40,672 nt of DNA, taken from IMG/VR virus record IMGVR_UViG_3300045988_145984, positions 1-40,672 of that record; one strand, given 5' to 3'. Within the stretch, counting starts at the first letter, position 1, and each line of letters starts with the position of its first letter. The stretch comes from a virus. The position numbers were made by a program, and so were the translations under genes. The notes under the pieces are model-generated. The model made no database searches, was not told the origin of the DNA, and was given only the letters and a program-made list of their open reading frames with translations. This document shows, in pieces, positions 1-40,672 of the stretch.

Positions 1-55
1 TGTGCGAATTGTAACATAGAGTGCAAATAAGATAAATGCTTATTTACACTCTATT
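1..55. repeat. Terminal direct repeat, copy 1 (identical to 40618..40672)
   Basis: Bases 1-55 (tgtgcgaattgtaacatagagtgcaaataagataaatgcttatttacactctatt) recur exactly as the last 55 bases. This is typical of a circular contig written with an assembly overlap. Unit length is about 40617 bp. Confidence 0.9.
16..54. promoter_or_regulatory. Imperfect palindrome with 16-bp arms (atagagtgcaaataag / cttatttacactctat) and a 7-bp spacer; candidate operator, terminator stem or abutted transposon-end junction
   Basis: Read directly. 15 of 16 arm positions are complementary and TTTTT follows. It lies between the IS30-type transposase gene and its HTH paralog, and overlaps the predicted -10 element. Confidence 0.5.
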
Positions 56-78
56 TTTGCATAAAAGGAGGGAAAAAC

Positions 79-339
79 GTGAGGCAGTACAAAATTCTGA
101 ACTACGACGACAGGCGGCAGATAGAACGCCTGTATGCTCAGGGCGACAGGATTGAGGACATCAGCTTTTTTCTGCGCGCGAGCCAGACCTGTATACGAAA
201 GGAACTCGCCCGTGGACGAACCGGCAAATTGGATGCTAATCAGCGCCTTGAGTATAGCGCCGAAATCGGGCAGCGTACAACCATGGCCAACGTGCGCCGC
301 CGGGGGAGGCGGCGCACGGCGACGGGTGCAAAAATATGA
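79..339 (+). CDS. Small HTH protein paralogous to the N-terminal DNA-binding region of IS30-family transposases; no DDE domain
   Basis: GTG start after aaggaggg. YKILNYDDRRQIERLYAQGDRIEDISFFLRASQTCIRKELARG aligns with YSHLSWTDRLRIEKMRKEGAKVTEIADALHVHYSTVYRELKRG of the transposase at 39535..40572. Confidence 0.6.
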   Translation: MRQYKILNYDDRRQIERLYAQGDRIEDISFFLRASQTCIRKELARGRTGKLDANQRLEYSAEIGQRTTMANVRRRGRRRTATGAKI

Positions 340-509
340 GACGCTACCGTTGGAACATCAAGACCTTTGCCCGGAACGTAATCGTTCCCCTTCAATTCGT
401 CATCGGCTTTATTTTAGTCCTTTGCGCTCCCGGAATTTCAGACTTCGGACAAGCCGTCATTTTAAGCGGCGTAGGGCTGTTAATGCTGAGCAGCGCAATG
501 GCGTTATAA
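336..509 (+). CDS. Small hydrophobic protein (57 aa, below the ORF-track cutoff)
   Basis: ATGA start/stop overlap with the preceding CDS. My translation is MRRYRWNIKTFARNVIVPLQFVIGFILVLCAPGISDFGQAVILSGVGLLMLSSAMAL, with two hydrophobic segments. Confidence 0.4.
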   Translation: MRRYRWNIKTFARNVIVPLQFVIGFILVLCAPGISDFGQAVILSGVGLLMLSSAMAL

Positions 510-534
510 CAACGAGAAAGGAGGCAATCTACAA

Positions 535-900
535 ATGTTACACATCAAAGAATTCCGCGAGGAGCACGGTATCTATGCAAGCCAGGTCGTAGAGGTAGTA
601 CGCGAGCGGTATCCCGGATACGACAAATATCTCAATTCTAAGGTGGAGAATCCGGAAAAGTATGGCATACGCCTCGTCAGCGACGCCGAGCAGATGTTAG
701 AGAACGCATTTCAGAGGACGCTCTCAGCACCCCGCAGACCAGACCGCCGCCGTCTGCCATCCCGTATTCAGTGCAGGCTGTCAAAGACGGTGTTTAACCA
801 GTTGCAACAGGCGTTCCGCGCCGCTGGCTTTGACACCATGCAGGCCGGCATGCAACATCTAATCATTTTGTATCTTGGAAAGGAGGTGGAGCAAGAGTGA
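535..900 (+). CDS. Hypothetical early protein
   Basis: SD gaaaggagg upstream of the ATG; 121 aa. It has a basic RRPDRRR linker and a possible ribbon-helix-helix-like C-terminus. I recognise no family. Confidence 0.6.
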   Translation: MLHIKEFREEHGIYASQVVEVVRERYPGYDKYLNSKVENPEKYGIRLVSDAEQMLENAFQRTLSAPRRPDRRRLPSRIQCRLSKTVFNQLQQAFRAAGFDTMQAGMQHLIILYLGKEVEQE

Positions 901-1064
901 ACTATAAAACCTGTCCCTATTGCGGCGCAGCACTCGACCCCGGCGAGCGGTGCGACTGCGAACATGAAGGCGGTACCCAGGATGATACCAATAACGACAA
1001 AGAGCAGGAGGTAACACATGGAGCAAATCAACGAAAGTACCAGCATGATAACAGTGCTGCCTGA
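897..1064 (+). CDS. Small Cys-rich (zinc-ribbon-like) protein, 55 aa, below the ORF-track cutoff
   Basis: The GTG overlaps the previous stop (aGTGA), with SD aaggagg about 9 nt upstream. VNYKTCPYCGAALDPGERCDCEH carries CxxC...CxC. The 3' end overlaps the next CDS by 47 nt. Confidence 0.35.
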   Translation: MNYKTCPYCGAALDPGERCDCEHEGGTQDDTNNDKEQEVTHGANQRKYQHDNSAA

Positions 1065-1800
1065 TGACATCGCCAATTACGACGTTGACGCCATTATTGT
1101 CATGGCGGAACGAGCGGACAAGCTCGTCGCAGCCCTCAACAAGATGATGATGGCAGCCATCAAAATTACTACCGCCCACGACTGGGTGATTATCGGCGGC
1201 AAGCCCTATTTGCAGGAGAGCGGCGCAACAAAGGTTGCCAGGCTGTTCGGCATAGGCTGGAAGATTCTCGACGTGCAGCGCGAGCTTGACGACGGGTATC
1301 CGTCCTTCACCTATCGCATGGTTTTCCGAATGGGGGGCACGGAAATAGAGTGCGACGGTTCACGCTCGGGCAGGGACGAATTTTTCACCGGGCAAGCGAC
1401 CCTGCGGGACGGCTCGGCAAACCCCAAACACAAAGGCCCTGACCAGGTAGACGCAAACGACGTCAAAAAAGCCGCGTACACCAACTGCCTGAACAACGGC
1501 ATCAAGCGTCTGCTGCCCGGCCTTCGCAACATCGACATCGAGACCCTCGAAAAGGGCGGCGTGAATACCCAGAAGTTGACCGGCTATACATTCAAGGAAG
1601 GCAGCAGGGGCGGCACTGGCAGAAGCGCAGCGGTTACCGGGCTCACCTGCACCGCTTGCGGGGCGGCTATCACGCAGGCAGAAGCAAGTTATTCTGAAGG
1701 CCGCTTCGGACGTAGGCTGTGCCGTAAGTGCCAGCGGAATCCCCCAGCACCCACACCCGAACCCGAGGATGACTACATTCCTCCTACGGAGGAGCCGTAA
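1018..1800 (+). CDS. Putative single-strand annealing / recombination protein with a C-terminal CxxC...CxxC zinc ribbon
   Basis: Strong SD caggagg; 260 aa. It sits just upstream of a PD-(D/E)XK exonuclease, the usual synaptase-exonuclease pairing. The zinc ribbon is CTACGAA...LCRKC. Family assignment is not verifiable by eye. Confidence 0.45.
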   Translation: MEQINESTSMITVLPDDIANYDVDAIIVMAERADKLVAALNKMMMAAIKITTAHDWVIIGGKPYLQESGATKVARLFGIGWKILDVQRELDDGYPSFTYRMVFRMGGTEIECDGSRSGRDEFFTGQATLRDGSANPKHKGPDQVDANDVKKAAYTNCLNNGIKRLLPGLRNIDIETLEKGGVNTQKLTGYTFKEGSRGGTGRSAAVTGLTCTACGAAITQAEASYSEGRFGRRLCRKCQRNPPAPTPEPEDDYIPPTEEP

Positions 1801-2039
1801 TGACCAGCACAGCGGTTAAGCAGCTCATAACTATCCTGAGGACACTACACGACTGGAACGACAAATACAACAAGGGCGACAAGCTCGTTATGACCATCAA
1901 CGATGACTACGCCAGCGTATATAACGCAGCATCTTGCAAGGTTATTAACGGTGGCAATAAGTCAAAACACGCCCGTGAGCACGGCGTAGATATCATTGTA
2001 TTTGACCGCAACTATGAGGAGGTACGCAATATATGTTAA
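1800..2039 (+). CDS. Hypothetical protein
   Basis: TAATG coupling to the previous CDS, SD ggagg; 79 aa. Confidence 0.55.
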   Translation: MTSTAVKQLITILRTLHDWNDKYNKGDKLVMTINDDYASVYNAASCKVINGGNKSKHAREHGVDIIVFDRNYEEVRNIC

Positions 2040-2962
2040 GCGCACAATCTATTCAAGCAGCCATCCGCAACGAGGTAGAAAACCGTATCAAGGTCTACCC
2101 CTGCAATAATCTCAGAGCATCCAACATAGGCCACCCCTGCGAGAGATATCTCTATCTGCTCATCCGGCACTGGGACGAGCAGGAGCCTCACGACTACGGC
2201 CTCCAGAACATATTCGACCTGGGCAATTCGATAGAGGATTACACCATAAATAAGCTCAAGGCCGCGGGCCTTGAAGTGATCACTCCCACGCAGCGCAGTT
2301 GGAAGGTTGAAAATCCGTTAATCACAGGCCGCGAGGATATCCGCATCAAAGACCCCGAGACGGGCGAGCTGTTCCCGGCAGAAATTAAAGGGCTTTCCCC
2401 GTTTGAATGGGTTAAGCTCAACTGCGTCGAGGATTTCTACGCCTCCAAGAAGCACTATGTGCGAGCCTATCCCTCCCAGCTCCTCGTCTACATGTGGAAG
2501 TTCGAAAAGGAAAAAGGATTTTTTGTCCTGACGAACAAGCTCACCGGCGAGATCAAGATCATCGAGGTGCCCTTTGACTGGGATAGAGCAGACGCAATGC
2601 TCCACAAGGGCGAGCGCGTATACGCCGCGCTGAACGACGCCACCGGCAAGATATTGCCCCCGGCCTGCCCGGACATAACCGTGTGCGAGGAATGCTCCAT
2701 GAAGCATATATGCCCCGCCGACCATTCCCGCATAGAGGCGGAGATAGATGACGGTGAGCTGGAAAGCCTCATACTCCAGAAAGAAGCTCTCGCACCGCAG
2801 TACAAGGCGTATAACGAACTGTCAGATCAGATAAAAGCCTGTGTGGGCGACCGAGAGAAGGTAGTTACTGAAACACATCTTGTGCAGGTCAAGACCATCG
2901 AGAAAAAAGCGTACCAAGTCGCAGCGCGAACCGAGCGCCGCATCAACATATCAAAGCTATAA
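2033..2962 (+). CDS. PD-(D/E)XK, Cas4-like exonuclease
   Basis: N-terminal Cys (GHPCERYLYL), nuclease core GREDIRIKD...PAEIKG, and a C-terminal Cys cluster CPDITVCEECSMKHIC. This matches the Cas4/RecB-type one-plus-three Cys pattern. Confidence 0.7.
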   Translation: MLSAQSIQAAIRNEVENRIKVYPCNNLRASNIGHPCERYLYLLIRHWDEQEPHDYGLQNIFDLGNSIEDYTINKLKAAGLEVITPTQRSWKVENPLITGREDIRIKDPETGELFPAEIKGLSPFEWVKLNCVEDFYASKKHYVRAYPSQLLVYMWKFEKEKGFFVLTNKLTGEIKIIEVPFDWDRADAMLHKGERVYAALNDATGKILPPACPDITVCEECSMKHICPADHSRIEAEIDDGELESLILQKEALAPQYKAYNELSDQIKACVGDREKVVTETHLVQVKTIEKKAYQVAARTERRINISKL

Positions 2963-2976
2963 GGAGGACAGACATC

Positions 2977-3255
2977 ATGTATAGGATTACTATCACTGAC
3001 GACAACGGATTTGAGCAGTGCATTAAAACCGACGGCTTCAGCCTGCTAATCCGGGATTCGGAAAAGGGCGGAGTTGCCTGTATGACAAAACTGACCATTC
3101 ACAGCAACAAGGAGGTAGCCGCCCTTATTACGGCGCTGAAAAAAACAAAACTTACCATCGCAAGGGAAGCGACGGTTCCGGACCATATTTTAAATGAACT
3201 CTGCGGCATGGCAAAGCGCCTGCCCGACACAGAGGTCGAGCATACTGTTGATTAA
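2977..3255 (+). CDS. Hypothetical protein
   Basis: SD aaggagg; 92 aa. Confidence 0.55.
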   Translation: MYRITITDDNGFEQCIKTDGFSLLIRDSEKGGVACMTKLTIHSNKEVAALITALKKTKLTIAREATVPDHILNELCGMAKRLPDTEVEHTVD

Positions 3256-3262
3256 CCTGTTT

Positions 3263-3285
3263 GGGGCGAGGTTATGCTTCGCCCC
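3263..3285 (+). terminator. Hairpin GGGGCGA-N9-TCGCCCC after the early operon
   Basis: Perfect 7-bp GC-rich stem 8 nt after the stop codon. The T tract is weak (ttatg). Confidence 0.4.
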
Positions 3286-3310
3286 TTATGAGCTTTAGTG
3301 AGGTGATAGC

Positions 3311-4174
3311 ATGGCATGGATAGAACTGCACGACACGCTGCCCGACCACAAGAAGGTTTTGGCGGTTGCAACCGCCCTAAAAGCGGACAAAGACCTAATC
3401 GTCGGTAAATTGGTCAGGTTGTGGGTATGGGCGCTCAATAACCGCGAGGATGGGCGATTCAGCGAGCAGGATGTTGCGACCATAGCCGAGATTATGCGAT
3501 TCAAGGGCAAACCGCAGAAACTCATAACTGCGCTGCTCGACGCAAGGCTACTCGATTACGATGGTTGCAACTACATGATCCACGATTGGGACGAGCGCGT
3601 AGGGATGCTGCTCGCCAAGCGTGAGACGTCACGTTCACAGGCCCGTGACAGGCAGCGAAAACGCCGCGAACGGATGCGTGACGCAAGCGTTACTTGTAAC
3701 GCAACTGTCACGCGTGACGAAACCGATTGTCACGCGGCTACCGTACCTAAACCGTACCATACAGATGATGATGACGATGGTGAGGACGATACCGCGCGCG
3801 CGTATGCGGAGGCGGAGCGTGTTGTCGCGGCGTCGTACCGCGCAGCTTTCGGGCGGGACGCAACAGCCGCGGAGGTCGCGGCTATATCCCGCACAGCCGT
3901 CCTTAACAACAAAGTGGCCATCATCGGACACGCGATAGACCTCACCGCTGTTTTCGGCGTAAAGGCCGTTGTAAAGTACGTCAACAGGATAGTCCGGGAC
4001 TGGGTATATTATCACATCGACAGCCCGGACGAGCTGGGCGAATATGACTATCTTCAGGACTGTGCGGCGGGACGATTGGACATCGGGTACATCGACCCGC
4101 AGGAGGCGCTTGAGCGTCTGAAGGCGCACCGTGAGCGCAAGATACAGGAGGAGCATAATGCCCAACAATGCTAA
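3311..4174 (+). CDS. Replication initiator / replisome organizer (DnaD-like C-terminal domain)
   Basis: The N-terminus MAWIELHDTLPDHKKV...LVRLWVWAL resembles phage replisome-organizer N-domains. A basic/acidic linker follows. The C-terminus ...AAEVAAISRTAV...VKYVNRIVRDWVYY is DnaD-like. The gene contains an internal heptamer cluster. Confidence 0.55.
   Translation: MAWIELHDTLPDHKKVLAVATALKADKDLIVGKLVRLWVWALNNREDGRFSEQDVATIAEIMRFKGKPQKLITALLDARLLDYDGCNYMIHDWDERVGMLLAKRETSRSQARDRQRKRRERMRDASVTCNATVTRDETDCHAATVPKPYHTDDDDDGEDDTARAYAEAERVVAASYRAAFGRDATAAEVAAISRTAVLNNKVAIIGHAIDLTAVFGVKAVVKYVNRIVRDWVYYHIDSPDELGEYDYLQDCAAGRLDIGYIDPQEALERLKAHRERKIQEEHNAQQC
3619..3735. repeat. Cluster of (G)CGTGAC / GTCACG(C) heptamers and nested palindromes; candidate replication origin inside the initiator gene
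   Basis: Copies at 3628, 3644, 3676, 3707, 3712 and 3729, plus GCGTTAC/GTAACGC at 3687/3696. These form GCGTGAC-gcaa-GCGTTAC-tt-GTAACGC-aact-GTCACGC and the 12-bp palindrome GTCACGCGTGAC. Confidence 0.45.
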
Positions 4175-4418
4175 CGCACCGCGGATTGTCTGCCCGTACT
4201 ACCAACGGGAGACGCCGACGTCGATAACATGCGAGGGGCTGTCTCCCGACACATCAAATGTCACCAGATTCGGGAGCAGAGGACAAAAACGGAGACACCA
4301 AATACAGTGTTGTGAACGATATTGCTATGCAAAAGTCTGCGCCTATGCTGCGCTGCTCGAAAAATCATACGCATGGGAGGATAGATCATGCAGCACTACG
4401 AAGAGAACGAGCAAATAG
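4158..4418 (+). CDS. Cys-rich hypothetical protein
   Basis: SD ggagg then ATG at 4158. MPNNANAPRIVCPYYQRETPTSITCEG...CCERYCYAKVC. I recognise no family. Confidence 0.5.
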   Translation: MPNNANAPRIVCPYYQRETPTSITCEGLSPDTSNVTRFGSRGQKRRHQIQCCERYCYAKVCAYAALLEKSYAWEDRSCSTTKRTSK

Positions 4419-4771
4419 CCCTGTTTCGGTGGGCCGCCTATGAGCAGGCCGTATATCCCGAGCTTGAGTATATGTTTCACATTCCCAACGGCGGCGTGAG
4501 GAACAAGGCCACGGGCGGGAAGCTCAAAGCGGCGGGAGTTAAGGCCGGTGTGCCGGATATATGCCTACCACTGCCATGCAAGCGATATGCCGGGCTCTAT
4601 ATCGAGCTCAAGGCCGGTAAAAATAAGCCTCAGCCCAACCAACTACGTTGGCTGGATGCACTCAACCGCAACGGCTACCTCGCCGTCGTGTGCTACGGCT
4701 GCGAAGAAGCGATAAAAACCATAGTTGATTACATCAAACTCACCAGGCAGAAAGGAGAACCCCATGAATAA
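4388..4771 (+). CDS. VRR-NUC domain nuclease
   Basis: The motif set IPNGG...GVKAGVPDICLP...LYIELKAGKNKPQPNQLRWLDALNRNGYLAVVCYGCEEA is typical of VRR-NUC. Confidence 0.85.
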   Translation: MQHYEENEQIALFRWAAYEQAVYPELEYMFHIPNGGVRNKATGGKLKAAGVKAGVPDICLPLPCKRYAGLYIELKAGKNKPQPNQLRWLDALNRNGYLAVVCYGCEEAIKTIVDYIKLTRQKGEPHE

Positions 4772-5468
4772 TTATCTATGCATCAACAGCAGAAAAACCG
4801 AACTGACCGAGCAGCAGCTCCGCGAGCTGGGCATAGCTCAGGCGGATGAATACATACCGGAAAATGAGATAGCGCAAATGTCCCGCATAGCCCTCTCGGG
4901 CAAGGCCGAGGAGTACTACAAGGTTCACGACACCATCACCGTGGGCGGAACTGTGTTTGAAATCATAGGCATAGGCCACGACACGGACACGATAACCAAT
5001 AAAAAAAATACCATCACACTCCGCAGCACTTTTACCGACATCCGAGCCGCAATGCATAAAGGCAGTTGTCCCGGCGGTTATAAGGACGCCTCGCTCAATG
5101 CCAGGCTGAACACACCCGAGGAATGGTTGCCTGCGGAAGTGCTCCCCTTTTTACGCACCGTCACAAAGAAATGCTCTAATTCCGACGGCGAGGATTACGA
5201 GCTGCCCTGCCGCCTGTTTTTATTCTCGGAAGCTGAGGTGTTTGGAAGCGCGATTTACTCTCCTATTGAGGAAGGTGAGCGATATAAGGGATTTGCCACA
5301 GCGAAAGACCGATATGTTTACGATGCGGACGGAAATAGAGCGGCCTGGTGGCTTCGCTCGCCTTATTCCAGCATCGGCGGCGACTTCTGTGCTGTGAACT
5401 CTTCAGGTGCAGCCTACTACTACTACGCCAGCTACTCCTGCGGCGTCGCCTTCGGATTCTGTTTTTAA
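4764..5468 (+). CDS. DGR variable protein 1 (remote target); C-terminal WWLRSP...FCAV...GVAFGFC variable domain
   Basis: SD aaaggaga then ATG at 4764. The C-terminal 41 codons match the TR at 34599..34720 except at TR adenines. It is homologous to the 33008..34111 protein beyond the VR (LFLFSEAEVFGS vs LFLFAEKEIFGS). Confidence 0.85.
   Translation: MNNYLCINSRKTELTEQQLRELGIAQADEYIPENEIAQMSRIALSGKAEEYYKVHDTITVGGTVFEIIGIGHDTDTITNKKNTITLRSTFTDIRAAMHKGSCPGGYKDASLNARLNTPEEWLPAEVLPFLRTVTKKCSNSDGEDYELPCRLFLFSEAEVFGSAIYSPIEEGERYKGFATAKDRYVYDADGNRAAWWLRSPYSSIGGDFCAVNSSGAAYYYYASYSCGVAFGFCF
5340..5461 (+). repeat. DGR variable repeat VR1
   Basis: Aligns to TR 34599..34720 with 16 substitutions, all at TR adenines. 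Most are in AAC/AAT codons. Confidence 0.9.
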
Positions 5469-5582
5469 CCCATACGCATGAATTGCAAAAATCTTCCTCC
5501 AAGGGGGAGACTTCAAGACTTCCCATGGTGTAACCTTACATTAAGCGCCTGCTCATGCGCTTCATGTGCCTCCTTTGTTATA

Positions 5583-5612
5583 GGAACAGCCCGGTATTTG
5601 CCGGGCTGTTCC
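5583..5612 (+). terminator. Hairpin GGAACAGCCCGG-tatttg-CCGGGCTGTTCC
   Basis: Perfect 12-bp stem followed by gctttatctt. It separates the early module from the packaging operon. Confidence 0.6.
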
Positions 5613-5620
5613 GCTTTATC

Positions 5621-5655
5621 TTGGTACAAAAACGGGGAGAAATCCAACCTGTTAC
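5621..5655 (+). promoter_or_regulatory. Conserved motif copy A: TTGGTACAAAAACGGGGAGAAAT ... CCTGTTAC upstream of terS
   Basis: Near-identical block at 31160..31201. Both copies lie just after a terminator and 25-31 nt upstream of a GTG-initiated first gene. Confidence 0.5.
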
Positions 5656-5686
5656 ACGAGTACAGTTGTTACACGGAGGATGTAAC

Positions 5687-6283
5687 GTGTCTAAACCGGA
5701 CTGGAATAGTATTAAGAGCGAGTACATCACCACGAACATATCGTACAGGTCACTGGCGGAAAAGCGTGGTGTTTCCTGGCGTACCCTGGCCGAGCGTGCA
5801 AGACGCGAGGGGTGGCCTGAAGAGCGCACAAGGTATTGTAACACTGTTGTTGTTAAGACCGTACAAAAGACCGCTACAAAGATGTCCACCGCGAACGCGC
5901 GTAAATTAGACCGGTTGCAACAAGCCGCCGACAGCATGAGCGAGGTAATTGCAGAGATATTCAGTGATACAGACCAGTTTCACAGGCATATCATACAGAC
6001 CCGCGACGGTGATACGTGGGACGCAGACTGCCGCACCATGGACAAAGTTGATACAAAGGCAATCAGAGACCTCACCGGCGCACTGAAGGATTTGTCGTTC
6101 GTCATGCGTAGCGTGTACGACCTGCCCACCGTGCAGGAGCGCAACGCTATGGATATAGCCGCCGAGCGATTGAAGCTCGACCAATCTAAGGCGGCGGCAG
6201 CAGCCGCAGAGGATGGCAGCGACAGCGATACCGGCGTTGTCGAGCTGGCCCCGGTATTGGAGGATGACGATGCACAAACGTAA
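5687..6283 (+). CDS. terS: Terminase small subunit
   Basis: GTG start with SD ggagga 6 nt upstream. HTH segment ISYRSLAEKRGVSWRTLAERARREGW, acidic C-terminus, overlaps terL. The longer ORF-track start at 5555 would span the terminator. Confidence 0.7.
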   Translation: MSKPDWNSIKSEYITTNISYRSLAEKRGVSWRTLAERARREGWPEERTRYCNTVVVKTVQKTATKMSTANARKLDRLQQAADSMSEVIAEIFSDTDQFHRHIIQTRDGDTWDADCRTMDKVDTKAIRDLTGALKDLSFVMRSVYDLPTVQERNAMDIAAERLKLDQSKAAAAAAEDGSDSDTGVVELAPVLEDDDAQT

Positions 6284-7721
6284 TGTAGTATGGACGCCAC
6301 AACCCAAGCAGCAGCTTTTCCAGCAGCGGCCTGAATATGAGGCGCTGTATGGTGGGGCTGCCGGGGGCGGTAAGTCCGATGCCCTGCTCGCGGAAGCGTT
6401 ACGGCAGGTCAATATTCCGCATTATCGCGCTATCATTTTTCGCAAAACCTACCCGCAGCTTTCAGAGCTCATAGACCGCAGCAAGGATATATATAAGCCT
6501 GCTTTCCCCAGGGCGCGATATAACCACACGGACCATTTCTGGCGGTTCCCCAGCGGCGCCAAGGTATATTTCGGCTCCATGCAGCGTGAGCAGGACCGCA
6601 CCAACTATCAAGGCAAGCGGTACGATTTTGTAGCATTCGATGAACTGACACATTTCACATGGCAGGAGTACAGCTACCTAATGAGTCGTAACAGGCCGGG
6701 CGGCCCCGGCACCAGAGTATATATCAGAGCAACCACCAACCCGGGCGGCATAGGCCATGGCTGGGTAAAGGATAGATTCATCACAGCAGCGCCGCCTCTC
6801 ACCCCAATAACAGGCGAGTATACCGTTGTAACCCCTGACGGTCCGCTCAAATTAAAGCGCAAACGGATATTTGTACCGGCTACCGTTTTTGACAACCAAA
6901 AACTGCTGGACAATGACCGGAATTACTTGGCAAACCTCGCCATGATGCCCACAGCAGAGCGCGACGCTTTGTTGTATGGAGACTGGAACAGCTTCAGCGG
7001 GCAGGTGTTTAGGGAATGGCGCGACGATCCCGCGCACTATGATGATCATCTTTGCACCCACGTTATCAAGCCATTCCGTATTCCGGGATTTTGGACGCGA
7101 TACCGTGGATTCGATTTCGGTTTCTCCCGCCCATTCAGCGTGGGCTGGTATGCAGTAGATCCTGACGGGAGGTTGTATCGGATAGCTGAGTATTACGGTA
7201 GCACTGGTGAGCCTAATGTCGGTGTGCAGATGCAGCCCGCCGAGATAGCAGCCAACATCAGGCGCATAGAGGCCGAAGAACCCAACCTCAAGGGTTGTCA
7301 GATCTACGGAGTAGCCGACCCGTCAATATTCGATGAGAGCCGAGGCATGAGCATAGCCGCCATGATGGAGACCTCCCCGAATTTTATCTCATGGGCACCG
7401 GGTGACAACACCCGCATAGCAGGAAAGATGCAGTATCATTTTCGGCTGGCATTCGGTAAGGACGGCAGACCGATGTTCTACTGCTTCAATACCTGCAAGC
7501 ATTTTATAAGGACTATCCCCGCTCTGGTTTACGATGCCAAGCACGTCGAGGACATCGACACATCTCAGGAAGACCACATATACGACGAGTGCCGTTATGT
7601 GATGATGAACAATCCTATTGCGGCGCGCAAGAACGAGTTGCAACCGCCCAAGGAGTTCGACCCGCTCGACCTGTGGACGGATACCACCATTAAAGACAAA
7701 TACGCCTTTTACAGGCAATAA
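6270..7721 (+). CDS. terL: Terminase large subunit
   Basis: Walker A LYGGAAGGGKSD, Walker B FVAFDELTHF, and a C-terminal RNaseH-like nuclease region. SD ggagg 6 nt before ATG 6270. Confidence 0.9.
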   Translation: MHKRNVVWTPQPKQQLFQQRPEYEALYGGAAGGGKSDALLAEALRQVNIPHYRAIIFRKTYPQLSELIDRSKDIYKPAFPRARYNHTDHFWRFPSGAKVYFGSMQREQDRTNYQGKRYDFVAFDELTHFTWQEYSYLMSRNRPGGPGTRVYIRATTNPGGIGHGWVKDRFITAAPPLTPITGEYTVVTPDGPLKLKRKRIFVPATVFDNQKLLDNDRNYLANLAMMPTAERDALLYGDWNSFSGQVFREWRDDPAHYDDHLCTHVIKPFRIPGFWTRYRGFDFGFSRPFSVGWYAVDPDGRLYRIAEYYGSTGEPNVGVQMQPAEIAANIRRIEAEEPNLKGCQIYGVADPSIFDESRGMSIAAMMETSPNFISWAPGDNTRIAGKMQYHFRLAFGKDGRPMFYCFNTCKHFIRTIPALVYDAKHVEDIDTSQEDHIYDECRYVMMNNPIAARKNELQPPKEFDPLDLWTDTTIKDKYAFYRQ

Positions 7722-7735
7722 GGAGGTTTTAAGCA

Positions 7736-9697
7736 ATGCCAAAATTCCCGCCCAGAACACAAGAGACGGAAGGAGCACAACTCCCGTTACCACAGCAGGG
7801 CACACCCGCGGCTGATACCGCACAAGCTGCTCCGGGACGCATAGGGCCTGTCGGCAAGGAAGAGGTCGCCAAGGCCGAGGCCATACTCCAGAAGTATAAA
7901 TCCGGCAAGGATAGCCTCAACAACCGCATTGTGGAGAATGAAAAGTGGTTTACCCTGCGCCAATGGGAAGTTATACGCGGAGTGAAAAGCAACCCCGATG
8001 ACCCAGAACCGGCCTCGGCATGGCTGTTCAACTGCATCGCCAACAAACACGCCGATGCCATGGACAATCTTCCCGAACCGTGTGTGCTGCCACGCGAAAA
8101 GGGCGATGTAAATGACGCAGATGTATTATCGGATGTGCTCCCCGTCATTCTCGAGCAGAACAGGTTTGAGGATGCGTATTCTACCGTTTGGTGGCGCAAG
8201 CTCAAGAGCGGCAGCGGCGTATATGGCGTTTTCTGGGACGCCATGAAGAACAATGGGCTGGGAGAGATAGATATCCGCGCCTGTGACGTGCTAAACCTAT
8301 ACTGGGAATCCGGCATAAGCGATATCCAGCACTCTCCTCACCTGTTCCATGTCGGAATCGAAAACCGGGAAATGCTCATCGGCCAGTATCCCTTTATGGC
8401 CGATAAGGTTGGTCAGTATCCCACGCTGGAGACACCTAAGTATGTTTACGAGGACAACGCCGACACCTCCGACAAGGTTGTCGTTGTTGATTGGTATTAC
8501 AAAGTACGCAACGAGGCGGGTAAAACAATACTGCACTACTGCAAATTCTGCTGCGGCGAGGTACTGTATGCGTCCGAGAATGATCCGGCATACGCACAGC
8601 GCGGATACTACGACCACGGCAAATATCCGTTCGTCATGGATATCCTGTTTCCGCTTGAGAATACTCCGGCCGGATTCGGCTATATCGACGTCGGTAAAAG
8701 CCCGCAGATCTACATAGACAAACTCGACCAGGCCATTTTACGGCACTCCGTCATAGGTTCGCGGCAACGGTATTGGATTCGTGGCGACGGCAATATCAAC
8801 ATCGAAGAGTTCCGCGATTCCACCTGCGATTTCGTTCATTTCTACGGTTCGGGAGATCCACGCGATTGTGTGATATCCATGGATTGCCCTCCCCTCAGTG
8901 ATATCTACGTTGGAGTTCGCGAAAACAAAATCGACGAACTGAAGGAGACCTCCGGCAACAGAGATTTTTCACAGGGCGGTACAAGCTCCGGCGTTACGGC
9001 AGCGTCTGCAATAGCAGCATTGCAGGAGGCAGGCTCTAAACTCTCCCGCGACATGATTAAGAGTGCGTACCGGGCCTGCGTGGAGGTGGACTACCTCGTG
9101 CTGGAGCTTACGCGGCAGTTCTATAAATATCCCCGGTTCTTCCGCATAATCGGAAATGAAGGCGCTATGCGGTTCGTGGAGTTCTCCGGCGATCAAATAG
9201 CAGGTAAGCCGCAAGGTAACGACTTCGGCATTGATTTAGGATACCGTGTACCAATATTCGACATCAAGGTGTCCGCGCAAAAAGCATCGCCGTTTGCTAC
9301 GGCGGCGCAAAATGAACGCGCCAAGGAATTTTACGGCATGGGCTTTTTCAGGCCAGACCTTGCAGACCAGGCACTCGCCGCCCTCGACATGATGCAGTTT
9401 GAGGGAATTGAAGAAGTACGTGAGAGGATAGCGCAAAACCAGACGCTATATCAGCAGGTGCAGCAGCTATCACAACTCGCGCTTGCCATGGCGCAGGAGC
9501 TCGATGCGATAAAAGGCAGCGCTTACTCCCAGCAGATAATGCAGCTTGTCGGCATGAATGCTCAGCAGACCCCACAGGGCAATGCAGCCAGGCCAGAGAT
9601 GCAGCCTAATATACTCGGCTCTATAAACGCCGGTATGAGCAGCACGGCAGGCGCGGCCAGAACAAGGGCGGCAGAAAACGCCACACCGAAAGCGTAG
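7736..9697 (+). CDS. Portal protein
   Basis: 653 aa directly downstream of terL, SD aaggagg. Size, position and the acidic/helical C-terminus fit a portal. Confidence 0.75.
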   Translation: MPKFPPRTQETEGAQLPLPQQGTPAADTAQAAPGRIGPVGKEEVAKAEAILQKYKSGKDSLNNRIVENEKWFTLRQWEVIRGVKSNPDDPEPASAWLFNCIANKHADAMDNLPEPCVLPREKGDVNDADVLSDVLPVILEQNRFEDAYSTVWWRKLKSGSGVYGVFWDAMKNNGLGEIDIRACDVLNLYWESGISDIQHSPHLFHVGIENREMLIGQYPFMADKVGQYPTLETPKYVYEDNADTSDKVVVVDWYYKVRNEAGKTILHYCKFCCGEVLYASENDPAYAQRGYYDHGKYPFVMDILFPLENTPAGFGYIDVGKSPQIYIDKLDQAILRHSVIGSRQRYWIRGDGNINIEEFRDSTCDFVHFYGSGDPRDCVISMDCPPLSDIYVGVRENKIDELKETSGNRDFSQGGTSSGVTAASAIAALQEAGSKLSRDMIKSAYRACVEVDYLVLELTRQFYKYPRFFRIIGNEGAMRFVEFSGDQIAGKPQGNDFGIDLGYRVPIFDIKVSAQKASPFATAAQNERAKEFYGMGFFRPDLADQALAALDMMQFEGIEEVRERIAQNQTLYQQVQQLSQLALAMAQELDAIKGSAYSQQIMQLVGMNAQQTPQGNAARPEMQPNILGSINAGMSSTAGAARTRAAENATPKA

Positions 9698-9704
9698 GCG
9701 GTAT

Positions 9705-10115
9705 ATGACCACTGTTGACTATGAACATAACAAAAACACCTTTGAGCTAAAGGTGATGGGCCACGCCGGGTATAATCCCGGCGGTCCTGACATCGTGTGC
9801 GCTGCTTGCTCAACACTCGTATATGCCTTGTGGGATTCCATGCTGGAGCAGCAGGATACGGGAATGCTGGAGGAGCTGGATGTAATGCAGAACGATGGCA
9901 TGTTTGCTCTAAAAGCCGTATGCAGTGCCGAGAGCAATGCGCAGATAATCGTGATTTTTAACGTAATCATGCGTGGCTTTGCTATGATAGCGCAAAAATA
10001 TCCGGAATTTTGTAACATATCAGGCCAAAAACAGGGAGAAAAGAGATCGCAGTCTCGTATATCATACCTCCAGACGCGAGGGAAAGACCTCAGAGACGGC
10101 GGGAAAGACCGCTGA
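9705..10115 (+). CDS. prp: Prp-family cysteine protease (ribosomal-processing protease homolog), likely head maturation protease
   Basis: GHAGYNPGGPDIVCAACS carries the His/Cys dyad signature of Prp/YsxB. Confidence 0.8.
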   Translation: MTTVDYEHNKNTFELKVMGHAGYNPGGPDIVCAACSTLVYALWDSMLEQQDTGMLEELDVMQNDGMFALKAVCSAESNAQIIVIFNVIMRGFAMIAQKYPEFCNISGQKQGEKRSQSRISYLQTRGKDLRDGGKDR

Positions 10116-10171
10116 CGCTGGGTAAATAGCCAAGTATGACGCCGGGGAAAGACCCGAGGAAAGGATTACGC

Positions 10172-11122
10172 ATGAAAAACTATCTGCTCATGAATCTGCA
10201 CTTGTTTGACGGAGAAGGCGGTGGAAACGCTGGCGGCGCAGAAGGCGCAGCATTACCCGCAGCCGGCAGCAAGGCAGGCAAAAGCAACCCCCTTGCCAAC
10301 GTTCAATACGGAACCACCCCCAACGGTTCCCAAAATGGAACAGCACAGTCCGGCGCGGCTGTCACCTCAAATGTGGAAGAGGCCCGAAAAGCCGAGTTCG
10401 ACAAGCTCATTAAGGGCGAATACAAAGATTTGTACGACGCCAATGTGCAGAAAAACATCAACGCTCGGTTTAAGGAGCTCGACGGTCTCAGGGCAAAATC
10501 TGAGCAGTTCGACGCATTGAATCCAGTACTCAATATACTTGCTCAGAAATACGGCGTTGACGGCACGGACGCTGATGCCCTCGTTAAGGCAATCGAAGAT
10601 GATGATAGCTACTACGAGGAAGAGGCCATCTCGAAGGGACTGACCGTGGAGCAGCTAAAAAACATCAAGAAGCTGGAGCGCGAAAATGAGAGCTTTCGCC
10701 GCGCAGCCCAGGAGCAGCAGCGACAGCAAAACGCAGACCGCATATACGCTATGTGGCAAGATCAGGGTGAGGACTGCAAAAAGACATACCCCAATTTTGA
10801 CTTCCAGCGCGAAGTTGACCCTAAGCAATCTCCTACAGCAGAAAGGTTTTTGTCGTTGCTGAAATCCGGTGTGGATGTAAAGAACGCTTATATGGTCGTA
10901 CATATGGACGATATCATGTCCGGCGCTATGCAGTACACCGCCCAACAGATATCTCAAAAGACTGTGAACGACATCATGGCGAGGGGCATGAGACCCGCCG
11001 AGAACGGAGCAAACAGCACCGGTGCGGCTACCATCACAAAAACAGACCCAACCAAGTTTACGAAAAAAGACCGCGAGGAAATCTCGCGGCGCGTCGCAAG
11101 AGGAGAAATCATAACCCTTTAA
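10172..11122 (+). CDS. Scaffolding protein
   Basis: Lies between the protease and the capsid gene. It is rich in charged, coiled-coil-like sequence, and its N-terminal MKNYLLMNLHLF/DGE matches the Prp cleavage motif. Confidence 0.6.
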   Translation: MKNYLLMNLHLFDGEGGGNAGGAEGAALPAAGSKAGKSNPLANVQYGTTPNGSQNGTAQSGAAVTSNVEEARKAEFDKLIKGEYKDLYDANVQKNINARFKELDGLRAKSEQFDALNPVLNILAQKYGVDGTDADALVKAIEDDDSYYEEEAISKGLTVEQLKNIKKLERENESFRRAAQEQQRQQNADRIYAMWQDQGEDCKKTYPNFDFQREVDPKQSPTAERFLSLLKSGVDVKNAYMVVHMDDIMSGAMQYTAQQISQKTVNDIMARGMRPAENGANSTGAATITKTDPTKFTKKDREEISRRVARGEIITL

Positions 11123-11155
11123 GATGGTTCTCCTCAAATCAGAAAGGAGAATTAA

Positions 11156-12424
11156 ATGTTTAACATCAGACCCTATCTAAGGCTCAATCTGCGCCTGTTC
11201 GACGTTGACCTTAACGTGCAGACCACCAAATCCCCCGGTCTGACCGACGGTATGAAAACCTACTATGAGGACAGGCTGATAGATTACGCAGAGCCCCAGC
11301 TCGTGCATGATCAGTTTGGCGACGAGTACAACATACCGAAGCACGGCGGTAAGATTATCGAATTCCGCAAGTATCTGCCCCTACCCAAGGCGCTTAATCA
11401 GCTTATTGAAGGCGTTACCCCCAAGGGCGGCAAACTGGAAATGAGCACCCTGACCGCCGAGGTTGGCCAGTACGGTTACTACATCACCATCTCCGATATA
11501 CTGGAGCTCGCCCATGTTGACCCTCAGATCGAACAGGCTACCAAGCTGCTCGGCTCACAGGCAGGCCGCACTTTGGACACCATTACTCGCGACGTCATCA
11601 CCGCCGGCACAAACGTATCCTATGCGCCCAAGGTTTCTGCCGCAGGCGCCGAAACCGAGGTACTGTCCCGCGCCGACCTTGATGATACCGCGCTGCTTAC
11701 CACTCGCGTCATCTTCAAAGCGGCAGCCAAGCTCCGGCGCATGAATGCTGTACCCATCGATGACTGCTACGTCGCCATAGTCCATCCCAACGTGTCGTGT
11801 GACCTTATGTTATCCGACGGCTGGATCGATGTGCATAAGTACGCACAGCCCGATAACATCTACAATGGCGAAATCGGCAAGCTCGGCGGTGTTCGCTTCG
11901 TCGAATCCACCGAGGCGCGTATTATCGGTCCCGCAGCCATAAGCGACGGTCTGGGAGTGCTTAGCGTAAAGACCGCTATAAACTCCAGCTCCAGCAGTAT
12001 TGTCATCAACGAGGAGCTGACCTCCGCTACTCCCGCAGAGCCCATACCCGTATATATCAACGGTTCGCCTAACACCATCACCGCAATAGCTACTACCGGC
12101 GGCAACACTACCCTGACTATAGGCACCGCCGTCACCAGTCTCGCGGCAGGCGCGAAGATAACAGGCAAGGGCGCGACCAAGAGCGGCAAGGCCGTATATT
12201 GCACTTTGTTCGTAGCGCAGAACGCATACGGCAGGACTGCTCTCAAAAACGGCGGATTGCAGCACATTATAAAGCAGCTCGGCTCCGGCGGTACTGCTGA
12301 CCCTCTGAACCAGAGAGCTACCACCGGCTGGAAAGCAACCAAGGTTGCAGAACGTCTTGTTGAGGAGTACATGGTGCGCGTTGAGCACTGCTCCGAGACA
12401 GAGCCTTACGCTGCTGCCAACTAA
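11156..12424 (+). CDS. Major capsid protein (resembles the N4-gp56 family, HK97 fold)
   Basis: MKTYYEDRLIDYAEPQLVHDQFG...GGKIIEFRKYLPLP...EGVTPKG...QYGYYITISD is typical of that family. The N-terminal LRLNLRLF/DVD is a Prp-type cleavage motif. Confidence 0.85.
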   Translation: MFNIRPYLRLNLRLFDVDLNVQTTKSPGLTDGMKTYYEDRLIDYAEPQLVHDQFGDEYNIPKHGGKIIEFRKYLPLPKALNQLIEGVTPKGGKLEMSTLTAEVGQYGYYITISDILELAHVDPQIEQATKLLGSQAGRTLDTITRDVITAGTNVSYAPKVSAAGAETEVLSRADLDDTALLTTRVIFKAAAKLRRMNAVPIDDCYVAIVHPNVSCDLMLSDGWIDVHKYAQPDNIYNGEIGKLGGVRFVESTEARIIGPAAISDGLGVLSVKTAINSSSSSIVINEELTSATPAEPIPVYINGSPNTITAIATTGGNTTLTIGTAVTSLAAGAKITGKGATKSGKAVYCTLFVAQNAYGRTALKNGGLQHIIKQLGSGGTADPLNQRATTGWKATKVAERLVEEYMVRVEHCSETEPYAAAN

Positions 12425-12441
12425 CCAGGAAGGAGTAACCC

Positions 12442-12786
12442 ATGAGTAAGAACGCAAACAAAGCTGCTCTCGATGAGATTGTTGCCACAACTCCTGCTGC
12501 CGATAACGCACCCGCAGTTGAGGAGGCTTCTGCTGCCGTCGAACCCCCCGCAAAGGATGATCCCCGCGAATATGTTGAGTTTAAGCTCCCCCGCGATCCT
12601 CGCAGTAAGGAAAACGGAAAATATGTCAGCGTGAACGAGATAAGCGTATTCGTGCCGTTCGGCAAGCGAGTGAAGATTCCCCGCTGCATAAAGGAAGTAC
12701 TGGAAAATTCCATAGACGAGGACGAGCGTACACAGAATCGGCTACTCGCCCTCCAGGAAGAAGCAAGGACGAGCGAACCTGTATAA
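12442..12786 (+). CDS. Hypothetical head-associated protein
   Basis: SD aggagt; 114 aa; directly after the capsid gene. Confidence 0.55.
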   Translation: MSKNANKAALDEIVATTPAADNAPAVEEASAAVEPPAKDDPREYVEFKLPRDPRSKENGKYVSVNEISVFVPFGKRVKIPRCIKEVLENSIDEDERTQNRLLALQEEARTSEPV

Positions 12787-12791
12787 CCAAT

Positions 12792-12806
12792 GGGGCCCAT
12801 GGCCCC
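12792..12806 (+). terminator. Short GC hairpin GGGGCC-cat-GGCCCC after the head genes
   Basis: 6-bp stem with a 3-nt loop and a weak T tract. It could attenuate transcription after the capsid operon. Confidence 0.3.
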
Positions 12807-12871
12807 TTCATGCGGCGTGGGTAGGCCCACACGTTGGTTCAAGCCCAGCGCACCGCACTATTGGAGGTTTT

Positions 12872-13252
12872 ATGAAGATATCCGAGGCAATCGCACAACT
12901 AAGGTCTATTAAGGAAAACCAGTACGACGATGAAACCCTCGTGCGCTGGCTCTCTGACGTCGAGGGCAGAATATACGAGGAAGTCATCAAATGGCATGAG
13001 GATACCGATGACGTTGCTCACGGTCCGTATTCACCAGATGGTGATATGGACACCGCGCTCATGGTTCCGAACCCCTACGATGACCTTTATATCAAGTACC
13101 TTATGGCGCAGGTGGATTATCACAACGCGGAACTGGCTCGGTACAACAATTCCATGGTCATGTACAACATTGCGCTATCCGATTTTGCAAACTGGTATAA
13201 CCGCAGCCACAGACCCAAGCAGACTCATTATTACACTGGATTGAGGTATTGA
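12872..13252 (+). CDS. Hypothetical structural protein (possible head-tail adaptor)
   Basis: SD ggaggt; 126 aa. The call rests on position only. Confidence 0.5.
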   Translation: MKISEAIAQLRSIKENQYDDETLVRWLSDVEGRIYEEVIKWHEDTDDVAHGPYSPDGDMDTALMVPNPYDDLYIKYLMAQVDYHNAELARYNNSMVMYNIALSDFANWYNRSHRPKQTHYYTGLRY

Positions 13253-13253
13253 T

Positions 13254-14975
13254 ATGGGCTTTCTTCCTTCGCTATCCGAACTGAATACCTCCCGCGAAAT
13301 GATAAGCGAATTTGGGGGATATAATCATAACCTGCGTATCAATAACAACGAGTTCAGCGATATGCAGAACATGACGTCAACCCACTACCCCGTCTTATCA
13401 CCGCGAAGTGTCCGAGGCCGTGTGCGCTCCCTGACGAAGCCAAACGGCCTTTTTGCACATAACAAGCTGGCATGGGTGGACGGCACTACATTCTACTACG
13501 ACGGCAGTGCCGTCGCCGGTTTTTCCTTGACTGACAGCCCTAAAACATTTGTCGCTATGGGTGCATATATCCTAATATGGCCTGACAAAGCATACTACAA
13601 CACGGCAACTGGCGATTATGGCAGCCTCGGCAATAAGGTCACGACCTCCGGCACGGTAAACCTTACGCTCTGCAAAAACGATGGTACTGCCTATACAAAC
13701 TACTCCACCGGCGCAACCGCTCCGGCCTCTCCTGACGATGGCGCACTATGGATAGATACCAATTCAAAGCCCCATGTACTCAAACAATATTCCTCTACCT
13801 ACGGTACATGGGCAAGCATTCCCACCACTTACGTCAAGGTTAGCGCTACTGGCATAGGCGCAGGGTTTGCCGAGCATGACGGTGTTACCATATCCGGGCT
13901 CACCAACACAGACCTCAACGGCGACTTTATACTGTACGGCGTCGGCAACGACTATATACTCGTCACTGCCATAATAGACGCGGTTGCAACCGACACAGCA
14001 GCCGTCACGATAGAGCGTAAAATACCAGACATGGATTATCTCACCGAAAGCGAAAATCGCGTGTGGGGCTGCTCCAGCGCAAAACACGAAATATATGCTT
14101 GCGCTCTTGGCGACCCTAAAAACTGGTACAGGTTCATGGGCATATCTACGGACAGCTTCACGATGACCGTCGGCTCTCCCGGCGACTTCACCGGCGCATG
14201 TACGCATCTCGGCTATGTGCTGTTCTTCAAGGAAGATGTAATCCATGAAATATACGGTTCAAAGCCGAGCAATTTCCAACTCACCAATACCGTGTGCCGC
14301 GGTGTAGAGAAGGGCAGTGAGAAAAGCCTAATTATCGTCGATGAGACATTGTTCTATAAGTCCGCACACGATGTATGTGCGTATAGTGCATCACTCCCTC
14401 AATCTATATCTGAAGCACTCGGCGCGGAAAAATATAAAAACGCCGTGGCGGGTGCTTTTGGCTCCAAGTATTACATCTGCATGGAGAATGCTGATGGCCG
14501 TCATACCCTGTTCGTGTACGATGCCGCTCATAGGCTTTGGCACAAAGAGGACAATAGGCATATCACCTACTTTGCCACATTCGGCAAGGAACTCTATTTC
14601 ATAGCTGACAATACCATATACTCGGTAAATGGTGACACATCCGTATACGGCGATGCAGCAGCAGCGCATGAAGCCCCTTTTGATTGGTTCGCGGAAACCG
14701 GGGACATAGGGATGGAGTATCCCGACCATAAGTATGTAAGCAAACTCCAATTCCGAGTAGAAGCCACCCTCGACACCCTGATACGCATAGAGGTTCAATA
14801 TGACCATGACGGTATCTGGATTGAAAAATACCTTATAAACGCTACTACAAAGCGCTCATTCACAGCGCCCATAATCCCCAGGCGTTGCGACACCATGCGG
14901 ATCCGCATAAGCGGCAACGGTGACTGCCGCATCTACTCCATCACAAAAACTATTGAGCAAGGGAGTGAGTTGTGA
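13254..14975 (+). CDS. Putative tail structural protein
   Basis: 573 aa, translationally coupled to its neighbours, beta-rich sequence. I recognise no family. Confidence 0.55.
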   Translation: MGFLPSLSELNTSREMISEFGGYNHNLRINNNEFSDMQNMTSTHYPVLSPRSVRGRVRSLTKPNGLFAHNKLAWVDGTTFYYDGSAVAGFSLTDSPKTFVAMGAYILIWPDKAYYNTATGDYGSLGNKVTTSGTVNLTLCKNDGTAYTNYSTGATAPASPDDGALWIDTNSKPHVLKQYSSTYGTWASIPTTYVKVSATGIGAGFAEHDGVTISGLTNTDLNGDFILYGVGNDYILVTAIIDAVATDTAAVTIERKIPDMDYLTESENRVWGCSSAKHEIYACALGDPKNWYRFMGISTDSFTMTVGSPGDFTGACTHLGYVLFFKEDVIHEIYGSKPSNFQLTNTVCRGVEKGSEKSLIIVDETLFYKSAHDVCAYSASLPQSISEALGAEKYKNAVAGAFGSKYYICMENADGRHTLFVYDAAHRLWHKEDNRHITYFATFGKELYFIADNTIYSVNGDTSVYGDAAAAHEAPFDWFAETGDIGMEYPDHKYVSKLQFRVEATLDTLIRIEVQYDHDGIWIEKYLINATTKRSFTAPIIPRRCDTMRIRISGNGDCRIYSITKTIEQGSEL

Positions 14976-16021
14976 TGGCCTTCACCGGTTTTGACTTGCC
15001 CGACATTGGCAATTCCAATCTGGACAGTGCAGCCGAGCGCAGGCAGATATTGGAATACCTGTTCCAGCTCACAAAGCAGCTCCGCTATACCCTAAATAAC
15101 CTCGGCAAAGAAAACCTCTCCGATGAGCTGAATAGCACCATACATGAAGCGTTGAGGTCAGCCGTTTCAGTCGAGCGCATTATCAGGAACGTCGAAGGCA
15201 GCGTATCCATGATACAACAGACCGCCAATTCCATAAAGCTCGAAGTGGCAACAAAGGTCGATGAGAATGAAATCATATCAAAAATCAACCAGACCTCTGA
15301 AAGCATACTTATCCAGGCAAACCGGCTCAACCTGAGCGGCTACGTCACCATAAACTCCCTGAAAGCAGGCGGCACTACCACCATTGACGGCGGCAGGATA
15401 ACGACCGGCACAGTAGCCGCTGCCCGGATTGATGTGAACAATCTTTATGTGAAACATCTGAACGGTGCAGACGGTACATTCACCGGCTCCCTGAGCGCTG
15501 CAAGCGGAACGTTTACCGAACTAACCGCATCCAATGGCGCAGTGAAGTTCACTGGTAATAATATCAATATTTGCGGCGTTGAAATTGGTTATGTGAGTTA
15601 CTATTCGCAAGTGTGCGTTGTGCCTCCAGCACATCAGACCGGCAACGTTGGCACAGGAAGCCTCGCGTGGGATCAGTGCGTCGCAAAAAATCTGTACAGC
15701 AGCGGGGGTGGCGTCAATTCATATTCCATGCGGAAATTGAAGAAAGATATACTGAACTACCCTTATGACCCTACGGCGGTAGACCGCTTGCAGCCAGTCA
15801 CATACATAATGCGAAATGACGACACAAACACCATCCATCTCGGTCTTATCGCTGACGATGTACGTGAAGTGGAGCCGTTACTTGTAAGTAGCTTTCAAGA
15901 CGAGAGTATGCCCGGTTCGGTTCTGACATTGGATTACAGCAGGGTATCCGTGCTTCTGATAAACGAAATTAAGGCTTTGCGTAAGCGCGTAAGCAGCTTG
16001 GAAGGGAGATTTGCATCATGA
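14975..16021 (+). CDS. Tail fibre/spike protein with a C-terminal Peptidase_S74 intramolecular chaperone domain
   Basis: NSYSMRKLKKDI...LQPVTYIMRNDD..IHLGLIADDVREVEPLLV...LDYSRVSVLLINEIKALRKRVSSLE matches the endosialidase-chaperone autoprocessing domain. The ATG overlaps the previous TGA. Confidence 0.75.
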   Translation: MAFTGFDLPDIGNSNLDSAAERRQILEYLFQLTKQLRYTLNNLGKENLSDELNSTIHEALRSAVSVERIIRNVEGSVSMIQQTANSIKLEVATKVDENEIISKINQTSESILIQANRLNLSGYVTINSLKAGGTTTIDGGRITTGTVAAARIDVNNLYVKHLNGADGTFTGSLSAASGTFTELTASNGAVKFTGNNINICGVEIGYVSYYSQVCVVPPAHQTGNVGTGSLAWDQCVAKNLYSSGGGVNSYSMRKLKKDILNYPYDPTAVDRLQPVTYIMRNDDTNTIHLGLIADDVREVEPLLVSSFQDESMPGSVLTLDYSRVSVLLINEIKALRKRVSSLEGRFAS

Positions 16022-16206
16022 CTAAACATATCCAAAAGCTAATGGATGCCCTGGCCTGCCTGGACGCTGTTTCCGTGACCGGCAGGAATAACAGAATGAA
16101 TATGCTGCTCGCGGAGCAGCACATAGCCGACGTCGCACAAGAGCTCACTGCGGCAGAGACAGCAAAGAAAAAAGATAAGGAGGCGGCTGACAATGGCAAC
16201 GTATAA
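16018..16206 (+). CDS. Hypothetical protein
   Basis: ATGA coupling to the previous CDS; 62 aa. Confidence 0.45.
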   Translation: MTKHIQKLMDALACLDAVSVTGRNNRMNMLLAEQHIADVAQELTAAETAKKKDKEAADNGNV

Positions 16207-17626
16207 GAAAGGCTCCCGCAGCGATGAGGTAAAAAGGATACAGGAAGCCCTCGGGATAAAAGCAGACGGTATATACGGCTCGCAGACAGAACGGGCGGTT
16301 CGCAGTTATCAGCAGCAGAACGGCCTTAAGGTTGATGGTATCGTCGGGAATAACACATGGGGCAGCCTCTTCAGGGGCGGCTCCGGCGGCTTTGATTGGA
16401 GCGGCGGCGTCAACACCGGCTCTGCATCCGGCAGTTATAGCAGCCAACGCAAGACCGCCGACTGGCTTTCTCAATATGAGACCGGGCGGCCTACATACTC
16501 GCCCTCCCAGGCGGTTAACGATGCGGCGAATATGCTTGCAGACTATGAGCGCAACCGCCCCGCCGCCTTCAAGAGCCGCTATGATGACAGGATACAAAGC
16601 CTGTTAGACCAGATTCTCAATCGCGGCCCATTTGAATATGATTTCAATGCCGACCCACTATATCAGCAGTATAAAGACCAATATACCCAGCAAGGCAAAA
16701 TTGCAATGATGGACACCATGGGACAGGCAGCGGCGTTGACCGGTGGATATGGCAGCTCCTACGGCTCCGTGGCGGGGCAGCAGGCGTATCAGGGTTATTT
16801 GCAGCAGCTCAATAACGTAATACCCGAGCTTAGGGATGCTGCATTCTCAATGTACCAAGCAGAGGGCGATAACATGCGTTCCAAGCTCGGCGTACTTAGC
16901 GGCCTTGATGATACCGATTACGGCAGATACCGCGACACCGTAAGCGACTATTACAACGACCTCAACTACTACTACAACAAGTATAACGATATGTCCGAAG
17001 CGGATTATAATCGCTATCTTAATGATGCTGCCGCCTGGGAGAACGACAGGGCATATTGGTACAACAAAGCGCAGGACGAGCAGACGCAAGCCAACTGGCA
17101 AGCCGAGTATGACATGGCCGCGGCAAAGGCCGGATACGGCGGTTCCGGCTCAGGTAGATCCAGCGGCAGAGGATACAATAACGGCTCTCTCACATCTGCA
17201 CAGATCAGGCAGTTGCAAGCCCTGTTGGGCGTCGCCGCCGATGGCAAATACGGTTCTAAATCCATGGCCGCTGCCGGTGGGTTAGATGCCGACGCAGCAT
17301 GGGCAAAGTATTTCGGCGGGCGTGGCGGCTCCGGCAGCGACAAACTGTCCGAAAGCGATTTCAATCGCAGCTCTGCTATGCGGTCAAAGTACGGCACATA
17401 TTCCAATTACCTGAATGGTGGAACCGGCAGAACCGGCAGCGGCGAGCCCAGCGTATATAACAACGTCAGGCATGACGCTAAGGGCAACATCAAGAGCATA
17501 CACATGGGCAATGGCTATATAAGCCTGGATGAATTCGACAGGTATCTTGCCCAGGGAAAAATCAAAGAAGTTCACATGCCCAACGGCAAGGTCAGATATG
17601 AATGGGCACGGCAAGGTCAGATATGA
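16193..17626 (+). CDS. Virion-associated protein with peptidoglycan-binding (PG_binding_1) repeats
   Basis: N-terminal GSRSDEVKRIQEALGIKADGIYGSQTERAVRSYQQQNGLKVDGIVGNNTW and a second degenerate copy LTSAQIRQLQALLGVAADGKYGSKS. The centre is Y/N/D-rich. Confidence 0.7.
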   Translation: MATYKKGSRSDEVKRIQEALGIKADGIYGSQTERAVRSYQQQNGLKVDGIVGNNTWGSLFRGGSGGFDWSGGVNTGSASGSYSSQRKTADWLSQYETGRPTYSPSQAVNDAANMLADYERNRPAAFKSRYDDRIQSLLDQILNRGPFEYDFNADPLYQQYKDQYTQQGKIAMMDTMGQAAALTGGYGSSYGSVAGQQAYQGYLQQLNNVIPELRDAAFSMYQAEGDNMRSKLGVLSGLDDTDYGRYRDTVSDYYNDLNYYYNKYNDMSEADYNRYLNDAAAWENDRAYWYNKAQDEQTQANWQAEYDMAAAKAGYGGSGSGRSSGRGYNNGSLTSAQIRQLQALLGVAADGKYGSKSMAAAGGLDADAAWAKYFGGRGGSGSDKLSESDFNRSSAMRSKYGTYSNYLNGGTGRTGSGEPSVYNNVRHDAKGNIKSIHMGNGYISLDEFDRYLAQGKIKEVHMPNGKVRYEWARQGQI

Positions 17627-17652
17627 ACGAGCATAGCGAGGAGGGTTAATTT

Positions 17653-20600
17653 ATGGCGAAAGAATCTCTATACGCTCACGCTCAAAAGGTCATGAAAAAG
17701 AAGGAGATGGACGATGCCGGCAATGCACCCCGCCCTTCTGATTCTTCACAGAGCCGCGATAGCTCCGAAGCATCTAAGGGAAGGCAATCCCTCTATTCCC
17801 ATGCACAGAAGTTCGTAACTAAGCGCGAAGAGTATAAGCCGTCGGCGGAATATCAGCGGTTGCAGCAGCGCCCCACACCGAAGCGCAGCGTCACGACATC
17901 GACGTATGAAGACGCAGCCGCACGGCTCCTTTCCGGTAATAATACTGGCAAGGCCAAGTTTGGTAATTCATGGGACAGGTACTTGGAGCTTTCCCACAAG
18001 GACACCCTTACCGCCGAAGAAAGGGCAGAGGCCAAAGCAGCGCGAAAGAATATTGAATCGGCCTATGGTGCCGCCGGCAAATATCAGCAGGATCTTCTCC
18101 TTGCTGATATCCCGCAGGAGGTCATGGACGTATACCGCGACCTGGGCCTTAAGGCTGACGCTGCAACCGGCGTTGCAATGGGCTTCTTGGATGCCCTCGG
18201 CGTGGACTGGCTATCCGATAAGGTCGCAGACGCCATGCACAGCGATTCCCCGCGTATGCAGTCCCAGCTTGCACGGGCTAAGGCCGCCCAAGGCACGGCG
18301 TTTGGCGTTGGCAATGTTGCAGGAAATTTGTATTCCATGCTCGGCATCAATCAGCTTGTCGGCGCTGGAGCAAAAGCCGTCCCCGCTCTTTCCAAGCTCC
18401 CAAAATATGCCCAGACTGCCATAAAGGGCGCGGCTACCTACGGAATAAAGGGGGCTTATTCCGGCCTCACCAATACGCAGACCAAGGAGGAATGGGACAG
18501 GCGCCAACAGCTTGCAGCAGAGTATTACGCTGAGCAGGGTATTGACTACCAGCCTATTGAGTATAGCACCTGGCAACAGGTCGGTAATATCGCCCAGTCC
18601 TTCGGCCTCGGCGCTCTTAGCGGTGCGGCTGGCAGCGTTGCAGGCGATTTTGTGGGCGACCTCGGTAAAGCTGTTCTTGTTAAACTCGGTTGGCAAAAAC
18701 CGCTTGCCGAAGTTATCCGTCAGGCTCTTGCCAGCACCGCTCACGCAGGCGCGAGCACAGCCTCCACATATTGGCTCTACCCAGAGGATATTAGGCCAAA
18801 CAAGGAAAAAATAGTTCAAGACCTTGCGCTATCCTTCCTTTTCTCTGCTGCTACGACCACTATAAGCACCATACAGGTATCGAAGCAGAACAAGGAATTC
18901 CTTAACGGCGCAATAAATAAAATGCGGAACGACTACCAGACTATTCTTAACTCAGACATGAGTAAGGAAGCACAGTTGGCAGGCATGGACGAGATTATTA
19001 AATATAACCAGACCATCCGCTCCGCACTGTCTCAAAACTACTATGCCGGGCAGCAGTCCACCATCAACGAACTTATTCGTTCCATGGATGCTATCGACGA
19101 GCAGATAAATATAATAAAAAACGGCGTTGCAGAAGGCACGGCAACGTCATCCCCTGCCTCGTCCCCGAATGGTATAAACGTTCCCAGCGGATACCTGCCC
19201 GGAGATAGTTTGCGTAAGGCAGCGGAAGAAGCCGCAGGACTGTCCCCTACCCCTCCCTCGCCCTCGGCTCCTATCGCGCCCGTAGAACCTCCTAAGGTAA
19301 GCGCGTCCGATATTATTCCTCCTGTTGTCACAGCGGAAACAAAGCCGGTTGCAACCGTCTTAAACGATGTCAACGAGCCGCCCGTTGATAATACCGAGGC
19401 TCACGACAATATCCTCGCCATCGTGGAGGATGCAGGAAAGAATAATACTCCCTATGATGTGGTGCTCAATACTGCCAACAGCAGCATAGACAACAACATT
19501 GTTACCGCCGACGAAGTACGGAGTAGATATGAGCAGGGATTGGCTGCCTATAACAAAACCACGCCTCCCGCCAAAGCTGATACCGGCGACAATAACGCCG
19601 TCACCGATATATCCGCCTTTGAAGAGGCTGGCTTTAAGCACTGGCAGAAGGACGACAAGGACAGGCTTTATATCAGCATGTCTAAGCTCGGCCTGTCCAA
19701 CGAGGTCAAAGACATCAAGGGGCGCGTGAAAGTGTGGCTGGATGTGCCCACAGGCGAGGTGCAGGCGACAAAGGACACTCCGAACTCGGTTATTGAAGCT
19801 GCTCAAAAGCTGGTTGACAGCGTACAGGGGAAGGCTGACGTTGCGGAAAATATAAGCACCGCGGAAAAACCGCCTGTTTACGGCAGCGACATTGCCCAGG
19901 CTCTTGAGCATATAAGCAGGATTAAGTACGACGGGCTGATATATTCGGTATCCGGTCAGGTCAATGGGTACTATACCAGCATTACCCGCGACGATTCCCG
20001 GGCGGATGGAATGATATCCAATGACCGTTCCACTATCTACCGCGGCGGTCCGTTTGCCACCCGCAAGGAGGCTGCTGCGGATATCGCAGGTGTTTATGAT
20101 AACAATTTTGCAAATAATACAGGCAGTTCGCCTACTCCGGCATTGCAGGCCGAAGCTGCTCTTGCTACAATGACCTTAGAGGAGCAGGGCGCAATCAGGC
20201 AGTATAAGAGCGGCAGCGATTCATACATGCTCAACGAAAAGCTGTATTCCGGCGCGGCATTGTCCGAAAACGAAAAAAAACTTGCCGACAATCTGGACAA
20301 GGCCCTCGATAAGCTGCCCAACTACAAGGGCACCACTTATAGGGTTCTGAGCTTTGACCGGCAGGGCAAAGAGGCTTACGACGCCTTTATCGCGCGGCAT
20401 GTGCCAGATATGCCTGTGAACTATGGCGCATATACCTCGTCCTCCAAAACGCTGGATGGCTATGATATCGACTGTGCCTTAAAGGTTAAGGTTGAAATTG
20501 ATGGTTTTTCCGGCAAAGATGTTTCGCAGGGCTTCGGGCTCGAAACGGAAAATGAGGTTTTATACGGAAGAACGGTTGACTACATTACCAAATCTGTAGA

Positions 20601-23600
20601 AACCACACAAGACGGCGTAACAGTTATCAGGATAAAGGAGGCCAATCTCAATGACGAAGGTATTCTCGCCGGACGAGAAAAATCAGTGGACGGCTCCGCT
20701 CAGGGCCAGAACACCCAAGTGCGGGCTGTGCAAGAGGTGGAGGGGAGCAAACGAGCAGAACAGGCCGGTGTGCGAGGCGTTCCCGAACGGGATACCCAGA
20801 GCGGTATTCAAGGAGGAAGTGGATCACTTCAAGGAGAACTATCCGGGGGACAACGGAATGCTCGGAATACCGAAGGAGAGTTAGGAGGACAAACACATGG
20901 CAGCACTCAGAAGCGTTCTGACGAAGGAGTTTATGAAGGACAAAATGCCCTTGCCCCACTACGGGGAGATGGCAGAGAGGTACTACCGGGAGTTCTGCAA
21001 ACCGAGCTACCGGTCTCTGGCAGCGAAGGGGCCGGAGCACGTTTATCAGTACTTCGAGAAGCTGGGAATGAAGGCACTCGACGAGCAGACCGAAATGATG
21101 CAGCAGGGAGTAGCCGAGGACGGAGCCTGGGAAATCGTCAAGGAGTGGCTGTTCCCGAGGGGCGAGGAGAACATGAAGTAGGGCTTGAGCAGGAAGCAAA
21201 GGCTGAAATAGAACGCACCGTGACAGAGAAGCCCAAGGGGGCCAACTTTGTCATAGGTGAAAAGCTCAACCTTCCCGCGGGTGAAAAAGCCCGTTATAAG
21301 GCTAATGTAGCCGCTATCAAAATCGTTAAAAACCTGATAGCTGAAAATCGGTATGCAACCGCAGAGGAACAGGAAGCCCTCTCCAAGTACGTTGGGTGGG
21401 GCGGCCTCTCCTCTGCGTTTGATGCAAAAAAAGAGGGCTGGTCAAAAGAGTATGGCGAGCTGCAAGCACTGCTTTCGCCAGATGAATACAAGTCCGCCCG
21501 GGCAAGCACACTCAATGCCCATTATACGAGCATAGACGTTATCCGCGCCATGTACGAGGGACTTAGACACCTGGGCTTCCAAGGCGGCAGAATGCTCGAA
21601 CCCTCCGGCGGTATCGGTCACTTCATGGGCGCTATGCCTGCCGATATGCAAGGCACGGTCAAGTCCTGGACGATGGTTGAGCTGGATGACATCACCGGTC
21701 ACATTGCAAAATACCTCTATCCTAACAACGATGTGCGTATAGAGGGCTTTGAAAAGGCAAAGATACCCAACAATTACATGGACGTCGCCATAGGCAACGT
21801 GCCTTTTGGCAACTATGCTATCACAGACAAAACCTACCCCGGCACTGTTACTTCGGCAATCCACAACTACTTCTTTGCGAAGTCGCTTGACAAGGTGCGC
21901 CCGGGCGGTCTTGTGACGTTCATAACCTCGCGGTATACGATGGACGCATACGACGACAGGGTACGTAAATACCTGATGGACAACGCCGACCTTTTGGGGG
22001 CTATCCGCCTGCCGGACACCGCTTTCAAGAGCAACGCCGGAACAGAAGTAGTCACTGACATAATAGTGCTGCGCAAAAGGGCTGCCTTCACTCCCTATAA
22101 GGGTGAAGCGTTCAGCGAAGCGAGATATACGCTTATGGGGCGCGGCGGCACCTATGTCAACGAGTACTTTGCCAATCATCCCGAAATGGTTCTTGGAACC
22201 CCGGAAATGAGCGGTTCTATGTACGGCAAGGACGGACTGACCTACAAGGCCCTCAAAGGCGACTTGAACAAGCAGATAATAAGCGCATTCAAGAATATTA
22301 CCGGTAAGATGGAGTATCCAAAGCGCCCCACCGTGGAGAAGGTCAACCGGGACGCTGCCATAGCGGAAGCGAAAGGCAAGGAAGGCTCCCTCGTCGCAAA
22401 GGGCAACAAGATATACAAAATAAACGATGGTCAGCTTGTAGAGCACAAGACTACCGAAAAGCAGGCGGCCACAACCGCGAAGATCCTCTCCATCCGCGAC
22501 ACTGCCCGCGGGCTGCTGAATATGCAGCTTCAGAGTGCGAGTGAGATGGATATAAAAGCAGCTCGCTCTAAGCTGAATAAGGCATACGACGCATTTGTCA
22601 AGCAGCATGGATTTATCAATGCGCCCGGGAACAAGCGGTTATACTCAGATGATGTTGATGCTCCTTTCATCACTTCGCTCGAAAATTACGATGCAAAGGC
22701 GAAAATCGGCCGCAAGGCTGATATCTTCTCCAAGAACACCGTCTCCCCCCGCAGGACCATTACCCACGCCGACAGCGCGATAGATGCGCTCATAGTGTCC
22801 GTCAACGAAACGGGCGGCGTGGATATTCAGCGAATTGCGGAATTGACCGGAAATAGTGTCGATGCCGTTTCTCGTGAACTGCTGGATGCGGAGCTCGTGT
22901 ATAAGAACCGTGACGGCGGTTATGAAACCGCCGAGCAGTATTTGTCCGGCAACGTAAAGGCAAAGCTGCGTGATGCAGAAGATCTTCTCCCCGCCGATAA
23001 GGATTACCAGCGCAATATTGACGCACTGAAGAAAATCATCCCGGCGGATATTCCGTATCACGATATATTCGTACAGCCCGGTTCTACTTGGATACCCCTA
23101 AGCGTGTACTCGGATTTTGTTTCTCACATGCTCAATGTGTACAACGGCGGATATAGGCCGAAATTCAAGGTTTCCTATTCCGCCTTGACGGGCGACTATA
23201 TAGTGCAGATAATCGATAGCTATGTAAAACGCTCCGTAGAAAACACAGCCACATGGGGAACCTACGACAAGTCGTTTGCAGAACTTTTCAGCGCATTGCT
23301 GAACAATCGGCGCATTGTCGTATCCCATAAGGACGCAGAAGGGCGCTCCTATGTAGACAAGGCAGCCACCATTGCCGCTCAGGAAAAGGCCGAGGCCATA
23401 AAAGCCGAGTTTCAAAACTGGATATGGCAGGATGAAGCGCGACGCGATACCCTCGCCCACCTGTACAATGAAACCTTCAACAACACCGTTACCCCTAAAT
23501 ATAACGGCGCAAACCTCACCGTAGACGGTATAAGTGCGGCCAAGCCGCTCCGAGCCCATCAAAAGGACGTGGTTCAGCGTATAATTGCCTCCGGCGGTAA

Positions 23601-26600
23601 TACGTTGATAGCACACAAGGTAGGCGCAGGCAAAACCGCGGAAATGGCGGCGGCAGCCATGAAACTGCGCCAGCTCGGTGTGGTCAAAAAGCCCATGTTC
23701 GTTGTGCCGAAGTCCGTGCTTGCACAGTGGGGGCAGGAATTCATATCCTTCTTCCCCAATGCGAAAATACTTCTCCCGGGAGAGCAGGATTTTACCGCTA
23801 AGAGGCGCCGCGAATTTATGAATAAGGTCGCAACGGGTGACTACGATGCTATCATCGTATCGCAGGAGAACTTTTCCTCCATACCAGTTTCAGCCGACAC
23901 CGAGTATCAGTTTGCCGTCCAGCAACTCACCGAGCTCGAAGCCGGCATTGAGATGGCTGTTCGCAACGGGCAGCGCAACGACCCGTCTGTAAAGCAGATG
24001 GAGAAAAAGAAAAAGCAGTTTGAAGCGAGACTCGAAAAGCTCAATTCTCTGCGTAAGGACGAGGGCAATATCTCTTTTGAAGAACTTGGCGTAGATTCCC
24101 TCTTTGTAGATGAGGCGCATTCATATAAAAACCTTTTCTACACGACCAACATGAACAACGTGTCCGGCCTCGGCAATAAGGACGGCGCGAAGCGCTCATA
24201 CGACCTGTACATGAAAGTACGATACTTACAGCAGCTAAACGGTGGCCGCGGTATCGTATTTGCCACGGCTACCCCCGTCATGAACAGCATGAGCGAAATG
24301 TATATCATGCAGAAATATCTGCAAAGTGACCTCCTTAAGCAGCGTGGCCTTGAAACATTCGACGCTTGGGCGAATATGTTCGGTGAAGTCGTCACCGTTA
24401 TGGAAATGAACCCCACCGGCAAGGGCTACCGCCAGAAGGAGAGCTTTTCCCGATTTAAGAATCTTGGTGAGCTTCAGCAGATGTTCCGCAGTTTTGCCGA
24501 CGTACTTACCGATATCCCCGGTCTTGAAATACCCAAAATAAAGGGCGGCAAACGTACCGTTATAGTCTCTCCTCCTTCGCAGTACCAGTTGGACTACATA
24601 GAACAGCTTGCCGAGCGAGCTGATAAACTGCGCGGCAGTAAAGTAGACGCAAAGGCCGACAACATGTTGAAGATTACCTCAGAAGGCCGTAAGCTGTCAT
24701 ACAGCCAGCGTATCATGGATCCGTCTCTCCCTTACGAAGAGGACGGCAAAATCATGAAGTGCATTAACAACGTATACGACATCTGGCAGCGCACAAAGAA
24801 GGACAAAATGGCTCAGCTCGTGTTCTGCGATAGCGCAACTCCAAAAGGTGATCAGCAGGCCGAAGCCGCATTATTCGCCGAAGATGCTGAGAATGTGTCC
24901 ATCTACGACGACATGAAGCGACAGCTTGTACTGCGCGGCATTCCCGCAAAGGAAATTGCCTTTATTCATGATGCCGATACCCAGGATAAAAAGAATCAGC
25001 TTTTTGATGATGTAAACGCTGGTAAAGTTCGTGTTCTCATCGGCAGCACCGGCAAGATGGGCGTCGGCATGAATGCTCAAAAGCGTCTCTACGCGCTCCA
25101 TCACCTTGACGCACCTTGGAGGCCGGGCGACATTGAACAGCGTGAGGGACGCATTCTGCGCCAAGGCAACGTCAATAAAGAGGTGGAAATATTCACCTAT
25201 GTAACCGAAAAAACCTTTGACGCCCGAATGTGGGATAATCTGGAGCGCAAAGCATCGTTCATAAACTCTATCATGAACGGAGACACAAACGCCAGGGAAG
25301 CCGAGGACGTAGGCGAAATGGTACTTTCGTTCGCAGAGATTAAATCTATCGCCTCTGGCAATCCGCTTATCATGGAGCAGTTCGAGGTGAACGCGGAGAT
25401 TGCAAAGCTCACTACGCTGAAGCGGCAACATTCAAAAGCCGTGGAGGAGGCTAAATTCCGGAAGTCTACCACCGAAGCTGCTATTGCAAAGGCTAAGAAT
25501 GCTCTGCCTAAAGCACAAAAGGATCTTGCGGCGAGAAAGGATATTAGCGGAGACAACTTTAGGATAACGGTATCCGGCGTTACTTTCACCAACAGGCAGG
25601 AAGCTGGTGACGCCATTATTTCAGCAGCACAGAATTTTGTAACCTCTGAAAGCTCAGATCAGCAGCGAGTTATCGGTAAAGTCGCAGGGTTTGACCTGCT
25701 TGTGAACCGCGACGGAGACGCAATCATCCGCGGGGAAGGCACCTACAACGCAAGCATTAAAATGGAAAATGCTGTTCGCACCACGCGGTCTATTGAATCT
25801 GCACTTCGCAGCATCGAAACGCGAGTACAAGTGCTGGAAGAAAATATTTCTACATGGCAGGATAATATTGCGAAGCTCGACTCGATAATCTCTACTCCCT
25901 TTGAACGCCAGAGTGATCTCAATAAAGCAATCGCCCGAAATAACGAAATAACAAACATTCTCAACCCCCCTGAGGCGGAGGCGGTGGTTGCTGACTATGA
26001 TGACGCAGAAACAGACACCATTCAAAGCATGTTTGGCGATTCCCCGGACGATAGCGATGTGCCACACGACAAGTGGAACACACAGCGCGTGGGGAGCAAC
26101 AGCAAAACAACCATGCGTATATCTGACATCATCGGGAAGATGCGCCACGACTTCGGCATACCTGTCGGAACTGGGCGTATGTCTCGGCGTGATGTGCTCG
26201 GGCAGTACAACACCCACGCCCACAGCATAAAAACGAGGATAGCAAACGACCTTCCCACCGTCGCACACGAGCTTGGTCATCATCTGGATAATGCATATCG
26301 CCTTACCAGCGAATTAAGCAAAGATCAGCAGGCCGAGCTTGTAGACCAGTTAAGCAGCGCGATGAAAGAAAAATATAAGCCCGGTGAGCTTAAGGCTGAG
26401 GGACTTGCGGAATTTGTGCGTAGATATATGCAAAATAAGGAGACTGCAAAGATTGATTACCCTCTGTTCTTCACGCATTTCCAAGCTGCGTTGTCTCCCG
26501 AAACGTTGGCTACGGTGGATGAATTTGCAGACGAGATAAACGCCTATTACTCTCTGGACGTGAATAGTGCTCAATCGTCTATACGTCCCATGAGCGAAGG

Positions 26601-29600
26601 GCCTAATGATTTCCGCACATTGAGTGAGAAATTCAGTGACAGTAAAGAGCGTTTTTATCAAGACTGGTTCGATTCGCTACATGCAATAAGGATGTTTGAT
26701 AAAGAGGCTGGTTCCTCGGTGTATATTGATGCAATCAATAGCGCGTACAGCGATTCCATTGCCGCCAGCGTCTTATTTACCGGCTATGTAGATGATGACG
26801 GCAGGCAAATTTCCGGTGGTTTACAGTCTGCTCTTGACGGTATAGACCTCAAAGACAAAAAGACCTATGCCGATTTCAATGAATACTTGGTAGTCCGGCA
26901 CGGCCCGGAGCGTCTGCAAGAGGGTATGCGCATATTCGCAGACGACCGAAAGAACTCTACATCGTGGATGGACACACGCCGCAACGAGCTCGAACGGCAG
27001 CACCCGGAATTCAGCGGAGCCGCAGAAAAGCTATATACATGGCAGCGAGACTTTTTGCATAATTGGGGTGTGAAATACGGCCTCGTTTCCAGGGTGAGTG
27101 CGGAAGAATGGGCTGATCGCTGGCCGAGCTATGTTCCCCTTAGCCGCGTCATGGAAAAGAGCAGATTGCGAGGTGGAACAAGGAGAAGTTTTGCAAATCA
27201 GGATAGCACCATCCGGCGCGCTCACGGTAGCGGACGCGAAATAATCAATCCCATTGAAAGCATCATCACCAATACGGTGAAGATGGTCAATGCAGCCATT
27301 AAGAACAAGGTTGCCCTTGACCTTGTTGACGCCGCGAAAAAGGAGGAGGGGCTCGGCTGGTTGGTAGAGCCCGGCACCCCGCCGATGAAGCGCCAAGTAA
27401 TCGACATGGCAGGAACTAAGCAGGCGCTTGAGAAGGGGATTCAAGAAAGCTCTATGGATGAAGATGCCAAAGAAACAGCCTATGGTATAATTGGTGAGCT
27501 CAATGACTATCTTGTGCAATTCAGCCGCGGAACAAAGGGCTTCGGCAACACAATAACTGTGCTGCGCAATGGCAAACCTGAATTCTGGAAGATAAACGAT
27601 CCTTTATTGCTGGAGTCGCTTACAAATATGTCGCCCCGTCAGGCCGGCGACTTTGCGCGAACCATAGGCACAATCAACCGGCTTATCACTAACAGCATCA
27701 CAGGATTAAACCTTGTTTGGTCGGTAGGGTCAAACACTGTACGTGACTTGGGTACGGCGTTTACATATTCTGAAAAGAGCCCCATTAAACTTGTAAAAGA
27801 GATATTCGCTTCTTACGCGCAGAACTTCCGCAAGCCTGATAAATGGTCGCCCTTCCACAAAGAGTATGTGGCCCTCGGCGGAGGACATGATTCCGCTTTT
27901 GCAACGGATAAGGATATGCCAGATCAAATTATAGGGCAAATGATGGGTGATTTCTGGAAGCACATAGGAAGAGACCCTGCAAAGATTGCCCCCCGTTTGT
28001 TCAATAACACGATAGGCGCCGGAATAGAATTTGTATCCGACATCATAGAAAGCGGCCCGCGTGAAGCAATATACGTCTTAAGCCGTAAGTCAGGACTTTC
28101 CCCCAGAGAAGCTATGTATGCTTCCCATGACATTACGGTGAACTTCAAGAGAGGAGGCATTAAGAGCAAGCAGCTCAACAGGTTTGTTCCGTTCTTCAAT
28201 GCCGGTATGCAGGGATTGGACAAAGAAGTCAGGTTCTTCACCGCCGAAGATGCCCCTCCAGAATTGAAGAAAAAGGTTATCACGGCTCGCCTTGCGCTGT
28301 ATATCGGAGCATATACCGCATTAGGCGCTTTGCAATGGCTCATAAATAGCCGCGACGAGAAATCCCGCAAATACTACGCGCAGCTTTCGACATACACCAA
28401 GAATAATTTCTGGTGCATCCCGGTATATAAGGATGGTGAGGCCACGGGCGAATTTATTACAATCCCCAAACCCCGAGAACTCGCAGCCCCGGCAAGCGCC
28501 ACGTCCGCCCTTCTCGAAAAGTACGCCAGTGGTAACGACGACGCCTTTCGTGACTTTGATGAGTACCTTACCGGCTCGTTCCTGCCAAACCTTGCAGATG
28601 ATGCGGCACAGGGCTTGATTGACCTGCTTCGCGGCGAAGCCACGCCGAAAGACGTCGGGGCGGACTTATTAGGCAACTTCGGTATAGCCGGTATAGCGGC
28701 ATACATGATGGCAAACCGCGACTTTCTTGGCAGGCCAATAGAAAGCGCTGCCTACACCGGTGAAAAGGCAACTCACTATAATGAACGTACCTCGAAGATT
28801 GCCAAGGTTGTCGGTGAAGCCTTTAATTGGAGCCCCATAATGATAGACTACTTTGGCAAAAATGTGTTTGGTGGGTTCTGGAAATTCCAGCAGGCATTAT
28901 TCCCTGTAAATGATGAGGCGCGTGATTTCTCGCTCGGCCTGAAAAATACATACTGGCGCGACAGCCAATATTCAACCGACCTTATCAACACAATGTATTC
29001 TCTCAGGGATGCTGCCAAAACCGCAAAGGATACCTACCCGGCTGATATGGACAAGGCCATTGCTTACAGCGAGAGCAATACAATGACCACGTTCTATTCG
29101 CGTTACAACAAGCTGGCTAAGGATAATCCGAACCGCAATACGCGGCAGATAGTGCTTGATATGATAAACGACTTCAACCGTTCTTTCGGCAGCGACGTAA
29201 GAAGCTACGCGCAGCAAAAGGTTGATGCAGCGGTGAGAAAGGCCGGGGACACGGAAATAATGCCCAATGTCATGCAGACCTTCATAACCGACGATAACAG
29301 CAAGCGCTTCGAACTGACCGCCGAGCAATATGTGGAGTATCAGGGCAAGTTCAATAATCTCTACTGGCAGTATGTCACCGCCGTTGCGGATCAGGGCGAG
29401 GTAGCTATACGGCAGGCGAAGAAACGAGCGAAGAATGAGGCTGACGCCTATATGCTCAAGTTGCTGGGCGGTCACTCCAAGGCCGGGGTAGCTTACGCAG
29501 CTCAAAGCAGCGCGGGTATATCAGCTTCGGACGACCTGCTGTATCAGGCCGCGTTGGATGTAGCAAGAGAGGGCGGTCTTAAAAAGCAGGAGGTATATGA

Positions 29601-29931
29601 CGTCCTTGACCGCATGAGTATTCCAGATAGCCAAAAAGCGGTGTTGTTTGACGGTACTGGAAACTACTCCGGCGCGAGCAATATCTACTACACCGCCGAT
29701 GAGCTTAACAGCTGGATTTATGAGCAGCAGCGAGAAGGACGGAAGGACGGCGATATTGCCAAGAGCATTTCCAATGTGTACAGGGAACTTTATCAGGCCG
29801 CATACGAGGTTGCCGACTATCAGAAAATGAGCGATATAGAGACAAAACTATTCGCTCTCGACCTCACTGACAAGAAAGGAAAGCCCTACTGGACACAAAA
29901 GAAATTCGATGAATGGCTCAAGCCCAAGTAA
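17653..29931 (+). CDS. Giant polyvalent (DarB-like) protein, 4,092 aa: N-terminal Gly-zipper/hydrophobic region, ART, N6-adenine DNA MTase, SNF2/DEAH helicase, HExxH metallopeptidase, and a long C-terminal region with hydrophobic segments
   Basis: Single open frame with SD gaggaggg. Domain motifs are listed as separate features. It sits where podovirus ejection/internal virion proteins are usually encoded. Confidence 0.8.
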   Translation: MAKESLYAHAQKVMKKKEMDDAGNAPRPSDSSQSRDSSEASKGRQSLYSHAQKFVTKREEYKPSAEYQRLQQRPTPKRSVTTSTYEDAAARLLSGNNTGKAKFGNSWDRYLELSHKDTLTAEERAEAKAARKNIESAYGAAGKYQQDLLLADIPQEVMDVYRDLGLKADAATGVAMGFLDALGVDWLSDKVADAMHSDSPRMQSQLARAKAAQGTAFGVGNVAGNLYSMLGINQLVGAGAKAVPALSKLPKYAQTAIKGAATYGIKGAYSGLTNTQTKEEWDRRQQLAAEYYAEQGIDYQPIEYSTWQQVGNIAQSFGLGALSGAAGSVAGDFVGDLGKAVLVKLGWQKPLAEVIRQALASTAHAGASTASTYWLYPEDIRPNKEKIVQDLALSFLFSAATTTISTIQVSKQNKEFLNGAINKMRNDYQTILNSDMSKEAQLAGMDEIIKYNQTIRSALSQNYYAGQQSTINELIRSMDAIDEQINIIKNGVAEGTATSSPASSPNGINVPSGYLPGDSLRKAAEEAAGLSPTPPSPSAPIAPVEPPKVSASDIIPPVVTAETKPVATVLNDVNEPPVDNTEAHDNILAIVEDAGKNNTPYDVVLNTANSSIDNNIVTADEVRSRYEQGLAAYNKTTPPAKADTGDNNAVTDISAFEEAGFKHWQKDDKDRLYISMSKLGLSNEVKDIKGRVKVWLDVPTGEVQATKDTPNSVIEAAQKLVDSVQGKADVAENISTAEKPPVYGSDIAQALEHISRIKYDGLIYSVSGQVNGYYTSITRDDSRADGMISNDRSTIYRGGPFATRKEAAADIAGVYDNNFANNTGSSPTPALQAEAALATMTLEEQGAIRQYKSGSDSYMLNEKLYSGAALSENEKKLADNLDKALDKLPNYKGTTYRVLSFDRQGKEAYDAFIARHVPDMPVNYGAYTSSSKTLDGYDIDCALKVKVEIDGFSGKDVSQGFGLETENEVLYGRTVDYITKSVETTQDGVTVIRIKEANLNDEGILAGREKSVDGSAQGQNTQVRAVQEVEGSKRAEQAGVRGVPERDTQSGIQGGSGSLQGELSGGQRNARNTEGELGGQTHGSTQKRSDEGVYEGQNALAPLRGDGREVLPGVLQTELPVSGSEGAGARLSVLREAGNEGTRRADRNDAAGSSRGRSLGNRQGVAVPEGRGEHEVGLEQEAKAEIERTVTEKPKGANFVIGEKLNLPAGEKARYKANVAAIKIVKNLIAENRYATAEEQEALSKYVGWGGLSSAFDAKKEGWSKEYGELQALLSPDEYKSARASTLNAHYTSIDVIRAMYEGLRHLGFQGGRMLEPSGGIGHFMGAMPADMQGTVKSWTMVELDDITGHIAKYLYPNNDVRIEGFEKAKIPNNYMDVAIGNVPFGNYAITDKTYPGTVTSAIHNYFFAKSLDKVRPGGLVTFITSRYTMDAYDDRVRKYLMDNADLLGAIRLPDTAFKSNAGTEVVTDIIVLRKRAAFTPYKGEAFSEARYTLMGRGGTYVNEYFANHPEMVLGTPEMSGSMYGKDGLTYKALKGDLNKQIISAFKNITGKMEYPKRPTVEKVNRDAAIAEAKGKEGSLVAKGNKIYKINDGQLVEHKTTEKQAATTAKILSIRDTARGLLNMQLQSASEMDIKAARSKLNKAYDAFVKQHGFINAPGNKRLYSDDVDAPFITSLENYDAKAKIGRKADIFSKNTVSPRRTITHADSAIDALIVSVNETGGVDIQRIAELTGNSVDAVSRELLDAELVYKNRDGGYETAEQYLSGNVKAKLRDAEDLLPADKDYQRNIDALKKIIPADIPYHDIFVQPGSTWIPLSVYSDFVSHMLNVYNGGYRPKFKVSYSALTGDYIVQIIDSYVKRSVENTATWGTYDKSFAELFSALLNNRRIVVSHKDAEGRSYVDKAATIAAQEKAEAIKAEFQNWIWQDEARRDTLAHLYNETFNNTVTPKYNGANLTVDGISAAKPLRAHQKDVVQRIIASGGNTLIAHKVGAGKTAEMAAAAMKLRQLGVVKKPMFVVPKSVLAQWGQEFISFFPNAKILLPGEQDFTAKRRREFMNKVATGDYDAIIVSQENFSSIPVSADTEYQFAVQQLTELEAGIEMAVRNGQRNDPSVKQMEKKKKQFEARLEKLNSLRKDEGNISFEELGVDSLFVDEAHSYKNLFYTTNMNNVSGLGNKDGAKRSYDLYMKVRYLQQLNGGRGIVFATATPVMNSMSEMYIMQKYLQSDLLKQRGLETFDAWANMFGEVVTVMEMNPTGKGYRQKESFSRFKNLGELQQMFRSFADVLTDIPGLEIPKIKGGKRTVIVSPPSQYQLDYIEQLAERADKLRGSKVDAKADNMLKITSEGRKLSYSQRIMDPSLPYEEDGKIMKCINNVYDIWQRTKKDKMAQLVFCDSATPKGDQQAEAALFAEDAENVSIYDDMKRQLVLRGIPAKEIAFIHDADTQDKKNQLFDDVNAGKVRVLIGSTGKMGVGMNAQKRLYALHHLDAPWRPGDIEQREGRILRQGNVNKEVEIFTYVTEKTFDARMWDNLERKASFINSIMNGDTNAREAEDVGEMVLSFAEIKSIASGNPLIMEQFEVNAEIAKLTTLKRQHSKAVEEAKFRKSTTEAAIAKAKNALPKAQKDLAARKDISGDNFRITVSGVTFTNRQEAGDAIISAAQNFVTSESSDQQRVIGKVAGFDLLVNRDGDAIIRGEGTYNASIKMENAVRTTRSIESALRSIETRVQVLEENISTWQDNIAKLDSIISTPFERQSDLNKAIARNNEITNILNPPEAEAVVADYDDAETDTIQSMFGDSPDDSDVPHDKWNTQRVGSNSKTTMRISDIIGKMRHDFGIPVGTGRMSRRDVLGQYNTHAHSIKTRIANDLPTVAHELGHHLDNAYRLTSELSKDQQAELVDQLSSAMKEKYKPGELKAEGLAEFVRRYMQNKETAKIDYPLFFTHFQAALSPETLATVDEFADEINAYYSLDVNSAQSSIRPMSEGPNDFRTLSEKFSDSKERFYQDWFDSLHAIRMFDKEAGSSVYIDAINSAYSDSIAASVLFTGYVDDDGRQISGGLQSALDGIDLKDKKTYADFNEYLVVRHGPERLQEGMRIFADDRKNSTSWMDTRRNELERQHPEFSGAAEKLYTWQRDFLHNWGVKYGLVSRVSAEEWADRWPSYVPLSRVMEKSRLRGGTRRSFANQDSTIRRAHGSGREIINPIESIITNTVKMVNAAIKNKVALDLVDAAKKEEGLGWLVEPGTPPMKRQVIDMAGTKQALEKGIQESSMDEDAKETAYGIIGELNDYLVQFSRGTKGFGNTITVLRNGKPEFWKINDPLLLESLTNMSPRQAGDFARTIGTINRLITNSITGLNLVWSVGSNTVRDLGTAFTYSEKSPIKLVKEIFASYAQNFRKPDKWSPFHKEYVALGGGHDSAFATDKDMPDQIIGQMMGDFWKHIGRDPAKIAPRLFNNTIGAGIEFVSDIIESGPREAIYVLSRKSGLSPREAMYASHDITVNFKRGGIKSKQLNRFVPFFNAGMQGLDKEVRFFTAEDAPPELKKKVITARLALYIGAYTALGALQWLINSRDEKSRKYYAQLSTYTKNNFWCIPVYKDGEATGEFITIPKPRELAAPASATSALLEKYASGNDDAFRDFDEYLTGSFLPNLADDAAQGLIDLLRGEATPKDVGADLLGNFGIAGIAAYMMANRDFLGRPIESAAYTGEKATHYNERTSKIAKVVGEAFNWSPIMIDYFGKNVFGGFWKFQQALFPVNDEARDFSLGLKNTYWRDSQYSTDLINTMYSLRDAAKTAKDTYPADMDKAIAYSESNTMTTFYSRYNKLAKDNPNRNTRQIVLDMINDFNRSFGSDVRSYAQQKVDAAVRKAGDTEIMPNVMQTFITDDNSKRFELTAEQYVEYQGKFNNLYWQYVTAVADQGEVAIRQAKKRAKNEADAYMLKLLGGHSKAGVAYAAQSSAGISASDDLLYQAALDVAREGGLKKQEVYDVLDRMSIPDSQKAVLFDGTGNYSGASNIYYTADELNSWIYEQQREGRKDGDIAKSISNVYRELYQAAYEVADYQKMSDIETKLFALDLTDKKGKPYWTQKKFDEWLKPK
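20176..20570 (+). other. ADP-ribosyltransferase (R-S-E class) domain within the giant ORF
   Basis: TYR(20341)VLSF, YTSSS (20431..20445) and ETENE (20542..20556), preceded by LEEQGAIRQYKSGSDSYMLNEKLYSG. This is the order and spacing seen in C3/VIP2-type ARTs. Confidence 0.7.
20651..20884 (+). CDS. Embedded shifted-frame ORF 1 (77 aa, Cys-containing) inside the giant ORF
   Basis: SD aaggagg (20634..20640) then ATG. CGLCKRW...PVCEAFPNGIPRAVFKEEVDHFKENYPGDNG reads like a folded small protein. All 6 Arg codons are AGG/AGA. Confidence 0.45.
   Translation: MTKVFSPDEKNQWTAPLRARTPKCGLCKRWRGANEQNRPVCEAFPNGIPRAVFKEEVDHFKENYPGDNGMLGIPKES
20897..21181 (+). CDS. Embedded shifted-frame ORF 2 (94 aa, helical, TnpV-like by eye) inside the giant ORF
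   Basis: TAGGAGGA, then 7 nt, then ATG; the stop of ORF 1 lies inside this SD. LPHYGEMAERYYREFCKPSYRSL...YQYFEKLGMKALDEQTEMMQQG...AWEIVKEWLFP. Confidence 0.5.
   Translation: MAALRSVLTKEFMKDKMPLPHYGEMAERYYREFCKPSYRSLAAKGPEHVYQYFEKLGMKALDEQTEMMQQGVAEDGAWEIVKEWLFPRGEENMK
21232..22080 (+). other. N6-adenine DNA methyltransferase domain within the giant ORF
   Basis: Motif I LEPSGGIGHF (21595..21624) and motif IV GNVPFG (NVPF at 21796..21807). The lead-in YVGWGGLSSAFD is typical of the methylase-helicase proteins of phages and ICEs. Confidence 0.8.
23548..25170 (+). other. SNF2/DEAD-like helicase domain within the giant ORF
   Basis: Walker A GAGKT (23623..23637), DEAH (24109..24120), and helicase-C motifs GSTGKMGVGMNAQ and QREGRILRQGN. 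Confidence 0.85.
26266..26280 (+). other. HExxH zinc-metallopeptidase motif (HELGH) within the giant ORF
   Basis: The TVAHELGHHLDN context was read directly. Confidence 0.55.
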
Positions 29932-29943
29932 AGGAGCAATATT

Positions 29944-29970
29944 AAAAAGCGGGGAGCATTTCCCCGCTTT
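29944..29970. terminator. Bidirectional rho-independent terminator AAAAA-GCGGGGA-gcatt-TCCCCGC-TTT
   Basis: 7-bp GC stem flanked by an A-run and a T-run, between the convergent giant ORF and the minus-strand membrane protein gene. Confidence 0.8.
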
Positions 29971-30337
29971 ACTTCTTTGCTATTATCCTGATGTTCTCCA
30001 CTCCTGTTTTTATTATATGCCATAGATATGGGATTATAGATACTTTTAATGCTATTAGTAGTAAAGGCCAAAATATCAGGCCCAAAACATCTATATCCCT
30101 TTGCACAACGATCGTAGACGCCATCACCCATGCGGCGGTTTCTACCAGAAACGCCAATATTGAAGCTCGTAAAATAATAATTGCGGCTATCAACTTTACC
30201 CACCACGGATAATGCAAAAAGATTAAAGGATAAAGCGCAATCGCTATGCTTGCGATTACAGTAATCGCTTTCCTTGTTCGTTCAGATTTTTCCTGTGCCT
30301 TTTCTATGCTGCATTTCGGTTTGTAGAATTCGCCCAT
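29969..30337 (-). CDS. Multi-pass membrane protein (accessory/moron)
   Basis: 122 aa with 3-4 hydrophobic segments (ITVIASIAIALYPLIFL, LIAAIIILRASILAFLV, LGLIFWPLLLIAL). Strikingly AT-rich DNA, about 27% GC in 30001..30060 by my count. Confidence 0.65.
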   Translation of the reverse strand: MGEFYKPKCSIEKAQEKSERTRKAITVIASIAIALYPLIFLHYPWWVKLIAAIIILRASILAFLVETAAWVMASTIVVQRDIDVLGLIFWPLLLIALKVSIIPYLWHIIKTGVENIRIIAKK

Positions 30338-30338
30338 G

Positions 30339-30761
30339 TCATAAACTCCCCCCTTTTCTTCTCCTTTCCCTCCATCGCGTCACAATCACCTCGACACAAC
30401 AACCAATCATAAGAACCAACAGCAGTATCCCAAGACATTTCAGCATAACGTCCAGCACATCCGTCTCAGGCTCCGGCTCCGGCGTAGGAGCTGGCGTAGG
30501 CGTTGGCGTCGGTAAACTCCTCGACGGCGCTCCGGCGCTGCCTGTCCCCCGGCTCCCCGTAGCATCATCAAAGTCAAACGGGCATTCGCCGTCTATATGC
30601 TGATGTGCCTCGTGACCGTGGTGGTAATGGTATTCTCCTGTTGAGCGGTCATAATGTCCACCCTCACTATCCGTACCGCCCGAATGGGCGGTTGCAACCG
30701 CCTTAAACAGTATGAGCGCAGCCATGCATGAGACTGCGGCAACGAGCAATAACCTTCTCAA
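30339..30761 (-). CDS. YHYH-domain protein with a signal peptide, Pro/Thr/Glu linker and C-terminal TM anchor
   Basis: GGTDSEGGHYDRSTGEYHYHHG is the YHYH motif. N-terminal hydrophobic leader. TTG start with SD gaggt. PTPTPTPAPTPEPEPE linker, then LGILLLVLMIGCCVEVIV. Confidence 0.7.
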   Translation of the reverse strand: MRRLLLVAAVSCMAALILFKAVATAHSGGTDSEGGHYDRSTGEYHYHHGHEAHQHIDGECPFDFDDATGSRGTGSAGAPSRSLPTPTPTPAPTPEPEPETDVLDVMLKCLGILLLVLMIGCCVEVIVTRWRERRRKGGSL

Positions 30762-30874
30762 TTAAGAAACCTCGCGCTATTTCTCTTAATTCTCATCTTT
30801 AACATAATTCTCTTTTGTTTTCATGCTACTGTCAAGCGGTAAATATCATCTTTAGCAAAAAAGAGACGAGGCGC

Positions 30875-31117
30875 ATGAAAATATACGACTACAACGGCAA
30901 GAAGAACATATCCGGCAAGCGAATACGTGAGTGCAGGCGCAAGGTCGGCATGACGCAGGCAGAGCTTGCGGCGCAGCTCCAGCTATCCGGCATTACCCTT
31001 GAAAATAACTGCGTGAGCAGGATTGAAAGCGGCGCAAGGTTCGTCGCCGATTATGAACTCCTCGTGCTGTCCGAGATATTCGGCGTAACCATGGAATATC
31101 TGGTTGGCAAAGAATAG
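30875..31117 (+). CDS. XRE-family HTH transcriptional regulator (Cro/CI-like)
   Basis: ISGKRIRECRRKVGMTQAELAAQLQLSGITLENNCVSRIESGARFVADYELLVLSEIFGV is a canonical HTH_3 domain. It is divergent from the YHYH operon. Confidence 0.85.
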   Translation: MKIYDYNGKKNISGKRIRECRRKVGMTQAELAAQLQLSGITLENNCVSRIESGARFVADYELLVLSEIFGVTMEYLVGKE

Positions 31118-31132
31118 TCGCCAGCATATTAG

Positions 31133-31155
31133 GCATCCTCGCGGATGCTTTTTTT
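31133..31155 (+). terminator. Rho-independent terminator GCATCC-tcgc-GGATGC followed by T7
   Basis: 6-bp stem plus a TTTTTTT run, 16 nt after the XRE stop codon. Confidence 0.75.
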
Positions 31156-31159
31156 ATTT

Positions 31160-31201
31160 TTGGTCAAAAACGGGGAGAAATGACATAAACCGGCCTGTTA
31201 C
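31160..31201 (+). promoter_or_regulatory. Conserved motif copy B: TTGGTCAAAAACGGGGAGAAAT ... CCTGTTAC upstream of the tail-fibre/DGR operon
   Basis: Matches 5621..5655. The only differences are a 1-nt indel in block 1 and the spacer length between the two blocks. Confidence 0.5.
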
Positions 31202-31226
31202 CATCGTGGAAAAAGGAGGCGATGGT

Positions 31227-32999
31227 GTGAATGAAATAATCTACCGGCTTCGCTTAGACTGCTCAAAGCCCGGAACTCAGGCAAGCATATACGTCAAAAA
31301 GGGCGACATAAAATCCCGAAAGCTCTCCATCTCCCTCTATAACGGCTCCACGCCGTATGAGGTGCCGGACGGTTGCAGCGTAGTCCTCAGGGCTAAAAAA
31401 CCCGACGCCACTATCGTATACGATGACTGCACGGTGAACGGAAACGTGGTAACTCACCTTCTCACCTCAAAGGCGGTAGAGGTCTCAGGTACGGTCAAGT
31501 GCGAACTGACGATTTATGGGCCGGATAGCGAGGTCCTGTTCTCTCCGTGGTTCAATCTCTATGTTACCGACCCGCTGTACGAAGATGACGACGTTATCTC
31601 CACCAGCGAATTCAGCGCATTAACCGCTGCCGTAAGCGCCATGACCTCCCTTGCCAACAGGTGGGGCAATCCCAGCGCGGGGGTGAAGGACGGTGAAACG
31701 CCGGGCGTAGAAGTGACAATAAGTGATAATGGCGTGGAATTCACATTTACCCTGCTGAAAGGTGACAAAGGAGAGACCGGCGAAAAAGGTGCGACTGGCG
31801 AGACCGGCGCGACGGGCGCAAAAGGTGCCGACGGCGTAAGCGTTACGAGCGTAGAGCAGACTACTACATCCACCGCAGACGGCGGGGAAAACATCGTCAC
31901 AGTCACGCTTTCCAATGGCAACACCAGCACCTTCAAGGTGAAGAACGGCTCCAAGGGCTCTAAGGGCGATACCGGCAAGACCGGTGACAAAGGAGAGACC
32001 GGCGACAAAGGTGAGACTGGCAAGACCGGCGCGACGGGCGCAAAAGGTGCCGACGGCGTAAGCGTTACGAGCGTAGAGCAAACGACTACCTCGGTGGCAG
32101 ACGGCGGGGAAAACATCGTCACAGTCACGCTCTCCAACGGTAACACCAGCACCTTCAAGGTGAAGAACGGCTCCAAAGGCTCAAAGGGCGATACCGGCAA
32201 AACCGGTGACAAAGGAGAGACCGGCGAAAAAGGTGAGACTGGAACCGGCCTCGACATCAAGGGGACATACGCAACACTCGATGCGCTGGAAGCAGCGATA
32301 ACCTCACCCGCGCAGGGCGATATGTACAACGTGGGCACAGCCGCTCCTTATAACATCTATATGTGGGACGAAACCGTTGCGCCTCATAGCTGGGTAGACC
32401 AAGGGCAGCTTCAGGGAGCTAAGGGCGAAAAAGGCGAAACTGGCGCGACGGGCGCTACCGGCAAGGATGGTAAAGACGGCTTAAACGGTACAAACGGTAA
32501 AGACGGCGTAAGCGTAACGAGCATTGAGCAGACTACCACCTCCACCGCGGACGGCGGGGAAAACATCGTCACAGTCACGCTTTCCAATGGCAACACCAGC
32601 ACCTTCAAGGTGAAGAACGGCTCCAAGGGCTCTAAGGGCGATACCGGCAAAACCGGTGACAAAGGAGAGACGGGCAGTACTGGCGCGACGGGCGCTGCCG
32701 GAGCCGACGGCGTGAGCGTTACGAGCGTAGAGCAAACGACCACTTCGGCGGCTGACGGCGGGGAAAACATCGTCACAGTCACGCTCTCCAACGGTAACAC
32801 CAGCACCTTCAAGGTGAAGAACGGCTCCAAAGGCTCAAAGGGCGATACCGGCAAAACCGGAGCGGTATTCACTCCTTCCGTATCTTCCGCCGGTGTGCTC
32901 TCCTGGAGCAACAACGGCGAATTAAGCAACCCCGCCTCCGTTGACCTTGTGGCGGCGGTAATAGCGGCTCTTCCGAGTGCAGACAGCCAAGCATATTAG
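31227..32999 (+). CDS. Tail fibre with an N-terminal BppU-like domain, collagen-like GXY tracts and four repeated beta-modules
   Basis: GTG start with SD aaaggagg 7 nt upstream. GDKGETGEKGATGETGATGAKGADG triplet repeats. The module VSVTSVEQTTTSxADGGENIVTVTLSNGNTSTFKVKNGSKGSKGDTGKTG occurs four times. Confidence 0.8.
   Translation: MNEIIYRLRLDCSKPGTQASIYVKKGDIKSRKLSISLYNGSTPYEVPDGCSVVLRAKKPDATIVYDDCTVNGNVVTHLLTSKAVEVSGTVKCELTIYGPDSEVLFSPWFNLYVTDPLYEDDDVISTSEFSALTAAVSAMTSLANRWGNPSAGVKDGETPGVEVTISDNGVEFTFTLLKGDKGETGEKGATGETGATGAKGADGVSVTSVEQTTTSTADGGENIVTVTLSNGNTSTFKVKNGSKGSKGDTGKTGDKGETGDKGETGKTGATGAKGADGVSVTSVEQTTTSVADGGENIVTVTLSNGNTSTFKVKNGSKGSKGDTGKTGDKGETGEKGETGTGLDIKGTYATLDALEAAITSPAQGDMYNVGTAAPYNIYMWDETVAPHSWVDQGQLQGAKGEKGETGATGATGKDGKDGLNGTNGKDGVSVTSIEQTTTSTADGGENIVTVTLSNGNTSTFKVKNGSKGSKGDTGKTGDKGETGSTGATGAAGADGVSVTSVEQTTTSAADGGENIVTVTLSNGNTSTFKVKNGSKGSKGDTGKTGAVFTPSVSSAGVLSWSNNGELSNPASVDLVAAVIAALPSADSQAY
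31790..32870 (+). repeat. Intragenic tandem repeats (two units of 222 bp, then two of about 204 bp) with collagen-like triplets
   Basis: gacggcgtaagcgttacgagcgtagagca... recurs starting at 31830, 32052, 32502 and 32706. Confidence 0.85.
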
Positions 33000-33007
33000 G
33001 GAGGTAA

Positions 33008-34111
33008 ATGACAATGGCACAGTGGGCTAAAACAAACACACAGCATTATGAAAATATCGCCGCGGCTATCCGCGCAAAGAACGGCGGCACGGAAACCTAC
33101 ACCCCCGCGCAGATGGCCGCAGCAATAGCGGCTATACCAAGCGGTGCGTCCATAGACGCAGTGAGCGGTTCATCTCTGCCGGCAACAGTGGTTAATGACC
33201 AAGTTTATATCATCACCTCTACTACCCCCGGTACGATATACATTGACACTGATATGCCTTCCAGCCCCGCGAGCGGCGATGCGTGGGTTGTCGTGGCAGA
33301 AGGCGGTGTTGGTGCTATCGCTTTTACGGAGGACAGCCCTTTATTCCGCGTGGGTTTCAAAGCGGTAAAGCAGTACGGCAGCAATGGTAAGTGGAGCAAC
33401 GTAGAGGCTTATCTCGGGGTGTCCGGCGCCTGGGTAAAGATAGGCGTCAGTCTACCGCCTGCCGGAACCCCCTTGAACAACTTCACGTGGGCGCAGATAG
33501 ACTATATCAGCGAAAACGGCCTTATGTCCGATTATTTCAACATAGGTGACACCAAGAACGTTACCATAGGCAGCGCAACATACGTCGTGGAGATTGTGGG
33601 CTTCTCGCACGACGACAGAGCGGACGGCAGCGGCAAGGCAGGTCTGACATTCGGCTTAAAGGACTGCCTCAATACCGCCTACCAGATGAACAGCTCCAAT
33701 ACCAACGCCGGAGGCTGGGGAAGCTGCGCTCTTCGCGCAACGCTGCGCGGCGATATATGGAATCAGCTCCCGTCCGATCTTCGCGGCGTCATCAAAGAGG
33801 TAACTAAAAAAACGTCGACTGGCAACTCAAGCAGCACCATAAATAGCATCAGCGACACCTTATTCCTATTCGCAGAAAAGGAAATTTTCGGCAGTACGCA
33901 GTACTCGGTCAACGGCGAGGGAACTCAGTATGCCAGGTTCACCACCAGCAACACCCGCATTAAAAAGCTCAACGGTTCCGCGACGTTCTGGTGGCTTCGC
34001 TCGCCTCGTTCCAGCTACGGCGACATCTTCTGTGCTGTGAACATTTCAGGTGCAGCCTACTACTACATCGCCAGCACCTCCTACGGCGTCGCCTTCGGAT
34101 TCTGCGTTTAA
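33008..34111 (+). CDS. DGR variable protein 2 (cis target), probable receptor-binding protein
   Basis: SD gggaggt. The C-terminal ATFWWLRSPRSSYGDIFCAVNISGAAYYYIASTSYGVAFGFCV is encoded by VR2. It lies directly after the tail fibre gene and before avd. Confidence 0.9.
   Translation: MTMAQWAKTNTQHYENIAAAIRAKNGGTETYTPAQMAAAIAAIPSGASIDAVSGSSLPATVVNDQVYIITSTTPGTIYIDTDMPSSPASGDAWVVVAEGGVGAIAFTEDSPLFRVGFKAVKQYGSNGKWSNVEAYLGVSGAWVKIGVSLPPAGTPLNNFTWAQIDYISENGLMSDYFNIGDTKNVTIGSATYVVEIVGFSHDDRADGSGKAGLTFGLKDCLNTAYQMNSSNTNAGGWGSCALRATLRGDIWNQLPSDLRGVIKEVTKKTSTGNSSSTINSISDTLFLFAEKEIFGSTQYSVNGEGTQYARFTTSNTRIKKLNGSATFWWLRSPRSSYGDIFCAVNISGAAYYYIASTSYGVAFGFCV
33975..34105 (+). repeat. DGR variable repeat VR2
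   Basis: 131 bp colinear with TR 34591..34721. There are 13 substitutions, all at TR adenines. Confidence 0.92.
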
Positions 34112-34128
34112 TCTGAACTCTAAAAATC

Positions 34129-34147
34129 CCCGCCCCTTGTGGGCGGG
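34129..34147 (+). promoter_or_regulatory. GC hairpin CCCGCCC-cttgt-GGGCGGG, 24 nt downstream of VR2
   Basis: 7-bp stem with a 5-nt loop and no T-run. Its position matches the target-recognition hairpins described downstream of DGR VRs. Confidence 0.4.
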
Positions 34148-34162
34148 AAGCGAGGTAACAAT

Positions 34163-34573
34163 ATGTCAGTACCGAAAAGTAAGCGCACGGAAAGCAGTAT
34201 ACAGTTTTTGCAAACAGCCAGCGAGATCAACCGAATGACGCGAAAGCTCGCAATGGCGCTGCCAAAACGATACACGTTTTTCGGCGGCACGGAGCTTGCC
34301 CATCTTGCGGCGGAGTGCCATCACCACATGAAAGCCGCGAACAGTATATTCCCGGTCAATGCTCATGAGCTTCAGCTACGGCGCGATCACCTCACGGAAG
34401 GAAACAATGCGCTGCAAGCACTTCTCGATGAGCTGGACATCGTATATCAGGAATACCCGGATATGCGGAAACGGGTCGAGAATATTGTTGGTCTCGCCGT
34501 AGCTGAAGCAAAGCTGATATCCGGCGTAAAAGACGCTGATAAACGGCGATTTAAGAATTTGATTCAAGTTTAG
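34163..34573 (+). CDS. avd: DGR accessory variability determinant (Avd-like four-helix-bundle protein)
   Basis: SD gaggt 6 nt before ATG 34163; 136 aa, basic and helical. LPKRYTFFGGTELAHLAAECHHHMKAANSIF resembles the FPKxExF..G.Q..RA..S...NIAEG pattern. It sits between the target and the TR. Confidence 0.7.
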   Translation: MSVPKSKRTESSIQFLQTASEINRMTRKLAMALPKRYTFFGGTELAHLAAECHHHMKAANSIFPVNAHELQLRRDHLTEGNNALQALLDELDIVYQEYPDMRKRVENIVGLAVAEAKLISGVKDADKRRFKNLIQV

Positions 34574-34590
34574 GTTTTGCGCTGTTAAGC

Positions 34591-34721
34591 GTTCCGCGAC
34601 GAACTGGTGGCTTCGCTCGCCTAATTCCAGCAACGGCAACAACTTCTGTGCTGTGAACAATTCAGGTGCAGCCAACAACAACAACGCCAGCAACTCCTAC
34701 GGCGTCGCCTTCGGATTCTGC
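34591..34721 (+). repeat. DGR template repeat (TR)
   Basis: Non-coding copy of the VR sequence, with AAC/AAT wherever the VRs vary (...gccaacaacaacaacgcc...). It lies between avd and the RT. Confidence 0.92.
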
Positions 34722-34925
34722 CATAGCCGGACAAAGTAACCCTTTGGGTGAAATCAGCGCACAAGCAGAAGGAGCGCAAGACCTACCCTCTATGGGGGAA
34801 TCAGGCCCCCGATGTTATGAGCCGGACGTTTCTTGCATGGGCGGCTAATGTGCGATAACCGCTTTCATGGCTACTAACTATGCAGCTACAACCGCACCCT
34901 ACAATCTGCTGTACGGGAGGCCAAC

Positions 34926-36053
34926 ATGACAAGTAACGAACGCCGTGAGGCGCGTTATCAGAGACGCAAGCAGTACCGCGAAGCGCAACGCAGAAAACGT
35001 ATAGCCGCCTGCGGTTCTCTGGATGAAATATTCAGCTTCGAGCACCTATACAAATCCTATAAGCTGTGCTGCTCCGGCGTGGGCTGGAAAAGCAGCGTAC
35101 AGGCGTATAAGGCCAATGCCCTTGCCAACGTATACAAAGCCAGGGCTGCCGTGCTTAATGGAACGTACAAAAGCCGCGGATTCGTCGAATTTGATATCTA
35201 CGAGCGCGGCAAGCCCAGGCATATACGCAGCGTCCATATAACGGAGCGCGTCATACAGCGCTGTCTCTGTGACTATGCGCTGGTCCCGCTGCTCAGCTCC
35301 CGTTTCATCTACGACAACGGTGCATCTCTCAAGGATAAGGGTATAGACTTTAGCCTTGACCGACTCAACCGCCATTTCCGCGAGGCCGCGAAAATGACAA
35401 ATCCCTGCTATGTGCTCAGCTTTGACTTCTCAAAGTTTTTTGATAACGCCAGCCATACGGCGGTATTTGCGGAATATGAAAAATCGCTGCCCCCATGGGT
35501 TACGGCATGGGCGAAATACTTTGTAGGGCAGTTCGGCGACCATGGGCTTGGTTTGGGCAGCCAGGTATCGCAAATATCCGCTCTGGCCTTACCCAACAGC
35601 CTCGACCACATGATAAAAGAACAGCTCGGTATCAGGCTGTATGCGCGGTATATGGATGACGGCTATCTGATTCACTCAGACAAGGAATACCTGCGGTATT
35701 GCCTGCAAGAGATAAAAGCAAAGTGTAACGAGCTGGGGATGAGTACCAACCAGAAGAAAACACAAATAAGTAGGCTGGAAGGCATGACATTTCTGAAAAC
35801 CAGATTTTTCATGTCCAACACAGGCAAAGTAATACGACTTCTGAACCATAAGTCCATAACCCGTATGCGCCGCAAGCTGAGGATATTCAGAGTATGGGTA
35901 AACGAGGGGCACATGACCGCGGCAGAGGCGGTTAACTCTTATCAGTCCTGGCGTGGTCACGCAATGCGTTGCAACACCCGCACAGTTATGGCGAAAATGG
36001 ACGGTTACTTCAACAAGTTATTCAAGATGGAGGTAGGGCAATGTTCAAAGTAA
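34926..36053 (+). CDS. DGR reverse transcriptase
   Basis: YMDD box (35649..35660) and the DGR-typical LGSQVSQ motif of the [ILV]GxxxSQ type (35553..35573). 375 aa. The TR lies 204 nt upstream. Confidence 0.92.
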   Translation: MTSNERREARYQRRKQYREAQRRKRIAACGSLDEIFSFEHLYKSYKLCCSGVGWKSSVQAYKANALANVYKARAAVLNGTYKSRGFVEFDIYERGKPRHIRSVHITERVIQRCLCDYALVPLLSSRFIYDNGASLKDKGIDFSLDRLNRHFREAAKMTNPCYVLSFDFSKFFDNASHTAVFAEYEKSLPPWVTAWAKYFVGQFGDHGLGLGSQVSQISALALPNSLDHMIKEQLGIRLYARYMDDGYLIHSDKEYLRYCLQEIKAKCNELGMSTNQKKTQISRLEGMTFLKTRFFMSNTGKVIRLLNHKSITRMRRKLRIFRVWVNEGHMTAAEAVNSYQSWRGHAMRCNTRTVMAKMDGYFNKLFKMEVGQCSK

Positions 36054-36592
36054 TTAAAAACGGCTCCGTCCTCTGCATGGAGGATTATGCCAGGTATGTA
36101 AGGTTACAGACCAACGGCGTGTACGTCCTATGCAGCGAGAACGAGGCGGACGGGGTTATCGCAAACGATGAGATTCACGCTCTGGACAGCGTGCAGCTCG
36201 TCGAATTTATAGGCACTGTGGAGCTCACCGATGTGCGTACCGAACTCGAGCAGACGATTGCCGACGCCAGGCAGAACCTCATAAGCCCGCCGGCAAGGGA
36301 CGCGCCTTGGAGTGCGGATGTACGCTATGCTGCCGGTGACACTGTGGAGGGTGGCTATGTGGCCCTGCGGTATAACCGCAATAAAAACCCGGCTGATTAT
36401 CTCGGTGTGTACTGGGTTCACGATGAAAACGAGGTGGTAGCATGGGAAAGCATAGAGGACGGCACCATCATCTACGCAGGCGGCATAGTGAGCTACGGCG
36501 GCAAAACGTGGCGCTGTGTCGAGCAGCATATTAAGAGCAGCGTACACAAGCCAAAGACCGGTAGTTCCAAATGGGAAGAAGTTGCAAGTTAG
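36041..36592 (+). CDS. Protein with two CBM5/12-like carbohydrate-binding repeats
   Basis: ATG with SD ggaggt, overlapping the RT 3' end by 13 nt. WSADVRYAAGDTVEGGYVALRY...YWV and YAGGIVSYGGKTWRCVEQHIKSSVHKPKTGSSKWEEV fit the aromatic pattern of chitin-binding-type modules. Confidence 0.55.
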   Translation: MFKVIKNGSVLCMEDYARYVRLQTNGVYVLCSENEADGVIANDEIHALDSVQLVEFIGTVELTDVRTELEQTIADARQNLISPPARDAPWSADVRYAAGDTVEGGYVALRYNRNKNPADYLGVYWVHDENEVVAWESIEDGTIIYAGGIVSYGGKTWRCVEQHIKSSVHKPKTGSSKWEEVAS

Positions 36593-36649
36593 TTGCAAAG
36601 TAAATCAAACCTGCACCAATGCGGTGCGAAAATAGAAAGGAGATCTATC

Positions 36650-37231
36650 ATGAAAAGAATCATCGCAGTACTGACCGCTGTTGTCCTGCTCCTCTGCGCC
36701 GAGGCAGCCCTCGCAATGGACAAGCCATCAATCGTTATCACACCCCTTGACTACCAGACGGGCCGCGTCATAGCCGCCAAAGAGTACAACGAAGGCGAAA
36801 ACTTCTGCCTTCGTGTCGATGTGGATATCCCGCGCTTTGCGGATACTGCTAACATGGAAAAGAAAATAGACCATCCCGGCGCGGCGCTATATCAGGATAC
36901 CGTGGAAATGCGTACCGGCACCTATTACATTACCGGCATGGCCGGACAGCAGCCCGCTTCCGTCACGGTATGCTTTAAGGATTATTCCTACGATAAGGCT
37001 CAGACGGCAGAACAGCTTTACTTAGCACAGCAGCAGGATAAGACCGTATGCGCCACGTTTCGCTTCACCGCCGGAGTGCAGGCGCCGCAGGTGGTACCGC
37101 AGGCGCATGGCACCCTTCAGCTACCAAAAACAGGCGACCGCAGCGATATAGTATACGCTGTCGCTTTAGCCTCCTTGGTAGGTGGAGCTTACGTTCTTGT
37201 ACTGGACATACGGAATAAAAAAGATGTATAA
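36650..37231 (+). CDS. LPXTG-anchored cell-wall surface protein
   Basis: Signal peptide MKRIIAVLTAVVLLLCAEAALA. LPKTG (37121..37135) is followed by a hydrophobic stretch and the RNKKDV tail. Confidence 0.8.
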   Translation: MKRIIAVLTAVVLLLCAEAALAMDKPSIVITPLDYQTGRVIAAKEYNEGENFCLRVDVDIPRFADTANMEKKIDHPGAALYQDTVEMRTGTYYITGMAGQQPASVTVCFKDYSYDKAQTAEQLYLAQQQDKTVCATFRFTAGVQAPQVVPQAHGTLQLPKTGDRSDIVYAVALASLVGGAYVLVLDIRNKKDV

Positions 37232-38153
37232 GCTGGGCGCGTCTCCTTCCCCAACAGATAATAGAGACTTTTCCGTAAGGGTGATGCCTTGTGCGCTGCC
37301 CCGCGAGTACAAGCAGCACATAGGCAGCAACTACCACCAGCAGGAAAGCACCTGCGTCGCGCAGACCTTACGCAATATCATGCGCGAGGCATACGGCACA
37401 GAGTTCGGTACCAATTTCCTTTACGGCGGCGGGAGAAGCCATACCTACGAAGGCATGATACCAGCGGAGGCGGTGAAGTTTCTGAATACCTACGGTATGG
37501 CTCCAGCGCGGTATGACCCTGGCGAAAAAGAGGTGATGGACGTCATTTACTACTACCGGGCAAACCGCACTGTCCTCGAACAGAAGGCAGCTCCTTATAA
37601 GGGCGCTACCTATGCGCGAGCGTATACCGCAGAACAGATAAAAGCGGCGCTGCACAGCGGAATGTATGCCGCGGCCTGCTTTGCCATAAGCCAATGGAAA
37701 CCCGACCGCCACGGAGTATGGCCTTGCATCTCGCCCGTAATGGGATACCACGAAATGAGGGTGTTCGGCTGGGAGCTCGTCAACGGCACGGAATACGCCT
37801 GTGTGCAGAACTCATGGGGCAGCTCATGGGGCAAACGCGGCGAATGCTATATATCGTGGGCGGACGTGCTCCGCTGCAATGACGTGCTTATCATCAAGCC
37901 CATAGAGCAACAGACCCACGATGCGGAGATTCGTCGCACTCTGCGAAAGGGCATGAGGGACGACGGCAATTACGCCGACGTATCAGAGCTTCAGTCATGG
38001 CTGAATAGCAAAGGGTATAACTGCGGAACCGCCGACGGCGTTTTCGGCAGCCGAACCAAACGGGCGGTAAAAGCCATGCAGAAGGCAAACGGCCTGACCG
38101 CTGACGGCATAGTAGGCCCCAAGACATGGGAGGTAATTGACAATGCGGATTGA
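37224..38153 (+). CDS. Papain-like (C1) cysteine peptidase fused to a PG_binding_1 domain; candidate endolysin
   Basis: QESTCVAQT (Cys), GYHEMRVFGW (His) and QNSWGSSWGKRGECYI (Asn) are in papain order. The C-terminus VSELQSWLNSKGYNCGTADGVFGSRTKRAVKAMQKANGLTADGIVGPKTW is a PG_binding_1 domain. Confidence 0.65.
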   Translation: MYKLGASPSPTDNRDFSVRVMPCALPREYKQHIGSNYHQQESTCVAQTLRNIMREAYGTEFGTNFLYGGGRSHTYEGMIPAEAVKFLNTYGMAPARYDPGEKEVMDVIYYYRANRTVLEQKAAPYKGATYARAYTAEQIKAALHSGMYAAACFAISQWKPDRHGVWPCISPVMGYHEMRVFGWELVNGTEYACVQNSWGSSWGKRGECYISWADVLRCNDVLIIKPIEQQTHDAEIRRTLRKGMRDDGNYADVSELQSWLNSKGYNCGTADGVFGSRTKRAVKAMQKANGLTADGIVGPKTWEVIDNAD

Positions 38154-38877
38154 ATTGACTAAGCCTTATACCAGAGGCGCTGATGTGCGACACGTCCAGG
38201 AGCGGCTTGTGGCACACGGGTACAGGGTTGCAACTGACGGTATATACGGACCGGCGAGCTGCAATGCCGTCAAAGCTGTGCAAGCCCTATATGGCCTCAC
38301 AGTAGACGGTATAGTAGACGATAAAACTCTCGCTGTGTTGGACGCTCCTCCGCTGATCATAGTGCAGCCGTCAAAGCACGCCAAGGATCTCGTCACCTTC
38401 ATGCATTCCCTACTGGAAGAAATCTATCTCTGGGGCGGCTTTGGGCAAGAGCTTACCGCCGAGAATGTGAACGCCGTCGCTCTGAAGATGGATACCTCCG
38501 CCGCCAATGCCAGACGCACGGTAGCCCTTTTTGAGAAAAAGGCCAAATGGGGACAGACCAATATGCACGGTTATGATTGTTCCGGTGCGGTATCTCGCGG
38601 CCTATATAAGATGGGCATGGTAGACAAAAAGCGGAACTGCAATCACCTGTGGGATATGTGCGAGGAAATCACCCGCGAGCGGCTAATCCCTGGCGATCTG
38701 CTATTCAGGCAGCGAACCAGCGGCAACAACTATCACGTCGGCGTATATATAGGCGACGGCAAGGTCATAGAGGCAAAAGGGCGGGACGACGGAGTAGTGA
38801 TTCGCGGCATATATAAGTCCGGCACCGGCTACTGGAACAAGTTCGGGCGGCTGCGCTGCTTATACGAAAATGCATAA
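38143..38877 (+). CDS. Endolysin: PG_binding_1 plus NlpC/P60 endopeptidase
   Basis: The N-terminus GADVRHVQERLVAHGYRVATDGIYGPASCNAVKAVQALYGLTVDGIV is a PG_binding_1 domain. Catalytic residues YDCSGAVSRGLY and NYHVGVYIGDGKVIEAKG. ATG 38143 is preferred over TTG 38137 on SD spacing. Confidence 0.85.
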   Translation: MRIELTKPYTRGADVRHVQERLVAHGYRVATDGIYGPASCNAVKAVQALYGLTVDGIVDDKTLAVLDAPPLIIVQPSKHAKDLVTFMHSLLEEIYLWGGFGQELTAENVNAVALKMDTSAANARRTVALFEKKAKWGQTNMHGYDCSGAVSRGLYKMGMVDKKRNCNHLWDMCEEITRERLIPGDLLFRQRTSGNNYHVGVYIGDGKVIEAKGRDDGVVIRGIYKSGTGYWNKFGRLRCLYENA

Positions 38878-38904
38878 AACGTGTGAGGTTAGGAGGGAAA
38901 GCCA

Positions 38905-39201
38905 GTGAATAAAGAATGGTTGTGGTCGATAGTGACCGGCCTGAGTGGGATGGTGTTGGGGTGGGCTGCGCGTATAAAGGCCGACAAAAAGGACTGCGCG
39001 GAGGCGGCAGCTCATGATGCTGCCATTGACACCGCACTCAAATCGGACGTGGACTACATCAAACGCGGCGTGGACGATATCAAACTCGACATGCGGGCGC
39101 AGGCCAGCAAGATCGAGGATATAGACCGCCGCGTCACGAGGGTAGAAGAAAGTGCGAAAAGCGCTCACAAAAGGCTCGACAGCCTTGAGAATAAAGACTG
39201 A
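38905..39201 (+). CDS. Membrane-anchored coiled-coil protein of the lysis cassette (XhlA-like or holin accessory)
   Basis: GTG start with SD aggaggg 7 nt upstream. N-terminal TM WLWSIVTGLSGMVLGWAA followed by a coiled coil. Confidence 0.5.
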   Translation: MNKEWLWSIVTGLSGMVLGWAARIKADKKDCAEAAAHDAAIDTALKSDVDYIKRGVDDIKLDMRAQASKIEDIDRRVTRVEESAKSAHKRLDSLENKD

Positions 39202-39216
39202 AAAGGAGAGAGAAAA

Positions 39217-39426
39217 ATGAAACTGGAACTCACAAACAAAACCTACGACGTCCTCAAAACCATCGCCCTGATATGGCTTCCTGCACTGGGAACGCTGTAT
39301 TTCTCGCTCGCCGGAATATGGAATTTGCCGTTTCCCGAGCAGGTAGTGGGCACCATCACCGCCGTGGATACTTTCCTCGGCGCCGTCCTCGGCATCGCTG
39401 CGGTATCTTATCACAAAGTCAAGTAG
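39217..39426 (+). CDS. Holin (Dp-1 family-like)
   Basis: MKLELTNKTYDVLKTIALIWLPALGTLYFSLAGIWNLPFPEQVVGTITAVDTFLGAVLG has two TM segments and the typical N-terminal YD.LK..A..LPAL pattern. Confidence 0.75.
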   Translation: MKLELTNKTYDVLKTIALIWLPALGTLYFSLAGIWNLPFPEQVVGTITAVDTFLGAVLGIAAVSYHKVK

Positions 39427-39438
39427 TCGATGTGCAAC

Positions 39439-39465
39439 GCCCCCGAAACAGGGGGCTTTTATTTT
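39439..39465 (+). terminator. Rho-independent terminator GCCCCC-gaaaca-GGGGGC followed by TTTTATTTT
   Basis: Read directly, 13 nt after the holin stop codon. Confidence 0.85.
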
Positions 39466-39475
39466 GCTTTTGCCC

Positions 39476-40598
39476 TATTGCTAAAAATGAGAATTTTTGA
39501 TAATATCCCCACACAAAGAAAAGGGGGCAACGGTATGAAAAAGTATTATTCACATTTGTCATGGACGGATAGGCTGCGTATAGAGAAAATGCGAAAGGAA
39601 GGCGCTAAAGTTACAGAAATAGCCGATGCTTTACACGTCCATTATTCCACTGTATATCGCGAGTTGAAACGCGGCACCTATACTCACCTGAACACGGATC
39701 TGACCACAGAAGAGAGGTATAGCCCGGACATAGCGCAGGCGGCCTACGACGCCAACTTGACCGCTAAAGGGCCAGAGCTTAAAATCGGGCACGACATACA
39801 TTTCGCCGCCTACATTGAGGATAAAATAGTGAATGAGCACTACTCACCCGCTGCCGTGCTCGGCGAGATAAAAGCTAAAAACATAACCTTCGAGACTACG
39901 GTTTGCCTGCGAACCCTATATAGCTATATCGACAAGGGTGTCTTTTTGCGGATCACGAACAAGGATCTGCCGCATCGCGGCAAGCGGAAGGAAGGCCGGC
40001 ATTATCGCAACGTTCGCGCCTCCCGCCCTCCTCGCGGCGAAAGCATAGAACAAAGACCCGATGAAGTAAAGCAGCGTAAAACCATGGGGCATTGGGAAAT
40101 GGACACCGTTGTAGGCTGTAAAAAGTCAAAGCCTGTGCTGCTCGTGCTAACGGAACGGCTCTCTCGCCGCGAAATAATTTTGAAAATGAAGGACCGTACC
40201 GCCTCCAGCACGGTCAATGCCATAAACTGGCTGGAAAGGCGATACGGAAAATCATTCTTCAAGGCTCTTTTTAGGTCGATAACGGTAGACAACGGCGTAG
40301 AGTTTGCAGACTGCTCCGGTTTGGAAGGTTCCATTTATGGCGGACAGCGCACGAAGATATACTATTGCCATCCGTATTCGTCCTGGGAGCGAGGAAGTAA
40401 CGAGAATCAAAACGCCCTCTTACGACGAACATTCCCCAAAGGAACCGACTTCACCCGCGTCACACATAAAGCAATAGCAGCGGCGGAAATGTGGCTCAAC
40501 ACGTACCCCCGCGCGATGTTCGGCTATCGCTGCGCCGAGGACGTATTCCAAGAGCATCTTGCATTATTATAAATTATTTTTTTCTCTTATTTTTGCAC
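39476..40598 (+). mobile_element. Possible IS30-family insertion sequence (about 1.1 kb); boundaries uncertain
   Basis: TGCTAAAAATGAGAA (39476..) and the reverse complement of TTCTCTTATTTTTGCA (40583..40598) form a weak, AT-rich, gapped inverted repeat flanking the transposase gene. I found no target-site duplication. Confidence 0.3.
39535..40572 (+). CDS. IS30-family DDE transposase/integrase
   Basis: N-terminal HTH (LSWTDRLRIEKMRKEGAKVTEIADALHVHYSTVYRELKRG). Catalytic core GHWEMDTV...ITVDNGVEF...YYCHPYSSWERGSNENQN is typical of IS30 DDE enzymes. ATG 39535 is preferred over the ORF-track start, which would span the terminator. Confidence 0.9.
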   Translation: MKKYYSHLSWTDRLRIEKMRKEGAKVTEIADALHVHYSTVYRELKRGTYTHLNTDLTTEERYSPDIAQAAYDANLTAKGPELKIGHDIHFAAYIEDKIVNEHYSPAAVLGEIKAKNITFETTVCLRTLYSYIDKGVFLRITNKDLPHRGKRKEGRHYRNVRASRPPRGESIEQRPDEVKQRKTMGHWEMDTVVGCKKSKPVLLVLTERLSRREIILKMKDRTASSTVNAINWLERRYGKSFFKALFRSITVDNGVEFADCSGLEGSIYGGQRTKIYYCHPYSSWERGSNENQNALLRRTFPKGTDFTRVTHKAIAAAEMWLNTYPRAMFGYRCAEDVFQEHLALL

Positions 40599-40605
40599 TT
40601 ATCTA

Positions 40606-40634
40606 TTGACAAACGCCTGTGCGAATTGTAACAT
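40606..40634 (+). promoter_or_regulatory. Sigma-70-like promoter TTGACA-N17-TAACAT reading across the circular junction toward the HTH gene at 79
   Basis: -35 at 40606..40611 and -10 at 40629..40634 (equal to 12..17 in start coordinates). The palindrome begins inside and just after the -10. Confidence 0.45.
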
Positions 40635-40672
40635 AGAGTGCAAATAAGATAAATGCTTATTTACACTCTATT
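40618..40672. repeat. Terminal direct repeat, copy 2 (identical to 1..55)
   Basis: Exact 55-bp identity with the window start. Confidence 0.9.

Follow-up and report, generated by a model that had tools for sequence, protein, structure and literature searches.

The characterised target of a phage DGR, Mtd of phage BPP-1, is a receptor-binding protein. Targets that lie away from the DGR core have also been catalogued: Wu et al. (2018; PMC5758913) reported non-adjacent targets in 45 of 372 DGRs, and for phage-associated DGRs the distance almost never exceeded 50 kb, which the authors took to mean that a single prophage carries one target next to the DGR and one farther off. Several gut phages and prophages have been found to carry second targets with a DUF6273 or C-lec domain. 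The core genome of Toutatisvirus includes, as second target, a DUF6273 protein of unknown function whose gene is 17,480 nt away from the template repeat (TR) (bioRxiv 10.1101/2024.10.15.618418); the Faecalibacterium prophages Lelie and CP11 have a large-plus-small pair of DUF6273 targets (PMC11792537); and in phages nd4 and nd12 a tentaclin is accompanied by another C-lec target (Baykov et al., 2023; PMC10743442), tentaclins being built from an N-terminal variable C-lec domain followed by Ig-like domains and a conserved C-terminal Ig anchor. The DGR survey of Roux et al. (2021; PMC8144416) was, as its authors acknowledge, limited to the neighbourhood of the reverse transcriptase (RT).

Here we describe a 40,672-nt stretch of viral DNA (the whole of IMG/VR record IMGVR_UViG_3300045988_145984, hereafter the window) in which a DGR sits beside a large DUF6273 target gene, and in which a small, free-standing DUF6273 gene at a distance ends in a second repeat of the same template (Table 1). 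By comparing sequences across genomes, we conclude that the phage's one DGR very probably has this remote repeat, VRa, as a second, non-adjacent target that is currently in use. Since non-adjacent DUF6273 second targets have already been published from gut prophages, the arrangement is less unusual than the original prediction for this DNA implied.

Table 1. Features of the DGR and of its two target genes in the window.
Feature	Position	Strand	Basis and remarks
VRR-NUC nuclease gene	4388..4771	+	Pfam PF08774, E 2e-10; PHROG 824, 5702 (Holliday junction resolvase)
Small remote DGR target gene, 234-aa free-standing DUF6273 (lectin-like) protein	4764..5468	+	PF19789
VRa, remote variable repeat	5340..5461	+	A-only mismatches; population entropy; five alleles
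IMH-like G+C-rich repeat end GGCGTCGCCTTCGGATTCTG	5442..5461	+	Identical in VRa, VRb and TR
Intrinsic terminator between small target gene and terS	5583..5612	+	13-bp stem, then T-rich tail
terS	5687..6283	+	PHROG 1206 terminase small subunit, E 6e-13; opens packaging/structural operon
Adjacent large DGR target gene, 367 aa, DUF6273	33008..34111	+	PF19789, 64.6 bits
VRb	about 33975..34105	+	13 mismatches to TR, all at A
G+C-rich hairpin CCCGCCCC TTGT GGGCGGG	34129..34147	+	Fold; 3' of VRb
Avd-like accessory protein gene, 136 aa	34163..34573	+	Between large target and TR; 38% identity to L121:7401-7823
TR	34591..34720	+	Intergenic; 13 AAY codons
Structured RNA, Rfam RT-2	34722..34941	+	RF03077; directly 3' of TR, into start of RT gene
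DGR reverse transcriptase	34926..36053	+	RVT_1, E 2e-17; PHROG 1423, E 7e-77

Template, repeats and gene context

The window is the circular form (40.6 kb, with a 55-bp terminal overlap) of a gut phage whose backbone, an IS30-transposase prophage with a P22-type portal, occurs in MAGs of uncultured Clostridia; an exact look-up of the IS30 transposase for right-end junctions found nothing on record. Its DGR core appears complete, with an RT, a probable Avd homolog, an intergenic TR and an RT-2 RNA. The RT carries the motifs LGSQVSQ and YMDD, and [ILV]GxxxSQ is typical of DGR RTs. The RT-2 RNA (RF03077; 133.3 bits with the gathering score at 40; E 4e-31) is matched over its full length, and is present in L016 and L121 too. 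The Avd-like ORF has no direct Pfam, NCBIfam or meaningful PDB match of its own; its position and size fit the accessory protein, and its homolog at L121:7401-7823 (E 3e-31) matches PHROG 3206, 'Avd protein of DGR'.

Anchored on TGGTGGCTTCGCTCGCCT, VRa aligns without gaps to TR 34599..34720 with 16 mismatches, every one of them at a TR adenine. With 31 A in this 122-nt stretch of the TR, the chance that 16 random mismatches would all fall on A is ~7e-12. All 16 also fall at codon position 1 or 2 of the small target ORF, at whose 3' end the repeat lies, stopping 7 nt ahead of the stop codon. The second repeat, VRb (33983..34104), takes up the 3' end of the large target ORF and differs from the TR at 13 positions, again all at A. 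Eight mutated positions are common to both repeats, eight belong to VRa alone and five to VRb alone. The original prediction had thus read the alignment correctly, both in its 16 adenine-restricted substitutions and in its codon examples (AAC>GCC, AAC>GGC, AAT>TCT, four AAC>TAC and TAC>TGC), and the private positions of each repeat bear out its view that the two were diversified independently. Its distance of 29 kb between VRa and the TR holds for the linear prophage map, whereas around the circle the two are only ~11 kb apart.

The 5' edge of VRa is soft: its first three mismatches lie within 6 nt, upstream of which there is no similarity to the TR, so that the solid core of VRa is 5345..5461; homology between VRb and the TR extends ~8 nt farther upstream than that of VRa. 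At the 3' end, exact copies of GGCGTCGCCTTCGGATTCTG stand at 5442 in VRa, 34085 in VRb and 34701 in the TR. Beyond them both variable repeats continue as (T/C)(T/G)TTTAA and the TR as CCATAGCC, the variable repeats agreeing with one another and not with the template. By analogy with BPP-1 (PMC3240598, PMC5758913), this G+C-rich end of the repeats may function as an IMH. Read in the frame of the repeats, the TR gives TNWWLRSPNSSNGNNFCAVNNSGAANNNNASNSYGVAFGF, and 28 of its 31 adenines occupy codon positions 1 or 2. A blastn search of the TR against the whole window returned three copies only (TR, VRa and VRb) and no fourth.

The two target genes occupy quite different surroundings. The large target directly follows a tail-fibre gene with BppU_N and collagen domains (31104..32999). 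The small target is preceded by genes for a Cas4-like exonuclease, a replication initiator and a VRR-NUC nuclease; the VRR-NUC stop codon overlaps its ATG, and the two genes appear to be translationally coupled. After the small target come a 218-nt spacer holding the terminator and then terS, terL, the P22-type portal and the capsid genes. The terminator folds as DNA with a z-score of -4.6 (0 of 200 shuffles fold as well) and is kept in L002 and L092, two diverged lineages; terS, with a GTG start and a GGAGG ribosome-binding site, is called as a 198-aa gene in relatives. The small target is therefore the final gene of a replication/recombination operon. Pfam and PHROG matches of its neighbours agree with its earlier placement between the VRR-NUC gene and terS, away from the tail genes, and its place at the end of this unit supports the designation 'early region', in which case the gene would be expressed early.

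Variability of the remote repeat and its downstream hairpin

If VRa is in use, the population should vary where the template has adenines. All of the variability evidence that follows comes from comparison of assemblies. In an alignment of 35 full-length homologs of the small target (from the many protein-database matches of 88-100% identity), mean column entropy is 2.09 bits at the 16 TR-A codons, those with a template adenine in the first or second codon position, as compared with 0.26 at the other VR codons and 0.11 over the scaffold of 192 residues. The large target gives 2.17, 0.29 and 0.10 bits for the same three classes (27 homologs). From these near-identical entropies VRa and VRb are equally variable; an invariant VRa beside a varying VRb, which would have spoken against the original prediction, is not what public metagenomes show. 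Cluster sizes (268 and 41 for the large and the small target, respectively) were rejected as a gauge of relative homing rate, because at the 90% clustering threshold variants of the shorter protein fall into clusters of their own.

A diverged genome also links VRa to its template. In the IMG/VR contig 3300045988_142731 the TR differs from that of the window at 20 positions. Against its own TR, the remote repeat of this contig has 21 mismatches, 21 of them at A; against the TR of the window, it has 15 mismatches at bases other than A. Because it matches its own TR at every non-adenine position, VRa follows its cognate template in concerted evolution, as expected of a second target served by the same TR. 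Each of the two repeats in this contig shows the A-only pattern independently.

Variation is also seen at much shorter range. The lineage of the window holds five distinct VRa alleles, 5 to 19 differences from the TR, in genomes that are otherwise near-identical: over the 150 nt downstream of VRa, four of the allele groups are identical to the window and the fifth differs by one base, and over the 576 nt of the gene upstream of VRa they differ from the window at 0-15 positions. Differences among these alleles fall almost only on TR adenines, and the allele of L001 is an almost unmutated copy of the TR. Between diverged lineages the scaffold of the small target has a dN/dS of 0.11-0.13 and the changes in VRa are nearly all non-synonymous; the scaffold is, on this measure, under purifying selection. 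One VRa allele is found in up to 23 contigs with several different insertion sites, and VRa accordingly does not turn over quickly when compared with its spread.

A different mobile-element backbone, represented by contigs of 55-186 kb, also encodes homologs of the small protein. They share ~50% identity with it, retain the N-terminal motif NYLCINxKKTELT and are hypervariable at the equivalent C-terminal positions. Their neighbours are small accessory genes, including those for AcrIC5, SSB, HicB, Fic, ParB and an integrase. Within 10 kb of the small gene, none of 26 loci has an RT or template. When the contigs were searched for the pattern of invariant repeat positions with A at the variable ones, templates were found on five of them, 11-13 kb downstream of the small gene and with nearly all mismatches at A. 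The cassette there comprises a 345-aa large target (36-40% identity), Avd, the template, an RT-2 RNA and an RT (61% identity). A homologous cassette together with a small homolog on this second backbone argues that this DGR lineage has long kept a large adjacent target paired with a small remote one, and that the pairing is no chance product of a single genome.

A further difference between the two targets of the window, the absence of a downstream hairpin at VRa, was missed in the original prediction. The hairpin lies ~20 nt past the stop codon of the large target. An identical one stands behind the small target in L002, L092, L088 and L090, and on the second backbone; it is missing after the small target in the window, L001, L005, L011 and L130. 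In the lineage of the window a short replacement took it out. The interval 5455..5560 (106 nt, with the stop codon and ~90 nt beyond) folds no better than its shuffles (z = -1.2). We considered a hairpin at 5496..5510 as a stand-in for the lost element and rejected it, as it has just 4-5 pairs in a region equal to shuffles.

Since all five VRa alleles occur in deletion-bearing genomes, the changes in VRa post-date the deletion. By this comparison of alleles, diversification of VRa went on without the hairpin. In BPP-1 a downstream hairpin is required for efficient homing (Guo et al., PMC3240598), and the element has also been described as not essential (PMC5758913), with which the case of VRa is consistent. 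The second backbone hints at the opposite outcome to that in the lineage of the window: there, a 'frozen' class of ten contigs has one identical repeat and a truncated hairpin. Taken as a natural experiment on target recognition, the locus offers one target gene with and without its hairpin, the hairpin-less lineage still diversifying.

Could VRa resemble the TR for reasons other than ongoing homing? It might be a relic, its likeness to the TR owed to duplication of the adjacent target and to past diversification, in a gene that is no longer a substrate of the DGR. The deleted hairpin, the persistence of identical VRa alleles over many contigs and insertion sites, and the frozen class just described (one repeat in 10 contigs beside a truncated hairpin) would all fit such a history; however, a relic would not be expected to have produced five alleles within the hairpin-deleted genomes, to track its own TR in a diverged genome or to equal VRb in variability, and we regard it as very improbable. 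Alternatively, VRa could owe its variability not to direct retrohoming but to recombination or gene conversion, either with VRb or among co-infecting phages. VRa and VRb are indeed identical over their 20 3' bases and in long internal blocks, and both have TAC at the same three AAC codons. But VRa is mutated at eight adenine positions where VRb retains the TR base, the nearly unmutated allele of L001 could not have been supplied by VRb, allele differences lie nearly all on TR adenines, and the two repeats of the second genome are each A-only independently, which leaves conversion as the source with hardly any probability. Population variability, concerted evolution, recent alleles and selection together indicate that the small target gene is not a pseudogene or fossil. 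It is intact and purifying selection acts on it, unlike the decaying copy that the original prediction had named as the observation that would count against it.

The small protein and its possible role

The small protein matches PF19789 (DUF6273) at 41.1 bits against a cut-off of 23.5. BLASTP aligns it to the large target with 37% identity over 225 residues (E 4e-35), residues 21-233 pairing with 144-366, so the paralogy proposed earlier extends well upstream of the VR. In effect, the alignment suggests, the small protein is the lectin-like domain of its large paralog, lacking the 143 residues at the N-terminus of the latter and preceded by 20 residues of its own. No Ig-like domain was found in the 234-aa protein by Pfam. 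This, together with the C-terminal place of its repeat, excludes it from the tentaclins.

With 49 sequences as input, AlphaFold gives a confident model (mean pLDDT 91.9, pTM 0.83). Among solved structures, Foldseek places it closest to the IgA peptidase of Thomasclavelia ramosa (9qa6, N-terminal DUF6273 domain, E 7e-6), with Legionella Lcl next; classical C-type lectins are weak matches. Among predicted viral structures, it lies near DUF6273 proteins and near others that carry a tail-collar fibre or receptor-binding annotation (E 1e-14 to 1e-6). A PDB sequence search with the family profile gave the same IgA peptidase as its sole match (E 0.05).

The N-terminus, MNNYLCINSRKTELTEQQL, has no hydrophobic signal-like stretch, in agreement with the earlier remark that no signal peptide is obvious. 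BLASTP of the N-terminal 60 residues against all proteins of the window gave nothing below E 0.2, and a word-indexed search with residues 1-73 brought up a fragment of this very protein and nothing else. An exhaustive HMMER search with the N-terminus found family members and two giant repeat proteins, a Big_13/RTX adhesin of 4889 aa and a protein of 2999 aa with CWB2 cell-wall-binding domains; a shared anchor with these was rejected, the weak, multi-stretch matches looking compositional. Neither the word-indexed nor the HMMER search thus found the N-terminus on any other protein architecture.

Among GenBank phages, megablast of 4000..12000 gave no match and tblastn of the small protein gave two unannotated fecal contigs (35-42% identity); there is therefore no close annotated relative in that set. 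A scan of the genome collection with closer alignment found the gene in one Acutalibacteraceae MAG and in one probably mis-binned Prevotellaceae MAG contig. Public gut metagenomes contain the small protein family in abundance and in hundreds of alleles.

Following the BPP-1 paradigm, the TR would be transcribed along with the RT-2 RNA, the RT and the Avd-like protein would copy it while misreading adenines, and the cDNA would replace the 3' end of both paralogous genes. As a DGR acts in trans, the 29-kb distance should be irrelevant. Such diversification is well supported by its sequence signatures in the genomes compared above. Some 16 codons on the presumed binding face of the small protein would be continually rewritten in this way and the scaffold conserved. 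The gene itself would be expressed as the end of the replication/recombination operon, the conserved terminator closing it off from terS, and its product may be a soluble module that binds ligands and explores the sequence space open to its tail-fibre-associated paralog as well.

For the role of such a module our leading guess, which we hold to be possible but somewhat short of probable, is an accessory adhesin or receptor binder acting outside the cell, either on the virion or released at lysis. Paralogy and the structural neighbours favour an extracellular binder; the guess of a virion adhesin is weakened by the missing anchor domain and by an N-terminus that is found on no other architecture. 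The same missing anchor, with the missing signal peptide, would suit a non-structural early binder inside the infected or lysogenic cell, perhaps in counter-defence or in exclusion directed at variable host or rival-phage proteins, as would the place of the gene at the end of the replication/recombination operon, overlapping VRR-NUC and followed by a conserved terminator. Second-backbone homologs amid the accessory genes AcrIC5, HicB, Fic and SSB point the same way, although gene position alone does not fix expression timing, the paralog adjoins a tail-fibre gene and the structural neighbours are annotated as tail-collar and receptor-binding. Against an intracellular role there is also the receptor-binding function of Mtd in BPP-1. 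Other phage DUF6273 targets are likewise predicted to be receptor-binding or structural (PMC10743442, PMC11792537). We consider the intracellular binder rather unlikely and lean towards the extracellular accessory binder.

A further reading, in which the small protein is a diversified binder outside the virion altogether, made from the early operon and either intracellular or freely released, for instance against variable host-defence or rival-phage proteins, seems to us more doubtful still. If true, it would make this the first phage DGR target with a non-structural role, and the pairing of a fibre-associated with a free target on two unrelated backbones would amount to two jobs served by one template.

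Comparison with described systems

Much of the locus resembles the DGR of BPP-1 (Guo et al., 2011; PMC3240598). Shared are an adenine-specific TR/VR pair, a VR at the 3' end of the target, an RT and a putative Avd-type gene, as well as a G+C-rich repeat end and a G+C-rich hairpin downstream of the target, which here follows VRb. The differences are that one TR here serves two targets, one of them 29 kb off; that the targets have a DUF6273 domain and do not match Mtd in sequence; and that the remote copy, in the lineage of the window, lacks the hairpin yet varies. The DGR of Treponema denticola (PMC4891356) is alike in that several paralogous targets at scattered sites are diversified in trans by one TR and RT; however, that system is cellular, with targets chromosome-wide, whereas both targets here lie inside a 40-kb mobile prophage.

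The arrangement itself is the one surveyed by Wu et al. (2018), in which the proteins and their gene context were left uncharacterised; here, the remote target is a defined, conserved family of small proteins in a putative early operon. DGR surveys confined to the RT neighbourhood will systematically miss remote targets of this kind. Toutatisvirus, Lelie and CP11 likewise have one TR and two DUF6273 proteins with a C-terminal repeat, but there is no close sequence relationship with the present phage, the backbone differs, and the partner here is associated with a fibre and is not a Hoc-like or Ig-domain protein. In nd4 and nd12, too, the DGR of a gut phage has two DUF6273/C-lec targets, and there as here the question is what the second one does.

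The present locus adds a documented case to the question, raised by three recent papers, of what the second DGR targets of gut phages do, and it does so with a tractable family: a minimal protein, consisting of a lectin-like domain and ~20 residues, that is the remote target on two backbones and is abundant in metagenomes. Relative to the systems described so far, what is new here is a minimal stand-alone protein family that systematically serves as the remote target, the place of its gene in early or accessory gene arrays on two backbones, and a natural case in which the hairpin has been lost and diversification continues.

Repeat alleles, the hairpin and a second DGR backbone

Two alleles of the small target (the remote 234-aa DUF6273 gene) are each identical across many contigs, 15 in one case (loci L126-L129) and 23 in the other (L130-L133), drawn from various samples and from insertions at various places in host DNA. 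A given repeat allele thus persists while the phage spreads and transposes. The G+C-rich hairpin found behind DGR targets has been deleted 3' of the small target in the window lineage (5469..5560 versus L002:8139-8250 and L092:7241-7350); it is retained in sister lineages, and also 3' of the adjacent target (34129..34147). Five different small-target repeat alleles occur in the lineage lacking the hairpin. On the second backbone, ten contigs (L100, L101, L103, L104 and L107-L112) have one identical variable repeat in their small-target homolog; this repeat is apparently frozen, and in these same contigs the hairpin is truncated or absent.

This second backbone is a different, larger element with a homologous DGR cassette that comprises a large target, Avd, template repeat (TR), RT-2 RNA and a reverse transcriptase (RT) 61% identical to that of the window, as represented by the locus pairs L119/L121, L102/L122, L093/L123, L095/L124 and L097/L125. 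There the cassette adjoins a ParB-like gene and two tRNA genes, and the small target lies 11-13 kb upstream of the TR, amid accessory genes (AcrIC5, HicB, Fic, SSB). The RT-2 RNA of the window begins directly after the TR and extends into the 5' end of the RT gene; L016 and L121, both related loci, contain this RNA too.

Accessory proteins and motifs of the phage

Features of the window outside the DGR targets
Feature	Coordinates	Remarks
477-aa PG_binding_1 protein	16193..17626	end of structural block
Single 4092-aa ORF	17653..29931	30% of genome
XRE-type HTH gene	30815..31117	
RT-2 RNA	34722..34941	full-length Rfam match, RF03077, 133 bits
Papain-like (Peptidase_C1) protein with PG_binding_1	37182..38153	
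NlpC/P60 protein with PG_binding_1	38137..38877	
IS30-family transposase	39430..40572	NF033563, 243 bits

Because the giant ORF combines an Eco57I-like methylase, a ResIII/SNF2 helicase and an LPD38 "large polyvalent protein" domain, its product probably belongs to the polyvalent proteins that are injected to counter restriction. Between this ORF and the XRE-type HTH gene, ~0.9 kb (29931..30815) holds no convincing plus-strand gene, and the minus-strand ORFs 29969..30337 and 30339..30761 are without a Pfam match. PG_binding_1 domains are present in three proteins, which, judged by their domains, is an unusually rich set of predicted cell-wall-directed enzymes for a 40-kb phage. At 5640..5686, immediately ahead of terS, whose GTG start codon is at 5687, there are repeated TGTTACAC / TGTAAC motifs, which are kept in L002 and L092. 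They could serve to regulate the late operon or in packaging; a further TGTAAC lies at the left end of the phage (9..14).

Integration and the phage ends

The phage uses the IS30-family transposase for integration rather than an integrase of the tyrosine or serine type. Integrated copies (loci L005, L006, L011, L092 and L126-L133) are homologous to the window from its position 3 onward, and among these loci the phage sits at no fewer than nine distinct places in host DNA, often adjoined by ribosomal-protein operons (IF3-L35-L20, S9-L13, S15, L32). The host flank of the insertions carries, on the minus strand, TTGACA, ~17 nt and TATAAT, which reads like the sigma-70 promoter of a divergent host operon. 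At the junction of the circular form (1..55 and 40606..40672), the right end contributes TTGACA (40606..40611) and the left end TAACAT (12..17), separated by a 17-nt spacer. This end-to-end arrangement resembles the junction promoters of IS circles.

Follow-up and report, generated by a model that had tools for sequence, protein, structure and literature searches.

A 4,092-residue DarB-like protein joins a conserved two-part chassis to variable cargo in a gut Oscillospirales phage lineage

Results

A single giant gene closing a run of virion genes

The window analyzed here comprises positions 1-40,672 of the IMG/VR virus record IMGVR_UViG_3300045988_145984. Its first 55 nt recur exactly at its end (1-55 = 40618-40672), so that the unique genome amounts to 40,617 bp, and one open reading frame (ORF) occupies 30.2% of it, in agreement with the preliminary description, which had reported a single 4,092-aa ORF covering 30% of the genome. 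The ORF and its flanking signals are the following:

17653..29931 (+): giant ORF, 4,092 aa plus stop, zero internal stops
17639..17646 (+): Shine-Dalgarno sequence GAGGAGGG, 6 nt 5' of the ATG, read from the sequence
29946..29970 (bidirectional, no strand assigned): terminator-like hairpin with an 11-bp stem, AAAGCGGGGAGCATTTCCCCGCTTT, 15 nt past the stop codon

The ribosome-binding site is strong, and the gene lies downstream of the terminase, portal, Prp protease, scaffold and capsid genes, as well as of a gene whose product matches an "internal virion protein" family. Tail-fibre genes flank it on both sides in the same orientation, and the small and large terminase, portal, capsid, internal-virion-protein match and fibre genes are all encoded on its strand. 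The preliminary description had seen no tail tube, sheath or tape-measure gene, and none of these families was matched among the 20 other ORFs scanned. A scan of the 20 neighbouring ORFs against PHROGs likewise returned no member of the DarA, Hdf or DdrA families.

An ORF of this size could in principle be an assembly or frameshift artefact fusing several genes, and two observations point that way: in a 95%-identical contig (L009) the region is called as pieces of 295, 311, 159, 80 and 294 aa, and in an Oscillibacter prophage the two conserved ends of the protein are separate genes. Against the window, however, L009 differs by many single-base indels that extend into neighbouring genes, as is typical of noise in long-read assemblies, and single ORFs are retained in two independent metagenome-assembled genomes (MAGs), L011 (4,074 aa) and L012 (4,138 aa), which speaks against the possibility, named in the preliminary description as one that would refute it, that the ORF is several genes. 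A chance origin is excluded for 4,092 stop-free sense codons at ~52% G+C. The L011 protein is 90.8% identical over residues 1063-4090 and 79.8% identical over residues 1-827, with dN/dS values of 0.04-0.33 across all modules; hence, every module of the ORF is under purifying selection. Internal promoter- and terminator-like sites are not more common than in shuffled sequence and thus provide no evidence for internal transcription units. The ORF is one genuine gene, and we regard the artefactual reading as extremely improbable.

Domain organization of the giant protein

The protein was divided into the modules and motifs listed below. Every motif quoted in the preliminary description lies where that description had placed it.

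17665..17706 (+), aa 5-18: leader repeat copy 1, SLYAHAQKVMKKKE (duplication test)
17788..17829 (+), aa 46-59: leader repeat copy 2, SLYSHAQKFVTKRE (duplication test)
17938..19332 (+), aa 96-560: N-terminal chassis module, "Nmod", all-helical, G/A-rich, with invariant glycines
19423..20119 (+), aa 591-822: "mid" region, common to P0015, P0075 and P0113
20120..20865 (+), aa 823-1071: effector swap slot, holding an ADP-ribosyltransferase (ART) cassette here and other content in L011
20140..20652 (+), aa 830-1000: R-S-ExE ART (PF03496, Tre1 alignment)
20341-20343 and 20434-20445 (+): ART catalytic residues R897, and S929/S931 in TSSS 928-931 (motif)
20548-20556 (+): ART E966-x-E968, within ETENE 964-968 at 20542-20556 (motif)
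20866..21252 (+): G/R/E/S/Q-rich low-complexity linker preceding the methyltransferase (composition)
21253..22242 (+): N6-adenine DNA methyltransferase (phrog_10089, phrog_11801)
21595-21624 (+), aa 1315-1324: methyltransferase motif I, LEPSGGIGHF
21796-21807 (+), aa 1382-1385: methyltransferase motif IV, NVPF
23533..25572 (+): SNF2/SF2 helicase (Pfam ResIII, SNF2-rel_dom and Helicase_C above cut-offs)
23623-23637 (+), aa 1991-1995: helicase motif I, GAGKT
24109-24120 (+), aa 2153-2156: helicase motif II, DEAH
25138-25170 (+), aa 2496-2506: helicase motif VI, QREGRILRQGN
25573..26142 (+), aa 2641-2830: helical, coiled-coil-like spacer (weak coiled-coil-type Pfam matches, all below cut-off)
26143..26592 (+): zincin metallopeptidase domain, opening part of the C-terminal module
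26266-26280 and 26398-26415 (+): zincin motifs HELGH (aa 2872-2876) and EGLAEF, with D2879 (alignment)
26593..28362 (+), aa 2981-3570: "C1" part, with invariant P3162, R3165, N3361, D3365 and E3466 (alignment)
28372..28902 (+), aa 3574-3750: Pfam LPD38 core (PF18857, E = 1.1e-21, 78.3 bits, cut-off 27)
28903..29928 (+), aa 3751-4092: C-terminal helical tail, ~43% identical in homologues up to aa 4021 and included in the confident model
aa 3542-3563 and aa 3672-3688 (+): the two C-terminal hydrophobic segments quoted in the preliminary description

The short duplication that had been noted at the N-terminus is real: the similarity of its two copies is non-random (z = 6.1; 0 of 100 shuffles scored as high), and an analogous leader duplication, unrelated in sequence, is present in 15 of 38 homologues. 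The repeats were considered as cleavage sites for the Prp protease, a reading that was ruled out because they bear no resemblance to the L27-like NL[HR]LF|D motif at the capsid and scaffold N-termini, and which the unrelated repeat sequences of the homologues also contradict. Within Nmod, the most conserved alignment positions are the glycines of the G/A-rich segments that had been described as "Gly-zipper hydrophobic segments". Their hydrophobicity, however, is modest: the Kyte-Doolittle 19-residue mean does not exceed 1.5, only three regions rise above 1.2, and the profile reveals no strongly hydrophobic transmembrane helix. With a maximum of 1.5, these are at most candidate transmembrane segments. 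Nmod matches no Pfam family with either 400-aa or 130-235-aa tiles, and the mid region has no Pfam match; their dN/dS values relative to L011 are 0.06 and 0.19, respectively. The AlphaFold2 model of Nmod is poor (pLDDT 62.9), and a Foldseek search of the PDB with it gave nothing at E <= 1e-3, an outcome that carries no meaning given the quality of the model.

The ART is a marginal pass for PF03496 as a single sequence (aa 821-1000; 23.8 bits, cut-off 23.4), being detected with a 180-aa query and missed by the 400-aa tile and full-length scans. The same Pfam model matches all 20 members of the ART family (best E = 3.5e-15), every one of which preserves the catalytic R, S, S, E and E, and the family profile matches Tre1 (3e-17), Vis (9e-10) and iota Ia (5e-7), as well as CDTa. 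Even when the single sequence is aligned to Tre1 (6dre_B), its R, STS and ExE fall in register with those of the toxin. The R-S-E assignment made from motifs is thereby borne out. The linker that follows matches no Pfam family with 130-235-aa tiles and aligns with a compositionally similar stretch of Vibrio phage VvAW1 gp01 and with the sequence that follows the ART in homologues.

The DarB-like antirestriction family phrog_10089 matches aa 995-2822 with E = 0, and tblastn reaches darB of phages P1 (6e-20, 27% identity) and P7 (3e-20), which confirms the parallel with P1 DarB drawn in the preliminary description. The methyltransferase region is 47% identical to VvAW1 gp01, and its match to the Eco57I-type methylase family (8.5e-5) falls just short of the Pfam cut-off. 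Motif IV is kept as NVPF in 9 of 9 gut-lineage homologues and reads NPPF in VvAW1; the departure from canonical NPPF was counted against our best explanation of the protein. The helicase assignment, secured by three Pfam families above their cut-offs, is accompanied by weak PDB matches to chromatin-remodeller structures (best E = 5e-4, 6ne3_W). No Pfam family was found with 130-235-aa tiles between methyltransferase and helicase, and the spacer downstream of the helicase has a dN/dS of 0.19 relative to L011.

The last ~1,200 aa had been described as unassigned, which the LPD38 match at aa 3574-3750 contradicts; the whole region is a conserved module. Over aa 2831-4092 (~1,260 aa) there are 78 homologues, the best being ~43% identical over 94% of the 1,262 aa, and the zincin and LPD38 regions form one conserved unit, the LPD38 module, which is known and functionally uncharacterised. 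Its AlphaFold2 model is confident (pLDDT 82.6, pTM 0.71) and retrieves 79 viral matches in BFVD, the best of which reach E-values of 1e-31 and align across 1,000-1,250 columns; later chunks of split viral giant proteins make up many of the 79. The metallopeptidase motif proposed earlier holds: H2872, E2873, H2876, E2916 and E2920 are invariant in a 21-sequence alignment, HE[x]GH is retained in nearly all of ~70 aligned homologues, and in the model three β-strands (residues 18-41) precede an active-site helix (47-62) bearing HELGH. Searched against the PDB as a single sequence, the zincin region matched nothing, and only the family profile reaches the catalytic domain of anthrax lethal factor (E = 0.007), onto which it aligns HExxH and ExxAE, and PPEP-1 (0.1), with the third ligand Glu aligned; the Pfam MPTase-PolyVal model does not match with 400-aa or 130-235-aa tiles, and the shorter tiles assign the zincin to no other Pfam family either. 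What did not stand is the treatment of the zincin as a separate cargo domain; the conserved C-terminal module opens with it. An hhalign comparison with N4 gp50 aa 2100-3500, the part of the N4 virion RNA polymerase responsible for its encapsidation, ruled out a relationship to this module (probability 0.3%, E = 0.22).

Conserved ends and variable cargo among relatives

An exhaustive phmmer search recovered 766 relatives and placed Nmod at the N-terminus of many proteins of 2,000-4,500 aa. Word-indexed searches with aa 1-1000 or aa 93-510 gave nothing or only two close-relative fragments among the matches listed, and against 50,697 phage records neither tblastn with aa 1-1000 nor megablast with 25 kb of the window produced a match. 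Related sequences come from MAGs of gut Oscillospirales (Acutalibacteraceae, Oscillospiraceae). The gene position is the same in L008. With C1-LPD38 as query, tblastn matched 363 phage records, including the DarB-like genes of Bcep22 and DC1, Ralstonia phages and the "LPD5 domain" genes of Stx phages. C1 is also shared with gp19 of Bacillus phage Pascal, itself lacking a DarB-type methyltransferase-helicase match.

A module map of 150 homologues reveals that the giant protein consists of a two-part chassis (aa 1-560 and aa 2831-4092) with variable cargo in between. Between the same ends, other proteins carry a Strawberry-notch-type helicase or an ART-PolyVal domain, and in the Oscillibacter prophage each half has a gene of its own (756 and 1,390 aa), the two lying side by side without cargo and in the same gene order. 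Cargo exchange is seen in L011, which by blastn is collinear with the window at 79-88% identity except for the slot interval, where, between sharp breakpoints, 722 unrelated nt replace the ART cassette in frame. The product of these 722 nt has a weak match to the Pfam MuF_C (PBECR-type) family (E = 8.6e-4; 19.8 bits, short of the cut-off of 27.6).

Comparison with known systems

The class of polyvalent proteins has already been described (Iyer, Burroughs, Anand, de Souza, Aravind 2017, PMC5512222), and the proposal that the present protein belongs to this class fits, with at least two unrelated effectors in one ORF, an LPD38 domain and a late/virion gene setting. As in that class, one giant polypeptide unites an ART with an N6-adenine methyltransferase, with an SNF2 ATPase and with a zincin metallopeptidase. 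It also bears LPD38, an LPD domain reported from phages only (PMC5512222), and its gene lies among the late genes of a portal-terminase phage; the zincin further shares with the phage-type metallopeptidases an Asp three residues past HExxH and a downstream Glu (PMC5512222). It differs in that its ART falls in the R-S-E Alt/VIP2/Tre1 group (PF03496), in that the N-terminal module has no Pfam family, and in that the conserved unit spans ~1,200 aa including the zincin, whereas the Pfam LPD38 model covers 177 aa.

Giant DarB-like proteins are known from podophages, such as Bcep22 gp75, JC1 gp69 (4,515 aa), the 3,764-aa protein of Serratia phage Parlo and VvAW1 gp01 (3,640 aa in a 38.7-kb genome). 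The methyltransferase-helicase core is shared with VvAW1 gp01 (31% identity over 2,918 aligned positions) and with the Bcep22-like giants (~33% identity), the C-terminal regions also match the VvAW1, Bcep22 and DC1 genes by tblastn, and all these genes come last in a block of virion genes and take up a large share of a small genome. Unlike the present protein, Parlo and the Bcep22-like proteins have a reported N-terminal lytic transglycosylase or acyltransferase; here, a distinct N-terminal module and an R-S-E ART are found instead, and the kin come from gut Oscillospirales MAGs rather than from phages of Proteobacteria.

P1 DarB, a capsid-packaged antirestriction protein of 2,255 aa, contains a homologous pair of N6-adenine methyltransferase and SF2 helicase, but it aligns with only ~38% of the 1,631-aa core, and the searches run did not find it to share the ART, zincin or LPD38. 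Its packaging in the myovirus P1 requires DarA, Hdf and DdrA (Piya et al. 2017, as summarized in PMC9144972). Another giant podovirus protein, φ24B gp47 (2,811 aa), carries LPD5, LPD1, LPD38 and a metallopeptidase and has been proposed to be an encapsidated ejection protein (bioRxiv 10.64898/2026.04.10.717836). The Stx-phage genes annotated as "LPD5 domain-containing protein" match aa ~3300-3600 at ~25% identity (E = 2e-14); the homology, however, spans only part of the module, and no methyltransferase, helicase or ART is reported for gp47. The ART, in turn, shares the R / S-T-S / E-x-E signature, in register, with Tre1 (a type VI secretion ART of Serratia proteamaculans, 6DRE/6DRH), iota Ia, CDTa and Vis; Tre1 and the binary-toxin ARTs are secreted toxins, whereas the ART here is embedded in a predicted phage virion protein and no immunity gene was seen.

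Discussion

Probable packaging and ejection, and rival functions

By analogy with its relatives, the giant protein is probably packaged in the virion and ejected with the DNA. Mass spectrometry detected the Bcep22-like giant JC1 gp69 in virions (PMC9144972), and the LPD38 protein φ24B gp47 is abundant in virions and invisible in cryo-EM (bioRxiv 10.64898/2026.04.10.717836); identity to the proteomically verified homologues amounts to only 20-26% in the C-terminal module and ~33% in the DarB core. We consider it likely that the protein is a phage-type polyvalent virion protein, built of the chassis, an ART in an exchangeable slot and a DarB-type methyltransferase-helicase. It would be made late, alongside the structural proteins, and the chassis would secure its incorporation into the capsid. 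During infection it would leave through the short tail, either together with the DNA or before it, whereupon the methyltransferase-helicase could act in cis on the entering genome to blunt restriction, like P1 DarB, and the ART could modify a host protein, with the ExE motif pointing to an arginine target. The zincin may either cut the polyprotein into working pieces or aid envelope crossing. Packaging, ejection, targets and any processing are steps that we infer; counted against this explanation were the passage of a ~450-kDa protein through a podovirus channel, the low identity to the verified homologues, the failure of the C-terminal module to match any solved structure in the PDB copy or the N4 region, the lack of strongly hydrophobic transmembrane helices and the fact that the scanned neighbours yielded no DarA, Hdf or Ddr partner.

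Two other functions have to be weighed against this reading. The protein might primarily be a DNA-ejection machine, with the end modules as essential pilot proteins that breach the wall and form a trans-envelope conduit and the middle enzymes as dispensable passengers, a proposal that we rate as a substantial possibility somewhat short of an even chance. It overlaps the polyvalent reading but makes genome delivery, in place of counter-defence, the essential role. The end modules are indeed conserved while the middle is variable or absent in relatives; the gene occupies the place, after the capsid and fibre genes, where podoviruses keep their ejection-protein genes, next to a gene for a protein with a peptidoglycan-binding domain; Pascal gp19 has the module in a tail gene block without a DarB-type methyltransferase-helicase match; and the φ24B authors propose an ejection role for gp47 (bioRxiv 10.64898/2026.04.10.717836). 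The helical, glycine-rich, poorly predicted Nmod is compatible with a conformation-changing protein and is not evidence for one. However, Foldseek against a PDB copy found nothing at E <= 1e-3 for either end module, and so no link to a known ejection protein, there are no clear transmembrane segments, full-length and tile Pfam scans detected no lytic transglycosylase or lysozyme domain in the giant protein, and the zincin is of the protein-cleaving lethal-factor / Pro-Pro-endopeptidase type, which is not a known peptidoglycan hydrolase. Alternatively, a late cytoplasmic enzyme that stays unpackaged could methylate progeny DNA before packaging and ADP-ribosylate host proteins; non-packaged methyltransferases and ARTs are common in phages (e.g. 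T4 ModA and ModB; PMC5512222), and nothing in the sequence proves packaging. This appears improbable to us, since the methyltransferase is fused to a chassis of ~2,000 aa that relatives have enzyme-free at the same place in the virion block, homologues have been detected in virions (JC1 gp69, φ24B gp47) and the gene ends a structural gene run closed by a terminator.

We tentatively suggest, with more doubt than confidence, that the protein is a modular delivery platform in which the two halves are the capsid-anchoring and ejection apparatus and effectors are swapped in frame at a defined slot. Compatible with this suggestion are the differing slot contents of close phages (ART here, MuF-C-like in L011, with sharp breakpoints), the recurrence with unlike sequence of the two-copy leader motif, a candidate that could act as a bivalent capsid-targeting signal, and a ~1,050-aa fold without solved relative, which would be a common cargo vehicle of podoviruses infecting Proteobacteria and Firmicutes.

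Significance

We know of no giant DarB-like polyvalent protein whose structure has been solved, whose ejection route has been demonstrated or whose target has been defined. Such proteins were described bioinformatically in 2017 and have been detected in the particles of a few podophages of Proteobacteria. New here is a giant of a gut Oscillospirales lineage, whose close relatives reveal a conserved two-part chassis and an exchangeable effector slot; biologically, it is an incremental extension of the known polyvalent class. Should the chassis indeed carry any inserted domain into bacteria, phages could be engineered to inject chosen proteins. A confident model of the ~1,200-aa LPD38 module, which has no solved relative, now exists. 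In the PDB copy, Foldseek returned nothing for this model at E <= 1e-3, and its only hints, weak ones with a probability of 0.14-0.41, were the IrrE-family zincin PprI and transcriptional regulators of M. tuberculosis.

Integrity of the giant gene

The giant gene (17653..29931, + strand) is a stop-free ORF of 4,092 codons that covers 30.2% of the 40,617-bp genome. An exact 55-nt direct repeat is present at both ends of the window (1-55 = 40618-40672), which shows that the contig was assembled as a circle or is complete, with 40,617 bp of unique sequence. The sequence GAGGAGGG lies six bases 5' of the ATG of the giant gene, and an 11-bp G+C-rich hairpin (29946-29970) is located 15 nt past its stop. 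The motifs quoted in a preliminary description of this sequence were each recovered at the position reported, and its proposal of a single ORF was borne out by two related genomes. A contig from an Acutalibacteraceae MAG (L011) encodes the protein as one ORF of 4,074 aa, with 90.8% identity at residues 1063-4090 and 79.8% at residues 1-827, and an Oscillospiraceae MAG (L012) encodes it as one ORF of 4,138 aa. All parts of the gene are under purifying selection, with dN/dS values versus L011 of 0.04-0.33 in each of twelve modules. A third relative (L009; ENA ERZ28761118 contig_2148), aligned to window positions 8950-22087 with 95% nucleotide identity, presents the region as short ORFs. The contig differs from the window by many single-base indels that split a neighbouring gene as well, a pattern typical of long-read assembly noise. 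In public gene calls from assemblies of this kind (P0002, P0227, P0005, P0006, P0021), the giant protein appears as several small ones. The giant gene is real and single. Its dS versus L011 (window 17653-29928) differs approximately 40-fold among modules (0.04-1.6): LPD38 (0.04) and the linker (0.11) are at the low end, and the leader and N-terminal module (1.3-1.6) at the high end, a spread that mosaic recombination inside the gene would give.

A conserved chassis with interchangeable cargo

The protein belongs to an already known class, the polyvalent proteins, defined in 2017. Giant DarB-like proteins account for 22-28% of the genomes of the podophages JC1 (22.1%; PMC9144972), VvAW1 (10,923 of 38,682 bp, ~28%) and Parlo, and large LPD ORFs have already been noted in gut Clostridia prophages. 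Specific to the protein described here are an ADP-ribosyltransferase (ART) of the R-S-E (Alt/VIP2/Tre1) type within a polyvalent protein, an N-terminal module without a Pfam family, a recurrent leader duplication, and an explicit chassis-and-slot reading of the architecture that includes a cassette swap.

Modules of the giant protein, in order
aa 1-95: leader, with two 14-residue repeats
aa 96-560: N-terminal module (Nmod)
aa 591-822: mid, no assignment
aa 830-1000: ART
between ART and methyltransferase: linker, rich in G/R/E/S/Q
DarB-type methyltransferase and SNF2 helicase
between helicase and zincin: coiled-coil-like spacer
zincin
aa 2981-4092: C1, LPD38 and tail (Pfam LPD38 at aa 3574-3750, 1e-21)

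When these modules were mapped on 150 relatives, the N-terminal and C-terminal modules (the chassis) were found to recur together, with a variable middle (the cargo).

Cargo of the window protein and of homologous proteins
window giant protein: R-S-E ART, then DarB-type methyltransferase and SNF2 helicase
P0001: R-S-E ART, then Strawberry-notch-type helicase
P0020: Strawberry-notch-type helicase
P0008: ART-PolyVal (H-Y-D type)
P0019, P0022, P0131: DarB-type core without ART

In an Oscillibacter prophage with the gene order of the window, where neighbours of 118, 652 and 423 aa match window genes 12872, 13254 and 16193, the two chassis halves are adjacent genes (756 and 1,390 aa) with nothing in between. 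Another related locus (L008) encodes, in the place of the giant gene, a 2,189-aa protein that joins the C-terminal module to a different N-terminal half. The clearest case of an in-frame cassette swap, caught in the act, is L011, the DNA of which follows that of the window collinearly (79-88% identity) apart from positions 20120-20865 (aa 823-1071, the ART cassette). The slot is bordered by conserved flanks (AADIAGVY[DN]NNFA ... NTEGEL). In L011, 722 unrelated nucleotides (4041-4762) stand in place of the cassette with the frame kept, and the insert shows a weak MuF_C (PBECR-type) match (E = 8.6e-4) that lies under the Pfam cut-off. Taken together, these comparisons show a chassis-plus-slot architecture.

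Enzymatic cargo

The ART, methyltransferase, helicase and zincin can be identified, and are predicted to be catalytically competent, at the sequence level. The R-S-E ART put forward in the preliminary description held up: a 200-aa query retrieved the type VI secretion toxin Tre1 (E = 0.004) with TYR, (S/T)xS and ExE in register, and a 180-aa segment scored above the PF03496 cut-off (23.8 vs 23.4 bits), a family matched by 20/20 aligned relatives. The ART family profile matches Tre1 (3e-17), the arginine-specific Vis, iota toxin Ia and CDTa, and the R, S, S, E and E residues show no variation among aligned relatives. The domain belongs to the R-S-E clade, and its ExE motif suggests that arginine is the residue modified; by analogy with Tre1, FtsZ is a candidate target. 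According to the 2017 survey (PMC5512222), R-S-E ARTs are absent from 'genuine' polyvalent proteins; in an exhaustive search, their occurrence in polyvalent proteins was found to be common in metagenomes.

The DarB-like methyltransferase and SNF2 helicase, also proposed earlier, were confirmed by a match to phrog_10089 ('DarB-like antirestriction'; E = 0, aa 995-2822), by Pfam ResIII, SNF2 and Helicase_C matches that were all above their cut-offs, by 31% identity over 2,918 positions with Vibrio phage VvAW1 gp01, and by tblastn matches to P1 darB (6e-20) and P7 darB (3e-20). Methyltransferase motif IV reads NVPF, not NPPF, and does so in 9/9 homologues of the lineage.

Chassis modules

A two-copy leader motif of ~12 aa, with copies ~24-63 residues apart, was detected in 15/38 homologues with an intact N-terminus (p <= 0.01 each vs shuffles), among them P0136, P0131, P0022, P0017, P0008 and P0014. 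The sequence of the motif changes between lineages and the duplication itself is kept; the duplicated motif (17653-17937 in the window, and in homologues) may constitute a bivalent packaging signal. Nmod matched no family in Pfam scans and yielded no tblastn match in 50,697 phage records, and an exhaustive search of 1.84 billion representatives recovered it in many proteins of 2,000-4,500 aa, close to their N-termini. The Gly-zipper hydrophobic segments initially assigned to this region stand in part: conservation is highest at glycines that form GxxxG-like runs, but the hydrophobicity of the region is modest. An AlphaFold2 model of Nmod is all-helical and of low confidence (pLDDT 62.9).

At the opposite end, the HELGH motif noted earlier does mark a metallopeptidase. 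HE[x]GH is kept in nearly all of ~70 aligned homologues, H2872, E2873, H2876, E2916 and E2920 show no variation in the alignment, and the zincin profile brings HExxH and ExxAE into alignment with the catalytic core of anthrax lethal factor (E = 0.007) and also with Pro-Pro endopeptidase. An Asp three residues past HExxH is shared with the phage-type metallopeptidase of Iyer et al.

The C-terminus, previously considered unassigned, is not so, given its LPD38 match and its structural relatives. AlphaFold2 modelled aa 2821-4020 confidently from a 42-homologue alignment (pLDDT 82.6, pTM 0.71). A Foldseek search with this model returned no solved structure at E <= 1e-3 and 79 predicted viral proteins, with best E-values down to 1e-31 over 1,000-1,250 columns. 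Many of these correspond to later segments of giant proteins that had been split. Escherichia phage PTXU04 and Ralstonia phage Alix are represented among the 79, as are proteins annotated as RelA/SpoT, LT_GEWL (lysozyme-like) or type I restriction methylase. The zincin plus ~1,050 aa thus behave as one conserved unit, far beyond the 189-position Pfam LPD38 model. The C1-LPD38 part is common, by tblastn, to Bcep22 gp75, DC1, Ralstonia phages and Stx-phage 'LPD5 domain' proteins. It is also found in gp19 of Bacillus phage Pascal (1,672 aa), which is encoded in the tail block and gave no DarB-type methyltransferase-helicase match. No similarity was detected between the C-terminal module and the part of the N4 virion RNA polymerase responsible for encapsidation.

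Genomic context and proposed role

The giant gene is located within the virion block.

Window genes identified in PHROG/Pfam scans
start 5555: small terminase subunit
start 6213: large terminase subunit
start 7736: P22-type portal
9705-10115: Prp-type (cysteine) protease
10136-11122: scaffold-like protein
11156-12424: major capsid protein
start 13254: 573-aa protein, match to an 'internal virion protein' family
start 14972: fibre protein
16193-17626: 477-aa protein with a peptidoglycan-binding domain (PG_binding_1)
start 17653: giant gene
31104-32999: collagen-like (tail) fibre
37182-38153: endolysin-type protein, peptidase and PG_binding_1
38137-38877: endolysin-type protein, PG_binding_1 and NlpC/P60

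As in the preliminary description, these scans matched no tail tube, sheath or tape-measure family, and the layout is podovirus-like. Relatives were found in assemblies of Oscillibacter, Oscillospiraceae, Acutalibacteraceae and Clostridia as well as in human faecal viromes, which makes a gut bacterium of the Oscillospirales the probable host.

For JC1 gp69, a Bcep22-like giant, 51 unique peptides were obtained from CsCl-purified virions (PMC9144972). The Stx-phage LPD38 protein φ24B gp47 is abundant in virions and missing from their cryo-EM reconstruction; the authors of that study proposed that it is an encapsidated ejection protein. By analogy with these two proteins, we infer that the giant protein is packaged in the virion and, by analogy with P1 DarB (PMC5512222), that its antirestriction operates in cis. 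The protein would be made late, brought into the procapsid by its chassis and ejected along with the DNA, whereupon the methyltransferase-helicase would act on the incoming genome, the ART would modify a host protein, and the zincin would process the polyprotein or act on a host target. The chassis may serve chiefly as an adaptor for packaging, or may itself form the conduit for the DNA.

PG_binding_1 occurs in three window proteins. The 477-aa one is encoded immediately before the giant gene, with orthologues in the same position in two related loci (L006 and L008), and may be a virion-associated partner that binds or degrades the wall. The Prp-type protease gene adjoins the scaffold-like and capsid genes, the products of which both carry an L27-like cleavage motif at their N-termini (LLMNLHLF|DG and YLRLNLRLF|DV), which suggests Firmicutes-style processing of the capsid by Prp.

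A 380-aa transposase ORF (39430-40572; phrog_4646, 5.5e-137) is located at the genome end, and no other integrase family was matched among the ORFs scanned; in a related contig (L005), the lysis genes are followed by a gene of 344 aa whose product has HTH_38 and rve domains. The collagen-like tail-fibre gene contains four copies of a 275-nt repeat (31758-32908), 73-100% identical. Lastly, the window harbors a diversity-generating retroelement, with a template repeat at 34591-34721, a reverse transcriptase at 34926-36053 and two targets 28 kb apart (variable repeat 1, 33975-34105; variable repeat 2, 5332-5462). All three repeats, template and variable, measure 131 nt, and mismatches fall almost all at template adenines. 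ORFs 33008-34111 and 4725-5468 are targeted in their C-terminal DUF6273 domains.

Follow-up and report, generated by a model that had tools for sequence, protein, structure and literature searches.

Can a single stretch of phage DNA encode two small proteins in one reading frame and, one base off on the same strand, the linker of a giant protein? The question is raised by a stretch of viral DNA of 40,672 nt (IMG/VR record IMGVR_UViG_3300045988_145984; hereafter the window), in which two consecutive small ORFs lie inside a much larger one. The original prediction allowed for a captured cassette read through as a disordered linker, for internal initiation on a giant mRNA, and for two large genes fused only by the chance lack of a stop codon.

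The giant host gene and its two nested ORFs

The host gene (17653..29931, plus strand), delimited from the ORF list and Pfam matches, encodes a protein of 4092 aa with the domain order ADP-ribosyltransferase, linker, N6-adenine methylase, SNF2-type helicase, and LPD38. Pfam matches above the cut-offs were obtained for ResIII/SNF2 (aa 1965–2160), Helicase_C (aa 2429–2505), and LPD38 (aa 3574–3750). The core of the methylase (21757..21996, plus strand) is represented by an Eco57I-type match (PF07669, aa 1369–1448) with an E value of 8.5e-5 and 23.2 bits, just below the Pfam cut-off of 25.3. The methylase module starts at about 21208, with a KPKGANFVIG motif, and its N-terminal stretch is kept in several related loci (L010, L011, L018–L020, L024, and L025). 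The ADP-ribosyltransferase domain (20170..20643, plus strand) was assigned by homology: the host region 5' of the linker is 40% identical (E 2e-31) to a domain of L011 which passes PF03496 (E 1.2e-11), and a 96% identical database protein (P0173) has PF03496 as well. Thus, both flanking domains named in the original prediction were recovered, the methylase at a sub-threshold score.

Genes for terminase, portal, major head protein, internal virion protein, and tail fibres surround the host gene, which places it in a tailed-phage structural module. The phage's bacterial host probably belongs to the Acutalibacteraceae/Oscillospirales. In phages and conjugative elements, giant polyvalent proteins unite several unrelated enzymatic domains with LPD domains (Iyer et al. 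2017, PMC5512222), and the host ORF, which combines LPD38 with methylase, SNF2 helicase, and ADP-ribosyltransferase domains in a phage structural context, is a typical member of this class.

Two consecutive ORFs, each with a strong Shine-Dalgarno site, are present in the +1 frame of this gene; the nested arrangement is real, and re-derivation of the coordinates gave the same positions. ORF1 (20651..20884, plus strand, 77 aa) starts with ATG, and its frame relative to the giant ORF is +1, as (20651-17653) mod 3 = 1. ORF2 (20897..21181, plus strand, 94 aa) is in the same +1 frame. The Shine-Dalgarno site of ORF1, AAGGAGG (20635..20641, plus strand), sits in the last codons of the ADP-ribosyltransferase domain (K-E-A). 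The motif is as originally described, but the spacer to the ATG measures 9 nt (CCAATCTCA) rather than 10. The TAG stop of ORF1 (20882-20884) forms the first three bases of TAGGAGGA (20882..20889, plus strand), the Shine-Dalgarno site of ORF2, from which the heptanucleotide CAAACAC leads to the ATG at 20897; this overlap and its 7-nt spacing were reproduced from the sequence, and would allow translational coupling of the two ORFs. Within the 12.3-kb giant ORF, no out-of-frame ORF that starts with ATG and reaches 45 aa, other than ORF1 and ORF2, has both a Shine-Dalgarno site and a protein-like translation.

Similar start regions were observed in relatives. AAGGAGG also precedes the ORF1 homologue in L006, GGAGGAGG precedes an ORF1-like gene in L011, and the ORF2 homologues of L003 and L002 have AGGAGG ahead of their starts. 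The nested copies examined have an ATG preceded, at 7–10 nt, by a Shine-Dalgarno site, which in L010 is weak (GGGGGG); the ORF1 ATG is absent from L026, a contig with 1.1x coverage. By these features, ORF1 and ORF2 each appear to have their own translation start.

An internal Shine-Dalgarno sequence may also act on ribosomes that are already translating, as in prfB and dnaX, where such sequences stimulate frameshifting. If the same happened here, a +1 shift would yield truncated fusions, such as ADP-ribosyltransferase plus ORF1, instead of free small proteins, and the location of the ORF1 site within the last ADP-ribosyltransferase codons would suit such a role. However, a TAA at 20631-20633 closes the +1 frame just 5' of this site, leaving about 17 nt that contain neither a slippery nor a stop-codon site. 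The ATG is moreover kept at the canonical spacing of 7–10 nt, as initiation predicts, and stand-alone copies of the genes share the start of the nested ones. We regard frameshifting as very improbable; internal initiation probably makes the small proteins, which is compatible with dual coding.

No terminator, promoter excess, or Rfam family was detected within the 20650-21183 interval. A self-splicing intron or other RNA element was rejected (no Rfam match at E<=1), as were an intein, since nothing interrupts the host frame and the inserts are read in another one, and an internal terminator, none being present in the interval. The antisense ORF of the original prediction (20648..21199, minus strand) is open as described, with a TTG start and 183 aa. 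It has no family match and is not conserved, only 59 aa still being open in L006, and we attribute it to the low T content of the plus strand and do not regard it as a gene.

Two families of small proteins

Exhaustive phmmer searches with ORF1 revealed a family of 238 clusters at E<=1e-3, most of which are stand-alone proteins of 60–90 aa sharing the motif C-x2-C...C-x-AFP-x-GIP...DH...PGDNG. All five family-invariant residues (C24, C27, C41, G47, and H59) are retained in ORF1. Because the invariant residues include a Cys3-His set, ORF1 is probably a metal-binding protein. An AlphaFold2 model of ORF1 has a mean pLDDT of 80, with means of 85–93 for the 10-residue blocks from residue 21 onward, in agreement with the original impression of a folded protein. 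Searches of Pfam, PHROGs, and NCBIfam gave nothing above threshold for ORF1 (only weak phrog_33375 and HiPIP-like noise), and its model had no significant structural neighbour in PDB.

An intact stand-alone copy of the 77-aa gene, AT-rich upstream and equipped with a Shine-Dalgarno site, was found in two independent metagenomes (L001 and L008); a deletion of 4–5 nt shifts the frame of the L001 copy. A role of ORF1 as the immunity protein of the ADP-ribosyltransferase was considered and is unsupported: this domain precedes ORF1 in the window and in L011, an LPD3 domain takes its place in L006, and another sequence does so in L026.

Homologues of ORF2 (P0001–P0003 and P0154–P0171) are likewise both nested in polyvalent genes and stand-alone. 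The stand-alone homologue in L002 has its own Shine-Dalgarno site and a hairpin-plus-T terminator, and a chromosomal homologue (L012–L017) is located between serS and a transglutaminase gene, its protein being indexed in 69 blocks of the contig collection. ORF2 is predicted by AlphaFold2 to be all-helical (pLDDT 90, pTM 0.79), as anticipated from its translation. The resemblance to TnpV (PF14198), a protein of Firmicutes transposons, did not hold up as an assignment. ORF2 is like TnpV in small size and helical character, but the profile match, over residues 16–81, reached only 14.9 bits (E 0.026) against a cut-off of 27; 2 of the 22 family members match PF14198 (E about 0.02), NCBIfam gave no match, and the literature on TnpV function yielded nothing useful. 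Apart from this weak match, nothing above threshold was found for ORF2 in Pfam, PHROGs, or NCBIfam. Fold searches of both models against PDB, and of ORF2 also against BFVD, gave no match at E<=0.001; the best was to part of a viral protein of more than 1000 aa (Q8W6J4_2; probability 0.99, E 0.27). Judged by their families, ORF1 and ORF2 are genuine genes at the level of sequence.

Constraint on the two overlapping frames

The segment of the host protein that overlaps both genes (20650..21183, plus strand) is a linker of 178 residues with a distinct composition. G, R, E, S, and Q account for 57% of its residues versus 29% in the remaining giant protein, in line with the low complexity originally noted, and hydrophobic residues for 16% versus 30%. 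Its translation, which includes GVPERDTQSGIQGGSGSLQGELSGGQR, contains no stops and belongs to no family in Pfam, PHROGs, or NCBIfam, and the linker is presumably disordered.

Analysis of substitutions by codon position points to the small frames as the constrained ones. In ORF2, differences between the window and L003 at codon positions 1, 2, and 3 number 14, 8, and 30 (p 6e-4), and those between the window and L002 number 16, 17, and 40 (p 5e-4). The corresponding counts for ORF1 between the window and L008 are 9, 3, and 19 (p 0.002), and for the group of 89-aa proteins (L011 versus L018) 17, 10, and 26 (p 0.026). L006 and L007 differ in ORF1 at third positions only (0, 0, and 5), a number insufficient for a test; all five differences are silent in ORF1 and all five alter a host-frame residue. 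In all pairs of distinct sequences, the small frame showed the greater amino-acid identity (e.g., 0.85 versus 0.62 for the host frame). At the level of substitution patterns, these comparisons show that the ORF1 and ORF2 frames are under purifying selection. The original prediction would have failed if the small ORFs had neither homologues nor frame-specific constraint and the linker were conserved; we found homologues and constraint for the small ORFs, and the linker is the less conserved frame.

The same data bear on the idea that ORF1 and ORF2 are unexpressed fossils of captured genes, with only the linker of the giant protein still mattering. The frameshifting deletion in the L001 copy and the lack of an ORF1 ATG in the very low-coverage contig L026 are what such decay might look like. 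Nevertheless, substitutions are concentrated at synonymous positions of the small ORFs and host residues vary freely, and nested copies keep the start, the Shine-Dalgarno site, the stop position, and the family-invariant residues down to about 30% identity. Relics would lose the integrity of their frame, and we consider this reading quite improbable.

The absence of stops in the host frame is a second unusual property of the segment. When synonymous codons of ORF1 and ORF2 were resampled according to the codon usage of the window, a mean of 9.1 host-frame stops was obtained compared with none observed, and no stop-free sequence arose in 20000 trials (0/20000, P<5e-5). The probability of no stop was 0.002 for L006, 0.0015 for L010, and 0.0001 for L023, a phage of 38% GC in which 6.6 host-frame stops are expected and the frame is open. 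In a count with one representative per lineage, T at third positions was found at 0 of 105 sites where it would create a host-frame stop versus 41 of 206 sites elsewhere (p 1.5e-8), although the lineages compared are related and pooled p-values of this kind overstate their independence. In L023 alone, T occupies 33% of the safe third positions, close to the 37% of its host gene, versus 0 of 17 dangerous ones (p 0.009).

Comparison with relatives revealed that the arrangement recurs. Copies nested in the +1 frame, preceded by a Shine-Dalgarno site and lying within an uninterrupted host frame, were detected in L003/L010, L006/L007, L011, L018–L020, L023, L024, and L029, with the qualification that loci were grouped as nested after their host frame had been seen to be open. 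Besides the window, at least five polyvalent-gene contexts harbour nested members of the ORF1 and ORF2 families, one of these contexts being in the 38% GC phage. The domains flanking the nested copies vary, and L011 contains both families, nested at different positions. When about 46 kb of these giant ORFs were scanned, essentially only the ORF1 and ORF2 families emerged, always in frame +1. Scans for the ORF2 family in metagenome, genome, and viral collections, in which matches were confirmed against the first aligned sequence, recovered near-identical or known relatives (L021/L022 and L027–L029) and one new nested copy (L023, viral). All relatives are metagenomic; blastn against annotated phages gave no close relatives, only distant methylase matches. 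These observations show, as far as sequence comparison goes, that the nested modules are recurrent and have been shuffled from one polyvalent gene to another.

The recurrence also addresses a false frame relation caused by an indel in assembly or sequencing. The window itself is probably a metagenome assembly, and some relatives have very low coverage (1.1x for L026, 2.2x for L025). The same structure is nevertheless present in the independent assemblies L004, L005, and L027, at 96–99% identity, and in the diverged loci L003, L006, L010, L011, L023, L024, and L029. The independent assemblies effectively refute an artefact already, and we give it almost no credence.

More serious is the view that the fusion is accidental: an operon of two large and two small genes in which T-poor sequence happens to open the frame, giving a 4092-aa ORF of no selected function. 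The plus strand is indeed T-poor, as originally noted (14.5% T in 20651-21181). Stand-alone copies (L002, L008, and L012) are also poor in third-position T and have an open alternative frame, for which the chance expectation in the 62% GC chromosomal copy is P = 0.23; some of the openness therefore probably came from a GC-rich donor and not from selection. In L025 (2.2x coverage), a single host-frame stop within the nested gene separates the two halves of the giant ORF, which means either that the fusion is not obligatory or that the base is in error. Chance is, however, difficult to reconcile with 0 stops against the 9.1 expected from the phage's own codon usage, with a frame that stays open through 15–70% protein divergence in at least six contexts including the 38% GC phage (P = 1e-4), or with a depletion of third-position T that is specific to stop-creating sites. 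In addition, the host frame offers no ATG with a Shine-Dalgarno site after ORF2 at which the methylase half could restart, and the next candidate start, a GTG at about 21220, is not preceded by such a site either. Since diverged relatives and varied domain contexts repeat the nesting and its open host frame, we reject a fusion by chance lack of a stop as improbable. The pattern of stops and third positions shows instead a host frame that selection keeps open and that is otherwise free of constraint at the amino-acid level.

A probable dual-coding segment and its relation to known systems

Taken together, the data make it likely that 20650-21183 is a dual-coding segment maintained by selection. 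The stand-alone homologues, the purifying selection in the genes' own frame, and the stop-free but unconstrained host frame support the scenario of a captured cassette read through as a disordered linker. By sequence features, the segment also qualifies as a case of same-strand embedded overlapping genes, with shared nucleotides, an embedded frame under selection, and an outer frame kept by stop avoidance.

We propose that two pre-existing small genes came to lie between the ADP-ribosyltransferase and the methylase-helicase modules of a virion-associated polyvalent gene. Ribosomes starting at 17653 would read ORF1 and ORF2 one base off, as a stop-free, G/R/E/S-rich, and probably disordered linker, and this read-through would join the flanking modules in one polypeptide of 4092 aa and about 450 kDa. 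Other ribosomes would start at the two internal Shine-Dalgarno and ATG sites and produce the 77-aa and 94-aa proteins; we infer that both products are made, translation of ORF2 probably being coupled to termination of ORF1, whose stop sits inside the Shine-Dalgarno site of ORF2. The small genes would be the older component and the linker frame the newer, overprinted one. A guess would be that the giant protein and the ORF1 and ORF2 proteins are required simultaneously, the latter two as accessory factors.

The +1 phase lends itself to this organization. In this phase, every possible host stop (T-AA, T-AG, or T-GA) would place its T at the third position of a small-gene codon. As the genetic code never distinguishes NNT from NNC, each of these stops can be removed and the small proteins stay unaltered. 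The phase of nesting is thus the phase of silent removal of host stops, a rule of the genetic code which predicts where more cases should occur.

More tentatively, and with some doubt, we suggest that polyvalent genes may generally grow in this way, large neighbours being fused into one deliverable polypeptide via out-of-frame read-through of the small genes between them. The -1 reading of small genes is the sole register that lets synonymous NNT-to-NNC changes purge every stop, and under this model it would supply ready-made disordered linkers while the small genes are still expressed from internal starts. The G/R/E/S-rich linkers of giant proteins would then often shadow nested genes missed by gene callers, and the nested proteins might be dedicated partners of the flanking modules (chaperones, packaging adaptors, or antidotes). 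On long contigs, gene callers reported the giant ORF only, the small proteins being called just on short fragments or when stand-alone. Two widespread families of small proteins, one apparently metal-binding, therefore lack annotation inside these phage genes. As stops can be placed in either frame so as to be silent, or nearly so, in the other, the locus also offers a clean system in which to study dual coding, together with internal initiation along a very long mRNA.

Among the closest known systems is, for the host protein, the polyvalent concept itself, which as described does not include genes that lie out of frame within the linkers between domains. The words overlap, linker, and TnpV are absent from the text of that study (PMC5512222), and its single use of "frame" concerns neighbouring small ORFs, not nested ones. 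Our literature search found no earlier description of nested genes in polyvalent proteins. The present case points to a route by which the giant polyvalent proteins of phages and conjugative elements could gain modules without deleting the genes in between. The host protein also resembles virion antirestriction proteins of the P1 DarB type, which protect incoming DNA, in having a methylase-helicase pair within a phage protein of very large size whose gene lies among structural ones, and a match, of 76 nt only, was found to a gene of Ralstonia phage Eline annotated as DarB-like antirestriction. DarB is not known to contain nested genes.

Embedded overlapping genes are known in phages, such as the lambda spanin genes Rz/Rz1 and, in phiX174, B within A, E within D, and K. 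As in these cases, the smaller gene is contained in a larger one of the same orientation, has its own ribosome-binding site, and is read in another frame (+1 for Rz1). In Rz/Rz1 and phiX174, both frames are functional. The outer gene specifies a folded protein where the two overlap, and the later origin is ascribed to the embedded frame. Here, in contrast, the embedded genes appear to be older, with hundreds of stand-alone homologues, and the outer frame would be the newcomer, a low-complexity linker on which "no stop" is the only detectable constraint. In viral overprinting (reviews: PMC8227390 and PMC3494269), the de novo frame encodes a disordered protein, and the classical outcome is a new independent protein. 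The segment described here is similar in that one DNA stretch is used in two frames, the younger of which is compositionally biased and probably disordered. It differs in that the new frame would connect two pre-existing large modules across genes that stay functional, and in that the nested modules are shuffled between host genes. The polarity of the overlap is thus unusual: old and conserved genes are embedded, and the outer frame seems to use them as raw material for a linker. Embedded phage genes are already known; this case runs the opposite way.

Host gene and layout of the nested ORFs

The window is a segment of a tailed-phage genome, with genes for terminase (6213-7721), portal (7736-9697), major head protein (11156-12424), an internal virion protein and tail fibres. 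The giant ORF (17653..29931, 4092 codons) lies within the structural module. Pfam analysis of its protein detected ResIII/SNF2 (aa 1965-2160), Helicase_C (aa 2429-2505) and LPD38 (aa 3574-3750) domains, as well as an Eco57I-type adenine methylase (aa 1369-1448; E 8.5e-5) whose 23.2 bits fall just under the 25.3-bit cut-off. The region just upstream of the first nested ORF (20170-20643) shows 40% identity (E 2e-31) to a domain of a related locus, L011, that passes the ADP-ribosyltransferase model PF03496, and a 96%-identical database protein carries the same model. Based on this domain set and the ADP-ribosyltransferase homology, the host gene product is a polyvalent protein as defined by Iyer et al. 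2017 (PMC5512222).

Two repeat systems were also observed. A diversity-generating retroelement (33975-36053 region) has a 131-nt repeat pair, with the template copy at 34591-34721 and the variable copy at 33975-34105. All 13 mismatches between them change a template A to T, C or G; the variable copy forms the 3' end of ORF 33008..34111, and the reverse transcriptase gene (phrog_1423) is located at 34926..36053. In addition, four direct repeats of ~275 nt (31758-32908), 73-90% identical to the reference copy, sit within the tail-fibre ORF 31104..32999.

Re-reading of the sequence bore out the coordinates originally given for two small ORFs in frame +1 of the giant ORF: ORF1 (77 aa) from ATG 20651 to the TAG stop at 20882-20884, and ORF2 (94 aa) from ATG 20897 to 21181. 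ORF1 indeed follows AAGGAGG (20635-20641), at a spacing of 9 nt instead of the 10 nt counted before; its TAG is the start of TAGGAGGA, and ATG 20897 lies seven nt beyond this site. The low complexity noted for the host frame was also observed over 20650-21183, where the 178 residues contain 57% G+R+E+S+Q (29% in the remaining protein) and 16% hydrophobic residues (30% in the remainder). No terminator, promoter excess or Rfam family was found in this interval. An antisense ORF was rejected as a gene, having no homologues and not being conserved.

Families of the two small proteins

When 1.84 billion representative proteins were searched exhaustively with phmmer, 238 clusters were found to be related to ORF1 (E<=1e-3), nearly all of which are stand-alone proteins of 60-90 aa aligned across ORF1 residues 20-75. 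No model in Pfam or NCBIfam covers this family, whose common motif is C-x2-C...C-x-AFP-x-GIP...DH...PGDNG. Columns C24, C27, C41, G47 and H59 are invariant in a 46-sequence alignment and all are kept in ORF1, and the presence of the C24, C27, C41 and H59 set suggests a candidate Cys3-His metal site. Stand-alone copies were found in two independent metagenomes, an intact one on L008 (P0005, 87% identical) and a frameshifted one on L001, both preceded by an AT-rich region and GGAGG. In these loci (L001 1-1140, L008 1-730), a ~500-bp piece containing the stand-alone homologue and polyvalent-gene-like DNA follows the degenerate last repeat GTCGCTCCCCCTCGTGGGGAGCGTGGATTGAAAC of a type I-C-like CRISPR array, with a further partial repeat, spacer and repeat on its other side; a polyvalent-protein-like fragment adjoins the piece on the opposite strand (L001 966..2354). 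A role of ORF1 as an immunity-type partner of the ADP-ribosyltransferase domain was not supported, as ORF1 also follows other domains.

For ORF2, 94-aa homologues were detected at 98, 85 and 74% identity, and a profile search added a remoter 89-aa group joined via intermediates. The copy with 74% identity (L002) is preceded by a GGAGG of its own and followed by a hairpin-plus-T terminator, and its flanks are unrelated. At 61% identity, P0158 is encoded on the chromosome of a bacterium with 62% GC, where serS and a transglutaminase gene flank it; the index of the contig collection has this protein in 69 blocks. The suggested likeness to TnpV was dropped, because the score (14.9 bits) does not reach the cut-off (27) and just 2 of 22 relatives gave a match.

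The original prediction that both ORFs encode folded proteins agrees with confident AlphaFold2 models: mean pLDDT is 80 for ORF1 (10-residue block means of 85-93 from residue 21 onward) and 90 for the predicted five-helix ORF2 (pTM 0.79). No significant structural neighbour was found for either model. The ORF2 fold resembles part of a >1000-aa viral protein (BFVD Q8W6J4_2; probability 0.99, TM-score 0.68, but E 0.27), and large phage proteins may also carry such a fold as an in-frame domain.

Selection on the small and host frames

Differences between colinear copies were tallied by small-ORF codon position (1, 2, 3) and compared by chi-square test. For ORF2, the counts were 14, 8, 30 between the window and L003, both nested (p 6e-4), and 16, 17, 40 between the window and L002 (p 5e-4). 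For ORF1, they were 9, 3, 19 against L008 (p 0.002), 11, 13, 22 against L006 (p 0.11) and 0, 0, 5 between the nested copies of L006 and L007, too few for a test; all five of the latter are silent in ORF1 and each alters a host-frame residue. The 89-aa group gave 17, 10, 26 (L011 vs L018, p 0.026). In most pairs the least variable position is small-ORF position 2, which is host-frame position 3 and would vary most under constraint on the host frame. Amino-acid identity is also higher in the small frame than in the host frame in every pair of distinct sequences (e.g., 0.85 vs 0.62). These data are the reverse of small ORFs lacking frame-specific constraint beside a conserved linker. As judged from sequence comparison, they show purifying selection on the two small ORFs, both of which are real genes.

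The host frame is constrained only to lack stops. When synonymous codons for ORF1 and ORF2 were resampled at the usage frequencies of the window, host-frame stops averaged 9.1 and were never absent in 20000 trials, and when synonymous codons were shuffled inside the two ORFs, the probability of an open host frame was 0.022. Third-position T is found in 5.6% of nested codons vs 20.8% in the window's genes. We defined dangerous sites as small-ORF third positions before a codon starting AA, AG or GA, where T creates a host stop. Across seven nested ORFs, T occurs at 0/123 dangerous vs 37/253 safe sites; ordinary window genes have 25% and 27.5%, respectively. When each diverged lineage was represented once, the lineages not being fully independent, T was found at 0/105 dangerous sites vs 41/206 elsewhere (p 1.5e-8). 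The clearest example comes from L023, a phage of 38% GC with 37% T3 in the host ORF and 33% at nested-gene safe sites, in which 0 of 17 dangerous sites have T (p 0.009; 6.6 stops expected, P(none) = 1e-4). Stand-alone copies are likewise T3-poor with an open alternative frame, for which chance suffices in the 62% GC chromosome (P = 0.23); thus, part of the openness was probably inherited from a GC-rich donor. Overall, selection is likely to maintain both frames.

In L025 (1-800), a member of the ORF2 family lies nested ahead of the methylase module and contains a single host-frame stop (AVPQ*EPDG), which may be an error of this 2.2x-coverage contig or a natural un-fused state.

Recurrence, origin and known systems

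In several differing contexts, members of these two families again lie nested in the +1 frame, with a Shine-Dalgarno site ahead of them and the host frame open. L004, L005 and L027 have the window's layout (96-99% identity). ORF2 occurs alone immediately before the methylase module in L003 and L010, which lack the ADP-ribosyltransferase domain and ORF1, and is also nested alone (97% identical) in L029 (CAVIAA010000023.1), which departs from the window at a recombination breakpoint within the final ~20 nt of ORF1. Binning of L029 as an Acutalibacteraceae MAG hints at this clade as the host. An ORF2 homologue follows a different upstream domain in L024, and an ORF2 relative lies in a 1883+ aa ORF of the low-GC phage L023. 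An 89-aa relative is found immediately before the methylase module in L018-L020, and before the ADP-ribosyltransferase domain in L011 (methylase 63% identical), where a distant ORF1-like gene follows that domain. In L006 and L007, an ORF1 homologue lies behind an LPD3 domain in a 2144-aa protein without methylase. Taken together, these sequence contexts show that polyvalent genes shuffle the nested modules among themselves.

A scan through ~46 kb of giant ORFs (those of the window, L006, L010, L011 and L023) for ATG-initiated ORFs in the other frames, 45 aa or longer and bearing a Shine-Dalgarno-like motif, yielded only these nested genes, all +1, and one nonsense-looking +2 ORF. Upstream of the nested ORF2 homologue, L003 (2-163) contains the end of a third, unrelated protein-like +1 ORF (...LAEISQVLKRYTKIHNVTLAEMAYYPNGEQVLKPEMFQEDED*), across which the host frame is again low-complexity; further gene families may therefore be nested likewise.

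Frame-0 reading of the giant mRNA would give a single polypeptide with two enzyme blocks joined by a disordered linker, and two internal starts, whose Shine-Dalgarno sites and ATGs are conserved, would give the 77-aa and 94-aa proteins. Since the TAG lies within the Shine-Dalgarno site of ORF2, initiation of ORF2 is probably coupled to termination of ORF1. In the +1 phase, the T of every host-frame stop occupies a nested-gene third position, and NNT and NNC are always synonymous, so every host stop can be purged while the nested protein stays unchanged; with the T in the second position, as in the other phase, its removal alters a residue. That the genetic code lets stops go silently only in the +1 phase offers a simple explanation of its exclusive use. 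Stand-alone relatives of the small genes are numerous, and the linker frame has no relatives other than those due to shared nucleotides; from this we infer that the small genes came first and that the linker frame was overprinted on them. Newer overlapping frames tend towards disorder, in agreement with an overprinted disordered linker.

Overprinting is well described, and embedded +1 genes, as in the window, are known from lambda Rz/Rz1 and phiX174. Polyvalent proteins are also well described, and their defining paper (PMC5512222) makes no mention of overlapping or nested genes; our literature search found no report of nested genes in polyvalent proteins. What is new is the polarity, in which the inner genes are old and the outer linker frame is new, together with the newer frame's role in connecting modules and the recurrence of this arrangement across polyvalent genes.

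Follow-up and report, generated by a model that had tools for sequence, protein, structure and literature searches.

A diversity-generating retroelement active on two DUF6273 target genes in a prevalent gut prophage

Introduction

The stretch of DNA analysed here at its full length of 40,672 nucleotides (IMG/VR record IMGVR_UViG_3300045988_145984, hereafter the window) represents, in circular form, a prevalent gut prophage that has not been cultivated. A preliminary description, made from the letters of the sequence, proposed that it encodes a complete diversity-generating retroelement (DGR), which raises the questions of whether this element is at work, on which genes it acts and what their variation may serve. 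The DGR proteins of the window were found in 150-300 blocks of a metagenome index, and no match to GenBank phages was returned when the complete window served as nucleotide query. Probable hosts of the phage are spore-forming members of the Clostridia close to Acutalibacteraceae.

Results

Template and variable repeats

Three direct repeats, one template repeat (TR) and two variable repeats (VR), define the element:

34591-34721, + strand: TR, template repeat, 131 nt, with 31 adenines and 12 AAC/AAT codons in the VR frame
33975-34105, + strand: VR2, variable repeat, 131 nt, with 13 mismatches to the TR
5341-5461, + strand: VR1, second variable repeat, matching repeat positions 9-129, with 15 mismatches to the TR

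The TR and VR2 aligned without gaps over 131 nt, and their similarity broke off sharply at both ends. When the mismatches were tabulated by TR base, all of them, 13/13 for VR2 and 15/15 for VR1, fell on a TR adenine and none on any other base; given 31 A in 131 nt, the probability of obtaining 13/13 by chance is 7e-9 (binomial) or 7e-10 (hypergeometric). The alignment agrees with the preliminary description, in which the TR and VR2 were colinear over 131 bp with 13 differences restricted to A, and the eleven codon changes from TR to VR2 reported there are all correct. Read in the VR frame, the TR corresponds to SATNWWLRSPNSSNGNNFCAVNNSGAANNNNASNSYGVAFGFC, the Asn-rich template of the AAC type that had been recognised before. 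Likewise, the one adenine at the 3' end of the repeat at which VR1 had been noted to depart from the TR is the A of TCCTACGG and is included among the 15 mismatches of VR1.

The TR is non-coding and lies in the intergenic region between avd and the reverse transcriptase (RT) gene, 204 nt upstream of the latter. VR2 ends 6 nt ahead of the stop codon of the ORF at 33014-34111, and VR1 ends 7 nt ahead of that of the ORF at 4764-5468, at the C-terminus of the encoded protein. In window coordinates VR1 is located 29.1 kb upstream of the TR, which corresponds to ~11.2 kb downstream going round the circle.

Reverse transcriptase and Avd

Two protein-coding genes flank the TR:

34926-36053, + strand: DGR reverse transcriptase, 375 aa; Pfam RVT_1 2e-17, PHROG 1423 7e-77, PDB 8ub7_A 5e-24
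34163-34573, + strand: avd, accessory variability determinant, 136 aa, pI 9.3; four-helix bundle, AlphaFold pLDDT 81

Both motifs previously attributed to the RT were located, the DGR-specific LGSQVSQ at residues 210-216 and YMDD at residues 242-245, and they align with IGSLTSQ and YMDD of 8ub7_A, the Bordetella DGR RT. The latter is also the best PDB match (E 5e-24), with group II and retron RTs scoring 1e-4 or worse. The (I/L)GxxxSQ and YMDD motifs, together with these match scores, support the assignment of the enzyme to the DGR type and its expected grouping with DGR rather than with group II or retron RTs. In addition, the relatives at 41-82% identity all have adenine-biased TR/VR pairs next to them. 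No NCBIfam model captures the RT, the Avd or either of the two target proteins.

Sequence searches of the PDB with the Avd and both targets, using single sequences as well as profiles, gave no significant match, and a comparison of folds was therefore needed. The AlphaFold model of the Avd comprises four helices, and its top Foldseek matches are 2gsc and 2rld of the IVP family, 4dwl (BPP-1 Avd, TM 0.84) and 8ub7_C, at weak E-values of 0.02-0.2, as is to be expected of a helical bundle this short. The Avd of the window falls under the Pfam and NCBIfam thresholds; among 25 homologues, 10 match PF05635 and one matches PF22296 (bAvd). The identity of the Avd is thus supported by predicted fold and family assignment, and the pI, the predicted helices and the structural matches bear out the earlier reading of a basic, four-helix, Avd-like gene between target and TR.

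Target genes and their context

The two VR-containing genes differ in their surroundings:

31104-32999, + strand: tail-fibre-like gene with BppU_N and collagen repeats; Pfam BppU_N 5e-10 and Collagen 1e-26, PHROG tail fiber families 1e-40
33014-34111, + strand: target gene 2, 365 aa; an N-terminal domain followed by DUF6273 (Pfam 1.3e-17, residues 224-361), with VR2 C-terminal
4764-5468, + strand: target gene 1, 234 aa; remote small DUF6273 protein, Pfam 2.4e-10, AlphaFold pLDDT 90

Directly upstream of the VR2 target lies the tail-fibre-like gene, the collagen-like tail fibre gene of the preliminary description, which belongs to the context and not to the DGR proper. Its true start is probably near 31.2 kb, and the length of its product ranges from 301 to 776 aa across samples. 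Target gene 1 is found outside the structural module, with a VRR-NUC nuclease gene on one side and terminase genes on the other.

Foldseek searches with target 1 retrieved DUF6273, tail-collar fibre and receptor-binding (RBP) proteins of gut phages (2e-13). Compared with the PDB, the target 1 model matched the DUF6273 N-terminal domain of the IgA peptidase 9qa6 (5e-6) and the Lcl C-terminal domain 8q4e (TM 0.63), with weak matches to the CD23/MBP CTLD, and neither Mtd nor TvpA was retrieved. DUF6273 has been described as C-lec-like (PMC10743442; bioRxiv 10.1101/2024.10.15.618418). Judging from the weak CTLD and Lcl matches and from these published analyses, both targets are likely C-type-lectin-like. 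Tentaclins are defined by an N-terminal C-lec domain carrying the VR, Ig-like domains and a C-terminal anchor motif; here the VR is C-terminal in both proteins, no Ig-like domains were detected in either, and both resemble the 'target 2' type of PMC10743442, not tentaclins.

Diversification across samples

The many near-identical copies present in public assemblies make this phage a natural marker-transfer experiment. Diversification was inferred from the differences between contigs of different samples, as a proxy for within-population variation. About 25 independent metagenome contigs carry an identical RT or Avd; throughout them RT, Avd, TR and the RNA between TR and RT are intact and nearly invariant, and no two samples share the same VR2 sequence. 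When VR2 was compared with the TR of its own contig (20 TR/VR2 combinations), 255 of the 261 mismatches were on a TR A, and each of the 31 TR adenine positions was variable somewhere. Specifically, near-identical strains differ at 2-6 positions per 2784 flanking nt versus 6-19 within the 131-nt VR2, and the VR2 differences between strains almost identical in their flanks are all on TR adenines. The proposed hypervariability is therefore strong across samples, at the population level represented by metagenome contigs, and confined to VR positions that correspond to TR adenines.

VR1 also varies across samples at A positions. Among near-identical strains, the VR was unchanged in 4/6 cases for VR1 versus 0/11 for VR2. 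When the integrase protein was used to find circular contigs with both VR1 and VR2, 5 contigs and no new pairs were obtained, and a scan of IMG/VR for the junction between the TR and the adjoining RNA returned a single 8-kb contig.

A natural marker transfer is seen in contig ERZ27253213:k141_483574, in which the TR is altered at 23 sites, 14 of them non-A. Its VR2 and VR1 share the non-A changes of the TR and depart from the TR of their contig at adenines only, VR2 at 13 sites and VR1 at 12. As the non-A changes of the template are mirrored in both variable repeats, we conclude that the element is active and writes to both targets. Polymorphisms of the TR itself are biased to adenines, one contig showing 8 TR changes versus 3 over the 2784 nt of flanking sequence. 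Of the 28 relatives examined, 26 have TR/VR pairs with an adenine bias, arranged in the same order.

Spacer RNA, 3' boundary and hairpins

Four further elements surround the repeats:

34722-34941, + strand: structured RNA, Rfam RF03077 (RT-2), 133 bits versus a gathering score of 40, full model matched
34084-34098, + strand: GC-rich segment CGGCGTCGCCTTCGG in the 3' end of VR2, putative 3' cDNA integration zone (compare the (GC)14 of the BPP-1 IMH)
34129-34147, + strand: hairpin CCCGCCC-CTTGT-GGGCGGG, 23 nt past VR2, putative DGR target-recognition hairpin or cruciform
5492-5510, + strand: imperfect hairpin TCTTCCTC-CAA-GGGGGAGA, 30 nt past VR1, requiring two G-T pairs

The RT-2 RNA begins at the first base past the TR, fills the gap between TR and RT and extends into the start of the RT gene. 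It occupies the same place in all 20 related loci scanned, and also in Roseburia phage Shimadzu. On the model of the BPP-1 spacer RNA, which has a priming role (PMC6182149), RT-2 would be the spacer RNA of this DGR, positioning and priming cDNA synthesis. No publication connecting RT-2 with DGRs came up in a literature search, and only the original motif paper speculated that RT motifs besides RT-10 belong to DGRs. Neither the RT-2 RNA nor the VR-specific hairpin was in the parts list of the preliminary description.

Towards its 3' end, the repeat has its last regularly varying adenine at position 108, and at position 124 (window 34099) VR2 has C versus A in the TR in 19/20 other TR/VR2 combinations. 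The persistence of C at position 124 of VR2 places the usual 3' boundary of transfer inside the GC-rich CGGCGTCGCCTTCGG, with a junction that would normally fall between repeat positions 108 and 124. The last ~26 nt of the repeat had been described as identical in TR and VR2 and as a possible IMH-like region. The identity holds in this lineage but not elsewhere, as position 124 indicates; the idea of an IMH-like 3' region was right in spirit, since the boundary appears to lie in that GC-rich segment, but the 26-nt identity offered for it is limited to the lineage.

Of 26 related DGR loci, 22 have a fully paired stem of 7 bp or more downstream of the VR and none has one past the TR; such a stem occurs in 2.5% of random windows. 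The stem sequence covaries, as seen by counting pairs outward from the loop by script (loops of 5 or 6 nt), and the loop CTTGT/CTTTGT is kept across related loci. The sequence AAAAATC precedes the hairpins of both VR1 and VR2, and the imperfect hairpin past VR1 is possibly a weakened target-recognition element. A role of the VR2 hairpin as a terminator was considered and rejected: on the + strand there is no T-run, and on the - strand the structure is terminator-like but its A-run is not kept in relatives.

Comparison with known systems

The gene order was said to be that of Bordetella phage BPP-1, which proved accurate and extends to the annotated DGR of Roseburia phage Shimadzu. The BPP-1 DGR (mtd-avd-TR-brt) shares with the window a target with a 3' VR, an avd, a TR, a structured spacer RNA and an RT. 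The RTs are homologous, with IGxxxSQ and YMDD aligned; the Avd has the same four-helix fold, and mutagenesis is adenine-specific on an AAC-rich TR. Both systems also have a VR that is rich in GC at its 3' end, with a hairpin downstream of it (Guo et al. 2011, PMC3240598). The BPP-1 element differs in having a single target, Mtd, instead of two DUF6273 proteins, RT-10 as spacer RNA (PMC5737381) instead of Rfam RT-2, a GRNA hairpin loop instead of CTTGT, and an RT with ~30% identity. Furthermore, the TR and VRs of the window are identical or one base apart up to the repeat end, so that an IMH/IMH* pair like that of BPP-1 cannot be seen, and sequence downstream of the repeat seems to provide the discrimination.

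The closest annotated cassette is that of phage Shimadzu (LR596903, orf22-orf24), which consists of a tail fibre target, Avd, TR, RT-2 and RT, followed by lysis genes. Identity to the window is 43.5% for the RT, 26% for the Avd and 26% for the target (annotated as a tail fibre protein and DGR target), and a post-VR hairpin with a CTCGT loop is present. In contrast, Shimadzu has a P2-like baseplate and an integrase, whereas the window has a P22-like portal and an IS30-like integrase. There is no nucleotide-level similarity between the two, and no second VR was found within the 11 kb of Shimadzu examined.

Two-target DUF6273 DGRs have been described in Faecalibacterium phages Lelie, CP11 and Toutatisvirus and in gut phages nd4/nd12, including one remote target of Toutatisvirus, 17.5 kb from the TR, and variation specific to adenines between related genomes was taken there as a sign of activity (PMC11792537; bioRxiv 10.1101/2024.10.15.618418; PMC10743442). 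As in the window, one TR serves a large and a small DUF6273 target with the VR at the DUF6273 C-terminus. However, RT identity is only 30-35%, the targets of the window are without tentaclin Ig-like domains or an N-terminal VR, and the adjacent target lies upstream of avd here but downstream of the RT there.

Discussion

Alternative explanations

Three readings would deny a working DGR. That the cassette is a decayed, inactive relic whose TR/VR differences are fossil traces might be argued from the truncated RT (308 aa) of one related contig and from the fact that one genome alone cannot show activity; yet the parts are intact and nearly invariant in ~25 contigs, VR2 differs in every sample, and strains with almost identical flanks (2-4 differences per 2784 nt) differ at 6-19 VR2 positions, all of them TR adenines, which makes a relic highly improbable. 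Still harder to credit is a set of ordinary paralogous repeats, diverged by point mutation or recombination without reverse transcription. Three direct repeats at 81-90% identity could in principle be duplications, but 13/13 mismatches on A have a probability of ~1e-9, the bias persists across samples (255/261), the TR lies in non-coding DNA just upstream of a DGR-type RT, and its non-A changes are copied into both VRs. The chance that a group II intron, retron or defence RT stands beside the repeats by coincidence is equally negligible: the weak NCBIfam similarity to a group II intron maturase (54 bits), Drt3a and retron St85 is far under the family cut-offs (54 versus 300 bits for the maturase), the BPP-1 DGR RT is by far the best solved relative (5e-24 versus 1e-4), the adjacent RNA is RT-2 and neither an intron nor msr/msd, and the relatives at 41-82% identity all have adenine-biased TR/VR pairs.

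A more serious alternative, although an unlikely one, accepts the DGR and questions the role of its targets, which would bind mucus, host glycans or other bacteria, or act on release from lysogens, rather than bind host receptors; the small VR1 protein may not even be a virion component. The VR1 gene indeed lies between the VRR-NUC nuclease and terminase genes, outside the tail module, and encodes an essentially bare DUF6273 domain, and for related DUF6273 targets (tentaclins, Hoc-like) non-host adhesion and secretion from lysogens have been proposed (PMC10743442; bioRxiv 10.64898/2026.05.08.723808). On the other hand, the VR2 target stands directly past the BppU_N/collagen fibre gene and resembles the annotated Shimadzu tail fibre target, and receptor-binding and tail-collar fibre proteins are among the structural matches.

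Proposed mechanism

In conclusion, we consider it very likely that the window carries a complete, currently active DGR of a temperate Clostridia gut phage, the mechanism outlined here included. By analogy with BPP-1, transcription would cover the TR and the RT-2 RNA next to it, and a complex of RT and Avd would copy the TR into cDNA with misincorporation opposite adenines only. The population comparison shows that the cDNA then replaces the homologous VR, which is 3'-terminal in each of the two DUF6273 genes. Targeting would depend on the GC-rich 3' end of the repeat and on the VR-specific hairpin downstream of it; as this hairpin is missing from the TR, information would flow only from TR to VR. 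Up to ~3e16 variants of the protein would result, differing on the ligand-binding face of a C-type-lectin-like domain, and the purpose would most likely be to vary virion receptor binding, be it tropism, the role suggested in the preliminary description, or adhesion.

A more speculative extension, which we think doubtful, is that the two targets differ in how fast they are rewritten and in what their variation is for, and that protection of the TR is leaky. VR2, with its canonical hairpin, may be rewritten constantly, and VR1, with its degenerate one, may turn over more slowly; the VR1 protein, a bare DUF6273 domain whose gene stands among those for replication and packaging, may be something other than a receptor-binding protein of the virion; and the TR appears occasionally to receive an adenine-mutagenised copy. 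If this were true, template protection would be leaky where the 3' ends of TR and VR are the same.

Significance

The DGR is clear and complete, an ordinary member of a well-known system, and leaves the DGR concept unchanged; two-target DUF6273 DGRs in gut phages, remote targets included, are already described (PMC11792537; bioRxiv 10.1101/2024.10.15.618418; PMC10743442). The new details are small. The natural marker transfer shows where information transfer stops on the 3' side, a clade of Clostridia-phage DGRs would use the Rfam RT-2 RNA as spacer, and the clade-specific CTTGT/CTTTGT loop of the VR-specific hairpin differs from the GRNA of BPP-1-type elements. The value of the finding is chiefly one of annotation, namely a DGR demonstrably active on two targets by cross-sample comparison, and the RT-2, hairpin and boundary details could aid DGR-based diversification tools for Gram-positive hosts.

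Adenine-specific differences between the repeats

The template repeat (TR, 34591-34721) and the variable repeat VR2 (33975-34105, in target gene 2, 33014-34111) align without gaps over 131 nt, with similarity stopping abruptly at both edges. They differ at 13 positions, 13/13 being adenines in the TR, which has a chance probability of 7e-9 (binomial) or 7e-10 (hypergeometric), given 31 adenines in 131 nt; read in the VR frame, the TR holds 12 Asn codons. A preliminary description had proposed a complete diversity-generating retroelement (DGR) with adenine-only mismatches: this restriction and all the codon changes it listed are correct on our alignment, and its overall interpretation is supported. 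A repeat search also located a third copy, VR1, at the C-terminus of the ORF 4764-5468 (target gene 1), homologous to the TR over repeat positions 9-129 (window 5341-5461) and showing 15 differences, 15/15 at TR adenines. Since the window carries 55 identical nt at its two ends, it is a circular assembly of 40,617 bp, which puts VR1 some 11.2 kb 3' of the TR.

Reverse transcriptase, Avd and spacer RNA

The region 32400-36600 was read and its ORFs were listed. The components flanking the TR are:

34163-34573, Avd ORF (136 aa; pI 9.3, basic)
34722-34941, spacer RNA (full-length match to Rfam RF03077, RT-2 RNA, 133 bits)
34926-36053, reverse transcriptase (RT; Pfam RVT_1)

The closest solved relative of the RT is 8ub7_A (E 5e-24), labelled in the structure library as a diversity-generating retroelement ribonucleoprotein reverse transcriptase; no group II intron or retron chain does better than 1e-4. 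The motifs LGSQVSQ and YMDD, on which a DGR-type enzyme had been proposed, align to IGSLTSQ and YMDD of 8ub7_A. Assignments to group II, Drt or retron types were rejected, their NCBIfam scores being far under the model cut-offs.

The Avd ORF itself gave no direct match in Pfam, NCBIfam or PDB sequence searches; among its homologues, 10/25 match PF05635 and one matches PF22296 (bAvd). Its AlphaFold model is a four-helix bundle (pLDDT 81), which in structural comparison ranks closest to two 23S-rRNA-IVP family proteins, BPP-1 Avd (4dwl, TM 0.84) and the Avd chains of 8ub7 and 8ub8, in agreement with the basic four-helix Avd-like gene described previously. The RT-2 RNA match fills the entire gap between TR and RT.

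By analogy with BPP-1 biochemistry (PMC6182149, PMC5703328), RT-Avd would copy the TR-RT-2 transcript into cDNA, primed within the spacer.

Relatives and known systems

Among annotated phages, Roseburia phage Shimadzu is the closest, with an RT of 43.5% identity. Tail fibre, Avd and RT are annotated in this order in its record, and its TR/VR pair of 129 nt and RT-2 RNA are positioned as in the window. In a GTDB search using one genome per species, the RT family (41-82% identity) was found across Clostridia MAGs, the nearest being an Acutalibacteraceae bacterium. An adenine-biased repeat pair precedes the RT at the same spacing in 26/28 GTDB loci, and RT-2 RNA, starting within a few nt of the TR end, is present in 20/20 loci scanned. 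The BPP-1 spacer was found to contain RT-10 by Weinberg et al. 2017, who speculated that further DGRs might use the remaining RT motifs (PMC5737381); our data assign RT-2 RNA to the DGR clade of the window. Published DGRs of Faecalibacterium phages Lelie and CP11, Toutatisvirus, and phages nd4 and nd12 pair a large DUF6273 target with a small one or have a target at a remote position (PMC11792537; bioRxiv 10.1101/2024.10.15.618418; PMC10743442), and therefore the present DGR belongs to a known kind. One related locus, L047, shows a type II hammerhead ribozyme match downstream of its DGR (7035-7099).

Activity across samples

An exact-protein look-up retrieved about 25 independent contigs from metagenomes in which the RT, the Avd or neighbouring proteins are identical. 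VR2 was different in every sample, no two being alike. Among 20 distinct TR/VR2 combinations, 255/261 mismatches between VR2 and its own TR fall at TR adenines, the six exceptions being confined to two contigs with a changed TR (L008 and L028), and all 31 adenine positions vary somewhere. Contigs with 2-6 differences from the window in 2784 flanking positions show 6-19 differences in the 131 VR2 positions.

VR1 also varies at adenine positions: two contigs with 3-5 differences in 4269 flanking positions show 15 in VR1, and four further near-identical contigs show none. The proportion of unchanged repeats (4/6 for VR1 versus 0/11 for VR2; Fisher p = 0.006, with samples partly non-independent) is suggestive of a slower turnover of VR1.

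The contig ERZ27253213:k141_483574, from a divergent lineage, constitutes a natural marker-transfer experiment. Its TR differs at 23 positions, 14 of them non-adenine; because its VR2 and VR1 share the non-adenine changes and depart from their own TR at adenines alone (13 and 12 sites, respectively), it shows a TR-to-VR flow into both targets. In conclusion, these data show that the two VRs are rewritten from one TR in an adenine-specific, unidirectional and ongoing manner.

The TR itself shows some variation from sample to sample (L008, L012, L015-L019, L028): 8/11 polymorphic sites are adenines (binomial p 8e-4), and L008 has eight TR changes, with five adenines lost, versus three changes in 2784 flanking nt. 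This pattern could mean either that constraint is relaxed at the adenine sites or that mutagenised cDNA on rare occasions homes into the TR.

The GC-rich repeat end and the downstream hairpin

All TRs have A at repeat position 124 (window 34099), where VR2 has C in 19/20 combinations and A solely in the window lineage. As position 124 stays C in VR2 while the neighbouring adenine at position 108 varies, the usual 3' transfer limit lies within CGGCGTCGCCTTCGG (34084-34098), a stretch comparable to the (GC)14 element of the BPP-1 IMH (PMC3240598). It is followed by:

34129-34147, hairpin CCCGCCC-CTTGT-GGGCGGG, 23 nt 3' of VR2

Perfect stems of 7 bp or more occur in 22/26 VR-downstream windows of the clade, compared to 2.5% of random windows and 0/26 TR-downstream windows. 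The stems show covariation in sequence, and 15/22 have a CTTGT or CTTTGT loop; two more distant relatives, L070 and L074, carry a GAAA loop (BPP-1-type GRNA loop) after the VR (about 2118-2160). The hairpin and the GC-rich repeat end may together direct cDNA integration. VR1 has only an imperfect counterpart (5492-5510), consistent with its apparently slower turnover.

Phage integration and other modules

The host integration site differs in every contig (loci L023-L041, L097), adjoining dnaA, rpoBC, gerA, uvrC and other genes. The phage ends (window 1-55 and 40560-40672), TGCGAATTG... and ...CAAACGCC, carry imperfect terminal inverted repeats, with a 15-bp target-site duplication in two cases and a 2-nt spacer (TG) at the circular junction. 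The integrase (39535-40572) is an IS30-like DDE enzyme (HTH_23/HTH_38/rve), and lysogeny looks transposase-mediated.

A single 4092-aa ORF (17653-29931), 30% of the genome, separates the head/tail genes from the fibre-DGR module and contains WH_1, SNF2/ResIII helicase, DUF8437 and LPD38 (large polyvalent protein) domains. Directly 3' of the DGR, the lysis module (37182-39400) encodes two endolysins (Peptidase_C1 + PG_binding_1; PG_binding_1 + NLPC_P60) and a Dp1-type holin; the head module includes a P22-type portal and a Prp-like protease, consistent with a Firmicutes phage.

Fibre genes and DGR targets

The fibre gene (31104-32999) contains four copies of a 275-nt repeat (31758-32908; identity to the reference copy 73-100%), which codes for collagen triplets together with a beta-rich module. 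Among otherwise near-identical phages, the length of the fibre protein varies between 301 and 776 aa, and repeat number is therefore a second source of variation beside the DGR. An AAxIAAxPS motif, common to the fibre C-terminus (VAAVIAALPSA, 32940-32999) and the VR2-target N-terminus (MAAAIAAIPSG, 33014-33140), may represent a common docking segment. A 183-aa ORF (36041-36592), overlapping the RT stop by 13 nt, has a weak match to the carbohydrate-binding domain CBM_5_12 and a wider metagenome spread than the RT (312 versus 152 index blocks); it may encode one more fibre-module protein with a binding role.

In each of the two targets, the VR sits at the C-terminal end of a Pfam DUF6273 domain. 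The small target (234 aa) gave a confident model (pLDDT 90), which matches gut-phage proteins of the DUF6273, tail-collar fibre and receptor-binding types, as well as the DUF6273 N-terminal domain of an IgA peptidase and the Lcl C-terminal domain; C-type lectin domains match weakly. The gene preceding the VR2 target combines a BppU_N domain with collagen repeats and strongly matches tail-fibre families in PHROG. From gene position and fold, we infer that the DGR targets are receptor-binding proteins.
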